A stretch of DNA of 63,276 nt, filler included, from Dimargaris cristalligena (lineage: Eukaryota): assembly GCA_003614675.1 (NCBI GenBank). It is 10 parts of 10 records of this genome, joined end to end, with 100 filler letters (N's around TTAATTAATTAA, not from the genome) between each part and the next. Parts side by side here need not be neighbours in the genome. Positions count along the whole stretch, not along the records: positions 44,514 to 50,711 come from ML003545.1; 9 more parts are not named here. The stretch is one strand, 5' to 3'. Numbering within the stretch: position 1 is the first letter of the stretch; the number at the start of each line of letters is the position of its first letter. Shown one piece after another: positions 1 to 63,276 of this stretch. Both the position numbers and the translations under genes were made by a program. The notes beneath the pieces were generated by a model. It ran no database searches, was not told the DNA's origin, and saw nothing but the letters and a program-made list of their open reading frames with translations.

Positions 1-209
1 CATCCGGTTAGGGGCAGGGGTGCATCACAGTCAAGGGTATAAAATATAATAATAGGAAAAACCATATAATAATGAAAATGGAGGAAAAATAACTATACTC
101 ATCAGGGGCAGGGGCAGGGGATCATTCACTTATCAGGGGCGTACTTCCGATAAGTGTGAAAAATGGATTAAAAATCAAAGTAGGTAAAAAATATGGTAAG
201 TTCACCACA
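1..209 (-). mobile_element. Partial LTR (family C), truncated by contig start, apparently inserted into the Gypsy gag region
   Basis: Ends ...GTAAGTTCACCACA at 209. Clearly homologous to 50912-51087 and, in reverse, to 56943-57001, where TGTGGTGAAC follows a polypurine tract. Confidence 0.75.
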
Positions 210-2395
210 ACCGGACCCATACCAACATGTACCACAAGTGATTCTGCCTAGGGCCTGCTGCAACCACCCCAAAACCTATCCTCACCAAGTTTGTACCAAA
301 GCCTGGGAGTTTCAAACCCAGTGACAAACCCTACCCCAAGACCAATGCCTGCTTTATTTGCAGAAAAGTAGGTCATTTTGCATCAGCATGCCCCCAAAAT
401 AAGAACCCCAAGGTCAATCAAGTATGTATCAAACTAGAAAACACCCTGGCTGAGTCAGAATCCAGCCAAACCCAGGATGAAGCATACCCCTTTCAAGAGT
501 CTGACAATAAAGATATGGCTGTTCATATAGTTGAAGCCCCCAGATTGGTGGACAATACTTCCTCTGAGTGCTGGTCAATGGACAACCCTGAGAGGACCAC
601 CTAGACATGGGGACCTAAATCACAGTTATCCCTAAACAACTAGTACCTGATGATACAAAGGAAGTCCCCCCAGTCAGGACTGGTTACATTACCCTTGGGG
701 ACAAGAGCACACCCAAGTCAATTGTTACATTGAGCTCCAGGTCACAGTAGGGACCCTGGTGCTACCCATTATAGCCACTGTACTTCCCAAAGGAATGCTT
801 CTACTTGGGACCAACTGGGCCAACCTGACCCAACCAGTCATCAACATTAAGCATCACACCATAAACCTGGGGCTACAGAAGACCCCCCTATGGGTCCTCC
901 AGCCCACCATTATTCCCCCCTAAGCCATATTCCCAATTGACATCTGAGCAGATAGGCCCACCCCCACTATGGTATACATTCATGTTGTTGACAACAGCCC
1001 AACATGCACCATTCCCGGGCTAGTACAGTTTGAACACTGCAACACATGGGTCCTAATAGGTAACCCCACTACTGAACTAATTGTTCTCATACTGGAAACC
1101 TGGGTTAGCATGGTTACCTCTGACCCAGACATCAACAATACAGAAGATACACCCCTCAGTGCCAATCTCCTCCTGAGGGAACAAGTTGCCCTCTGTGTGG
1201 TCATCTGAGACCATGGGCTCTTCACAACTAACCCAAAGAAGCCCACAGCCACCCATAGTATGACACATTAGATTGACCTACTGGATAGTACCCTGATCTA
1301 GAGTTGAGCTTACCACACCCTGTGGGCCAAAAAGGTAGAACTCCAGAAGGAGGTTGAGGAGATACTCAAGAATGGAATCATTCAGCCATCTGAGAGTGCC
1401 TGGGCTAGCCTCATTACCCCCATCCTCAAAAAGGATGGGAAAACCTGGTTCTGCATCAACTTCCAGAAGCTGAACAAAGTCACACAGAAGGATGCCTACC
1501 CCCTTTCTAGCATTGAAGAAGCCCTTGACCAACTAGGGATGGCTTCCTACTTCTCTACCCTGGACCTAGCATCTGGATATTGGCAAATTCCTATGGACCC
1601 TGCTGATGATGAGAAAACTGTGTTCACCACTGGGGATGCCCTATACAAATTCACAGTCATGCCATTCGGCCTCTGCAATACTCCCACTACCTTCCAGTGA
1701 CTCATGAATGAGGTACTCCAAAAGCACCTGAACATATGCTGCCTTATCTACCTGGATAATGTAATCATTTTCTCACAGACAGCTGAGGGTCACTGTGAAG
1801 ACCTGCAACTGGTGCTTTATACTCTCCATGAATATAGCTTACAACTCAAACATAGCAAATACCTCTTCAGGGCCTGTCAGGTTCCCTACCTGGGCCACAT
1901 CATTGCATGTGACAGTGTCTGACCTAGTCTATATAAGGTTACTGCTATTAAAAACATACCAGTGCCCACCACCATCAAGGATATATAAAGCTTCCTGGGA
2001 CTTGCCTCATACTACTGCCAATTTATCCAGAATTTTGTGGCACAGTCCACTGCCCTCCAGGGGCTCATTAAGAAGGATACCCCATTCTTGTGGACCACCA
2101 AGGAACAAGCAGCGTTTGACAATCTCTGGAAGTGTCTGTCTGGGAACCCAATCCTGCAGTGCCCTAACTTTACCAAACTATTCATTATGCAAACTGATGC
2201 TTTGAATACTGGTGTGGGCACCATACTTACATAAGAGGAGGAAGGGCATAAACATGTTATTGTATATACCAGTGCAAGGTTAGACCTGGCACAACAAAAC
2301 TACTCTGTCACCAAATGCAAGTGCCTAGTGATCCTATTTGCCCTGAAAAAGTTCCATCTGTACCTGTATGGACAGTATTTCACCATCAAAATGGA

Positions 2396-2763
2396 TGTTA
2401 TGATGGGCTATAAGTAAGACCAGGTACCATAAGATGGATAGGACTTTGAAGGATGAAAAATAGGTTTATTAAACTAGATATCAAAAAGGGAAAACAAAAG
2501 AGGAGTTGCAAGCTAAAGAGTAAGCTGTGGGGGAATGGTTGGGGTTATATTCAAACTCAAGGGGCAGGAGAAGAATGACGACAACTAATAAATACAAATC
2601 AGTAACTAGGTAATATGGGAATAAAACAATGGGAATAAAACACAGTAAGATAATGGGTATGTATTCTGATAATATTAAATATTAATTTTACCCATTTATT
2701 AGTATGGGTTTTATTACTTATATGGATGGTTATTCTTGTAGCTCAAATTAACCAGTCATAACA
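2396..2763. mobile_element. Solo LTR (family D) inserted in the Gypsy RNase H
   Basis: 8-bp inverted termini TGTTATGA...TCATAACA and a perfect 5-bp TSD ATGGA (2391-2395, 2764-2768). RNase H-like sequence resumes after it. Confidence 0.9.
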
Positions 2764-2985
2764 ATGGAATACACACTACTACAGTGGCTCTGCTCCACCA
2801 CCCCATGCTCAGGCTGACTCAAGTACTGGTACCTGACCTTACAAGAATATGACTTCACTATCTGACACTGCCCTGGCTGCATGCATAGTAATGCCAACAG
2901 ATTGTCTTGGCTAGCTACCCCTCAGGTGGTAGACCTCTAGGATGAACTCCTGGTCAATCACATCTGCCCCAGAACCAGCACCCCT

Positions 2986-3396
2986 ATATTTGCCATTCAA
3001 CATTGCCACCTGAAGGCCACCCTACCCACTCAGGCTACCCCTGGTTCTGCGGGTTATGACCTTGCATGCATCACCAAGTTTCACCTCACACTGCACCAAT
3101 GTGCCAAAGTAGCCATGGGCTGGGCCCTCCAAATAGAGCTGCTGATGGTGGCCCTCAGCCAAGGATGCAGTTCCCTGGGCCTACACCACATTATCATCTG
3201 AGGCAGGGTCATCAACACTGACTTCTGAGGTGAGATCCAAGTCCTCATGCACAACCCCACAACTGAAACACTCTACTTGCAGCCTGGGGATTACATCACC
3301 CAGATTATCTTCCAATAATATGAAGCTCTACTCCTACTGGAAACTACCACTCTAAATAAAATGGAATGTGTTTCCTCTGGCTTTGGGTCCACCAAT
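2986..3396 (+). pseudogene. Retrotransposon-encoded trimeric dUTPase domain (decayed)
   Basis: All five motifs are in order in one frame: GSAGYDL (3043-3063), G(C)SSLG, G.VI(N)TDF(*)GEI, PGD(Y)I(T)Q and SGFGST (to 3393). Confidence 0.92.
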
Positions 3397-4663
3397 ACAT
3401 AGCCCATTGTCCTAGTCACCACCATCCCCACAGCCCAGGTGCTCCAGGACCAACTGGCAGACACTGATGTAAAGAACCTGCATGATTAAATAGAAGATTG
3501 GATGCTTCACAAATTCTGTGGAAAAAACCAGATATTTGTGATTAAAGAGCAACTCCTGTACCAACAGGGCCCCAGTGGATAGAACCACCTAGTACTACCC
3601 AAGTCTCACTGGGCTACTGCCATTGATGCTGCCCACAGCGGGCCTGGAGCCAGTCACCTGGGAGCTGAAATAGTCCTACACTGCCTCTGCCAAACCAGCT
3701 ACTGGCCATCCATGGATAAGGACATTAAGGAATATGTCTGTGGCTGAAAAACCTACCAATGCCACCAATAGGCCCCTCAGCCCCCAGACCAGCTTGTCAC
3801 CCCCCCTCACTAGCCCCTTGGACTACCTTAGGATCAACATCATTGGCCCCTTCAATATAACTAAGAATAGCAACAAGTTTGTCATTATGGCCATCAACTA
3901 CTTCACTCATTGGCCTTTCACGTGCACTGTGCCCTACATCACCACTCAAGCCATTATCCAGTTCCTCATTGAAGATATTATCAGTATACATAGTTACCCC
4001 CATATCCTTATCTCCAACCACAGTAAATAATTCACCACTAGTATCTTCTGGAAAACCCTGTGACTCCTAGGGGTAGACCAAATAAATGGCTATCCCCTAC
4101 TGCTCCCAGAGTAATGGAGCCAGGGAACTTCTCAATGGAACCCTCAAATACATAATCACCAAATATTCCCCTGGCAACAACCCCCAATGGGGTTAACACC
4201 TCACCCTCCACCTGTTTGCCTACTGCATGGCCCACATCTGTGTAATCACCAACAAACCCTTCTTCTTGATGTATGGCTGTGATCCACACATGCCTATCAA
4301 TGTTGCCCTGAACCCCAAACCTGATGCTCTGCAAGCCTCCTCTGGCTCTGCCTACATTAATGAGTTATACAACAGGCTCAGTAAAGCCTTCCAATATGTC
4401 CACCACAAACTGGGTCCCAAGCCTACTGACCCTACACAATACCATATTGGTGATCATGTCTTAGTCTGAGTCCCACATGGACCCCTGTCATTACAGGCCC
4501 TGTTCAAAGGACCTATCTCCATAGAAGGTATCTATGGCAGTAACACCTATACCATCACTCCTGTGGTACATGATAAGTACCACCTACAAGAATAAGTCTC
4601 CAGTGACCCGATTATTCCATTCATCAAAGGCCTTGAGGATAAGGCTCCAGTAGGAGAGGGTAA

Positions 4664-5478
4664 TGTTGGCCCTCCTAATCTGACTTAATCTGGACTTAAC
4701 AATCATCCTTCCTTATTAGGCCTTATATTGCCATATTAACCCTCCCATAGTCACCCCCTGGTACTATGGGGTCATCATTTATTAAATAACCCTTCTCCTT
4801 CCAGCCCCAACACTTTACACTAAAATACTTACCCAGCTGATCCAAGACTCTTCTGGTTCCCATGAGAGTCTTCTAGATATGAAGCTATCCAGTTGGACTA
4901 TTTATCTACCTATACCTTAGTTTTAGTAGCATTTCCCTTGGGACTTCCCTCTGGAGCTGTCCCCGCATATATATAACCAGGCCCTACTGGGACTGGTTTA
5001 ATGCCTTAGCTTATTATTTACCCCCTAGTTTACCTTAATAAAACTCTATATATGTATTGAAGAATATATTCCTACGTGTTCTTTATTCTATCCCATTTTT
5101 ACCCAATTATGCTAGTTTACTCTGCTATCATGAGATCATTCATATTAGCCAATTATATTTCACTCTACAGAAATTACAACTCAATAAAACTAACCACCTA
5201 GAGGTACCTACCGTCCTCTAGCTACTTTCTTCCCTTACTTCCAGTTTTATTTCCTTTAAGTCCTTAGTATTCCAACAATATGCTCACCCCCCTTATACTA
5301 ACTAGTAAGTGTGCTTGCTGCACGTCCCTTGCATTTACCTGCACTTGTCCTTTATTGGTTAGTACTATGCCCCCATCCTAATGCTAGCAGCCCACTTGGC
5401 CGAGCCTAAGCCCCACCTACAGTTAGAAGCCTATCCTTGGGACTCTAGATGGACTAAGAGTGGTAAGCCTAGGTAACA
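4664..5478 (+). repeat. 3' LTR of the Gypsy element (family A, ~585 bp excluding the nested insert)
   Basis: Starts TGTTGGCCC directly after the PPT and ends GGTAACA. Homologous to 55994-56575, 59082-59663 and 60182-60765. Confidence 0.92.
5055..5277. mobile_element. 223-bp solo-LTR-like insert (family B) inside LTR A
   Basis: TSD ATATG (5050-5054, 5278-5282). Its reverse complement aligns end to end with 57887-58108. Absent from the other LTR A copies. Confidence 0.9.
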
Positions 5479-6301
5479 GCCTGCACAATAATTTATTAAT
5501 AATTTTGATACATAATAGGGGAGGACCAGTAAACTGGTCATGGAAATATGGCTAAAAGAGAAACTGATTTTAAAAGGGGAAAAAAAGAGAAAAGAGAACC
5601 CGCATGCAGCAAAGGGAGAGTGCAGGTGTGGGGTAAGAGGTGAGGGTGGGAGAACCCCAATGGAAATAGAGAATAGATAAGGGAAAAGAGGGCGGCCTGC
5701 AAGGCCGACCAGCCCTATATTGTTCTATTGTCATTGGCCAATAAAGGCGGGGTCCCCTCTAGAAAGGGGGGACACCGTCTCATTATTGATCTTGCGTGGG
5801 ATAGTCCCCCATTGGTTTGGCATTAAACTAGCTGGAAAAGTGTGTCTATGAATAGTGTGCTGCCGTGGGCAGCTGGTCAGAGGCCACGTAAGCCCTAGTA
5901 CACATTACTAATCCAAGAAGTAGCCATACTTTGGATGAATTCAAGGTCCCCGGACGATTGACGAGTTATTTCCATGGGAGTGGTCCGGGGTCATTAATGT
6001 TATTTTATTTTTTTATGCTAGCTGATTCTCTTTTCCTTCAGCTTTCCAAATCATACTTCCATTTGCCTTTCATTCCATTATTGACAAAGTTATAGGTCGT
6101 CAAAGTCAATGACAATTTTAAAACTATGACAATTGACCACCTCATATTACCACTTTTATGCTATGGACGATCCTTTATGAACAGGGCTTGGGAATAACCA
6201 GCCTCGGGCGGATTCCTTCTTGGAATCATGCTATACAATTTCTTAGCATGAATTCCTTTATTTTATCAATATCCGACATGAAGAAGGACTGGGAAGACTG
6301 T

Positions 6302-6401
6302 NNNNNNNNNNNNNNNNNNNNNNNNNNNNNNNNNNNNNNNNNNNNTTAATTAATTAANNNNNNNNNNNNNNNNNNNNNNNNNNNNNNNNNNNNNNNNNNN
6401 N
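6302..6401. other. Artificial contig linker (N44-TTAATTAATTAA-N44); also at 12689-12788, 19070-19169, 25428-25527, 31765-31864, 38090-38189, 44414-44513, 50712-50811, 57002-57101
   Basis: Nine identical 100-bp spacers with stops in all six frames. Segment lengths fall monotonically from 6301 to 6175 bp. Confidence 0.98.
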
Positions 6402-7435
6402 CTATGATATAGAAGGTGATAAATGGATATAGCTATGATATGACATTGCAATTGATAAACTAAGCTAAATATAGTAAAACGGTAGTAATTTGATTAATGG
6501 ACGTTAGGTACATCATCGGTGACATCACCAAAGTTTAAGGGTGTTCAGTACCTGTCACAACATGGCATTTAAGCCTGCTTGGCGGGTCGGAAACCCCACC
6601 AAGTCACTAACCGACCTGCCGAAGGATACCTCCACCCCAAAAACCTGCTCGACTAAGTACGCCCGTGTATCCGCTAGACTCGCTCTATAATCGGCCGTTG
6701 GGGTAATTTACCCAACCAACGGATGAATATTTCCCCTTCCACTACTTCCTTTTTCACCGACCCGCTCTCGCCTGCGACTTTCCCTACCCGGGTCCGGGCC
6801 GAGATCTCCATTTATTATTTAACCGGAGGTCGATGTTCCCCTCATTTATCATTTCCCGTACTACTCTTTCGGCCCACAGTTGAATTGTCGCATTGGTTTT
6901 TTTCAATTTCTGAAACTTAGTATTCGTTCAATTAAATACTTTTATAGTTTCCCCCGCTAATGACATTCGATCTCTCATGCAGCCTTTATCCTGGTAGGCG
7001 CTATCCGTCGAAACGCCAAGGAGTAAGGGATATCTTTCAGCTAATAACTGACATCGGATGGAGCAGGTTTTAGTACAGATGTCATAATTTAAACAAATAG
7101 ATAGTCACGGGTCTGGAAGAAGGTACTGATGAGGCGAATGTGTCGCTCCCACACCAGTTCCACCACATATACCACATAGACGAACTGATTGATGATTAGA
7201 TTTTATTAGGATATAACAAGTTGGAAGGTCAAGTTGGCCGACGGGTAGGATAGTGAAGTCCAGCGAAGTGAGTATGAGTCGGTGGGGCAATGAATAGCGT
7301 AGCAAGGGTCTGAAAATCGGGGCATGCAGCCTGAAGTCCAGTCCAGACAGTGGCAATAAGGAGCCGTTCGGACGGAGAGAAAGAAGCACTGGGACGTCAA
7401 GGGAACAGGGGCTATGAGGATTCAGCGAGGAGATT

Positions 7436-7627
7436 TTAGCAAGCCATCCACCAGCCATTGCGCCAGCAGGAGCTCCAGCCTGGACCGGTACCGGACCCAT
7501 TGTCGTCAGGGCCACCCGACATTTGGCGCTTGGCCACGCCGATCTCTTGGTGATGGACGGGATGGGCTTGGACAGCCACGAAAGCAACAGCGAGCACGGC
7601 TACGATTGGAATGCGAAGGGAAACCAT
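7436..7627 (-). CDS. Small secreted prepropeptide (63 aa) with Kex2 site and Trp/Cys-rich C-terminus
   Basis: Signal peptide MVSLRIPIVAVLAVAFVAVQA, pro-region ending in KR, TATATAAA about 145 bp upstream, C/T-rich 5' UTR. Confidence 0.85.
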   Translation of the reverse strand: MVSLRIPIVAVLAVAFVAVQAHPVHHQEIGVAKRQMSGGPDDNGSGTGPGWSSCWRNGWWMAC

Positions 7628-7770
7628 GGTGACGGAGAGTTGTGGAGTGGATGAACACGGAGTTTTGGGGCGTGGGGGATGGAGTAGAAGGCGAACTTTG
7701 TTGAGGCAGTAGGAGACGGCAGAATAGTTAATAATTGTGAATGACTTAATATTGTAGGCGGGGGACGGTG

Positions 7771-7779
7771 TTTATATAT
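7771..7779 (-). promoter_or_regulatory. TATA box of the 7436-7627 gene
   Basis: ATATATAAA on the minus strand upstream of the ATG. Confidence 0.6.
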
Positions 7780-10700
7780 GTGTACTTTAGAATATGACAG
7801 TACGATGAGTTCTACTAATTGGCCACCGCTCCACACCGCTACTCGTGAGTCTCAAATTACAACCCTAGGGTGGGGGTGCGTAAATTGGGTTAATACGGGG
7901 TGATTGACCATTGGGGAGCACAATACACGATACAGTCCCTGTCAGGGCCACACACTCCGGCCAATTTGCCCTGTGACAAGTCCCTTTAAAAGTCAATGTT
8001 CTTAGCACTCGCGTAACCTGAAACAGTGCTAGGCATCCCTGACGAACATCTTGAAGAGGGAGGGGGCGGCAATCAACCCAGCGTTAACCCGTTGGCCAGT
8101 TCTACTGCGTGTTCAATGACAGAAAAGGTCACTTGAGCTCACAGTGATGGCGAACATCCCGCCGAAAAGATTCGACGGTTGGCAATCCAGCTACTGAAGG
8201 CCGAATTCGGTTGTGCCAATCCAACGACATAGTAGTGCCACATAGATCAACGAAACCTGGACTGTCCCCTGATAACAACGCATTTCCAGCCCTACTTAGC
8301 CACCTCCCCCTCTTGTGGCGACGCCATGCCCAAGGCAAAACGTCTACGGTTAATGACCATCATTTCGAATCAGTCGTGGCAACTGAAACGGATGGCCGGT
8401 GATGGACCAGATGAGCATATTGGCGACAATAGGCGGCGCCTATAGTTTAGGGGGCCAGCCCTCTCACCAATAGCTACAAATATATGAGCAGCCTGGAGAA
8501 AAAGGAAGTGGATGTGATAGATAATTTCACCCGGGAGGTTATGGAGTAATAATTATCTAAAGTACTGTGGGCAAAACTGGGAGGAGATGAGGCCGTAAGC
8601 TCAATCCACTATTTCTTGAGGCTTTGTTACCTTAATCCCCAGCCAGATGGGCCCTATATTACCTAGTTCCTGGCCTCAGCGGATTACTTACATTGTTGAG
8701 GTACAAACGCACTATAGCCTGGCTGTGCAAATAGGAAGTACATCGAGTAGTTACTTAGAAATGGATACTCGCATGCTATACTACTTTGGATTGGGTTGAC
8801 TGACTTAGTGCATGAAAAATATTACCAAAGTGATTGATGGCTGAATAATTAGTCGCATAAATAGAATTTAAACCAACCATGTACACGGTCTTCAAAAATT
8901 GATCCAGTAGACAGCTAACATCGCAAGTATGATATCGCAACCGACGGAAAGCAGGGACTCCCTAAAGATGCCGTCTAGCGACAACTCTTTGAGTAACTTA
9001 CCCGCCTGGCTGGCGAACACCTCCTGGTGTAGTTTTTGAGACCGACGATATGGGGACTATTTGAATTATACAAATAAACTGGCCCCCATCACCGAATGTT
9101 CACTCTGGAATACCCTAATAGGATGGGAACCCCATAATTTTAAATATATAGGCATATATCAATGTAGCTATCCTTTATATCTAAAACTGTATTCCTGATT
9201 TTCTCGGCCGTCGCTCTTTCCCTATACCCAATACAGAATAGCAGTAAACAACCAAGTGGGTGTGATTGGTTTATTCAAAGAGGACAACCAATATCAGGCC
9301 AGCCAGCTGGAATAAATATTATACTGAAAAGCAAACCTTATTATACCTTATCTATACATCCATGTCCTAAAATGCGTATTCTCACTTCCAAATTTACTGT
9401 TTTAGACCCTCAGATTTACATTCTTCCTATAGCGGTACTAACAATTCCAATGAAAATCGACTTGGCGTAGCTCCACTGTCACTTTGGGATACGGTGGCAT
9501 CCATACCCCTCGCTATTTTTATGTTCCTCAGGAGGTTTGGTGAAACGAAAACGTAGGTGGCCATGGACGTGTCGAAAATCAGTAATCGTCCGAATTTATC
9601 TGACCAATACAAGGATAAGGCCAATCACTAACCCTGTGGCGCTATAACAATTGCAGTGCGATAATACTCACGCCAACACCCATCTTTGAATAATTTAAAG
9701 GCCAATTAAGGGAAAATGGGCGACTCGCGAGCTAAGGTTTCGTGGGAGGAACCCTTCCTTGGTGGACTCAATTAGGAACCCATTTAACCACAAAAATTTG
9801 CGATTTTTATCCGGCCTGTGGAGAACAGGGTTATTTTACAGGTGTATTTTTAAATAGGTTGTTTTATATTCTGTAACTTTATGTAGCACCCAAACTGAGA
9901 AATAAGCTCGGGCAATCTTTGGTTTTAGTTGAAAGCGAATGTTGGCGGATGCTTCTATCCAATCGTCAACTTCTTGGAGGGATTGCCCCACCTTTATGTT
10001 GCTAACATGGAAACTAGGTCCGCGACCACTTCTTTCGTAGGCAGGCTTCGTTTAACATCAGTCGGTCAAGAATGTCATTTCTGAAACGCCTTGTACGCCA
10101 CATCTTCTATAAAACTACGACCCCACACCAATACCTGCACACCATGTATATTTTAAATACCTTGGCATGGTTCCTACGAGATGTTCCTAACAAATAGTCA
10201 ATTGATTAGATAAAAACAGCCTATACCCCTTTTTATGTATTCTAACCCCCCGCCAGCTGGCTAGCCGTCTATTGCCACAGGGTGATCCGTTGATTTCCTC
10301 CCTGACTACTGTCGGGGCACTCCTCCCCCATAGCACTTAATTTGGTAAGTTCCCCAACTTAATCCGACTTTTGAAGATCATAGTATGATCAAAAACGGCT
10401 GACCTCCATCATAGTGAACAACCCAATCCCATTCCACAGTATATGTTTTCATTTTGGAATAGTTCGCTTAAATGTTTATACACTTATACTATGGAGTACG
10501 AGCACCCAGTTTAACCATAGCGCTGTCCAAATTGCACACCGTCCCGTGTTAAAGTACTCCTACACTCCCATCTACGCAATCCCATCCAGCAAAAACAAAA
10601 CAGCCAATTCAACGAACTCCGCAATGGCTGTACCAGGCCACTCTGGGTAGAGTGCACGCAATTATTCCCAAAGAGACATACCTTCACTTCCTGGCTATTG

Positions 10701-11276
10701 GGATGGACAAATCTTAATTTTTTAACTGGGGCCGGCCTATTCAAAAGATAAGCGTGTCTCAGGGTGATGGTTGGTAACACCGGGTGATGTGGGACATGGG
10801 CCATTCTCACAACAGTGCATTAGGGCCCGGAAATTCTGACTTAAATTGTCATGTACCATATAGGTCGATTTGTTATACAACCAGAGGTAGCACAACGGTC
10901 CTGCAGCAATACCCGCTATGGGTGACTCTAAGGACAAAGAGACCCGTCAACACCGGATCCCACCGGGGCGTCTCTTACCAGCCCCGTGGCACTGCGCACT
11001 TATTCCCCACCCCAGGAGATCCCTCTCCCCCTTCATTAAACTAGGTATGGATAAAATATGGGAGAAGTAGCCTGGTCCCCGATAACCACAATGCATTTAA
11101 CCTTAATAAAAGTATACCAGCATCTCCAAGATCATTGGTGTTTTCTCTCCCTTCTTTTCTGCCGCACGGCTCCCCTTGGCCCATTTCTAGAAGCAGCAAA
11201 ATTGGTAGACTAGTGCTGTTAGTTCCTAGTGGATTGGCTTTTTCCTCGTTGGGGGACTACTCTCACAAAGCCCATT

Positions 11277-11420
11277 ATATGGGAGTAGTTCAATAGGGCT
11301 GTATAACAAAAAATCCATTTGATAGGGCAAATACTACTGGTTGAAAATAAACATCCCACCGATTTTCCCATACACATATTGGTTCAAACCTTGTGCAACC
11401 AAGCTGAACTTCACCCATAT
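11277..11420. mobile_element. ~144-bp fold-back (MITE-like) dispersed element, copy 1
   Basis: Imperfect inverted ends ATATGGGAGTAGTTCA...TGAACTTCACCCATAT. Aligns in reverse with 41040-41183, 28030-28173 and 17479-17622. Confidence 0.7.
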
Positions 11421-12280
11421 GCACCAAAATATAATGACAGCGGCAACAGCTCAGTTATTCATGACCAGGGTCGGTGCATGGCCGCGACCTTGGTTATCTT
11501 GATGTTCGGCTGTAGTAGTCTCAGTTGGAGGAGATACCTCGTTAGCAATTGGGGGGCTGTTTTGGTTGCTGTGGTAGAAGTGACAAATACATCGGATAGC
11601 ACCCAATGTTTAGGATCCCCAATTCATTCAGCTGCAGCTAATGGCCCTCAACTTGTTAGACCTTGGTACTGCTCATATTGTCCCTTTGCATGAATTGATT
11701 TTTTTAAATCACAGACTTCCCATCTGATTTTCACATAAACCACCACATGTACATATTACCGAGCTCAAGGCATTATAAGGTGACTACCAATATACAGGCT
11801 TTGCACTGGGCCAAATATTTGGAAATAGCTGGGACGATTACCTCCCACTTGGGTTTAATAAGGTATATATGAAAAAAACATCGTGAAACTAAAGGACGAA
11901 CAAACACAAAGGGGTATACATATAAATATATGTATGTATGATGTAAAATAGAAACATGCAACAATTGAGTGAACTGAGGCAAACGGACCGATATATTAGA
12001 CAAGCTAGAAAAATTGAAAGCGCGATGTAAAGATAGATTTAAGAGGTTGTTGGAGCATCAGTAAGGTATAGGTATTAAAAAGATGAACCACCAATTTTGA
12101 CGAGAAAAAAAATGCTAAATCATGCAGAATCAATATTGAATACAGGCTAGGATAAATTGGATGAAGTGAGGGCGAAAATAAATAAGCCGAGATCAAGAAA
12201 TCAAAAAGAAGTAATAAACATAGGCAAATAGAAATGGGTGAATAATGTAACAGGGCAAGGGTGGGGGGGAGGGGTATGGA

Positions 12281-12688
12281 TTAGGAAGTATTCTTAATTT
12301 GGAAAAGTGGTAAGCGCAGACCACGACTGTTATTAGGTGATCTAGCCGACAGGGAGTTGGAGACGGGTCGCACCGACTGAACCCGTTCTAAATCGCGGCT
12401 GTGGTGAATCTGGGAGGGTACTTCAGCGGGTGGGGACCAATAGTCGGGTCGTTCGTTTCTAGGGCCCTGGACCGGCTTAGCGGTGGCTACTGCCGATCGG
12501 GAAGCCGGTGCCGGTGTTGCTAAGGGAACGGGGGCAGAATGACCAGCCGTAGGCATAGTATTTGTAGTCATCGTATTACCGCGTCGACGACTGACCGAGT
12601 TACGGAACCGCCGACTACCATGCGAGGCCGGCGGAACCAACGGAGGATACAAAATCGAGGTCGTCGTCAACTCAGTCCTCACCCCGAT
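12281..12688 (-). CDS. C-terminal, disordered S/T/P/R-rich part of an unknown protein (5' end lost at contig edge)
   Basis: GC-rich frame open to the contig edge, followed by an AT-rich 3' UTR-like region. Confidence 0.55.
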   Translation of the reverse strand: MGVRTELTTTSILYPPLVPPASHGSRRFRNSVSRRRGNTMTTNTMPTAGHSAPVPLATPAPASRSAVATAKPVQGPRNERPDYWSPPAEVPSQIHHSRDLERVQSVRPVSNSLSARSPNNSRGLRLPLFQIKNTS

Positions 12689-12788
12689 NNNNNNNNNNNN
12701 NNNNNNNNNNNNNNNNNNNNNNNNNNNNNNNNTTAATTAATTAANNNNNNNNNNNNNNNNNNNNNNNNNNNNNNNNNNNNNNNNNNNN

Positions 12789-12991
12789 CTGGGATTGAAG
12801 GCGTCCCCGCTGAACATCACCAAGGCCGGCCCCGCCGCAGGGGTGTTCGGTGGTGGCTGGGTGCGAAGCTGGTTGACGAGGGTTACGAACCGGGCCGCTC
12901 CCCCGGCAGGTTCCTTTTGGTCGTGCCGGGCCTCAATGTGATACACGTCATTGAAATGAACCAGGGCGAGTTGGCTTGCGGTACTGCTCAT
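12789..12991 (-). CDS. 5'-nucleotidase-family calcineurin-like metallophosphoesterase, N-terminal fragment
   Basis: HFNDVYH, EPAGGAARF and FSGDAFNP match the N-terminal metal-binding motifs. Truncated at the contig edge. Confidence 0.88.
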
Positions 12992-14014
12992 GGCTGTCCT
13001 TTCTTTCACTGACACTATTCGTGGGCAAGCCGGATAAGATAGTTGAAAAGGTGAGGGAGAGGGAGTGAAAGAGAGAGATAGAAAGAAAGAGGGGGGTATA
13101 GACTCTACGGCATTATTCCTGGAAAATGGAAATAAAGGGCAGTAAAGCCAGCCAAGAGGCCCACAAGTCCTTGTTCATACTCTGGGAGGATCGCCCATTT
13201 GGCTGAGAAACATCAATTTCTGTCGTTACCTGAAAATACAGTGACGAGAGGAAATGTACTGAACAAAGGCGCTGGTTATTTATTGTTTGGAGATGGGGAG
13301 GGATATGCCAATGTATTGTTAGGCTGTTTTGGGCCAGAAAGTCCAGTTTTAGCTATCCTTGGCAGACTATGTGGCTCGCCTAATGGTTGGTGTTGCTTCA
13401 GGCGCAAGAGCCAAGTTGGTCGATTTTATTTTAGTGCATAATTGTAGGATCCAGATTCGAAGAGGTTGTAGGTATCATTTGTCGGTTTCGATCATTGCTA
13501 TTGGATTAACAGACGGAGTCCCTGAAGACCGGCCGAGTTATCCAGCCTGGTCAACAACCGGTCGCTTTCATTCCCCACCTACATCTAAATGGGTGGTTAA
13601 ACCTATGAATGTATCCCATCAGTGACCCAACAATGCCATACATTATTCATACAGGTGTTCCATTTTATTAAAAAAAGATGGTGGAATCGAACCGCCCGTG
13701 GCATCGTTTATTGATCGAGCTAAAAAGAATAAATGATAAAAATTCAACGACAATGGTTGCTATAGAGTAACTATGGCTATGGGTACACTTCGAATGAAAA
13801 GGAGATATCCGGAATTTACATAATCAACAAAGGATCTTGGTATCTAAAAATCACTAGATAAGACTACTATACTATACTATACTAAACTCCGGCCGTTATA
13901 GCCTCAATGATTATCGTAAATGAGTGCAGTACGTGATAAGGGCCCGGGATTTTTCTCCGTTTACCCTTGTACCGGACGCCTCCACAAGCCTTGTTGCACT
14001 TCACTCACCGTATT

Positions 14015-15175
14015 CTACGCACTAGGCTGGTTTGGATTAGCCCCATTGGAGTTCCCAGAAAAAACCTCAGGCTGGAACTGTATGGTCTGTCCACCGTTAG
14101 TAATAGGCCTTATAAGGGTATCCGTAATTTCGGGTGGCGGCACACCGTTTGTGCCATACCTATTATTGTGGCTGCCCTGGTTTGACCAGACCAAATTTTG
14201 ACCTGTAGGAGGGACAGCCGCAGTGCTGGTTTGCTGGGAGTTGTCGAGATACGCGGCTGGTTGATTGGTATCTAGGTTATAAGACCCGTTAGGAGGTTGC
14301 TGGTGCCCATTATTGTTAAAATTCGTATGGGGCTGGGGCTGTAATTGTTGGTTTCCCCCGTTGGTGTTCGGTTGGTAGTCGGTATATTGGTTTTGAGGCC
14401 CGTTAGGAGGCTGCTGGTACCCATTATTATTGAAATTCGTATGGGACTGGGGCTGTAATTGTTGGTTTCCCCCGTTGGTGTTCGGTTGGTATCCCATGGG
14501 TGGGTACGATGCATCATGCTGGGACATATACTGGGAAGCGGGGCCAGGTTGGTTGTTGATACCTTGGTTATGATACCCGGTAGGAGGCTGTTGGGATACA
14601 TTCGGGACATAAGGGGGGTGCGACGGGACCCAAGTTTGGGGAGTCCCTGCCTCTTGCCCATTGCCATGCACGTTGGTATTATCAGCGGCAGTGGACTGTT
14701 GTTGTTGTTGAGGACCGGGCTGGGAAGTGTCATTCGCCGTCTCCGGCTCCGGGTTAGGGTTGGAGTTGTTGGGCTTAGGCTGTTCGGTACTTGCGGTTAC
14801 ATAGTTGGCGCCCTTCGGGGTCGACGCAAATTTGGTCAGTGCCGAGTAAGTTTTGCTCCCCAATTTGCCAATAGATCCGTCGTAATTTCCTGGGGTATGG
14901 GACTGGCGTAGCTCGTTAAATCTATTATCATTATAGGTGAGTGCCTTTCGACGCCATGAGCGGTCATCATACATGATATTCTGATTAACATACTCTTGGG
15001 TGTTGTTGAACTTGGCGTCGCGAAAGCCGCTCTTAAAGTCGCTCGGCCAAGAAGTGAGGGAACGGCGGGCAAGGGTATGGGCACTTGTGAGATGGTCATT
15101 TATCTCTGTATGGCCCTGACCAGCCATAATGGCGGACACAACAAGGGCCCCATAAAGAGTCCGGCGATGCAACAT
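14015..15175 (-). CDS. Secreted protein (386 aa) with Q/N/P/G-rich low-complexity C-terminal half
   Basis: Long intronless ORF, hydrophobic N-terminus, LARR|S dibasic site, internal duplication with a 114-bp period. Confidence 0.85.
   Translation of the reverse strand: MLHRRTLYGALVVSAIMAGQGHTEINDHLTSAHTLARRSLTSWPSDFKSGFRDAKFNNTQEYVNQNIMYDDRSWRRKALTYNDNRFNELRQSHTPGNYDGSIGKLGSKTYSALTKFASTPKGANYVTASTEQPKPNNSNPNPEPETANDTSQPGPQQQQQSTAADNTNVHGNGQEAGTPQTWVPSHPPYVPNVSQQPPTGYHNQGINNQPGPASQYMSQHDASYPPMGYQPNTNGGNQQLQPQSHTNFNNNGYQQPPNGPQNQYTDYQPNTNGGNQQLQPQPHTNFNNNGHQQPPNGSYNLDTNQPAAYLDNSQQTSTAAVPPTGQNLVWSNQGSHNNRYGTNGVPPPEITDTLIRPITNGGQTIQFQPEVFSGNSNGANPNQPSA
14285..14491 (-). repeat. Intragenic tandem duplication (period 114 bp / 38 aa)
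   Basis: YQPNTNGGNQQLQPQ(S/P)HTNFNNNG(Y/H)QQPPNG occurs twice. Confidence 0.9.
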
Positions 15176-17478
15176 TTTCCGTAAAATAATGACGAAAAAA
15201 AAAGAGGGAGGATATAGGATGGCCTAGGGCTAGACTGGGTAGTTTAAACAACAATTAAAAGTATTCCGCAAAAATAGAGCCGCGAAACGGTTGAGAGGAA
15301 AATGCAGCGGGATACTACAGCCTTTAAATAATAGAATGGACTACACTCCCCCCACTTTCTTTATCGCAGTCAATGAGGCTGTTTTGTACTAAAACATATT
15401 TTTCCCAAAGGGCCTTATTAGTATATACGGGTAGGTTGGTAGGTGCTATCATCCACTTACTATTGAAAACCGGGTGTGCAGATAATATTAACTACATATG
15501 TAAATTTTACGGAACGACCGAGGCGACGTGGGTGGTTAGCAGGGGCTTTCGTAGTGTAAAGTTCGACAATGCGAGAGGGTGTCCCCTTTAGGAAGCGAAC
15601 TAATAACAACCCGTTGAGCCAAGGGAGGCTGCCTCCTAGTTATTGACCATAGGACAGGACCATGCCCTAGTTTGGTAGTGTGAAGGAGTCTAGGTCACCC
15701 CCCCCCCCCGCCTTTCCCCCTATCGCTAATGGGAATTCCAAAAATATAATCTACGATTCTACGCAGCCACTGTTTTCTCCACATGACTAGCGACCAATTG
15801 AGGCTTACGGCGGATAGGCGAATTATAAAACTGTATCGATATGGTTTTTGCACTCCCCTTCACTGTCGTTTGCTCCCATTGGGTGAATAAGTCGAGAGCC
15901 GTCTGCTAGTCAAGCGGTGGACGCTTGATAAACGCTTATCCGTTGGATAGAGGGAGGGACAACGAACAAGACCTATCATACGGGAGAGCCTCAGTCCAAC
16001 TGTATCAAGTTGAGGATCGGTGTATTAAAGTTCGCCGGAATGGCTAAACCTATCCCACCCACTTGTTTTTCCATGTACAGCTCTTTCAAAACCCCTATAC
16101 AACAACTGTATTGAATCTTACCCGTGTGCAAAATGCCTAAGTTTCAAATACACGACTATTAATAGCCAGCATCACACAAGATTCGAGAAGCTCAACTGGA
16201 CAGGCATTGTATGGCCATAGTTTATCTATGCCGACTATCAAGGTCCACAGCAGGCCGTTTGCAATGACTGGCCAAAAGTTGGCGTTTAAGCGGATTAATT
16301 CGGGACGAAGGGCAGTGGAGATCGGGCCTATTTGATTCAATTATAGTCAATCTTCACCACACGGTGGCCCGATTTGAGGGCTGTCTGGGAATGCCACAGG
16401 GCAGCTCCCTAGGTAAAAGGGCAGCTAGCACAGGGGAGCCATAAAACTGGAAAATACCAACGAGAGTCCGAGACAGATGGCATAGTCATCCAGGAAACTA
16501 ATTGAAGAAGCTGGGGCAATGCGGGAGTAGTGAGGTTCAGGACGACGGGCTTTGTCCCTATATCGTCGCCACTATTTTTGTACTAAATATAATTATATTG
16601 GGGACCATAGGGACGGCGTAGGCGTGAAAGACTACCGGATATGTGCCCACAAAGTGCGTCTTTTCAACAATGGGATGGTCACAAATAGGAAGCATCGGAT
16701 TGGTCAAAGAGTACCATGGGCCGGTTGGGGTTCCCTCTACAGCTAGGTAGTGCTGATAAAAAAAGCCTGGCTTGAGGGTTGAATGGCAGACCTTTAAAAT
16801 ATTATAGGAGCATTGCGAAGGGCGAAGGTGATGGTAAATACACTGACTAAGGCAATGGCACAACTAAAAGGCCAAATTTAAATGCCAAAGGAAACAGGAT
16901 TAATTAAAGAGTGTGTATGGTCCTGCACAACCAATCGAGAGAAAATATCAAAGATAGCAAGACGATTATGTTAAGGCGCAGGTGGAAATTGGGGAGTGGT
17001 AGGGGTGTGAAAAATTTCAATGCCACCCCAGTACCCGGAAAGCAACCAAACCTCGAAAAGATGAAAACATGCTAGCGTAGCAAAGTGCATTCGACAAAAA
17101 GAGCAACCGGCCACCAAATTTCAAGGTTCGGGGAGTTATTTGTCAGTTTTCGGCTATCTCTGTACAATACAAGTGTAAACTAAAGAGCTGGTATGTGAAG
17201 GCACATAGCAAAGTACTCGTAGAGAATTGCAACTGCGGTGTGGACGAGTTTTAAAAATTAATTATACCGAATTGCCCGCTTGAACTACCTGGGCCCAAAA
17301 GAATAAAGCAAGTACGGTTTGCTTATATGCTGGCTTCAGCAAGCAACCGGGAACTAGCCAAGAGTGTGGCTCAAAGCCTGAATATTAGTATTATCAATTA
17401 GTGAGTGATATGGTAGTACTGGTGTAGCACTGAGACTCACTGCCCCAATATAACCATGGACGGCATCCAAGAGTATAC

Positions 17479-17622
17479 ATATGCGTAAAATGTGGCCAAG
17501 CTGTATGGGGGTTTTAGATAATACGTGTATTGGAAAATAGGCAGATGATTCAGTTTTAGCCCGAAGTATTTGCCTCATTCAGCGGATTTTTTGTTGTATA
17601 GCCTGGCTGAACCTCCCCCAAA
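17479..17622. mobile_element. ~144-bp fold-back element, diverged copy
   Basis: Shares CAAGCTGTAT, TACGTGTATTGGAAAATAG and GGATTTTTTGTTGTATAGCCTGGCTGAAC blocks with 41040-41183. Confidence 0.6.
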
Positions 17623-19988
17623 CGCTTTGCATCGACGACAGCTATAATGTCAGTTTCTTGGATATTATGTAGCCTTAGAGGGAATGGATACCCTTTATCG
17701 CGATCAAAAACCGCCATTTTACATACTTCTCCATGAAACTATTCAGTATCGGTGATCCCCAAAGGAAATTTCCGAAGGCGGGCGTTGTTGCACATGGCCA
17801 CGCTAGATGTAACTGGTGTCCCCGCCGGATTTACCTTCTCATACTATTAGTTGGCTATTGGACGACTAAAGACGCAAATAGCTTAAATTCTTGTAATGAA
17901 CGGGGGGATGGATGGAACGAAGCGCCAGGAGGTCGTTTATTGAACCTACAGATAAATTTTGAACCATGTATACATTTAACTATTTTAGCCGTATACTATT
18001 ACCTGTCAGGTGATAGAGGCTTGGCTAGGGAATATATAGTAATTCTTGTATCATGGTTCCTCCACTGGTATTCCTGTCTTTTATTGTATAGTCTTGCTGA
18101 CTTGTATGGGCCTTCCTTGCACCCACCAGCCTCGCCCATTCGATAAACCAGTCATTTTCAAATAATTATTTTAAAGTCTGCGGTGGACTCTTCTGTTGGT
18201 ATTTTTTTATTAGGTGTTAAATGCCATAAAGGGCCTGTCGACTATCAATTGGGCTACCAAACCTCCCTTTAAGTGGCCCTATAGTTCGGGAGTTATGCTC
18301 TGATTTGCCAACCCCGACATTGCTACAGAGCCCAAATTATACATGTATTAAGAGACCAGGCGTTCCGGCTGAAGGTTGGCGACGAATATCCCCTATGCTA
18401 AGGGTACCGCATCCACTTATCGTATCCACCCACCTTGAGAGTCGTGGACTCAAGGGGTATACTTCTATTTTATAACGGCATGTCCGTACTATTCCTTAGG
18501 TTTCTATTCGCTAGTGGCCCCCACTCAGTGCCCGATTTAAGGGGGCGGCGCTTGAACCGGGCCCTTAGCTTGAAGGTCTAATTTGAGAGGAGATTGTAGG
18601 GCGAAACAGGTGCACAGCCAAAACGGCTCATTGTTTTGGCCGTCGCCGAAATTCCTCACCACTTAGTTCCGATCGATTGATTCATTTGCGGCTCCCTCCC
18701 CCCAATTTCCACCCCATAACCCATCGCATACATCTCATAGAATAATAGTTATTCGTGTAACGATTGTCCCGAAAGGCATACCTCTACGAACGAGAATTGT
18801 ATTGGGATTATTAACCAGTCCAACCATATATTCAACAGTGATGGATTACCGTTGGGGCAAAGTGAGAGCCTCGGGTTGTAGGCTGAGCTAAGATGTAAGC
18901 TCTGTAGATATTCAACATAAAGAACCTGTATGTTAATGTATACATACCAAAGAGATGAAGATTAGGGACAATGCATGTGTACTACCCGGGGCGTCCGGCC
19001 TATTGCCAGTGGCCTTCGGAATTCGCGTAGAGGCAACGGCCTCTTTATCAACCCAGCCAGAAGTCGCAGNNNNNNNNNNNNNNNNNNNNNNNNNNNNNNN
19101 NNNNNNNNNNNNNTTAATTAATTAANNNNNNNNNNNNNNNNNNNNNNNNNNNNNNNNNNNNNNNNNNNNACTAACATTGGTAAAGTTGGAAGGGCATGTC
19201 TAGCCATACATAAGAAAGTGCCAATGCAATATGCAAACTAATTTAACTATGAGAACGGGCCAGGAAAATTTGTGTGGCATTCCTAACCAATCGACTTAAC
19301 TGCCACGAAACGTGTCGGTAAAATAATAATGCCCATTTCAAATATAACAGGCCGCTCATTATATTTTTATTCCTTGAAATTAAACGGAACTATATGGGAA
19401 ATAGAATGGTGTTGATTTAATTGGTTTTCACTTTAATGTTTTCTCAACAGCAAATAGGTATTATTTTAATCAAATGTGGTAAAAAAGTGTTGCGGGTGGA
19501 TAGACAACATCATGTGTGGAAGAGCGTAGCGATCAATAAGATGTTGAATCGTGGCCAAATAATAGTTAACAGGTACATGCTACAAACAACCCTCACTTAG
19601 TAAATACTATTCCGAGTGTAGGGGTGGTGGTAGTATCAGCTTCACGTTAAGGTTGTAATAGGCGTATTTTTTTTTAAGGTGATACCCATTATTCTCAATC
19701 TAGCCTCAATTTATTAAAATAAAACTTGCTTAAGTGTTCGCGTGTAAAGTCCACAGCAAATATCCTCACTTAATCTCAAAGCTTCCTTACATTTAAAAAA
19801 CATATATGGGGCAAAACGCCGTTTGAGCCAAACAATCAATATATAAATCGATTGCAGGGTCATGTAGATAGAAAGGGTAGCGTGAACTGTTTACCAAGAG
19901 CGCCGAACAAAATAATAATAATGGTGTAATTATTTTATAAAAAGGCAGAAAGTGATTTTATAATTCAAAGTAATTAGGGCAATTCCTG

Positions 19989-21338
19989 TTAACGCTGCAA
20001 AGCCAAATCATCTTTAAAATCCTCCAGTGTTTTAGGAAAGCGTTCTTTCATATTATTTTTGATTCCTTCCAGGTCACCGAAATTGATCGGAAATTTACTA
20101 ATGCGTAGGTAAAGGGAGGGGTCAGTGGCGAGATCACGCAGACTTTCGCAGCGGTAACCCTTTTCGTCCGTCAAAAATTGAAGGGATATCACCTCATTTT
20201 GATCATCCCAAGCGAAGGCGACGACAAAATGGGACACGGGCGATTTTAAAAGATCGTTATAGGCCACGATGATTTTATCCAAGTTGGTAAATGACCCCTT
20301 ACTTTTTATTGCCGTAGGAGGGGCCGCTTGGAGCTTCTTCAGTAAATGATATTTATAGTGTCCGAGGGCATTGGCCACTGGACGGGTGTTCAACTGTGGG
20401 GGGGAATCGGTCACTATGATTGACGGTTGGCGGAATACCCAATTGGAAAGTTTTTCGCATCGCTCGACCACCTCGTCGATTGAAGAACCTTTCATAAGGA
20501 GCGCGACGTCTGGCCCCAAGTCGGCCGATGGAGGTAGTGGTAGTAGTGGCCTACTATTCTCCAGCCGGCCATTCATCCTGGCCTGGCCTGGTTGAAATCC
20601 GGAGGGCTGACTCGCCGAACCGTTGTCGACTGATGATCCCATTGGAACCTCGTGTGCGCCTAAATATCTAGCACTGGTCATAGTATAGTCGTAACCGCCT
20701 GTGGCCGAACCTTGGGATGTCGCCGTGGGGTTATTCGCCCCTTGGTTAGCGGCAAACCCTTCCCCCGCTTGATGGTGGGGTTCTAATAAATTCTGTAGAG
20801 CCTGGTATTGCCCAGGATTACGGCAGTCGATTGGCAATATGCCTACCTTTTGAAGGTAAGCCAAAGTAGCTAGCCATTTGGGATCATTAGGGTCAGGTTG
20901 ATCAGTTGCAGCTAACTCTGAGCCATCGCTAAGCGTTGCCCGAAGTTGTTCCAAAGTGAGTTCATTAGAGCTAGGGTGGCCACCGGTGCTGGCTAAAACT
21001 GGGCTACTGCGATCGTAGGGGGTAGTTTGTGGAATAACGGTAGCCGGGCGTTTGCCAACTCTCATTGTCCGGGTTCCTTGCCCATTCTGATAGTTAGAGT
21101 CAAGGTAGCTGGTGCCGGTAAATTCCGAGCCATCGAAAAGCATTGCTAGGATTTGGGGCCAATTTTGACGACCGCCTTCACTTTGGTCACCGGTAGTGGT
21201 GCCCTGCGGCTCGTTTAACGGGGAATAGTCGACGGAGTCACTGGGGGGTAGTGGAGTGCCCATGCTCAACAACGATAGGCTGCTGGCCATTAGGCATGCT
21301 ATCGCCCAGCCGGTTTTACTAACGATAATTTTGGCCAT
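19989..21338 (-). CDS. Secreted, effector-like protein of unknown function (449 aa)
   Basis: Intronless ORF with a signal peptide ending ..SMG|TPLP, a disordered middle and a globular-looking C-terminal ~160 aa. No domain recognised. Confidence 0.85.
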   Translation of the reverse strand: MAKIIVSKTGWAIACLMASSLSLLSMGTPLPPSDSVDYSPLNEPQGTTTGDQSEGGRQNWPQILAMLFDGSEFTGTSYLDSNYQNGQGTRTMRVGKRPATVIPQTTPYDRSSPVLASTGGHPSSNELTLEQLRATLSDGSELAATDQPDPNDPKWLATLAYLQKVGILPIDCRNPGQYQALQNLLEPHHQAGEGFAANQGANNPTATSQGSATGGYDYTMTSARYLGAHEVPMGSSVDNGSASQPSGFQPGQARMNGRLENSRPLLPLPPSADLGPDVALLMKGSSIDEVVERCEKLSNWVFRQPSIIVTDSPPQLNTRPVANALGHYKYHLLKKLQAAPPTAIKSKGSFTNLDKIIVAYNDLLKSPVSHFVVAFAWDDQNEVISLQFLTDEKGYRCESLRDLATDPSLYLRISKFPINFGDLEGIKNNMKERFPKTLEDFKDDLALQR

Positions 21339-24300
21339 TGCTTTTGGAGAGTGCAGCGGGTGATATTGGGTAGGGTGGAGATAATTGGAACGGAGGGTGA
21401 TATACTAATAATAAGCTGGTAAATACCGTTTAAAGTGTGACGAGGCTACTTAGCTATACGGCCGAGGCACAAAGGGAATGGACATGGCAACTAGAGTAGG
21501 TGGATAAGTTTTTTGGATAGAAAAGGGAGATTGCCCTAGCCTTATATTATAACTTAGTGGGCGTATAACATAAACACGACCTGGCCCGTAAAACCAATGC
21601 TCCATAGTGTCAATGTGATGTGGTTGCACGGCTCAAGGGACAGGGATCCAAATCGGCCAATGCGATATAGGGGATGTAAATACGAATAAATATAGCCAAT
21701 GGACATCAGCGAATAAACATGGCCAATGGACACAGGTGTATCAATATCGGCAGTCATCTCTCTCCATTTGGACAAGCCAAGTCTGCTTGGGAAGAGGTCC
21801 CAGGCGAAAAGGGACAACCGCAGTCAGCCCCAACTAGTTTTCTTTACCCAACAGCGTTTTTCAACTTCAATTATTAACTCCTAATATTCAATATGCCAGT
21901 CCTATCTAAATTTACATGGAGTTCGTATACACATTAGATACCTTGAGAGTAAAAGGTTTGGGACATTGGGTATATCACTCGGTGGGTATAGACAACTAGT
22001 CTCAAAATGCTCACCCCCTGTAGATCCACTACTATAGATAAATATACACATAGTTTTTGCGGTCTTGGGTTTCTCTAATACATAGCCCTAACCCGGCTAC
22101 CCCCCTGTCTATTACTCGAGACCCTTCCCAACTCCCCCGTTCCGATTCAAAGTCCCTTTTTACTGGATATATCATTTGATACCGGAGGGTTTTCCCGAAA
22201 CTTTTTTTTCTTTTATTGGCTATTCCACATCCGACTTTCTTTCAACGAACCCCCTTTATTGGAGCTAGGGAGTTGGCAAGCTAAAGCATCCCATCAGTTC
22301 AACATATGTATCTTGCATACACTATATCCGACTCAACCTCTTCTGTGCACGACCAACACCTTGTTATATTTTCATTTCGGGCAAATGGTCACTAATGAAT
22401 GTGGGAGAGTAAACACATACACAGCAATGTTGTCGGTAAATAAATTTTTGTGGGTCGGGAATTGTGCTAATATGGGCTGGCTAAGCTGCTGTATTTAATC
22501 TTGTACCTTTTGAATCTCATTGAACTTTCCGGGCCTATTGACTATTGCCCTCGCCCCTGTTAATTAGATTATTATTATATTTTGAGTGTACGTTGCCTTT
22601 AATTGTTAAGATTCCTGTAGAGTAATAAAATCGCCAATCATTCTGGCAGGCCAAACCCCATCTATGGACTTTCAATGAGGTTGTGTTTATAGGCGGTTTT
22701 AGTAAATTGTTGAATATCAAACGAGGCTTAGTTTTCAAACACAGTTTTGATTTGGAGGTTTTATTAATTATTTATTTTTTCAAAAAAATGTAATTTAGAT
22801 TCATGGGAAAACCCGCTCAGGAATACTCGGATTTGGTTATTCAAAGAGTGGATAAAACTGTTTTTAGAGTCAGGAGGCGACCAAAATACATTGGCGGGAC
22901 TTGGAATTTAATCTCGAAGGGTCTACAGGAGTATATTCGCCCAAACAAGTGTATCTTAACCATCGAAAGCCTTATTGGTGAAGTGGTTGTTCCACCTTAA
23001 TGGCTAAGGAACCAAATAGAAGGCGTGTCATTAAGTAGACGTGGGCGACAGTAAAACATGGTTCGATTAAGTATATAACAAGATAAATGATCAGCTCGGC
23101 CAAATTAGTGCAATATGCCATTTGGAAACTCGGGCGAGGCATGGGATAGAGAGTAAGAAGGTCAACCTAATGAGGCTATAAACCCCGACTACAAAAGGCT
23201 GATAATATGACAAGGAAAATTCTAGTAAAGATAGATCCAGTTAAATAACATATCTACTGTTTTGCTTCTGAAGTAGGGCCACGAATATGGATACAGTTAA
23301 GTGCATGATTGGAAATCCTATATGGGAATAGAGACATAACAGAGTGGGCGAGAATATTCGGGTGTAGTAATATACCAAGTACCAGCCGCTGGGATGGGTA
23401 CTATGGGCTAATGGCTGTCCAGCAACTGGACGTAAACGGAATGCACAGGCCTAAACTAAAATAAAAGTACCCTTCCCTTCGCTGAGGTTCGCATGCGTGG
23501 CCATAGGGTGCAACGATACTGAATATGGAAAATACACCTAGTGGGCCAAACCTCTTGGCTTTGTTGCCATAACCTTTCCCGCTTAAATGTTTTCACGGCC
23601 GAGGAATACTTCTCGGCTATCGGAGGGGAAGTTGCATAGCTGATGGAGTGAATCTGATACTCGTTACAGTATAGGGGGCCAAGTGCAAGTGTTGATAGAG
23701 TAATCGGTTTAATGAGAGGTAGAATGCCTTTTAGCTATCAAGCTCTAGTGGAGTACCTGTTAGGCTGGCCGGGTAGGGTTTTAGGACACTACAACAAGTT
23801 GTCGTATGATTAGACTGATATCGGAAAAAAGAGACCGGGCTGTTTCTAAAAGCAGATTACACTCCTACCATGGCTAGGCCTAGAGTCTCCACAGTTAAAT
23901 AGGGGTATCGGGATTCGCAACAACCAAATGACCCTTGGCCATCAGGCCAAATTATGTTCAGTTCAACAAAGCCGACCCTGGCCCCTAGTACATGAGGCGT
24001 GGAATCAAGCCGGAGAGGAATCGCCCCCATCTTGATGAGGAAGGGAAGGGTAAACCTATTTTTAGAATTCCACCGTCTATATAAATAGAATATAGGGCAT
24101 AGACTCGCTCTGATTGGGTTCATTGAAGTGGCTGACCAATATTTCATTTGCAATGTATTGTGGGTCTGTAATTGAGGGCCTTATCGTTCCCATGAGCTAT
24201 TATAGATTGTGGCAAAAATCCCTGGTTTCGTATGGAATGGGACAACCTCTCTCGATTATATCATAACAATTCTCTATCCGCAAAGTAGCGGAAACCCATT

Positions 24301-25323
24301 AATCCCAACCTAAGGATTACTTGGCGCGGACTTGGAATATCCCGCAGGTGTAGCAATAACATGTACGCTGGGGTGATGGACCGTGGTATCCCAGGACCCC
24401 CAGTCTATTTTTGGAACTCCGGCTGCGACTGCGACTCTTGCCCATACACCCTTACTTTCCAGGCCAGCACATGTGCATAAATTGGGACGCACATTAGTTG
24501 CACTTAAACCTGTCCGCCTGTAGGCTGCAAGAGACCACTGGCTTGTGGTGAATGGAGGCGGTGGAGGAGAGAGCACAGCCATCTAAAGTGGCTATTGTTC
24601 AAGTATAATACGCGTACTACTCGGGGATGCGGTGAAGTAGGAGGGAAATGGTATCGATCGTTTACCCGTTGGATGGTGTGGCTGCATGGCCAAGTCCCTA
24701 TTGTTTTGAATTTATTGAGCTGGGACGTTTTTGACCATTAGCATCAAAGCAATTGCCCGGATATTCCCACCGACAGTGGTACCTCGGCAAAAAAGTCCCA
24801 TGTGAAATCGATTAACAGTCGCCCTCGGGTTCCCAAGTTTTGCCAGGATTGGTCGCTAAAATTAGATTTCGACGGTCGCTAAACTAAGTCATACGCCCTT
24901 TGCTGCACCTGCCACCGTGAATAAGGGTGCGATGAAAGACCGAGTGAGTGATGAAACTGTTATCTAAGTTTTATCCCAGACCCCTAAAATAGTACGATGA
25001 AAATCCGATGAATTCTCATCGCCGACCAACATAAACGAATATTTACCGCCAATACGTAAGTAACGTATAAGTGAAACCCCGTGATCCAATAGGCCTGGTC
25101 TTATCCGCGGGTCTGTCCAAGGGTGTGTTTACGTCAAGACTTACTATTGTTCCCCCTATACACTCGCTACAAAGTTATTAATAATCTTATGGAAAATGTA
25201 AAAAGATAACCAAGTTAGTGGTGGCGCTTCGGCAATAGGGCAAATGTTCATCCGTAATAGTCTGCAGACGCTCATGGTCTCGGTGGCTAACATTAACTGG
25301 TAGGATCACAGGGGGGATGCCGG

Positions 25324-25427
25324 CATATAAAAGCCCGTGGCCGCTCCCTTCTCGTTTCACCATCATCAACATCATCATCATCACTTCCTCTCTCTCCCAA
25401 CAGCATTCACCTGTTAGCCTTACCCAT
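25324..25427 (+). promoter_or_regulatory. TATA box and 5' UTR of a gene cut off at the contig end
   Basis: CATATAAAAG followed by a (CAT)n/CT-rich leader, the same architecture as the peptide genes. The contig ends in ...CCCAT. Confidence 0.5.
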
Positions 25428-25527
25428 NNNNNNNNNNNNNNNNNNNNNNNNNNNNNNNNNNNNNNNNNNNNTTAATTAATTAANNNNNNNNNNNNNNNNN
25501 NNNNNNNNNNNNNNNNNNNNNNNNNNN

Positions 25528-25582
25528 TTACCTCATCAAATGGATTATTCGTTATACAGCCTGGATGAACTTCTGCCATATC
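25528..25582. mobile_element. Fold-back element, right half only (contig edge)
   Basis: AATGGATTATTCGTTATACAGCCTGGATGAACTTCTGCCATAT nearly matches 41141-41183. Confidence 0.65.
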
Positions 25583-38593: not shown

Positions 38594-39363
38594 TTTCGTT
38601 AATGTAACTGGAGTCCCCCATAGCACCAGCCATTCCCGAAACCTTTCTTTTAATATTGTCTTTGGTAGGTTTTTACTTACAATCCCCATCTATCTCTATA
38701 TCTAAGTATCTACATATATCTCTGTATTCACAATTTTATATCGACATTAGTTCAAATTTATTCCCCTTTGGCCTTTCTATACTTTACTATTCCTAGCACA
38801 CGATGCATCATTTCGCGCTAAATTATCTATCAATAAAACCCGTTATTTCGCGAATCATTTTGTAGGATATGGTAGAGGTCGAGGTCCAGGTATAGCCGAA
38901 GCAGAGTCGTGGTTGCCCCATTGCGACCACAACTGTCACTGTTCGTATTCAGGTTAATATTATACGTCCAAAGTGCTAGTGGCCTTATTCAGGGCTATTC
39001 TGGTACAAATAGCTAAACCTTGTCATTTTTAATGTTCTCCTTTTGCAGTTTTTTTGCCCCGCCCCTCTATCATTGAGTAATATCAGTCAATGAAAAATAG
39101 ACTATCACGATATCGCCCATATTGCTCTTCGTATATAATTGGTTGATTTTTTTTCTTGAAGGGCAGAATATTCTGGGCTGAGCAAAGTCGGATACCCTGA
39201 AATGACGCATTTATGTTGCCCACCTCAAGCCAATTCAAGAAGTTGTCTTTTTAAGCGCAACCAACTCGTCACCATTTAATATTTTTTAGACTACCTATGC
39301 CGCCCCCTTCCCATTTGTACTATAGACTCTGTAGATCTTTATCATTCGCATTGCCCAACCACC

Positions 39364-40711
39364 ATGACCCGCGATGACCTAACTCTGCCGATTGACATTG
39401 ACGATTCGCCGGTCCCTTCCACCGTTTCCCTTCTGACGTCGGCCTTAGCGGTGCTTGAAAACCAGCTGCAGCGAGCGCAGTTTGACCTGGCCCAATTGCG
39501 GCAGGCCAAAGAGGACGCCCTCCTGAACCCTTTGGAATTTGTGGAGCAGCTTAAATCGAAGCGACTGGCCCCTTTGCCTGGCCTTCAGCGGATAATTCGG
39601 GCGCCCGACATTGACTGGGCCTACCTTGCCCAGCCGTCCGCGGACCTGCGGGGCAGCCCTCCCCTGGTGTACCGTAGTAGTCGGGGGAACCGGGGGGTAT
39701 TTCAAAATCCGCGGTTCCCGGACGCCGGGACCCTACTACCACCCCCGGACGACCCAGAAACGCCGCTGCCATCCCCCCGCCCGATGCTTCCACAACCGCC
39801 CTTCCCCAGTGTAGCCCTCGCGCGCTCGCAATCCTACCCCACCCCCACCGTCGAACGAACGCCCTCCCTACCTCTCCCACCCGTCCGGACCACCAGCTCC
39901 CAGCGTAAACCACCCGCTGCGGTGAAAGCGGACAACCGCGTCACCAAAAAACGGAAACGAGCGCCGCCTAAATATCTGGTGGATGACGATTTGGACTTTG
40001 ATAACGAAGACTTCTACCCCAGCCGATCCCGTACCAGCACGCCGTCTCGGAGCCGCAACTCCCGACCGAGTAAGGCCAAATCGCAGACCGAATCGGGTCG
40101 GTCGGTCGGCCCGTCGGGGTCGGTGCGTACATCGGGCTACCTTTATAACGTACCGCTGGCGTCCACCCAGGCGCTGGTTATGTCGGATGATGACAATACT
40201 ATTCCGGGTATTGAACCCCCTCCTCCTCTTTCGGCATCCACGGCGAATGGGGAATCAAAGTGGCGGTGTGCCCAATGCCGGAGGACTGCAGATGAAAACC
40301 AACGTTGGCTCTGCTTGGACTGTCCAGCCGACGATAATATTCAAGTATGCGATGCCTGTCGGGTAGGATCCGCGCGCCCCTCCAACATTTGCGGTAAGTC
40401 TCTTTGGGATTGACTATATTACCTTAATTAAGGCGGTGTAGGATTAAAGTCTGAATATGCGATATTCTATTCAATCCTCCTTATTACAAGTTTTAATGCA
40501 TCCCTGATTAACACGAGTCGCCCTGCTCATTTGATATACCACTTAACTAACCACGTTTTCCATATTGTCTGTTATTACCTGCCACCATTAACCAGGCCGC
40601 CATCTTGTCTCCCATCGCCTACGTCCCTTGGGCCGTAGCTCGGCCAGCCAGCCAGCTTACTACCATGATCAGGACTATGCCCAAAGTACTGATCGCGATT
40701 TCGGCTATTAA
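39364..40711 (+). CDS. ZZZ3-like ZZ-type zinc-finger protein; exons 39364-40393 and 40596-40711 (381 aa)
   Basis: N-terminal AVLE.Q...A..DL..L....EDAL.NP.EFVE.L....LP..QR....P.I.W matches the conserved ZZZ3 block. ZZ finger C..C...RW.C.DCP....C..C. Removing a GTAAGT...CCAG intron (40394-40595) adds in frame the H...H ligands and a D.DY tail. Confidence 0.8.
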
Positions 40712-41039
40712 GGATTGATATGGCTTGACCTTTTTGTCGCCTTATACGTCTGACCTACCGGTAGCTTGTATTTGCCAAGTGTTTGATTTTTAACCGAGGG
40801 TCGCTGTAATGACTATGCAAGAGCGAGTTTACCTTAGTTTGGCCTCGTTTAATTGTAATTACCAATCCTATATTGATAAACCACCGATCTTCCATTTAAT
40901 TATATTGGCTGAAGCATAGGATCACGTAACATCTAGCCAAAATGGAGTTGCCAAATTGGATATTTAGTCTAAACCACAACTATGCCCTTTATTTTAGGGA
41001 TGCCAGTGGGACTGGGCAGTCATATCATACCATCTAACC

Positions 41040-41183
41040 ATATGGGTGAAATTCGGCCCAGCTATATAAGGGCTTACATTATACGTGTATGGGAAAATAG
41101 ATGGGAAATGTATTTTTAACTAGCAATAGTGGCCGAATCTAATGGATTTTTCGTTATACAGCTTGGATGAACTTCTCCCATAT
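41040..41183. mobile_element. ~144-bp fold-back element, copy with best-preserved inverted ends
   Basis: ATATGGGTGAAATTCGGCCCAGCTATATAA at the left end versus TTATACAGCTTGGATGAACTTCTCCCATAT at the right end (~30-bp imperfect inverted repeat). Confidence 0.75.
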
Positions 41184-41299
41184 ACAGCAGCGTTTGGTTT
41201 CACTTTTATTATTAATCCAGAACATGGGAATTAACCGGGGGATTTATTGAGCGCTATAGAGCTAGTAATACCCCTCCCCCTCCGCAAAACCCCCCATCT

Positions 41300-44093
41300 C
41301 TAGATAGCAGGAGGAGTTATGGTGCGGAGCCGGCGGATTAGGGCATCTGGGCGGTAGGGAAGCATTTCTTCGCAACCAGCCAAGATCTCCAACCGGTCCG
41401 CCAATTCGTGGAGGACATGGGCGATTCGATGAGGTAGAAGCCCGGCCATGGGGTCAGTTGTTATAATACGATCAATGCCATTACGCCAGGTTGTATGGCA
41501 ATAGACTCGCGTGTATCTCAGCAGAAAAATGAGAAACATTTCTTTGGTTTCGGGGGCAATGAGGTAGTCCACCAGTATCGTACAGTCCTTGCCGATGGCG
41601 TCTAGAAACAACCCAAAGGCCCGGTGGGTTTCCGCTTCCCAGAGTTGCTGATCCAATAAATGTGGCCCATTAGTATATTGGCCAGGATCCTGGGTCGCCA
41701 AGTCCACTAGTTGGCCCAGGTATATAACGATATCCGTATCATCATCATTCCAAAGTTGCCATAGGGACACAAATAAGTCACCCCTGTGGATTAAATCTAC
41801 AGTTTCGATCAACACGTTCCCCAATATGGAGTATACGCGACGACCGATAAATTACAGTATATACGAACTATGGATAGTTAATAGCAGGCATCCATCAGGG
41901 GCAGGAGTAGGGCAGAGATTAACGTGATTGGCTTCTTAACCCCAAGATTTTCCAGTTTGGGCTTAGGCCTATCTAGACTAAGCATGAATGGTTGACTAAC
42001 CTTGGTACTTGGATAGCAACAGGTTTATGCGATTAAGCCATAGAGACGCGTCGGGATATTCCACCGGACTCTGGCCACGGCTGTTGCTGTGACCAAGGCC
42101 GGTAGTGTATTGGGATTTGATGACGACGAATGCGACTGCCGAAATCCCCTTCCATACTTGTCGACAGTTTAGTGGGGGCGACCGAAATAAACCCTTATTA
42201 GGTGGCACTGCGCTGACAAAGTCCATGTTGGCTAGGTTGCTACAACAATCGTCCGACCAATCGATTAATGATTCTTCGGCCCGATTAAAGCATTCAATCA
42301 GCCAATCTATGGTGTAGTTCATCTGTGGGACATTTGGGTAATTTATGCCACCAGAAACATATGTGCATAAGTATAATCACCAGTAGTATGTAAGATAAAC
42401 TAGAAAACGGGCTAATTGGGAACAAGGCCGGATCAGGACTACCCTAGGGTGTTCGGAAATCGTTGATATGGCGTCATTTAAATTAGAGGCGGCAACTTAC
42501 AATTGGATAGGTGGGTTGATATTGAAGTGCGGATTCGAGAAGTTTAGTCCACTTGACCAAACCCATGGCACTGGTGTGGGTTATAATATAGACGTGCGGT
42601 ACCTGGGGCAGTATAGAATCAAGTTAAGAAATATAGCGTTAAACAGAAATCTAAATGTAATAAGTCCAAATGTGCATTGGTACAGCCCAATGTGATAATA
42701 ACCAACCGGTACGGCAGCATAAATACTATCCCGGTTAATAAAACTACGCTAGTTACAAAAAATACTACTTACGGAAACAAGGATGGTCATAATATAATCT
42801 AACGTTTGGTCCCCAACCACTCGCTGATCCCCCTCGTATAGCTGGTCCCGGCGTAGCTTAAAAATACTTCTCCATAGGCGAATTATGGCCGAGAAAACGA
42901 GTTCGTTAAATTCCTGGTCGGTAATAATTAGGGTACAGTGACGTATTCAAATATAAATGGCATTAATACGCGATTGAAATTGGCATTGCAACAGATAAAC
43001 CCTTAATGTCCTTTGGAGATATCATACACGAGGTATAGTATTGACCTACCCCTACTTTAAAAAGACATTTCCATTGATTTAGACGGACGCTTAGAATTGA
43101 CTGGAAGACTCCAAGAAATATAGACGACCCCAACCGTTGAGAGGGGTCGGGGAAGTGGGCCTGGCGCCCTTTCTTAATTACAGAATGAACCACGGTGAGA
43201 CTCGAGTCCAATAACAAGGGATTAGTTGGAAACGAGTGAAGCTGTTCGCTCCACAGGGATAGAATATGGTTCCAGAGATACCGAGCCTCAGTGGGGACGG
43301 GTGCTTGGGGCAGCTGAGACGGCCGGCTAAAAAACACCTGTAATAATAACAATGCACGTTAGTATAATAAAAGTGGGGCGGTAAAGGCAGGGAAATACAT
43401 ACGTTTTAGTAAGTACTAACCATGTCTTCAAACAGAAAACCATAAACGTATTAGGCGAGCGAGCGCCAGATACGTTGGTGCAATACAACTAAAAGCGACC
43501 ACTAGGTGGTAAAATGGCCATGAAATTACACCACTTACCTGATCCAGCAATAGTATGTAAATCTTGCGTACAAGGAATCGTACATGGTGGCTTGGCCAAC
43601 CTAGTAACGGCGCCTAAAGGAATGTTCGGGTTCAAGAAGTCATACACTACTTTTTGTTGAGACTATTCACACGTAAAAGAAGAAGCATTGATTATGTGAG
43701 TGGCTAAAGTGGGCCTAGCGCCATGTATGAATGAATGGAAAACAAGTCTTACCAATTGTTTATAACTGAATAACGCCCGGGGACACCATACATGTATTTC
43801 TGCGTAAGGTAGCGAGAATAGCTCGCATATTTGAGAGTAATAGCTGGATAATAACGACACGAGCTCAATGGACTCGGCCTCTGTCTAAGTTTTAAGTAGT
43901 GGTATTTTCATAAGGGCTGCCCAAACCATTAGTGACTAACCAAAACTTCATGCAGACTCGGAAAACGAATTTTGCACGGTTTCGCGGGCTGTGGTTGGGC
44001 AAGTGAATGGGAAATTAGGACTTTGGGTGGGATTCGGTTCCGTACCTTTGGGAGCTCAATGAGCCCATCGACGACTGAACCCCAGTCAGACAT
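41300..44093 (-). CDS. LINS1: Protein Lines homolog (Lines_N/Lines_C), multi-exon; internal exon borders only partly resolved
   Basis: The last exon has FLDAIGKD..ILVDYLI..ET...FL.FLLRY and LPY.P.ALIRRL, typical of Lines. ATG at 44093 joins in frame to the 43663-43860 ORF through GT-AG introns 43989-44045 and 43885-43940. Confidence 0.78.
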
Positions 44094-44513
44094 GGGTTGC
44101 GAATAGCAAATGGACCACTAGTCAAAAAGTCAATATAGTAAAAAACGGCGAACAGGACTGCAAGCCCATGTAAATTCCTGACATGTACTCAGTGTAGGCG
44201 GTCAGAGGAATCTGCTTTCCGAATGGACTGGGTAGTGGCAGTCGACTTAAACCGGGGGATCCACCTTCAGCCGCAATCAGATTAAATAAACCAACTTCAT
44301 GAAGGACGTAAACGCCACCCCCACCATTTTGGCTCGGTATTCTTTAGAAATATATAATGGGGGGGGGGAAAGGTTAAACCAGGCCATGTAAAGACAAAAC
44401 CCACTTGACAAGGNNNNNNNNNNNNNNNNNNNNNNNNNNNNNNNNNNNNNNNNNNNNTTAATTAATTAANNNNNNNNNNNNNNNNNNNNNNNNNNNNNNN
44501 NNNNNNNNNNNNN

Positions 44514-47500
44514 TCACCGCTGGGTGTGTTGAGACAGCCACAGCTGGCTCCCTTGGTTGGTGACTTGATAATCGTTGTTGCCTCGGTAGTCGTCGCTTGA
44601 GTACCTGTTATCGATAATCAGGGTGTTCCCGCTGATTGAGCCAGCTGTGGCTTTCTCGGGTAGGCAATTAATAATCCTGGCTGCACCGTTTACTTGGAAC
44701 CCTGCTTAATATCCTAGTCGAATCACATGGAGCCAGCTGTGGCTGTCTCAAGTACCTCATTTAAATTAGTGCTGCAGGTTGAATATGAGTTCAGGTCGCT
44801 TCGCTTACAACGCTCGTGACATGGAGCCGCCTATGGCCGTCTCGGGTTAACGGCTAATAATTAACGTTGAGACAGCCACAGCTGGCTCCCTACTATTTAA
44901 TCCTCGCTGCATCGTGAGACAGCCACAGCTGGCTCCCTTGGTGATGGGGTTGATCACGTTGATGAAGCGTTGCAGGTTTAACTGGTATATCATGGTTGCA
45001 CGGTTGACTATAAGCTCAGGGTGGCTCATCAACATAATTCTTGATGAGACAGCCACAGCTGGCTCCTTGTTGGTAACCATTTAAATCAATGCTGCGTTGT
45101 TGAATGAGCTCGATGTCGCTTCGCTTATTAAGTCCGATCGATGGAGCCGACTCTTGGCCGTCTCAGGTTGATGTTGATCCCGATGTTGAGGATGACGGTG
45201 GTGACGACGATGTTGTTGATAACGTTGAAGATGTTGGTGATCCTTGATGATGTCGCTCCGCTCACCAAGTCTAGCCTAGGGAGCCGACTTGTGGCCGTCT
45301 CAGGTAGATTAACAATTCTGGTTGAAGGTGATGATGAGGATGATGACGTCGCTCCGCTTACCACCACCGATTGATTATTAATTCATGCTGCACCGTTGGA
45401 TGAGCAAGAGGTCGCTTCGCTTAACATCACGATTACAAAGAGCCGACTCTTGGCCGTCTCGGGTTGAACCTAACCATCCTTGCTGCGGTTGATGATGACG
45501 ATGATCATAATGTTGACTGGTGATGACTGACCCATGATACCCGAGTCGCTCCGCTTACCACCACTGATTGATTAACAATTCAGGTTGCACCGTTGAATAT
45601 CGATTACTGTTGATTATGTTGGTGAGGGTGATGATGATCATGTTGCTCCTTGATGATGACATGTCGCTTCGCTCACCACTTGAACCTAGGGAGCCGCCTG
45701 TGGCCGTCTCGGGTCATTTACAATCATGGCTGCAGCGGTCTTAGTTAACCCTCTGCAAGGTCGCTTCGCTTAGTGAACCCGTCGATCCTTAGGTTGATGG
45801 TAGTGATGATGATTCCGCTGGCTAACCCGTTGATCGTGATGTCGCTTCGCTTACTGATTCCCGCTGGTTAGCCGCCTGTGGCCGTCTCAGGTAGGTTATT
45901 ATTAATCATGGTTGCAGGTTGGACCCTTGATGCACGAGGTCGCTTTGATTACTGAATCAATCGAGGGGAGCCGTCTCAAGTGGATGACCTAATGACTATC
46001 CTGCGGAATAAGAGCCGCCTGTGGGCGTCTCAGGTTGAATGATTAATCAGTGCTGCACTGTTGAACATAAACTTACTGGTGTTGAGACAGCCACAGCTGG
46101 CTCCTTTATCGGCGACTTTACTAGTCAATGCTTCACGGTTGTTGATGGCGATGATGCTTATGAATTAGGGTAGTGATTAATTAATCCACGATGCAAGGAG
46201 TCGCTCATTTAAATTCAGATTGCCCCGTTGAATTCAAAGTCGCTTCGCTTATCGATGACAATGAAGGTGACCCATGATGCACATGTTGACGGTGACGACG
46301 GTTCTTATCACGATGGCTATGTTGATGAGGGTCCCGCTGATGACTAATCTATGATGCAAGGTCGCTTCGCTCACTGATCTTGGTTACTAGGAGCCGCCTG
46401 TGGCCGTCTCATGTTGATTATTTAAATTGATGCTGCAGGTTGAATAACAAGGAGTCGCTATGCTCACCACTAGTTGTTGAGACAGCCACAGCTGGCTCCC
46501 TTGGTGATGGGGTTGATCACGTTGATGAAGCGTTGCAGGTTTAACTGGTATATCATGGTTGCACGGTTGACTATAAGCTCAGGGTGGCTCATCAACATAA
46601 TTCTTGTTGAGACAGCCACAGCTGGCTCATCTAGTTGAGTACTTATTCACCGCTGCTCGCTGATGAGGTCGCTACGCTTACTGATTACCTAGACTCCTGC
46701 GCACTCCGTTTGCTGACACCTTCAACATCCTAGCTGCACGGTGATCGATGATGCACAGGTCGCTTCGCTTACCTCCACTCCTTCACTCCTCACCCCCGAA
46801 GTCTCGGGGGATCGATCGCTCGTACGTTAACTCTTACAGATTGGTGCTGCACGGTTTCATGGATCATTCGCTGGGTCTAGGCCTGCACGAGGTCGCTTCG
46901 CTCGTAACATTCGTGAGGGGTAACTGGCTCCGCGTTGTGGGGTGGTTCGTGGGTGACTAACGACCTCCGGGTTTATGGCAACGTTACGGTCAGGCACGCT
47001 CCACCCCTCCGGCCCCCCCTTGAAGTTGCGGATTAGGTTCCTCCGATCGACTACCATCGATCTCCGGACCCTAACCTCAACGGGGGGCCTCCCGGGGTTG
47101 CGCTAACACCTGACCTTCACTTCCTCACCTCTGACTGACGCACCTTCGACTTGGGGTATGGTCCAGAAATGGCCCAAATGAGCTTATTTCAATTGAACAT
47201 CAAATGGGTCATTTATTGGGCCATTTCTGGACCTCCATAGACGATTGAATCCAGAAATGGCCCATTTCGATGATCGACCCCTGGACCCCTCGATTGGACT
47301 AAAGGGACCTGGAAATGACCTTCCCGAAGGGCGTGCGATTCGAGGGGACCCCGATTGATTCTGACTCTGAAATGGCTTAATCGCCGGAATGAATTGAACA
47401 TGAATTGGGACGAATTGCGCGAATGGATCAATGGGTGGCGGGTGACCCCCGGTTTTGGGTCACCGAATTGAATTGAGCGGAGATTGAAATAAGGTCATCT

Positions 47501-50500
47501 GGATCCTGGAGGTCGTTTTCACGATTAGAGAGGGCTCCGTATGATACATTTGACATTAATAGTAGTGGTTGCATGGGAGTTGGTAGGGTCATTCGGTTTC
47601 ATTATCACTAACAATTGTGGCTGCACTATTATTTTCAATCGGACGGATATCAGGTGAGGTGTACCGTTTATAGGTAGATCGTGGAGTGGGTCAGGATGAC
47701 GTGTTGGTAGGGTGACTCATTTACAGATCATGGCTGCATAGTTGATTCATCGAACCTCTTGTTTAAACATTACCGTGGACTTGGTCGAGGATTCGCCCTT
47801 GGTTTACTTAGAATGACCCTTATTCGTTATTCTGACGTCGTTATTTTTATCGGGTGGTCCCCAGTTGGTCATATTATTTATAGATCACCGCTGCAGGTTG
47901 TATGAGTACGATGTCGCTTCGCTTGCTAATCGTTATTAAAGGAGCCACCTTGTGGGTGTCTCAGGTGAATGATTAATCCCTGATGCAGGGCTTATTTGAA
48001 TTGATGCTGCACTGGTCTTGAACTCGAGGTCCTTCTTATCAATCGCCGCTGCAGTTTAAACATGAACGAGGGTGATTCTGTTGATGATGAGGGTGATGAC
48101 TGACTCAGGATTAACAGGTCGCTCCGCTTACTAAATTCGTTAGAGGGCGCCGCCTATGGCCGTCGCCGGCCTTGATAATCCTTGTTGAACTTGAGACAGC
48201 CATAGCTGGCTCACCTTGAACCCTTACTAATCCTGGTTGCAGGAGCCAGCTTGTTGCTGTCTCAGGTTGATTATAGATTATTGTTGATCGGTTGGGTGAC
48301 TCATGTTGCACTAGGTCGCTTAACATTACCGATCGGAAGGAGCCGCCTGTGGGCGTCTCGGGTGGAACTTAATCACGGCTGCACCGTTGGACTTCATGGT
48401 GATGACCCCGCTGGCTACCCTTCGACCCGTCCCACCTAATTTAAAGACCTTGGCTGACCGTCCTCACTTATAAGCCTAGAATGATATGACACCCTTACTC
48501 ATGATGATGTTGAGACAGCCACAGCTGGCTCCTCGTTTAACCCTGGACTTCATATCACGAGGCCCCTTTTAATTCTGGGCTAATCCTTGACTGTGGAGCC
48601 GCCTGTGGCCGTCTCGGGTAGATGATTAATAATTCAGGTTGCACTGATCCATGAACAAGATGTCGCTTCGCTTACCATCAAGGATTACAACTGACTGACT
48701 CCGCGTTTATGCTATCCCTACTTCGCTCCTCACCCTCGGGCCCCTACCCCAAAGATTCGATCGCTATCCGTTTACCTACTCTAGACTAACGCTGCACAGG
48801 TCGCTCCGCTCACCAATGACGGTCGAATGAGCCAGCTGTGGCTGTCTCAGGGTGCTTATTTAAATTGATGCTGCACATGTTGAGGGTGACGTTGCTGATC
48901 ACTGATCCATCATGCACAGGTCGCTTCGCTTACTATCACGAATGGAAGGAGCCGCCCATGGGCGTCTCAGGTTAATTATAAATTGATGCTGCACGGTTGG
49001 GTAACTGATGATGTTGATAATGACCGTGACGATTCTGTAGGATGTCGCTTAACGATGATGGAAGGAGCCACCTCGTGGGTGTCTCAGCTAGTCCATTATA
49101 GATTAAGGCTGTGGTTGAATGGGCACGATGTCGCTGCGCTTACTAATCGAGGTTGCAGGGAGCCAGCTTGTTGCTGTCTCATGTGGATGATTAATGATTC
49201 TTGTTGAGACAGCCACAGCTGGCTATTTTGATGATGATGTTGATGCTGTTTATGACGGTTCCGCTGGCTCCTCTTGCTACTAGTCACTCTTCGCTGCATT
49301 GTTGAGACAGCTAGTTGGCTCCCTGGTAATGTTTATGAGTCCCTACTGAAACTTAGTTAATCACCGCTGCATTGTTGATGGTGATGTCCTTGACGTCTAT
49401 TAACGAGTCCTTGAGCTCAATCGTCACGTTGGTTGAGGACCTGGTGACGTCGGTCGTGGTGATGAGCCAGATGTGACCGGCTTGGGTAGCAGGTCGCTTC
49501 GCTTACTATACTGAATGGATTGAGCCACCTCGTGGGTGTCTCGCAACCTGAACCCTGGTTGAATCCACGATTGAGCCAGCTGTGGCTGAATCCTGAAGTG
49601 ATTACCATGAAGGAGCCACCTTGTGGGTGTCTCGCAACTTGTTTACAGTCCGATGTTGAACTGGTGGATAACCCTGTTTATGAACGAGCTGCTAGGGTTG
49701 ATAGTCATGGTGGTCTACAGGTCCCTGCTGATCTTGATGACCTTTGGGTAGATCATAGCGTCCTTCCAGTCAATCGTAATGTCGTTGGGGTCGTTGGTGG
49801 TGTCCTTACTGACTGCACGATACGGCCATAGGCGGCTCCCTTGGCTAATACTATTAACCTCATCATTTAGTCCTTGAATGACCCTCACGACTGCCCCTCT
49901 TATAGACTACGGTTGCACGGTTGACTGAACTTGGAGTCGCTTCGCTTACTAACTGATAATGTAGGAGCCACCTCGTGGGTGGCTCATGTTAATTAATAAT
50001 CGAGACAGCCACAGCTGGCTCCTATTGGTTCAATCATGTAATCTTATCACGGTTATCCTGCTGCTTAATACTACACCGAATCATGTTGACCTCTTAGTCC
50101 TGACTGAACCATTTATTATTGAGCCGCCTATGGCCGTCTAAGCTAACACTTACAGATTAATGCTGCTTGAGACAGCCACAGCTGGCTCTCCCCCTAACCA
50201 TCTTCGTTGGACTTGTTGATGATGTTGATCATTGATCCATGGTGCACGTTGAGCCACCTCGTGGGTGTCTCAGGTGGATTATAAACTAGTGTTGCACGGT
50301 AGAATGTACTCAATGTCGCTTCGCTTGGTAACACCGTTGGAAGGAGCCGCCTGTGGCCGTCTCGGGTTGTAATAGAAATTAATGTTGCACCGTTGAACAT
50401 GAACCCAGTATCGCCCCCTTGTTACTCATTCATCATCCTAACTTGAGACAGCCACAGCTGGCTCCTTTCACTGAACATCATGAATCCTTGCTGCACCGTT

Positions 50501-50711
50501 TCCTACTAGTGATGAACTGCGTTGAGCCAGTTGTGGCTGTCAGGTTGAATCGTTTACTAACACTATCTTATTGAGACAGCCACAGCTGGCTCTATGTGGT
50601 TATCAGGATATCCTTGTAGGTGATAGTGGTGTCCTCATGGTAGACCTTCATGTTCTTCGTAGTCAACGCTGCAGTTGAGACAGCCACAGCTGGCTCCCTT
50701 GTTGAATGTGA
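44514..50711. repeat. Non-coding three-box repeat lattice (box A hairpin GAGC-stem-loop-stem-TCTC; box B GTCGCTNCGCTYA; box C GNTGCA) with variable spacers
   Basis: By manual count about 45 box A and more than 20 box B copies. Box order and spacing are conserved. No credible ORF. Confidence 0.9.
46959..47517. other. Unique multi-hairpin core inside the lattice (putative origin or structured RNA)
   Basis: Closing inverted repeat AACGACCTCC/GGAGGTCGTT, a perfect 18-bp inverted repeat 47160-47177/47216-47233, and several more stems. Confidence 0.65.
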
Positions 50712-50811
50712 NNNNNNNNNNNNNNNNNNNNNNNNNNNNNNNNNNNNNNNNNNNNTTAATTAATTAANNNNNNNNNNNNNNNNNNNNNNNNNNNNNNNNN
50801 NNNNNNNNNNN

Positions 50812-51087
50812 AACAATAGAAGGGATAAAAAGAAAGGGAGAAAGCTATTATTAGCTATTCTTTGAATAGGGGCACAGTCAGGCCAGGGGTAGTGTGAATG
50901 CAGGGGTGCAGTCTGGTCAGGGGCAGGGGTGCATCACAGTCAAGGGTATAAAATATAATAATAGGAAAAACAATATAATAATAAAAATGGAGGAAAAATG
51001 ACTATACTCATCAGGGGCATACTTCTGATAAGTACAAAAAATGGATAAAAAATAAAAGTAAGTAAAAAATGTAGTAAGTTCACCACA
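50812..51087 (-). mobile_element. Partial LTR (family C), truncated by contig start
   Basis: Homologous to 1-209 and ends TTCACCACA. Confidence 0.75.
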
Positions 51088-51967
51088 GACGTCAAGGATT
51101 CAAAGTCGGGGATCTAGTTCTGTTAAAAGACACTCGACTCACCAAAGTCAAGGGTAAACTTTGAGCCTGATGGTGTGGACCCTACATGATAGCCACCATA
51201 GTACATGAAGATGTGTACACCCTCAATGAATTGGATAGTGCAGCATTCAAAGATCCTACTACCAGCATCCACCTACATCATTATTTTAGAGCAGTTTGAA
51301 CCGGGACATTCAAATTCAGCCCCAGGAGATGTACTGCCAAGGGCCAGGGTAATTTCCCTTTCCATGAGACTAACTGGTCACCACACTCCATTCATGATGC
51401 TTGCATACTCTAAATCTGTAGGTTTGCCTTTGTGACAAACAGTGTTCACACTGAGATGAGTGAGTGACATTGATATCTTCCATTTTCCCATATTCTTTTC
51501 TTCCATATTCCACCTTCAAGAATGCCCTGGTGGATCTGAAGCAATTTTGTCTTCTGTTTTCTATATTATTTTTCTTCTGTATCTGACTTTTAAGGAATGC
51601 CTCAGCAGATCTGAGGCAATTTTGTCTTCCATCTTTCCATATATCTTTTCTTTCCCTTTTTACACAGTGTTCAAATTTGAAGAAACAGCTAGTTTTTTCC
51701 CTTCATGGTTTTATGGTTATCAGTCCATCTGAGGATGATGTCCTAAAAGTAGTGGTGTAGCTCTAAGTTCATAGTATCAATTTGCATATATATAGTATCC
51801 CCAGCCAGCCTTTAAAATGGCAAGTTATCTTTGAGATAAGTTTTTATTATTTGGAATAAATATCTATTTTTTAACTTCACCCAGCATCTTACCCAGCATC
51901 AGCCAAGGACTTCAACCGGAAGTTGATTTTTTGTTTTTCTTAATTTTATTATCTTATTTTTAGTACA
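51088..51967 (+). mobile_element. 3' end of a second Ty3/Gypsy element: integrase GPY/F tail plus 3' LTR (family E, 51330-51967)
   Basis: FKVGDLVLL...KL(*)A(*)WCGPY.I, then an LTR with inverted termini TGTACT...AGTACA. Confidence 0.8.
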
Positions 51968-54900
51968 TAGCAACTGTGGCTCCTCCAGCACCTAACTCTG
52001 ATGATGGGAGTGTAGGACCATTCTGCGTGGAATATTTTGCACCATACCCCAGTTCAACCTCTGAGTACAGCTCCGATCCAATCTGCCTAGCTGAAGGGCC
52101 ATGTCCCGAGTTCTCCATGATTTGTCCAGGTGCATAGAGCCCTCCAAACCCAACATCCAGTGACCCTGCCAATCCCGGGGAGGATAAGGGGTCCAACCCC
52201 AGCCTTAGTCCCAGAAGGGAGGGGCCTCAAACCACTGGCCCAACACCTTGCATCAAATTACTTATGTGTTATCTCTTATAAACTTGTCCAAGGTGTAGTC
52301 ATTTAATCATATTAGGGATTATTGCCTATGACAAGGTAATGGAGGGGATTAAGAGCTGTCCTATTCAGATATATATATATATATAATATACAAAGGCGAT
52401 AATTTTTTATTGCTAGTTATTTGAGGATATGGTGGGGTGGATACCCATATGGTTTTGTTTTGGGCCAATAACTTTGGGATGCAGTTCACTGAACCTGTTA
52501 TTAGTATTGTTGATATCTTTTGTCATTGCCACTCTTATATCCATTTTCCTTATAAGGAAACTGACTTCTTAGTAGACAAGGTTAAGAGTGAACATTTTGA
52601 TACTAAAATTGTGCCCAGATTTTGGTATTGGGGGCTATTACGACGAAATTAGCTGTAGAGATACTTTGAAAATTATATGATAATGTTTATTGCAATGATT
52701 TATACTGTGTCGTCAAAAATTATAACCAAGAGCTTGTTAGTATTCAGTATATACGGGTGTGAGAAACTAAGTAATAGTAATTTATTAGTTGCATTGATGA
52801 ACTGGACATAAAATATATAATCAGTGATTGTATTATATTAGGAGGCGAGTAGGACTATTGTCATCTGAGGGTAACTATTAGGGTAGACTGGTGGTTTGTG
52901 TCTATACTGAAGAAACTAATGATCCTAATAGTACTTCTAAGCATATTAGCCAAGGATGGTAGGTAGTTAGTCCATAGGACTAGTATTCCAAGAGGGGGCC
53001 ATAGTCACAGTGTCCTTGAGGGACCAAGTTGGACTTCCTGATAATGTGCCAAGTGTTGCTGCGGTATGGTTTTTCTCAGTTGGCACCCTTGTAGTATCAT
53101 CTGAGGGTTCGACATTCATGGGTAGATAGGGTACCTGTGGCATTCTGGTTGAGTCCCCAGTTTCATAGGATGCCTGGTTAGCATTGGGCGCCCCTGGTGG
53201 TGCAGTATCAACAAGCTCTAGGCTAATGGTTGATCAACCAGTGGGGAATAGATGTGTTATAAAGTATACCGGGATATGAGATGGAGGGGAAAAAGTTCAA
53301 CAGGCAGTGTATATCTCAGGGTAGTTACTGTCACTATAGCTGGGCTAAAAGTAAAGATGGGTGGGTGGGGGTTGGCTCTGATGGCTTGGTCATGATACAT
53401 TGACAATGTCACAGGCAGAGGGATGGAGGTGGTACAAAGGGAGTCCTGGTGACGTGGTTGGACCATTTATTTGTGCAGCCCAAAAATTTTCTTAAGCTAG
53501 ATTAATATCATAATAGGAATAAGTGAACAAACATAGAAACACATTGTTAGAAATTGGCCTACATATCATTCAGTAAGTACAAAATGATTTATCAGAATAT
53601 CATTTGGAAGCCATTCGTTAATTAATCAGCATAATGAAAATTGGGTGTTATCTTTCATTGAATGGAGACATCACTGTTACATTAGTGCACTCATTGGCAA
53701 GGCAGATAGTAAAATAGGGAACATTGTCTTTTATTATATCACTTCTGATAGTTATATACAGCCGACATAGTATAAATACAATTACTGGCCCGCCTAAACT
53801 TCACAATATAAATAAAAATATGTAATATAATAAAACTTACCATATTGAAAGCCCACTTAACGGGTTTTACGATTGGCACTCTGGGGTCGGCGGTAGGATA
53901 ATCCCTACCAGGCCGATTCTTCTTGAATATAATGTTTATGGAAAATGCCATTTGGTTATAAAGCGTAGCAATTTTGTGTTTTGCTGATAGCTTTAGGATG
54001 AGAAAAAACCACAGTTTTTATACCTGGTGAAAACACACCACCCAGTCGAGGGAAGTGTTAGCTTAAGCCTAACAACACAATGAAAACCAATGGAAATCCC
54101 CAACTACAGGAAAACAGCAGACATCCCAATGCTATGCACAAACTATGGCCATTGTCACCGACCTGGGTCATATGGAAGGCAAACATTATGCTCCCAAATG
54201 GCCATTATTGTCCACAGTTCTGCTTCCGATGCCAAATCCTCCTTACCAGCAAAGGGAATACAGCAGTAAGATTATTAGATGTGGTTTATTTCACACACTG
54301 AATAACAATAGTACTATCTATTCATGATTAGGCCTGACAATGGCCACACCTTTCTAACTAAGCCCAATTATGAAGGTTACAGGCCTAGTGCCTTTACAAG
54401 TGCCGATTCCTCATAATTAGCTATTCCCAGGAGATGGTAGGTCTTCACCGAAGATGGTGAACTCCACCCATATGTAGATGTACCCACCTTCCTGAACAGC
54501 TCCACAGCAATCAAGAGTACTATTGGTATTATCCTAATAACTTCGATTAGTAGAAAAAAAAGTGCACTATAATATCCCATCTCCCCCTTCCATACAATAT
54601 TTTTTTCCTTTATGGATATTCCCTTGTTGGCGCATTCCCCTTCCTCCCATCCATTATAGTAAAATAACCGTGTATAAAAATATTGTTATTGTTCCTTCGA
54701 GGTATAGTCCCAGATAGCCCTATTCGGCGCAAGTTAATGTCATTACCGGAGTTTGGGCTGTTTCGGGATGTCAAAAGCTGCCTTCTACCATTAAAGATTC
54801 ATGTTTCTATGCAATACGAGTACTACTGTATATTACCATTCACCCATTTATATGTGGATATGTCATACGAGAGGAAATCAGCCTGACTTGACGGCTCTTG

Positions 54901-55993
54901 GCCCTCTGCTTTCAATATCCCCAAATTTATGCATTGGATTCCCTTGGCACGGGACATTGTGTAACGCCATGTTAAACATAATAGTAGATATATCCAAAGA
55001 ATAAACTGGGCGACATACCGCAATCTCGGGAATCTCATCGCTTATGTGCATGCCATAGTTGAATATTTAATTAATTATTTGAATATGTAGCTGGTCCACT
55101 GATGCAGTTAATTTGACCATGTCATGAAGTCCTTTCTGTTTGGGGGGTAACTAAGATTCACTGTGACCAGATTATATGTTTCCTAATGGTGATATTCTTC
55201 CCTGTATAAGCCTTCATCAGCCGAGGACTATTTGTTGTATTATTAAGCCAATTGGTACATATTTGTATTGTTACTTAGGTTTTTACTTCAAAGACTGCCC
55301 AATTTTGTCTCCGTCAGTACATTCTGTTACTCCAATAAGCCTACACATGTAATACTGGGACCAGAATGACAGGGGGAATCCATGTCACCTTGTCAGGTGA
55401 GGAGAAAGAAGACTCTGATAGTGATATTAGCCCAAAAGGCTGTTGGATTCTGGAAATTGGAGGCCGATGAGAAGATGTTTCCAGTGATAATGTATTTGCC
55501 GGAGAGATGGTCCAATAATGGGATTAACTAAACAGTGTTTTTGGCAGGTAATATTTGTTATTATAAAAGAGAAATTCGAATGAACCTTGTAAAGTTAAGT
55601 CAATAGTTGCGGACTCGAGAAACTGCTTCTGCTGGTGAACCAGCAGAAGTGAAGTTGATGATAATTGGCCTCTTGAGACCACGATAGGCTTTATTTCACC
55701 AGATTTAATGTGTGATGTAAATGGTTTTTTGTAAAAGACGAATCCTTACCTTGGCAGGTTATATGTACTGCTGCTCTAGTCCGGGACATACCCTCCCTTT
55801 TCTTCCTTGGACTTTTTATGAGCAATAAGCACTAAGTTTACTAATACCTAAATTTGTAATTGAATTCAATAAGCAATTAACTAAATCAACCATCCTATAC
55901 TTATTGAAGTAGATTAATACTAAATACTAATATTTCTGGGTGGGCTTACAAATTATATTAAATGGGATATTATCATCAACTTCACTTACACTG

Positions 55994-56575
55994 TGTTGGA
56001 TCTTCTAATCTAACCTAATCCAGCTGGCTTAGTACTCGACAACCCTAGGCCTTATAGTGCCATATTAACCCTCCCATAGTCACCCCCAGTACTATGGGTC
56101 ATTATTTATATATATAACCCTACCCCTTGTGACCCCAACACCTTGCACCCCAAACAATCCACTTGCTGATCCAAGACCCTTCCAGTTCCCATGGGAGTCT
56201 TCCTAGTATGAAGCCATCCAGTTGGTCCCTTTACCTATTTGTACCTTAGCCTTAGTAGTATTTACCTTGGAACCTCCCTCTGGAGTTGTCCCCATATATA
56301 TAACTAGGCCCTACTGGGACTGGTTCAATTCCTTAGCTTATTACTATCCCTTAGTTTACCTCAATAAACTCTATATAAACTCACCCCCCCCTTATACTGA
56401 CCAGTAAGTGTACACTGCTACATGTCCCTTGCATAGTTACCACACTTGCCCCTATTGGGTTAGTACCACCCCATACCTGATACTAGTAGCCACTTAGCCG
56501 AGCCTAAGCCCACCTACTATTAGAAGCCTACCCCCAGGACTCTTAACAGACTAAGAGTAGATAATTTAGGTGACA
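55994..56575 (+). mobile_element. LTR family A copy, no TSD
   Basis: TGTTGG...GGTGACA, colinear with 4664-5478. Flanks CACTG/AATAT do not match. Confidence 0.88.
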
Positions 56576-56942
56576 AATATGATGGTCAATGCAGGTACCT
56601 TCAAATGCAATTGTAAAGATTTAAAGAAGAGAGAAAGAACCACAAGGGGCAAAGCTAGATGCCCACAGTTGGTTTAATTGTATTGGAAATAGCAGTAATG
56701 ATGATAAAAATGTTGTTCTGAGTATAGGATGATACAATCATAGATAGAGAATAGTCCCAGGTATTAGGATGGACCAATCAGAGTAAAGGATTTGGAGGGG
56801 CGGGAGAAATGAATTTCCAACACTTTTCACTAGCCCATTATAATAAGTATTTTTTAATTTCATTTACTATAGTAGCCTTAGTGTGTTGCCAACAATTTGA
56901 GGGCCTCTGCTGGTTTGCCTTTGGGAGAGTCGGTAGGAGGGG

Positions 56943-57001
56943 TGTGGTGAACTTACCACATTTTTTACCTACTTTTATTTTTATCTATTTTTCGCACTTA
57001 T
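56943..57001 (+). mobile_element. Start of an LTR family C copy after a polypurine tract
   Basis: GGTAGGAGGGG then TGTGGTGAACTTACC..., the reverse-complement homolog of 150-209. Confidence 0.7.
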
Positions 57002-57886
57002 NNNNNNNNNNNNNNNNNNNNNNNNNNNNNNNNNNNNNNNNNNNNTTAATTAATTAANNNNNNNNNNNNNNNNNNNNNNNNNNNNNNNNNNNNNNNNNNN
57101 NCAAGTATCAATTTCACTTCTGATACTTGTGAGATCACTCTCCCTAATGGGATGTCCTTTTATGCAGGGGCATATACACATACATATATCATAAAAATGA
57201 GGTATCCTGGACAAAATTTCACCCCCAAAGCCCTAATTTCAAAGGAAAATTCAATTCAACAGGCCCATATCAACTTAGGCTATGTTAATTATCCCTTCCT
57301 GATTCAGGTAGCCAAGTCTAGCCTACTGCCAGGTGTTGATTTAACCACTTCCAAGGGTATCTAACCCTGTGAAACTTGTTTAATTAACAAGGCAACTCAC
57401 CTACCCTTCTCTGGCAGGCTGGACCCTATGTTCTCTATACCGGAGGTAATTCACACTGATGTAGCTGGCCCCATGCCAGTCAGAATAATGAAAGAACAAT
57501 ACTACTTTGTCTCTTTTATTGACCAGTTTTCAAGAATGGCTTATATCAGTTTGATTAAATATAAACCTGATGTACCCCAGGCACTGGACTAGTATTTAAA
57601 GTATATGAATAATCAGTTTAGTAAATTTCCCAAAGAAATTTATTCTGATAATAGTGGTAAGTACATCCCCCATCAATTTGCTACTATCCTCAGGGAATAT
57701 GGAATTACTCATTCCACTACTGCACCTTACTCCCCTCAACAAAATGGTATTACTGAAAGGTTCAATCGAACTGTTCACTCCACTGTAAAATGTATGCTTA
57801 ATGAAAAGGGTATACCCAAATCCCTTTGGGGGGAAGCCCTTCTGGCCACTACCATAATTTAGAATAGGATTCCAAGTCCTAAAATT

Positions 57887-58108
57887 TGTTGGAATACTAA
57901 GGATGTAAAGAAAATAAAACTGGAAGTAAGGGAAGAAAGTAGCTAGAGGACAGTAGGTGCCTCTAGGTGGTTAGTTTTATTAAACTGTAATTTCAATGGG
58001 GTGAAATATAAGTGGCTAACATAAATGATCTCATGATAGCTGAATAAACTAACATAATTGGGTGAAACAGGATAAGATAAAGAACACATAGGAATATATT
58101 CTTCAATA
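57887..58108. mobile_element. 222-bp solo-LTR-like insert (family B) in the Copia integrase
   Basis: TSD AAATT (57882-57886, 58109-58113). Termini TGTTGGAA...CTTCAATA. Confidence 0.9.
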
Positions 58109-59081
58109 AAATTAGTGATGACACTCCCCATTTATGCTGGTATGGCTAACTACTAGATCTTACATGACTTCACCAGTTTAGGTCCAAGGCAATTATCAAA
58201 ACCAACAATCATCACTCCCAAAAGTTACAACCAACTTCAAAGAAGCTCCTCTACATGGGGCTAACTGCCAACCTGAAAAACTATAAGTTTTTTGACCCCC
58301 AGTCAAACAAGGTCATTGTCAGTCATGATGCATATTTTTTGTCTAATTCCCTGGCTTCCTGGACTCCAGAACAGCCATCCCCATCAAAAACCATCCAGAA
58401 TCAAGCCCAGAATACCTCCAGTTGCTAATTTTACCTCCCTGATGAGGATTCAGGCTTAAATTTGCCTATTCATGCATCCCATGCATCTCATGCACCTCCT
58501 GTAGTAGTGATTGTACCTACGACAATGGATATTTCTAACTAATCCAACTATAGTTCTGAAATTTATCCAGTAGTATCCACTGCACCCCAGGTCATTAATA
58601 TAAGTAATCTTAGTATGGAATTAAGCCCACATACTTTAAGTGGTATCCCTGTAGACCTAAATCTTGATCCAAATGACTGGGAACTTGAATCTGAACTAAG
58701 GAATCCAATATCACCCATCAGGTCCCTGTACCTATCCAATTTAACTACAGAACACCTGTCCCTGGCCCCCAGGTTATTCCCTTAAAAAAGAATCATTCCA
58801 AAAGGTCAAAACAACTACAATTGGTGACTCCGTGACTGTCCAAATGTATCTGTGGCATTCCTCCCTCTCCCTCTCCCAACCCCAATACTCCTTCCAATTT
58901 AGCTTTTCTGGCCATGGATGGTCCACAGTCATACTCCCTGGCCATGAAGGATCAGTTCCATAAGGAATGTCAGTCAGCCATTGACCTTGAACTCAAGTCT
59001 ATGGCTGAAAATAAAGTCTGGGACTTAGTACCTCATCTAAAAAAACTCCAAAGTTTTACCCTATTACTGGGTTTTTATTAT

Positions 59082-59663
59082 TGTTGGCCCTCCTAATCTA
59101 ACTTAATCCAGACCTAAAGAGTGCCCACCCTTATTAGGCCTTATAGTACCATATTAACCCTCCCATAGTTACCCCTGGTACTATGGGGCCATCATTTATT
59201 ATATAACCCCACTCATTCTAACCCCAATGCTTTGCACCCCAAACACTCAACTTACCAATCCAAGACTCTTCCAGTTCCCATGAGAGTCTTCCTGATGCAA
59301 AGCCATCCGGTTGGGCCCTTTACCTATTTGCACCTTAGTCTTAGTCATATTCCCCTTGGGACCTCCCTCTGGAACCATCCCTGCATATATAACTGGGCCC
59401 AATGGGGCCTGGTTCAACTCTTTAGCTTATTCATATCCCCCAGTTTACCTCAATAAACTCCATATATACTCATCCCCTTGTACTAACTAGTAAATGTGCC
59501 TACTGCATGTCCCTGACATTTACCTGCATCTGTCCTCTATTAGTTAGTACTATGTCCCCATCCTAACAATAGTAGCCTGCTTGGCAGAACCTAAGCCCCA
59601 CCTACCATTAGAAGCCTATCCTTGGGACTCTTGATGGACTAAGAGTAGTTAATCTGGGTGACA
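59082..59663 (+). mobile_element. Solo LTR family A in the Copia RT
   Basis: TGTTGG...GTGACA with TSD ATTAT/ATTAC (one transition). Splits the WVF.TK motif. Confidence 0.92.
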
Positions 59664-60181
59664 ATTACCAAGTGGCACCCTGATGGTACTATTGAGCATT
59701 ACAAGGCCCAACTAGTTATCAAGGGATTCCATCAGCATGAAGGAATTGACTATAATGAAGTATTTGCACCTGTAGTTCACTACTCTAGCATCAGGATTCT
59801 CTTAGCACTTACTACCAAGTACTAACTTTTTATTTATCAAATAGATGTACAAACTGTGTTTTTGAATAGCAAAATTGATAAAGAAGTTTTTATTGAACCT
59901 CCTGAGGGATCCCAGATCCCCAAACACTCTGTCTGCAAGCTTAACCATAGTCTGTATAGACTCAAGCAATCTCTAAGACTCTGGAATTAAACACTTGATG
60001 AGTTTTTGCTGTCTTGTGACATTTTAAAGTGTGAACTTGATCATAGTATTTATGCCAGGATTCAAGGAAACCTATGTACATACCTAGCTATATATGTTAA
60101 TGACATTCTTATTGTCTCATCTGAGCTTTCTGGCATGGATTAGGTTAAATAACAACTCAATGCCAGATTCCCAATGACTGA

Positions 60182-60765
60182 TATTGGCCCTTCTAATCTA
60201 CCTTAATCTGGACACTATGCTATCCACCCTTATTAGGCCTTATAGTACCATAATAACCTTCCCATAGTCACCCCTGGTACTATGAGATCACCCTATAGTA
60301 TATAACCCTTCCCCTTCTGGACTCTGCCTCTTTATACTAATCACCCAAGTGCTAATCTGGGGACTCTTCCAGTTACCATCAGAGTCTTCCAGATACTAGC
60401 AGCCATCTGGTCAGCTTAATTACCTATACCTTAGTCTTAGTAGTATTTTATCCTTGGGACCCCCCTCTGGAGTTGTCCCTGTATATATATAACCATGCCC
60501 CATTGGGACCAGTTAGATTCCTTAGCTTATCCTTACCCCCTAGTTTACCCCTAATAAACCTTATATATACTCACTCCCCTCATACTAACTAGTAAGTGTG
60601 CCCACTGCATATCCCTTACCTTTACCTGTACTTAGCCTTTATCAGTTAGTATCATGTCCTGTACCTGATGCCAGTAGCCCACGTGGCCAAGCCTAAGCCC
60701 TGCCTACTATTAAAAGCCTATCCGCAGGACCCTTGTGAGACTTAGAGTGGTTAACCCAGGCAACA
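60182..60765 (+). mobile_element. LTR family A copy terminating the Copia RT remnant
   Basis: TATTGGCCC...GGCAACA, colinear with the other A copies. Copia sequence does not visibly resume afterwards. Confidence 0.88.
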
Positions 60766-61163
60766 GTTGAAAAATATGACTTCCAATGAATAGGTCACTA
60801 TTAGTTTTCCTCTGTAGGATGCAAATATCTTTTGTGTGCCCTCAGACATAGTATGAATACTAATTATATTGTAATAATATAAAAAACCCAATGTAATATA
60901 AATCTGATAAATGTTTTCAATGACAATATGCTAACAACTTAATAACTGTAATGTTATTAAATGTGGCAATGATATAATAAAATTTGACATCATAAATGTT
61001 GACAGGACAAAAGCAAACTAAATATTGAATAAAAAATGGATTGAGTAGGACGTGATATTAATAAATGATAGTCAATAATAGGATGCTGGATGGTCCTTAA
61101 TATGTCATAATCGTCAAACTGCTGTATTGTACGAAGTGAAAGTAAGCCCTGATCTATTGAAAG

Positions 61164-61451
61164 TTATTTTTTTTTGCCAAAAATATGTGGAACCTTTGTA
61201 CCTAAAGTAGATAGTTTATTACCCACTTTTTTTACAACATTGGAGGCAGCACCCTTAAACCTTTGACTTTTGGATTTGGGGAGTTGGGGTTTGTTGGGAG
61301 CGGGGGGATGTTCTAGGGCCCATAAATTAGGGTATTTTTCACGACGTTGGGCATCATAGGCAGCATTTTCCTCCTTGGTTATTTGGCCTTCCGATTGGAT
61401 AATGATGGCTATGACAACAAGCGAAACGGCAAACATGGATGAAAGCTTCAT
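61164..61451 (-). CDS. Small secreted protein (95 aa) with Lys-rich amphipathic C-terminus
   Basis: ATG at 61451 gives signal peptide MKLSSMFAVSLVVIAIIIQSEG. TATATAAA at ~61645-61652. Confidence 0.8.
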   Translation of the reverse strand: MKLSSMFAVSLVVIAIIIQSEGQITKEENAAYDAQRREKYPNLWALEHPPAPNKPQLPKSKSQRFKGAASNVVKKVGNKLSTLGTKVPHIFGKKK

Positions 61452-63276
61452 TTTCAAGGGGCAGTGAAGGAGTGAGAAAAGTTTGGAAAAATAGGAGAAG
61501 TTGGTCACAGTAGGGTTGGTTGACTAATATGCTAAGTAATAAAGCTGATGGAAATAAAAGTAGGGGGTTTCGATGATTAAATATGGAATCAATGAAATGA
61601 AGGTTGGTGAAATGATGATGTGAAGTAGGGTGGTCACCGCACGCTTTATATATGTAATATGGTGACCATCATCTCGTTCCAGCTACAGCGATGGACTCAA
61701 CAAAACCATTTTCCCATTTACGTGGGCCAGTTTACCCCTGTCCGCTGGGTAAATGATGAGCAATCCCGCTACTTCTGTGTGCGTTGCCGCTGTTCCACCA
61801 GAACAAAGAATATCTAGGGGATCGGTTCAGTTCTGCGGAGATACGAAAACCCGATTTAAAAGAAGGGCTTTATTGGTTGAAAATCAATTTCTGGTTGATT
61901 ATCATATTTGCATATCACCTGAATGCAAATGCGGCTGTTTTGGGTTTCGTCTCATGCCCGAGTGTAAGTTGGAGAGTCGCCCTATCCAATTCGTTGAAAA
62001 GAGATTCAACTTTCTCGCATTCAACGCGAGCACCATGTTTTTAAGGATTTACTTCCTTGTTCTTAGAAGAGTTAAAGGCAAGTGGGGCATTAAGTCGAAA
62101 AAATAGGAAGGCAGTAGATCTCGTATCGTCTTCCATTAATAATACGAAGAAGGGGATACAACCTGAATATCGGGAGGATAACACCCCATTTGTTCCGCTT
62201 GGCCATTGCCAGTAGTTCTTGAGGATAGACGAATGTCCAACATCTAGGCAATCCTCCCCTCCCTCCATCTTGTATTGCCGCTGGGTTCCGGTTTTACGGC
62301 ACTAAGTTTAGACATACACGTGAAAGCGGCGGGCTCCTTTTCAGGGTGCCGTGGTTCATGTGGTAGTGTTAAAAACGGGATTGAACGAGTGTAGAAGTAT
62401 TTAGGAAGCTAGCTTTATTATTATTAGCGGCCCCAATAGGGTGTGAAGATTAATGTAGCGATTGTAGGAAATGAAAGTAAACGTATGGGAGTAATAGTCA
62501 TCTGCGGATCCGTCTCTGGGTTGGCCAACTGTTCCTTTCTATGCTGGTATAACTCAAGAACCATGTATGCGCATATAGCCTTGGATGGTGCTCCCGGGTG
62601 GTTCGTACTATTCCTATGGTCTGGACGGACAGTCAGTATCCTTGCATAGCCTTCAGGATGAGTCGGGGGTAGTGGAGGAGAAGATACCATCGGAGGTCCA
62701 GCTGGATGCCTGACTATATGCACTGTCTGCTTGTCGCTGGGTACACCTGGCGCTGCAATATTAACAGTAGCATCCCCCGGCTGACCGTGACATTACTGTT
62801 AGCCGGGTTGAAGGAAACACGGTTTGTGGGGGTGAACATAGGCAGCAGTGCTTCGTTCATTGCTGCCAGCTATTTTACAAGTTCATAGTCCTATCGCAAT
62901 AATCATCTGTTTATTCATATGTTTATATATGTAGGAAAACGCGCGACATCATTGCACTGTGAAGTGAATCATTCGGTCCTTTCTGTCGTGGCATTTGCGA
63001 CGAGAGTTCACCGAAAAATAAGCTACAACCCAAATACTTTTATATTCCAATTTACATGACACACATCCAATTAACGGTATAAAACCCCCATAATACAAGG
63101 CTTTTTAAATAAATTGATATTTCCTTAGTCGACGCTGATTGTATCCGAAGGTCGGGAATATTCTTCAATATCCACCATTCCTCAGTTTCATTTGACATAA
63201 TAAATGAAATACGTGCCAATTGTTGAATTCATTGCACAACCCACCACCTAGGCTGAAAGCTGAGCAGTACACCTTG

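Follow-up and report, generated by a model that had tools for sequence, protein, structure and literature searches.

The contig at positions 44514–50711 of the window, a 63,276-nucleotide stretch of Dimargaris cristalligena DNA, is real, non-coding and very abundant DNA in which three short conserved boxes, A, B and C, lie at fixed distances. The most plausible explanation is that it belongs to a high-copy sequence family, contains no genes and is a mosaic of short modules, not a homogenised tandem repeat. More tentatively, and with confidence somewhat short of even, we take the boxes to form a family of short hairpin repeats, dispersed and specific to one lineage, that fills a multicopy or foreign replicon where genes are sparse.

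Organization of the contig

The window comprises 10 unrelated contigs of ~6.2–6.3 kb each, joined via N...TTAATTAATTAA...N spacers. As these joints are artificial, the neighbours of 44514–50711 in the window provide no genomic context. The stretch itself is one complete contig, a mosaic of boxes A, B and C:

44514–50711, no strand assigned: entire contig (6198 bp), bounded at either end by an artificial N/TTAATTAATTAA joint, box mosaic without coding sequence
44514–46780, plus strand: left box array, every B and C on the plus strand, A in both orientations
46780–47900, no strand assigned: central stretch with few boxes, dividing the array into two
47900–50711, plus strand: right box array, B and C oriented as in the left array

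The central stretch contains an 18-nt perfect inverted repeat (47160–47177 / 47216–47233), a further 17-nt inverted repeat (47011/47073) and two direct copies of TCCAGAAATGGCCCA, at 47162 and 47250, to which the arm 47217–47231 of the first inverted repeat is complementary.

There is no coding signal. The longest ORF spans 113 amino acids, and stop-codon reassignment did not yield a frame spanning the contig (longest 546 amino acids with TAG as sole stop, otherwise 258). Among the 39 inter-box segments, 17 are open on the plus and 23 on the minus strand, compared with shuffle values of 19.7 and 20.3. The contig neither carries a gene, an rRNA or a tRNA nor is linked to one, and it matched no tRNA, phage, plasmid, GTDB or metagenome sequences.

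Three boxes at fixed distances

The arrangement of the boxes is exemplified by the following features:

48920–48933, plus strand: box B, one of 23 copies (first at 44795, last at 50315)
48934–48948, plus strand: B-to-A spacer, 15 nt, poorly conserved
48949–48968, plus strand: box A, one of 27 forward copies, a 20–21-nt imperfect palindrome with outer GAG/CTC and an inner 4-bp stem
48969–48993, plus strand: AT-rich TTAAT/TATAAAT-like stretch with box C (GCTGCA, 48988–48993) at its end, 39 nt after the start of A
44869–44889, minus strand: inverted box A of the A2 type, one of 16 inverted copies
45165–45251, plus strand: GAT/GTT-rich tract occupying an A-to-B interval, with several frames open on both strands, no more than shuffles allow

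All 23 copies of box B (GTCGCTTCGCTTAC, up to two mismatches) reside on the plus strand and none on the minus strand, while box A (GAGCC..GTCTC) was aligned from 27 copies in forward and 16 in inverted orientation. For the inverted 21-mer GAGACAGCCACAGCTGGCTCC there are 15 matches with at most one mismatch in the whole window, every one of them inside 44514–50711, where 0 would be expected by chance (100 shuffles). The presence of box A in both orientations and its own palindromic nature are absent from the original prediction.

The original prediction of a B, A, C order with fixed spacing was borne out by comparison with 2000 random placements of the boxes. Box A starts 28–30 nt after B in 15 of 23 cases, and exactly 29 nt after it in 11 (random mean 0.30, maximum 3). 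C follows A by 38–42 nt in 14 of 27 cases (random 1.0, maximum 6), and C precedes B by 22–26 nt for eight of 49 C-like hexamers, by 24 nt in six (random 0.9, maximum 5). The boxes and their fixed distances are thus far beyond chance. Copies of A without B are frequent, and eight of the 23 B copies lack an A at 28–30 nt. The proposed 93–95-bp unit holds locally (B to B 91–98 bp, four cases; A to A 92–94 bp, three cases), but the lattice is not periodic overall, and the suggested nine helical turns do not represent a general period. Tandem Repeats Finder did not detect a tandem array in the contig, which is therefore not an ordinary homogenised satellite.

The DNA between the boxes is far less well preserved than the boxes and their distances. 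For 15 canonical units, mean pairwise identity amounted to 0.894 for B, 0.366 for the 13-nt spacer and 0.326 for the 24 nt upstream, with a null of 0.254 ± 0.013. The notion that the spacers differ every time goes too far: they are poorly conserved (0.37) but not unrelated (chance 0.25), and this weak but significant similarity indicates that the units share ancestry. Pure copy-and-paste would have copied the spacers as well, so that the difference between 89% identity for B and 37% for the spacers requires selection or conversion limited to the boxes.

Box A as a hairpin and its foldback modules

Stem pair 6:15 of box A is G-C in eight, A-U in six and unpaired in none of 14 distinct 20-mers. 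The covariation score was 0.246 for the 20-mers (0.128 when shuffled) and 0.210 for the 21-mers (0.091 when shuffled), and none of 500 shuffles scored as high in either case. These values indicate that the box A stem is preserved through compensatory changes. Of the "protein-binding or folding scaffold" originally envisaged, the folding constraint is real for this box.

An inverted A lies 37–49 nt downstream of a forward A in five of 27 cases (random 0.9, maximum 4), and opposed copies 45–49 nt apart create foldbacks of ~66–70 nt. When eight modules were folded, z fell below −3.4 in five. Complete modules (B, spacer, A, loop, inverted A) and a duplicated segment are found at:

44795–44889, plus strand: complete module, predicted stem of ~20 bp, RNA fold −38.6 kcal/mol, z −3.7
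48118–48213, plus strand: complete module, weaker predicted pairing, z −0.87
49130–49226, plus strand: complete module, z −5.1
49936–50022, plus strand: complete module, z −3.5
44915–45065, plus strand: 151-nt segment, two inverted A boxes with 109 nt between them, copy 1, family D15
46478–46628, plus strand: 151-nt segment between two direct inverted A boxes, copy 2, family D15

The two copies of the 151-nt segment are 99% identical and have unrelated flanks. Among the 16 inverted A copies, 13 show no difference over 20 nt, as might be seen after recent copying. No target-site duplications were seen around the modules when the flanks were judged by eye.

Abundance, variants and composition

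K-mer depth, which is not copy number, was 3646–5288 in public run X1 and 603–1000 in public run X3, with eight unique pieces of the contig in each run. Of the contigs of run X1, 4008 of 240,313 lie on it, and of those of run X3, 4921 of 212,529; some 4000–4900 variant contigs share the boxes. More than 1270 joints were reported, and in many of them the boxes are the same but the letters of the spacer are not. The depth of the contig relative to the box bins differs ~6-fold between the two runs. The contig occurs under three organism labels, and independent contigs of three studies agree with its sequence at every position over up to 1534 nt. In one run, a copy of the central stretch has diverged, by 17 differences and two gaps in 655 nt. 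Its dinucleotide signature deviates from that of the nine other contigs (TA 0.79 versus 0.98–1.06, CC 0.99–1.09 versus 1.27–1.49, GA 1.1 versus 0.84–0.89) and does so even with the boxes masked. The very high, sample-dependent depth and the deviant dinucleotides would fit the organellar or extrachromosomal replicon originally considered, or a foreign one.

Evaluation of possible explanations

If the contig belongs to a family of dispersed hairpin repeats, box A would be its key module, forming a hairpin when DNA or RNA is single-stranded. The family would reside where genes are sparse, either on a multicopy replicon (organelle, plasmid-like or accessory DNA) or in a genome foreign to the other contigs, and its modules would spread and reshuffle by copy-and-paste or by recombination at the boxes, the duplicated 151-nt segment with its two identical inverted A boxes being a possible example. 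A copying or binding machinery would read a hairpin together with a second site at a set distance, and the boxes would stay alike because they are read in this way, much as the ends of single-strand transposons of the HUH type are, while the linkers would drift freely. In IS200/IS605 elements and at Helitron 3' ends, a subterminal hairpin is recognised in single-stranded DNA, the cleavage or joining site lies at a fixed distance from it and the linker is unconstrained. The contig resembles this layout but differs in that no transposase, element ends or target sites were found and the modules are packed one way. Several points speak against the hairpin-repeat explanation. The 89% identity of boxes and 37% of spacers fits a binding lattice or RNA genes equally well, neither target-site duplications nor a transposase or recombinase were seen, it is unusual for dispersed selfish repeats that B and C should point the same way along 6 kb, and 6.2 kb without a gene is long even among bloated organelle DNA.

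The fixed distances, free linkers and uniform orientation of B and C across 6 kb would also suit a complex satellite of the nucleus or a lattice for protein binding (in centromeric or pericentromeric DNA or on an accessory chromosome), in which A, B and C are candidate binding sites at set helix distances and the rest drifts. High depth and thousands of box-sharing variant contigs agree with this, and the abundance of variant relative to family differs among samples of one organism label, as in satellite variants. We nevertheless consider it unlikely, as no tandem array was detected, unit length varies, and the dinucleotides differ from those of nine nuclear-like contigs even with masked boxes; moreover, the changes in A preserve base pairing and not half-site sequence, which favours a folded single strand over a duplex binding site. 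Distinctly less probable are autonomous mini-genes for ~50-nt RNAs on the plus strand, with B as putative 5' handle, a putative 15-nt variable guide and A as 3' hairpin and, at the same time, as an element upstream of the following unit. The AT-rich TATAAAT/TTTAAAT-like stretch with box C, ~20–35 nt upstream of B, would act as promoter. Scaffold-like conservation (handle 89%, middle 37%), the rigid 29-nt geometry, a hairpin with compensatory changes, the AT-rich stretch at a set distance ahead of C and B and the very large repertoire of units with different spacers between the same boxes argue for such genes. On the other hand, no Rfam family reached its gathering score and the hits at E up to 5 were no better than chance, complementarity of the spacers to the 63 kb, a very small target set, did not exceed that of shuffles (mean longest match 8.9 versus 9.1), A and B often occur apart, and at 15 nt the variable stretch is short for specific guiding. 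Arrays of guide RNAs (kinetoplastid minicircle gRNA cassettes, CRISPR, TIGR) likewise frame short variable stretches with conserved, in part inverted, repeats, and minicircles form very high-copy families of many variants whose class abundance varies between samples. The universal minicircle motif has 12 nt and is absent from the contig, the period of which, unlike that of CRISPR, is irregular. TIGR arrays possess two 8–12-nt repeats, 9-nt spacers and a Tas gene, none of which the contig matches (PMC12045711).

A decayed or heavily interrupted gene, in which introner-like or MITE-like insertions (B..A or B..C on the plus strand, GTAAG..TGCAG on the minus strand) split the exons for a repetitive protein in dozens of places, appears very improbable. 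On the minus strand B starts with GTAAG and C ends with TGCAG, some plus-strand B..A units run from GT to CAG, and minus-strand translation of some inter-box pieces gives beta-strand-like peptides. Open frames in the 39 inter-box segments are, however, no commoner than in shuffles, box frames vary between units, seven A copies end in CTCGG instead of CTCAG, and GTTGCA, the sequence of roughly every second C box, reads CAA and not CAG on the minus strand. A homologue search with the 102-amino-acid frame gave one candidate and none at E up to 10, and short skips are absent among the joints listed, 1263 others lying outside this list. Hardly credible, finally, is an artefact, be it an assembly error or contamination with synthetic or laboratory DNA, for instance a barcode or a cloning construct. 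Its presence under three organism labels and, on reading the sequence by eye, type IIS and PstI/PvuII recognition sites in some boxes point in this direction. They are opposed by the identity of independent contigs from three studies, by the diverged central stretch of one run, which looks like natural variation, and by the compensatory changes within boxes.

Comparison with known repeat families

The original prediction knew of no described element with this grammar, and none emerged from our searches, which took in Rfam and tRNA, phage, plasmid, GTDB and metagenome sequences but no general eukaryote nucleotide database. The closest kinds, in our reading, are the REP/BIME/REPIN elements of bacteria and the short, dispersed palindromes by which organelle genomes of green algae are bloated. 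REP elements are imperfect palindromes of 20–35 nt in both orientations, which the HUH-type enzyme RAYT mobilises. Two of them lying inverted across a short spacer form a foldback, and the elements are clustered, non-coding and numerous. Box A resembles them in all these structural respects, being palindromic, present in both orientations, paired into foldbacks, clustered, non-coding and numerous. The contig differs in lacking bacterial gene context and RAYT, in adding two oriented boxes at fixed distances and in being gene-free over 6 kb, and the exact A 21-mer is absent from 185,579 GTDB species genomes.

GC-rich (~50%) palindromic repeats fill and fragment organelle assemblies in Haematococcus and Stephanosphaera (PMC7235400), and Lobosphaera mtDNA contains lineage-specific palindromes with compensatory changes (PMC4524435). 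The repeats of Volvox, Haematococcus, Stephanosphaera and Lobosphaera share with the contig lineage-specific hairpins of ~50% GC in high-copy non-coding DNA and fragmented assemblies, and the stems of Lobosphaera HyLIMP (LIMP/HyLIMP) resemble box A, compared by description only, in their compensatory changes and GAGCC unit (PMC7235400; PMC4524435; PMC2670323). These accounts do not describe a three-box grammar with fixed distances, and the contig has no linked organelle gene. In Boodlea (Cladophorales), the plastid hairpin plasmids are long global palindromes of 1–7 kb, whereas all B and C boxes run one way along 6.2 kb, so that the contig is not a global hairpin. The likeness lies in abundant, gene-less, low-molecular-weight plastid DNA of high GC content with six conserved 20–35-bp motifs in conserved orientation (bioRxiv 10.1101/145037).

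Conserved boxes at fixed distances in a single contig

The 6198-bp contig at 44514-50711 carries three short conserved motifs, termed boxes A, B and C. Of box B (GTCGCTTCGCTTAC, up to 2 mismatches), there are 23 copies along the whole contig, every one on the plus strand, and box A (GAGCC..GTCTC) is present in 27 forward and 16 inverted copies. Inverted box A (GAGACAGCCACAGCTGGCTCC, up to 1 mismatch) yielded 15 matches in the 63-kb window, all within this contig, with 0 expected from 100 shuffles. Distances were evaluated against 2000 random placements. Box A follows box B by 28-30 nt in 15 of 23 cases (exactly 29 nt in 11; null 0.30, maximum 3), box C follows box A by 38-42 nt in 14 of 27 (null 1.0, maximum 6), and for 8 of 49 C-like hexamers the next box B is found after 22-26 nt (null 0.9, maximum 5). 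Among 15 canonical units, box B copies have a mean pairwise identity of 0.894, the spacers one of 0.366 and the upstream stretches of 24 nt one of 0.326, compared to 0.254 +/- 0.013 for random segments. The original prediction of boxes in the order B, A, C at fixed distances is borne out: they are real, are kept far better than the intervening DNA, and their distances recur far more often than in random placements. The finding as such is real and statistically solid. The spacers are indeed variable, as had been claimed, but they are still weakly homologous to each other, which had been overlooked.

A basic unit of 93-95 nt had also been proposed. It recurs a few times but is not general, B-to-B and C-to-C distances being irregular. 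Tandem Repeats Finder returned 7 rows across the window and none within 44514-50711, in agreement with the earlier view that the contig is not a homogenised satellite. With no such array and only sparse recurrence of the 93-95-nt unit, the architecture is a mosaic and not a periodic satellite. Classical satellites and minisatellites run head-to-tail with constant unit length and copies alike throughout the unit. This class was rejected on the basis of the missing array, the irregular distances and the fact that boxes are 89% but spacers 37% alike.

Box A is a hairpin maintained by compensatory changes

Box A is an imperfect palindrome of 20-21 nt with an outer GAG/CTC, a C/T mismatch, an inner stem of 4 bp and a loop of 4-5 nt, a feature that had gone unnoticed in the original prediction. 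Across 14 distinct A 20-mers, pair 6:15 always forms, as G-C (8) or A-U (6), and pair 7:14 is G-C six times, C-G twice and open in the other six. For the 20-mers, covariation scored 0.246 versus 0.128 for shuffled sequences, with none of 500 shuffles as high, and the score dropped in all slid registers. The six distinct 21-mers behaved likewise (0.210 versus 0.091, 0/500 as high). The stem of box A is thus kept by compensatory changes. Inverted copies are nearly all of one variant (13 of 16 identical across 20 nt); forward copies, i.e., those preceded by box B, are diverse. An inverted A lies 37-49 nt downstream of a forward A in 5 of 27 cases (null 0.9, maximum 4).

The recurrent full module comprises about 95-105 nt and consists of B, 15 nt, A and an AT-rich loop, often with C, followed by inverted A:

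44795-44889, full module
48118-48213, full module
49130-49226, full module
49936-50022, full module

Upon RNA folding, five of eight modules tested gave z values of -3.5 to -5.1; the remaining three gave -0.9, -1.6 and -1.8. A piece of 151 nt with an inverted A box at either end is present twice with 99% identity and unrelated flanks (44915-45065 and 46478-46628).

There is also a second type of module, in which A is replaced after B by a C-rich stretch, a short G/C hairpin and GATCGATCGC-like palindromic DNA, followed by box C:

46772-46850, second module type
48676-48795, second module type

Base 46802 within it is polymorphic and is covered by 24 contigs from two sequencing runs with a summed depth of about 60,000, so that this type, too, is repeated within the family.

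A box-poor stretch at about 46780-47900 divides the box mosaic in two. It contains an 18-nt perfect inverted repeat and a 15-mer used three times, twice directly and once inverted. At 47160-47264, the 18-nt inverted repeat encloses a 38-nt loop, and its 15-nt core TCCAGAAATGGCCCA recurs behind it as a direct copy. This iteron-like cluster could be a candidate control or origin region. As read by eye, further, weaker look-alikes may lie downstream, none of them in the output of the repeat search.

The contig belongs to a large and very abundant family

The contig is present in six public DNA sequencing runs from three studies with three organism labels. Depths and contig counts were derived from Logan contigs for four of these runs. 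Note that contig depth does not equal copy number.

Representation of 44514-50711 in four public DNA sequencing runs (depth of eight listed pieces; run contigs falling on the contig out of all)
X1, depth 3646-5288, 4008/240313
X3, depth 603-1000, 4921/212529
X5, depth 2.7-8.7, 293/183543
X6, depth 2.6-5.9, 211/127953

In box-rich bins, depth rises to 124,000 in X1 and 144,000 in X3. More than 1270 joints were recorded in the runs, and among those listed, boxes of distant units are linked, often with 8-31 other letters between them. The listed joints represent additional units that combine the same boxes with different spacers, in part at twice the depth of this contig. Given such units and their high depth, the contig belongs to a large family of very high abundance; the share it contributes varies about six-fold between two samples with the same organism label. 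Hardly any of the contig's words occurred in four further runs from these samples or studies, which is no proof of absence. Pieces as long as 1534 nt recur unchanged in another study, and in one run the central stretch is present in a diverged form (17 differences and 2 gaps across 655 nt). Hence the sequence is a natural one, not an artefact of assembly.

The window comprises ten separate contigs of about 6.2-6.3 kb, sorted from longest to shortest and joined by runs of N around TTAATTAATTAA:

6302-6401, 12689-12788, 19070-19169, 25428-25527, 31765-31864, 38090-38189, 44414-44513, 50712-50811 and 57002-57101, N/TTAATTAATTAA joints

Since 44514-50711 is exactly one of these contigs, its neighbours in the window are uninformative about genomic context. 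The other nine share a dinucleotide signature with CC/GG over-represented at 1.27-1.49, TA at 0.98-1.06 and GA at 0.84-0.89. For 44514-50711 the values are CC 0.99, TA 0.79 and GA 1.10, and they stay deviant when the boxes are masked (TA 0.79, GA 1.09, GC 0.76). The boxes are absent from the other 57 kb of the window, and blastn-short of the contig against this part retrieved only GAT-microsatellite matches. On compositional grounds, the deviant dinucleotides together with the confinement of the boxes point to another compartment or another organism than that of the nuclear-like contigs.

Tests for coding capacity and known RNAs

The longest stop-free frame in the contig spans 113 aa, and no stop-codon reassignment or alternative genetic code opens a contig-spanning frame. 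Box reading frames change from unit to unit. Minus-strand translation of some inter-box pieces gives beta-strand-like peptides. Open frames in the 39 inter-box segments occur at shuffle level (17 on the plus and 23 on the minus strand versus 19.7 and 20.3). When a 102-aa frame across several boxes was searched against 5.8 billion predicted proteins, a single candidate was retrieved and none at E <= 10. On the minus strand, B starts with GTAAG and C ends with TGCAG, which gives an intron-like look; this resemblance fails because many A boxes end with CTCGG and many C boxes read GTTGCA. Spliceosomal introns and introners need GT..AG borders and a frame restored on removal, a combination not seen here.

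In an rDNA intergenic spacer, rRNA genes (18S, 28S or 5S) would lie inside or in the flanks. At gathering score, Rfam detected no family in the window; at E <= 5, there were 10 matches in the contig (E 0.024-4.3), all far under the cut-offs and none of rRNA type. ARAGORN found no tRNA. A box C/D snoRNA was rejected as CTGA follows B in only about 5 of 23 units (by reading), a spliced-leader relic as the resemblance to a dinoflagellate leader is confined to a short hairpin, and a RIP-mutated repeat as CpA/TpG is retained in the boxes. Complementarity of the spacers to the 63 kb of the window is at shuffle level.

Comparison with known systems

Exact searches for the inverted A 21-mer came up empty in JGI metagenome contigs, in GTDB genomes and in IMG/VR. 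With a gapped B..A pattern, single matches (3 + 2) turned up in contigs of soil metagenomes and Acidobacteria; they were taken as chance because each of these contigs contains only one B. The contig had no blastn match among PLSDB plasmids and INPHARED phages. In the searchable literature, the box sequences returned nothing but one unrelated primer match, and concept searches returned analogies only, the comparison of sequences covering those given as text. Within these plasmid, phage, GTDB, metagenome, IMG/VR, protein and literature searches, the finding is unmatched.

CRISPR arrays have one repeat of 23-47 nt, a regular period and unique spacers of near-constant length, usually with cas genes nearby; the contig has three different boxes, an irregular period, box A both ways and no ORF above 113 aa. 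TIGR-Tas loci reportedly combine two alternating 8-12-nt repeats, 9-nt spacers and 36-nt units with an adjacent gene for a Nop-domain Tas protein (PMC12045711). Here, boxes measure 14 and 20-21 nt, the spacer 15 nt and units about 50-100 nt, with no accompanying ORF. Kinetoplast minicircles are characterised by the 12-nt universal minicircle sequence, located in a conserved region; this sequence (up to 2 mismatches) is absent from the contig and occurs twice elsewhere in the window versus 7.1 expected by chance. Cladophorales-type hairpin plasmids are molecules made of one long imperfect palindrome; all 23 B boxes reside on one strand, and the inverted repeats of the contig are box-sized only. 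MITEs are dispersed and have terminal inverted repeats and target-site duplications. The inverted A pairs resemble such terminal repeats as foldbacks; no target-site duplication was seen by eye at the flanks of the 4 complete modules, and the remaining 57 kb contained no dispersed copies.

Short dispersed hairpin repeats, such as bacterial REP/BIME/REPIN elements, are the closest known kinds, a likeness judged by described traits. REP/REPIN and organelle palindromic repeats reside in bacterial or organelle genomes, REPs having a cognate RAYT-type enzyme, and are short imperfect palindromes with maintained pairing, both orientations, inverted doublets and many non-coding copies. The contig shares the traits of sequence and arrangement: the A stem shows compensatory changes, A boxes are numerous in forward (27) and inverted (16) orientation, doublets occur at 37-49 nt (5 versus 0.9 expected), depth is high, related contigs number in the thousands and there is no coding signal. 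Also among the closest kinds are palindromic repeats of green algae, lineage-specific and GC-rich, which occupy non-coding DNA of organelles and shatter assemblies in Haematococcus and Stephanosphaera (PMC7235400) and show compensatory changes in Lobosphaera (LIMP/HyLIMP; PMC4524435), as well as gene-less, motif-bearing plastid DNA of low molecular weight in Boodlea (bioRxiv 10.1101/145037).

Interpretation

The contig combines a hairpin box with compensatory changes, two further boxes that are oriented and keep a fixed distance to the hairpin, very high abundance, many variants and no coding. Because short dispersed hairpin repeats come nearest to this combination, we read the contig, tentatively and with somewhat less than even confidence, as a new family of such repeats whose home would be a multicopy or foreign replicon; most likely, it is a mosaic of lineage-specific hairpin repeats on a high-copy replicon. 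The repeats would spread and be reshuffled via copying or recombination at the boxes, which fits the 151-nt duplicate framed by two identical boxes and the uniformity of the inverted copies. By analogy with the ends of HUH single-strand transposons, where the same protein recognises a hairpin and another site some fixed distance away, a single protein may read the A hairpin and a second site, leaving the linker free; such recognition would be expected to keep B and A at a constant distance, as observed, while the linker varies. The hairpin-repeat family does not explain well why boxes are 89% but spacers 37% alike and why B and C keep a single orientation over 6 kb.

Both observations also fit a functional lattice, and a nuclear protein-binding satellite is conceivable though unlikely. 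Distinctly doubtful is an array of mini-genes for small RNAs, in which an AT-rich/C promoter would precede a constant handle, 15 variable nt and a hairpin at the 3' end. An elaborate version, which we regard as a long shot, takes the contig as a chromosome or segment of a multicopy replicon made up mainly of a huge repertoire of tiny autonomous RNA genes of about 50 nt (AT-rich/C promoter, B handle, 15-nt guide, A hairpin), the inverted A boxes serving as recombination sites for cassette shuffling; it would constitute a eukaryote-associated guide-RNA system outside kinetoplastids. That a decayed gene is riddled with insertions is very improbable, as inter-box frames are open no more often than in shuffles, and an artefact or contaminant is hardly credible in view of the pieces recurring identically in another study and the diverged natural copy.

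If units were transcribed as defined small RNAs or bound by a segregation protein, they would represent a novel type of guide-RNA or partition locus on a high-copy eukaryotic or organellar replicon. Even as a selfish hairpin-repeat family only, the contig is an unusually clean case of three boxes and their distances being kept while linkers decay, and the fixed hairpin-to-box distance provides an experimental entry point to the enzyme or binding protein reading the repeats. The probable residence in a foreign genome or another compartment matters for annotation of the assembly.

Further features of the window

Among 10 ORFs from the other contigs, Pfam recognised RVT_1 and two sub-threshold matches, nothing else. 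CpG is strongly depleted in three contigs, with observed/expected ratios of 0.11 (1-6301), 0.27 (50812-57001) and 0.34 (57102-63276), a pattern expected of cytosine methylation and deamination of repeats. The first of them encodes the Ty3/gypsy-type reverse transcriptase (RVT_1, E 5.8e-13), a piece with relatives at up to 63% identity, none of them informatively named. An orphan ORF had no protein-atlas match when taken as 446 aa and no homologue when taken as 449 aa. Three frames were noted:

19989-21404, minus strand, open frame of 471 aa with a signal-peptide-like start
38192-38593, plus strand, at a contig end, likeness to the C-terminal portion of an NRPS condensation domain (PF00668; 23.1 bits, below the cut-off of 30.6), weakly hinting at a fungal or other NRPS-bearing host
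14015-15223, minus strand, Q/N/P-rich open frame of 402 aa

The 471-aa frame had no homologue at E <= 0.001 among 8000 scored candidates and no protein-atlas match, and looks like a putative orphan secreted protein. The 402-aa frame, which matched no Pfam family, includes a 114-bp tandem duplication at 14267-14491 (2 copies, 90% matches).

Follow-up and report, generated by a model that had tools for sequence, protein, structure and literature searches.

A dyad-symmetric 20-base box in a non-coding modular array of a fungal contig: a candidate for sequence-specific maintenance

The array contig and its setting

The window, meaning the whole stretch of 63,276 nucleotides analysed here, is a chain of ten unlinked contigs. 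One of these carries the array described below (Table 1) and is flanked on both sides by linkers of the form N44-TTAATTAATTAA-N44, a string that matched only bacterial pseudomolecule papers in the literature. Both ends of the contig fall within the array. No ORF in this contig exceeded 113 aa, none of the 36 ORFs that reach 50 aa matched Pfam at E ≤ 0.05, no tRNA was matched, and Rfam returned no match at gathering score, with three sub-threshold matches of 24–25 bits. A minus-strand coding role, whether for a repetitive protein or for micro-exons, was rejected because no reading frame was consistent and Pfam gave no match. The observed/expected CpG ratio was 0.81 in the array contig, compared with 0.11–0.34 in three retrotransposon-bearing contigs; by this measure the array is not treated like a transposon.

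The possibility of a kinetoplast minicircle or guide-RNA array was also rejected: the universal minicircle block, searched with what we take to be its sequence motif, had no match in the contig at up to two mismatches, and neighbouring contigs bear LTR-retrotransposon remnants. Telomere repeats were absent from the window, and a 471-aa ORF (P0001) had no homologue at E ≤ 0.001. One neighbouring contig encodes a protein with 99% identity to one from Dimargaris cristalligena.

Boxes and unit architecture

Box A is a 20-base imperfect palindrome of the form GAG-C-NNNN-loop-NNNN-T-CTC. The strict pattern GAGCCNNCN{3,7}GNNGTCTC had 34 matches (20 on the plus strand, 14 on the minus strand), against 0.02 expected from shuffles; all lay within 44531–50696, the remaining ~57 kb being free of matches. 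A looser scan, from which three chance matches were taken out by hand, resulted in 43 copies, 27 on the plus strand and 16 on the minus strand. The commonest 20-mer, allowing up to three mismatches, was matched 24 times, always in the array contig and nowhere else in the window. An identical 20-mer was present in 15 of the 43 copies.

The inner stem was CAGC/GCTG in 22 copies (including two near-variants), CACC/GGTG in 6 and CGCC/GGCG in 3; it was CGCC/GCCG, with a C.C mismatch, in 9 and CGAC/GCCG, with an A.C mismatch, in 3. Thirty copies had a loop of 4 nt and the other 13 a loop of 5 nt. The C at position 4 was invariant (43 of 43), as was a T in loop column 14. The partner of position 4 was T in 41 copies, G only at 49965, where the mismatch is thereby closed, and A at 49573. 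Copy 48147–48166 reads GCGCCGCCTATGGCCGTCGC, the outer A-T having become C-G on both sides. These counts bear out the first-pass annotation, which had described the three perfect inner stems with loops of 4–5 nt, variants keeping one inner mismatch, a near-invariant C-T mismatch at position 4 that is closed only at 49965, and a switch from GAG/CTC to GCG/CGC at 48147.

Two further boxes, B and C, accompany box A. Box B had one chance match in the other ~57 kb, and 15 of its 25 copies were followed after 14–16 nt by box A on the plus strand. A degenerate unit of ~93 bp was recognised, in which A is separated from C by ~20 nt of AT-rich spacer, C from B by 12 nt, and B from the next A by 15 nt; the inverted and nearly invariant box A, designated A', was a fourth module. 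Canonical units of 88–99 nt were recognisable, and local self-matches were 75–86% over 50–130 nt. TRF found no ~93-bp array; therefore, the tandem unit is visible only through the boxes and these self-matches. Distances from A to A ranged from 37 to 316 nt. The box-poor centre included a perfect 18-nt inverted pair (47160–47177 and 47216–47233), and the 151-nt segment listed in Table 1, with its duplicate, represents the sole recent segmental duplication of the array contig.

Table 1. Positions of the array contig, its boxes and other features along the window. Inner stems are given as 5' arm/3' arm; 'strict' and 'looser' denote the scan by which a box A copy was found.
Feature	Position	Strand	Remarks
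Unplaced contig, 6,198 bp	44514..50711	+	array of modules A, A', B and C; non-coding
A', CAGC/GCTG	44531..44550	-	strict
A, CAGC/GCTT	44638..44657	+	looser; one stem mismatch
A, CAGC/GCTG	44730..44749	+	strict
A, CGCC/GCCG	44824..44843	+	strict; C.C mismatch
A', CAGC/GCTG	44869..44888	-	strict
A', CAGC/GCTG	44916..44935	-	strict
A', CAGC/GCTG	45046..45065	-	strict
A, CGAC/GCCG	45144..45164	+	strict; A.C mismatch, 5-nt loop
A, CGAC/GCCG	45281..45301	+	strict; 5-nt loop
A, CGAC/GCCG	45440..45460	+	strict; 5-nt loop
A, CGCC/GCCG	45691..45710	+	strict
A, CGCC/GCCG	45869..45888	+	looser; first base T
A, CGCC/GGCG	46012..46031	+	strict; perfect
A', CAGC/GCTG	46084..46103	-	strict
A, CGCC/GCCG	46391..46410	+	strict
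A', CAGC/GCTG	46479..46498	-	strict
A', CAGC/GCTG	46609..46628	-	strict
A, CACC/GGTG	47942..47962	+	strict; 5-nt loop
A, CGCC/GCCG	48147..48166	+	outer pair A-T to C-G (GCG/CGC); folds in another register
A', CAGC/GCTG	48193..48212	-	strict; loop TATG
A, CAGC/GCTG	48243..48263	+	strict; loop TTGTT
A, CGCC/GGCG	48340..48359	+	strict
A', CAGC/GCTG	48512..48531	-	strict
A, CGCC/GCCG	48596..48615	+	strict
A, CAGC/GCTG	48829..48848	+	strict
A, CGCC/GGCG	48949..48968	+	strict; loop CATG
A, CACC/GGTG	49065..49085	+	strict
A, CAGC/GCTG	49160..49180	+	strict; loop TTGTT
A', CAGC/GCTG	49206..49225	-	looser; first base T
A, CACC/GGTG	49522..49542	+	strict
A, CAGC/GCTG	49573..49592	+	looser; 3' outer arm decayed (GAATC)
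A, CACC/GGTG	49613..49633	+	strict
Inverted copy, CGCC/GCCG	49819..49838	-	looser; sole inverted copy not CAGC/GCTG; 3' arm GTATC
A, CACC/GGTG	49965..49985	+	looser; C/T mismatch closed (C-G)
A', CAGC/GCTG	50002..50021	-	strict
A, CGCC/GCCG	50121..50140	+	looser; last base A
A', CAGC/GCTG	50169..50188	-	strict
A, CACC/GGTG	50251..50271	+	strict
A, CGCC/GCCG	50344..50363	+	strict
A', CAGC/GCTG	50445..50464	-	strict
A, CAGT/GCTG	50524..50543	+	looser; decayed, 3' arm GTCAG
A', CAGC/GCTG	50573..50592	-	strict
A', CAGC/GCTG	50677..50696	-	strict
Box B, GTCGCTTCGCTTAC, ≤3 mismatches, n = 25	span 44795..50328	all +	starts 44795, 45115, 45252, 45348, 45411, 45545, 45663, 45760, 45841, 45939, 46239, 46361, 46454, 46668, 46759, 46892, 47913, 48118, 48662, 48800, 48920, 49130, 49493, 49936, 50315
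Box C, GCTGCACGGTTG, ≤2 mismatches, n = 18	span 44680..50501	all +	starts 44680, 44995, 45387, 45584, 46052, 46130, 46558, 46733, 46846, 47733, 48378, 48988, 49293, 49366, 49912, 50291, 50384, 50490
151-nt segment	44915..45065	+	duplicate at 46478-46628, 99.3% identity
Box-poor centre	46906..47732		interrupts array; own inverted repeats
A - 25 nt - A' doublet	49160..49225	+	one long hairpin, -17.1 kcal/mol, z -4.9
Similar A/A' doublets	44824-44888, 46012-46103, 49965-50021, 50121-50188		long hairpin folds

Comparison of the modules with their surroundings showed that the boxes are near-identical islands in spacers whose sequence has become nearly random. Thirteen of the 16 inverted copies were identical over all 20 bases; pairwise identity among 11 independent A' copies was 0.98, compared with 0.28 and 0.29 in the flanks (-30 to -11 and +11 to +30), where random sequence would give 0.25. 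When units were aligned, identity was 0.62–0.79 in the boxes and 0.40–0.55 in the spacers. Among the 27 plus-strand copies, flank identity was 0.339 within box types and 0.342 between them (permutation p = 0.55), showing the box types to be discrete alleles that are not linked to the sequence around them.

That such a mosaic arose by library amplification or assembly chimerism is extremely improbable. Word depth was very high in two runs whose library type is not on record (X1, 3,646–5,288; X3, 603–1,000), and there were thousands of related contigs and more than 1,100 box-to-box joints, as an artefact might produce. However, many joints were common to X1 and X3 at similar depth, and runs X5 and X6, from two other studies with other organism labels, contained 0.78 and 0.47 of the words respectively, at depths of 2.7–8.7 and 2.6–5.9 (library types again not on record). 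Long pieces in X5 and X6 showed no differences, including A, A' and the 48147 copy; one of 1,534 nt corresponded exactly to 47211–48744, and so spanned that copy. Boxes B and C keep to one strand, and A' is therefore not an inversion junction. An artefact is largely refuted on these grounds. Word depth was rejected as a measure of copy number, since depths differ ~1000-fold between studies for which library types are not on record.

Covariation between the arms

Covariation was evaluated for 38 distinct box A rows against column shuffles (n = 500). Paired cells made up 92.5%, compared with 85.1 ± 1.2 in shuffles, none of which reached the observed value, and 25 cells were changed on both sides, compared with 10.1 ± 2.4 (0 of 500). 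The number of pairs with a double change was not significant (3 against 2.1; 55 of 500). Pair 8-18 was A-T in 23 and G-C in 15 of the distinct rows and was unpaired in no copy; pair 9-17 was G-C in 17 and C-G in 9, with mismatches in 12 of the 43 copies; at pair 4-22, C-G was private to copy 48147. The strict pattern leaves the covarying positions free, and pairs 8-18 and 9-17 were therefore not created by ascertainment.

The first-pass annotation had held that covariation would lose its meaning if descent from a few founder variants explained it. Neutral coalescent simulations with 20–30 substitutions gave a probability of 0.007–0.04 for three or more pairs with a double change, and of 0.002–0.009 for 25 or more double-changed cells. 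Hence, the covariation exceeds chance at roughly the 1% level, on three mutational events only.

A neutral complex repeat, with pairing unselected, is a rather unlikely source of this pattern. Short-tract gene conversion, or template switching from box to box, would have multiplied a few founder variants, and symmetric changes would have come, in single mutational events, from template switching within the hairpin, one arm being copied from the other. Such switching between inverted-repeat arms reportedly creates and maintains hairpins and homogenises their arms (PMC8794818 and PMC8604942); the former also describes clustered, symmetric changes in short inverted repeats that arise without intermediates, to which the box A changes are similar. 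There are just five inner-stem types and three double events, and the types differ by clustered changes, a stem pair altering together with a loop indel; CAGC-TGTG-GCTG and CACC-TTGTG-GGTG, for example, look like the results of multinucleotide events. The same 20-mers recur within unrelated flanks, as copy-paste would have it, and mismatched types are frequent. Nevertheless, homogenised arms should have lost the C/T mismatch, which is retained by 42 of the 43 copies and in all five types. This fixed mismatch sets box A apart from template-switch hairpins, as do the non-palindromic boxes B and C, which are equally conserved, so that hairpin-specific mutation fails to explain box conservation overall. 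The spacers between B and A, fixed in length and random in sequence, point to constrained geometry.

Folding of boxes and doublets

Perfect copies of box A folded weakly as DNA (-4.0 to -6.5 kcal/mol), the most stable being copy 49965 (-9.6 kcal/mol). The copies with an inner mismatch, which include the commonest plus-strand type, did not adopt the box hairpin (z = +0.48 and +0.10 as DNA, +0.30 and +0.42 as RNA). More than a quarter of copies can therefore do without pairing. An inverted partner was present within 30 nt of 6 of the 27 plus-strand copies, the two arms of these doublets being of different types. In five of the six, A paired with A' to form a hairpin of 65–100 nt (-12.6 to -18.8 kcal/mol; z = -2.7 to -5.5 with DNA parameters); the doublet at 48147–48212 had no long-hairpin fold.

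If the array were transcribed, box A hairpins or A-spacer-A' foldbacks could be structural modules of a non-coding RNA, binding protein as repeated hairpins, or could give rise to small RNAs. The polarity of the array (box B 25 of 25 and box C 18 of 18 on one strand), the energies of perfect boxes as RNA (-7.8 to -10 kcal/mol) and the long hairpins of most doublets would all suit a function in RNA, which is nonetheless improbable. Single box hairpins have modest z values as RNA (-1.2 to -2.3), a G.T-type wobble occurs in only one of the 43 copies, the unit forms no larger conserved RNA structure (consensus energy -4.3 kcal/mol), and Rfam offered no match at gathering score. Moreover, the inverted copies would produce a different RNA hairpin, with an A.G mismatch and a CACA loop, yet these are the best conserved.

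Maintenance of box A

The first-pass annotation had taken compensatory changes to show that box A is a selected hairpin or palindromic site. The evidence supports a dyad-symmetric site in which both arms change together. It does not extend to strict selection for a hairpin, given the 12 copies that lack the box fold, the weak folding of perfect copies, and the fixed mismatch and loop T. The last two point to recognition or copying that depends on sequence and not only on structure.

We tentatively favour the view, as far as sequence allows, that box A is a dyad site maintained sequence-specifically, as one module of a non-coding array that extends over at least 6.2 kb in a fungal (Dimargaris) assembly. 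The boxes may be kept by purifying selection combined with copy-correction among array units, presumably because something reads them. The putative reader would most likely be a protein that recognises a dyad made of two GAG(C/A)C-type half-sites together with the inner arms, whether the DNA is duplex or extruded as a hairpin or cruciform; arm pairing would be favoured without being obligatory. Two further observations count against such a dyad site. The 1-nt difference in loop length shifts the spacing of half-sites, a change that many proteins binding duplex DNA as dimers would not accept. The inverted copies, 13 of 16 of which agree at all 20 positions, are more uniform than binding sites typically are; copy-paste, through conversion or insertion, accounts for this no less well than selection does.

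Identical short dyad boxes amid decaying surroundings suggest that something reads or copies box DNA. To our knowledge, almost nothing has been established for fungi outside Dikarya on arrays of this kind, be they centromeric, regulatory, RNA-producing or recombinational. If the covariation holds across a complete set of copies, box A would be a rare nuclear 20-nt element under pairing or dyad constraint, its mismatched intermediate alleles still visible, and a convenient test case for selection versus template-switch mutation; if it fails, the array would be an ordinary complex repeat.

Comparison with known systems

Relatives of the array were not apparent elsewhere. Among metagenome contigs, the A' 23-mer had no match and the B+A pattern had 119 single matches, none of which was accompanied by box A, so these were considered chance matches. 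Viral contigs and plasmids produced no match, and prokaryote genomes produced four single matches, about the level of chance. The searched literature contained neither the box motif strings nor a satellite with a compensatory, dyad-symmetric hairpin.

Bacterial BIMEs combine palindromes of either orientation with further short conserved motifs into mosaics that the array resembles. Like REPs, box A is a short imperfect palindrome occurring as discrete types, with identical copies in unrelated flanks; REPs are ~35 nt, while box A is shorter (20–21 nt). Helitrons are the only eukaryotic HUH transposons that we know of. An HUH enzyme (REP/RAYT, IS200/IS605 or Helitron) or an integron-type tyrosine recombinase might read the mismatched hairpin in single-stranded DNA and copy or recombine the boxes, in which case A/A' would be REPIN-like and the array BIME-like. 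The imperfect palindrome with its invariant mismatch, the identical boxes within unrelated flanks and the inverted doublets, five of six of which fold into longer hairpins in a way that may recall REPINs (PMC3116915), are consistent with this, but it is very unlikely overall. All 43 copies belong to one array, with none in the nine other contigs of the 63 kb examined, whereas REPs and REPINs are dispersed between genes. Neither the contig nor the window contained a recombinase ORF or Pfam domain, and no HUH (Y1) transposase was found among the ORFs of the window. CTRR, which follows the terminal hairpin of Helitrons within about 10–12 nt, occurred 5–16 nt downstream of 4 of the 43 copies, against a background of 17%, and thus there was no Helitron end signature; target-site duplications around A' were not seen by eye. 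It is scarcely probable, arguing by analogy, that the array is a eukaryotic counterpart of REPINs and BIMEs, in which an enzyme would recognise the mismatched hairpin (box A and the A/A' doublets), copy or recombine 20-nt boxes independently of flanks, and so keep a nuclear array uniform.

Integron attC sites are likewise arrayed imperfect palindromes with covarying arms, fixed unpaired features and variable sequence between sites (PMC3053210 and PMC5027507). They exceed box A in length, their central part is variable and they contain extrahelical bases; in box A, the unpaired feature is an internal C/T mismatch. Furthermore, attC sites bound promoterless ORF cassettes beside intI/attI, whereas intervals in the array are 10–190 nt and contain no ORFs; nothing coding, such as an intI gene, lies beside the boxes in the contig, both ends of which are within the array. 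Satellites with short dyad symmetries, described as non-B-form DNA at centromeres, are similar in being non-coding arrays with dyad symmetries of less than 10 bp per unit and conserved boxes amid diverged monomers (PMC5889037). The present units are far more diverged and irregular in length, and the array differs further in having four distinct boxes at strict spacing.

Distribution and types of box A

The window (1–63276) comprised ten unlinked contigs of 6.2–6.3 kb each, joined by 100-nt N44-TTAATTAATTAA-N44 linkers; adjacency across the linkers is without meaning. A strict pattern for box A, an imperfect palindrome of 20–21 nt (GAGCCNNCN{3,7}GNNGTCTC), was scanned against the whole window and matched 34 times where 0.02 matches were expected; all lay within one contig, the box contig. 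A looser scan gave 46 matches, of which three (47347, 47444 and 48646) were removed by eye as chance, leaving 43 copies, 27 on the plus strand and 16 on the minus strand. The inner stem took five discrete forms: CAGC/GCTG (22 copies, two of them near-variants), CACC/GGTG (6 copies, perfect), CGCC/GGCG (3 copies, perfect), CGCC/GCCG (9 copies, with a C.C mismatch) and CGAC/GCCG (3 copies, with an A.C mismatch). The loop measured 4 nt in 30 of 43 copies and 5 nt in 13, and its column 14 was an invariant T. The C of the C/T mismatch was invariant in all 43 copies; its partner was T in 41, G in the copy starting at 49965, where the pair is closed, and A in that starting at 49573. The first-pass annotation had described the inner types, the 4–5-nt loops, the near-invariant mismatch closed at 49965 and the altered outer arms of copy 48147, correctly in every case. 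The minus-strand copies (A') were true inversions of box A, with a complemented loop and the mismatch now A.G; 15 of the 16 were CAGC/GCTG, and 13 shared an identical 20-mer.

Coordinates of features in the window
Feature	Position	Strand	Description
Box contig	44514–50711		6,198 bp
Box A copy 48147	48147–48166	+	Outer arms GCG/CGC in place of GAG/CTC
C–12 nt–B modules	44680–50501	-	Box B start GTAAGC, box C end TGCAG, 37 nt apart
Central stretch	46906–47732		Without boxes; own inverted repeats
Inverted repeat, box-poor centre	47160–47233		Perfect, 18 nt (GGTCCAGAAATGGCCCAA / TTGGGCCATTTCTGGACC), 38-nt loop
Third copy of its core	47250–47264
Between-box variable stretches	45165–45660, 48060–48110, 49000–49045, 49226–49260		G/T/A-rich, C-poor; three-base rhythm GAT/GTT/GGT
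TRF array in these stretches	45490–45526		(TGA)12
AT-skewed region	46–50 kb		AT skew -0.14 to -0.17
Retrotransposon-bearing contigs	1–6301, 50812–57001, 57102–63276		Decayed LTR-retrotransposon pieces (zf-CCHC, RVT_1)
P0001	19989–21404	-	Uninterrupted 471-aa ORF; N-terminus signal-peptide-like
P0002	14015–15223	-	402-aa ORF; Q/N/P-rich

Covariation and folding of the arms

Covariation was counted on 38 distinct rows and compared with 500 column shuffles. Paired cells amounted to 92.5% (85.1 ± 1.2 in shuffles) and cells altered on both sides to 25 (10.1 ± 2.4), values reached in none of the 500 shuffles; pairs with a double change numbered 3 against 2.1, which was reached in 55 of 500. Among the distinct rows, pair 8–18 was A-T in 23, G-C in 15 and never unpaired, pair 9–17 was G-C in 17, C-G in 9 and mismatched in 12, while pair 4–22 contributed one C-G, at 48147. 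Because the copies are related by descent, 43 copies were also simulated on neutral coalescent trees with 20–30 substitutions (the alignment requires at least 20). At least three double-changed pairs arose in 0.7–4% of runs, and at least 25 double-changed cells in 0.2–0.9%. Covariation therefore outlasts the control for descent (neutral-tree P of 0.2–4%, or about the 1% level), though it is made up of three events. By rough estimate, the private outer-pair change of copy 48147, the 3' flank of which has diverged too, would arise by itself with a probability of a few per cent.

Folded as DNA, the perfect types gave -4.0 to -6.5 kcal/mol (z = -1.0 to -3.0) and 49965, with its mismatch closed, -9.6 kcal/mol. 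The box hairpin was not adopted by CGCC/GCCG or CGAC/GCCG (z = +0.48 and +0.10), and 48147 folded in a different register. As RNA, the perfect types gave -7.8 to -10 kcal/mol and the mismatched types z-values of +0.30 and +0.42; no larger conserved RNA fold was found in the array unit, and a function of box A at the RNA level is improbable. More than a quarter of the copies were without the box hairpin, the commonest plus-strand type among them. The earlier proposal of a selected hairpin or palindrome is supported for the arms, the covariation of which exceeds descent at about the 1% level, but not for the hairpin as a general property of the copies. The T of column 14 is invariant and the mismatch fixed, which points to something that reads or copies the sequence of box A and not only its shape. 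In the leading interpretation, itself somewhat short of an even chance, box A would be a dyad site maintained in a sequence-specific way within a non-coding array of modules, with pairing of the arms favoured but dispensable.

Conservation of boxes and flanks

Units matched one another at 75–86% over 50–130 nt, and there was one recent 151-nt duplicate. Pairwise identity in aligned units was 0.62–0.79 for boxes and 0.40–0.55 for spacers; among 11 independent A' copies, it was 0.98 for the box and 0.28–0.29 for flanks past 10 nt (random, 0.25). Flank identity was no higher among copies of one box type (0.339 vs 0.342, p = 0.55). Conserved boxes in near-random flanks that are independent of type do not fit the simple model of a few founders spread by whole-unit duplication. 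Either the box types are ancient and each has been conserved on its own, or they were copied independently of their flanks. Neutral copy-paste spread of boxes, in which the symmetric changes would stem from template-switch mutations (see PMC8794818 and PMC8604942), is a less probable explanation than a maintained site, and both the fixed C/T mismatch and the conservation of non-palindromic boxes speak against it.

The modular array

Those further boxes, B (GTCGCTTCGCTTAC, 25 copies) and C (GCTGCACGGTTG, 18 copies), occurred on the plus strand only, with one chance match each in the remainder of the window. A canonical unit, about 93 nt long, ran A, an AT-rich spacer of about 20 nt, C, 12 nt, B, 15 nt and then A; 15 of the 25 B boxes were followed by A after 14–16 nt of variable sequence, and A' often abutted a C box. 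Six plus-strand copies of box A had an inverted partner 16–29 nt downstream. Six A/A' doublets were folded, five of these and 46012/46084 (gap of 52 nt), and all formed long hairpins (-12.6 to -18.8 kcal/mol) except the doublet with 48147. The architecture resembles that of REPIN/BIME (PMC3116915) and of attC arrays (PMC3053210 and PMC5027507), which favours the first-pass suggestion, made by analogy, that box A might serve HUH- or integron-type hairpin recombination. This is very unlikely, however, as the dispersal, cassettes and Helitron end that would mark membership were all lacking in the window.

The box contig had no ORF longer than 113 aa, no Pfam match at E ≤ 0.05 among its 36 ORFs, no tRNA and no Rfam family, nor was a consistent reading frame found on its minus strand. 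On the minus strand, GTAAGC and TGCAG at this spacing resemble a very short spliceosomal intron in outline, which may be coincidence; exons find no support in any reading frame. On the plus strand, box B with the next bases often reads CTTACTAAC/T. No relatives were found in metagenome, viral, prokaryote or plasmid collections, nor the motif strings in papers, and no matching family emerged from Rfam, sequence collections or a motif-string literature search. The array is a modular repeat, not described before, in which one palindromic box covaries; the original observation is confirmed and its interpretation partly supported.

Read support

The box contig was present in six runs from three coded studies. 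Word depth, which is not a copy number and comes from libraries of types not on record, was uniform within each run (X1, 3,646–5,288; X3, 603–1,000; X5, 2.7–8.7; X6, 2.6–5.9). Long pieces of the contig were reproduced exactly or nearly in X5 and X6, and the sequence is therefore real; the chance that the array is an artefact is slight indeed. In X1 and X3 related contigs ran into the thousands, and between-box joints, some with other letters between the boxes, exceeded 1,100, so that further units exist outside the box contig. Depth was about 1000-fold higher in these two runs, from one study, than in those of the two other studies, and the share of the contig relative to other box-bearing sequences differed about five-fold between X1 and X3. 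These differences may be biological, through copies that are amplified or extrachromosomal, or may come from how the libraries were prepared.

Genomic context

Dimargaris is a mycoparasitic fungus of the Kickxellomycotina, and the box contig is linked to it solely by membership of the same assembly. A 377-aa ORF on a neighbouring contig was 99% identical to 'hypothetical protein H4R33_000392 [Dimargaris cristalligena]' and 41–46% identical to proteins of other Dimargaritales, which places the assembly in Dimargaris. CpG observed/expected was 0.11–0.34 in the three retrotransposon-bearing contigs, with an excess of TpG/CpA, and 0.69–0.93 in contigs without such pieces; the box contig (0.81) resembled gene-bearing contigs. 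Low CpG with TpG/CpA excess is the signature of transposon-aimed cytosine methylation in this early-diverging fungus. Two further ORFs were observed. P0001 had no Pfam match, and of 7,999 candidates scored none was a homologue at E ≤ 0.001. P0002, also with no Pfam match, contained internal repeats, such as two near-identical YQPNTNGGNQQLQPQ stretches.
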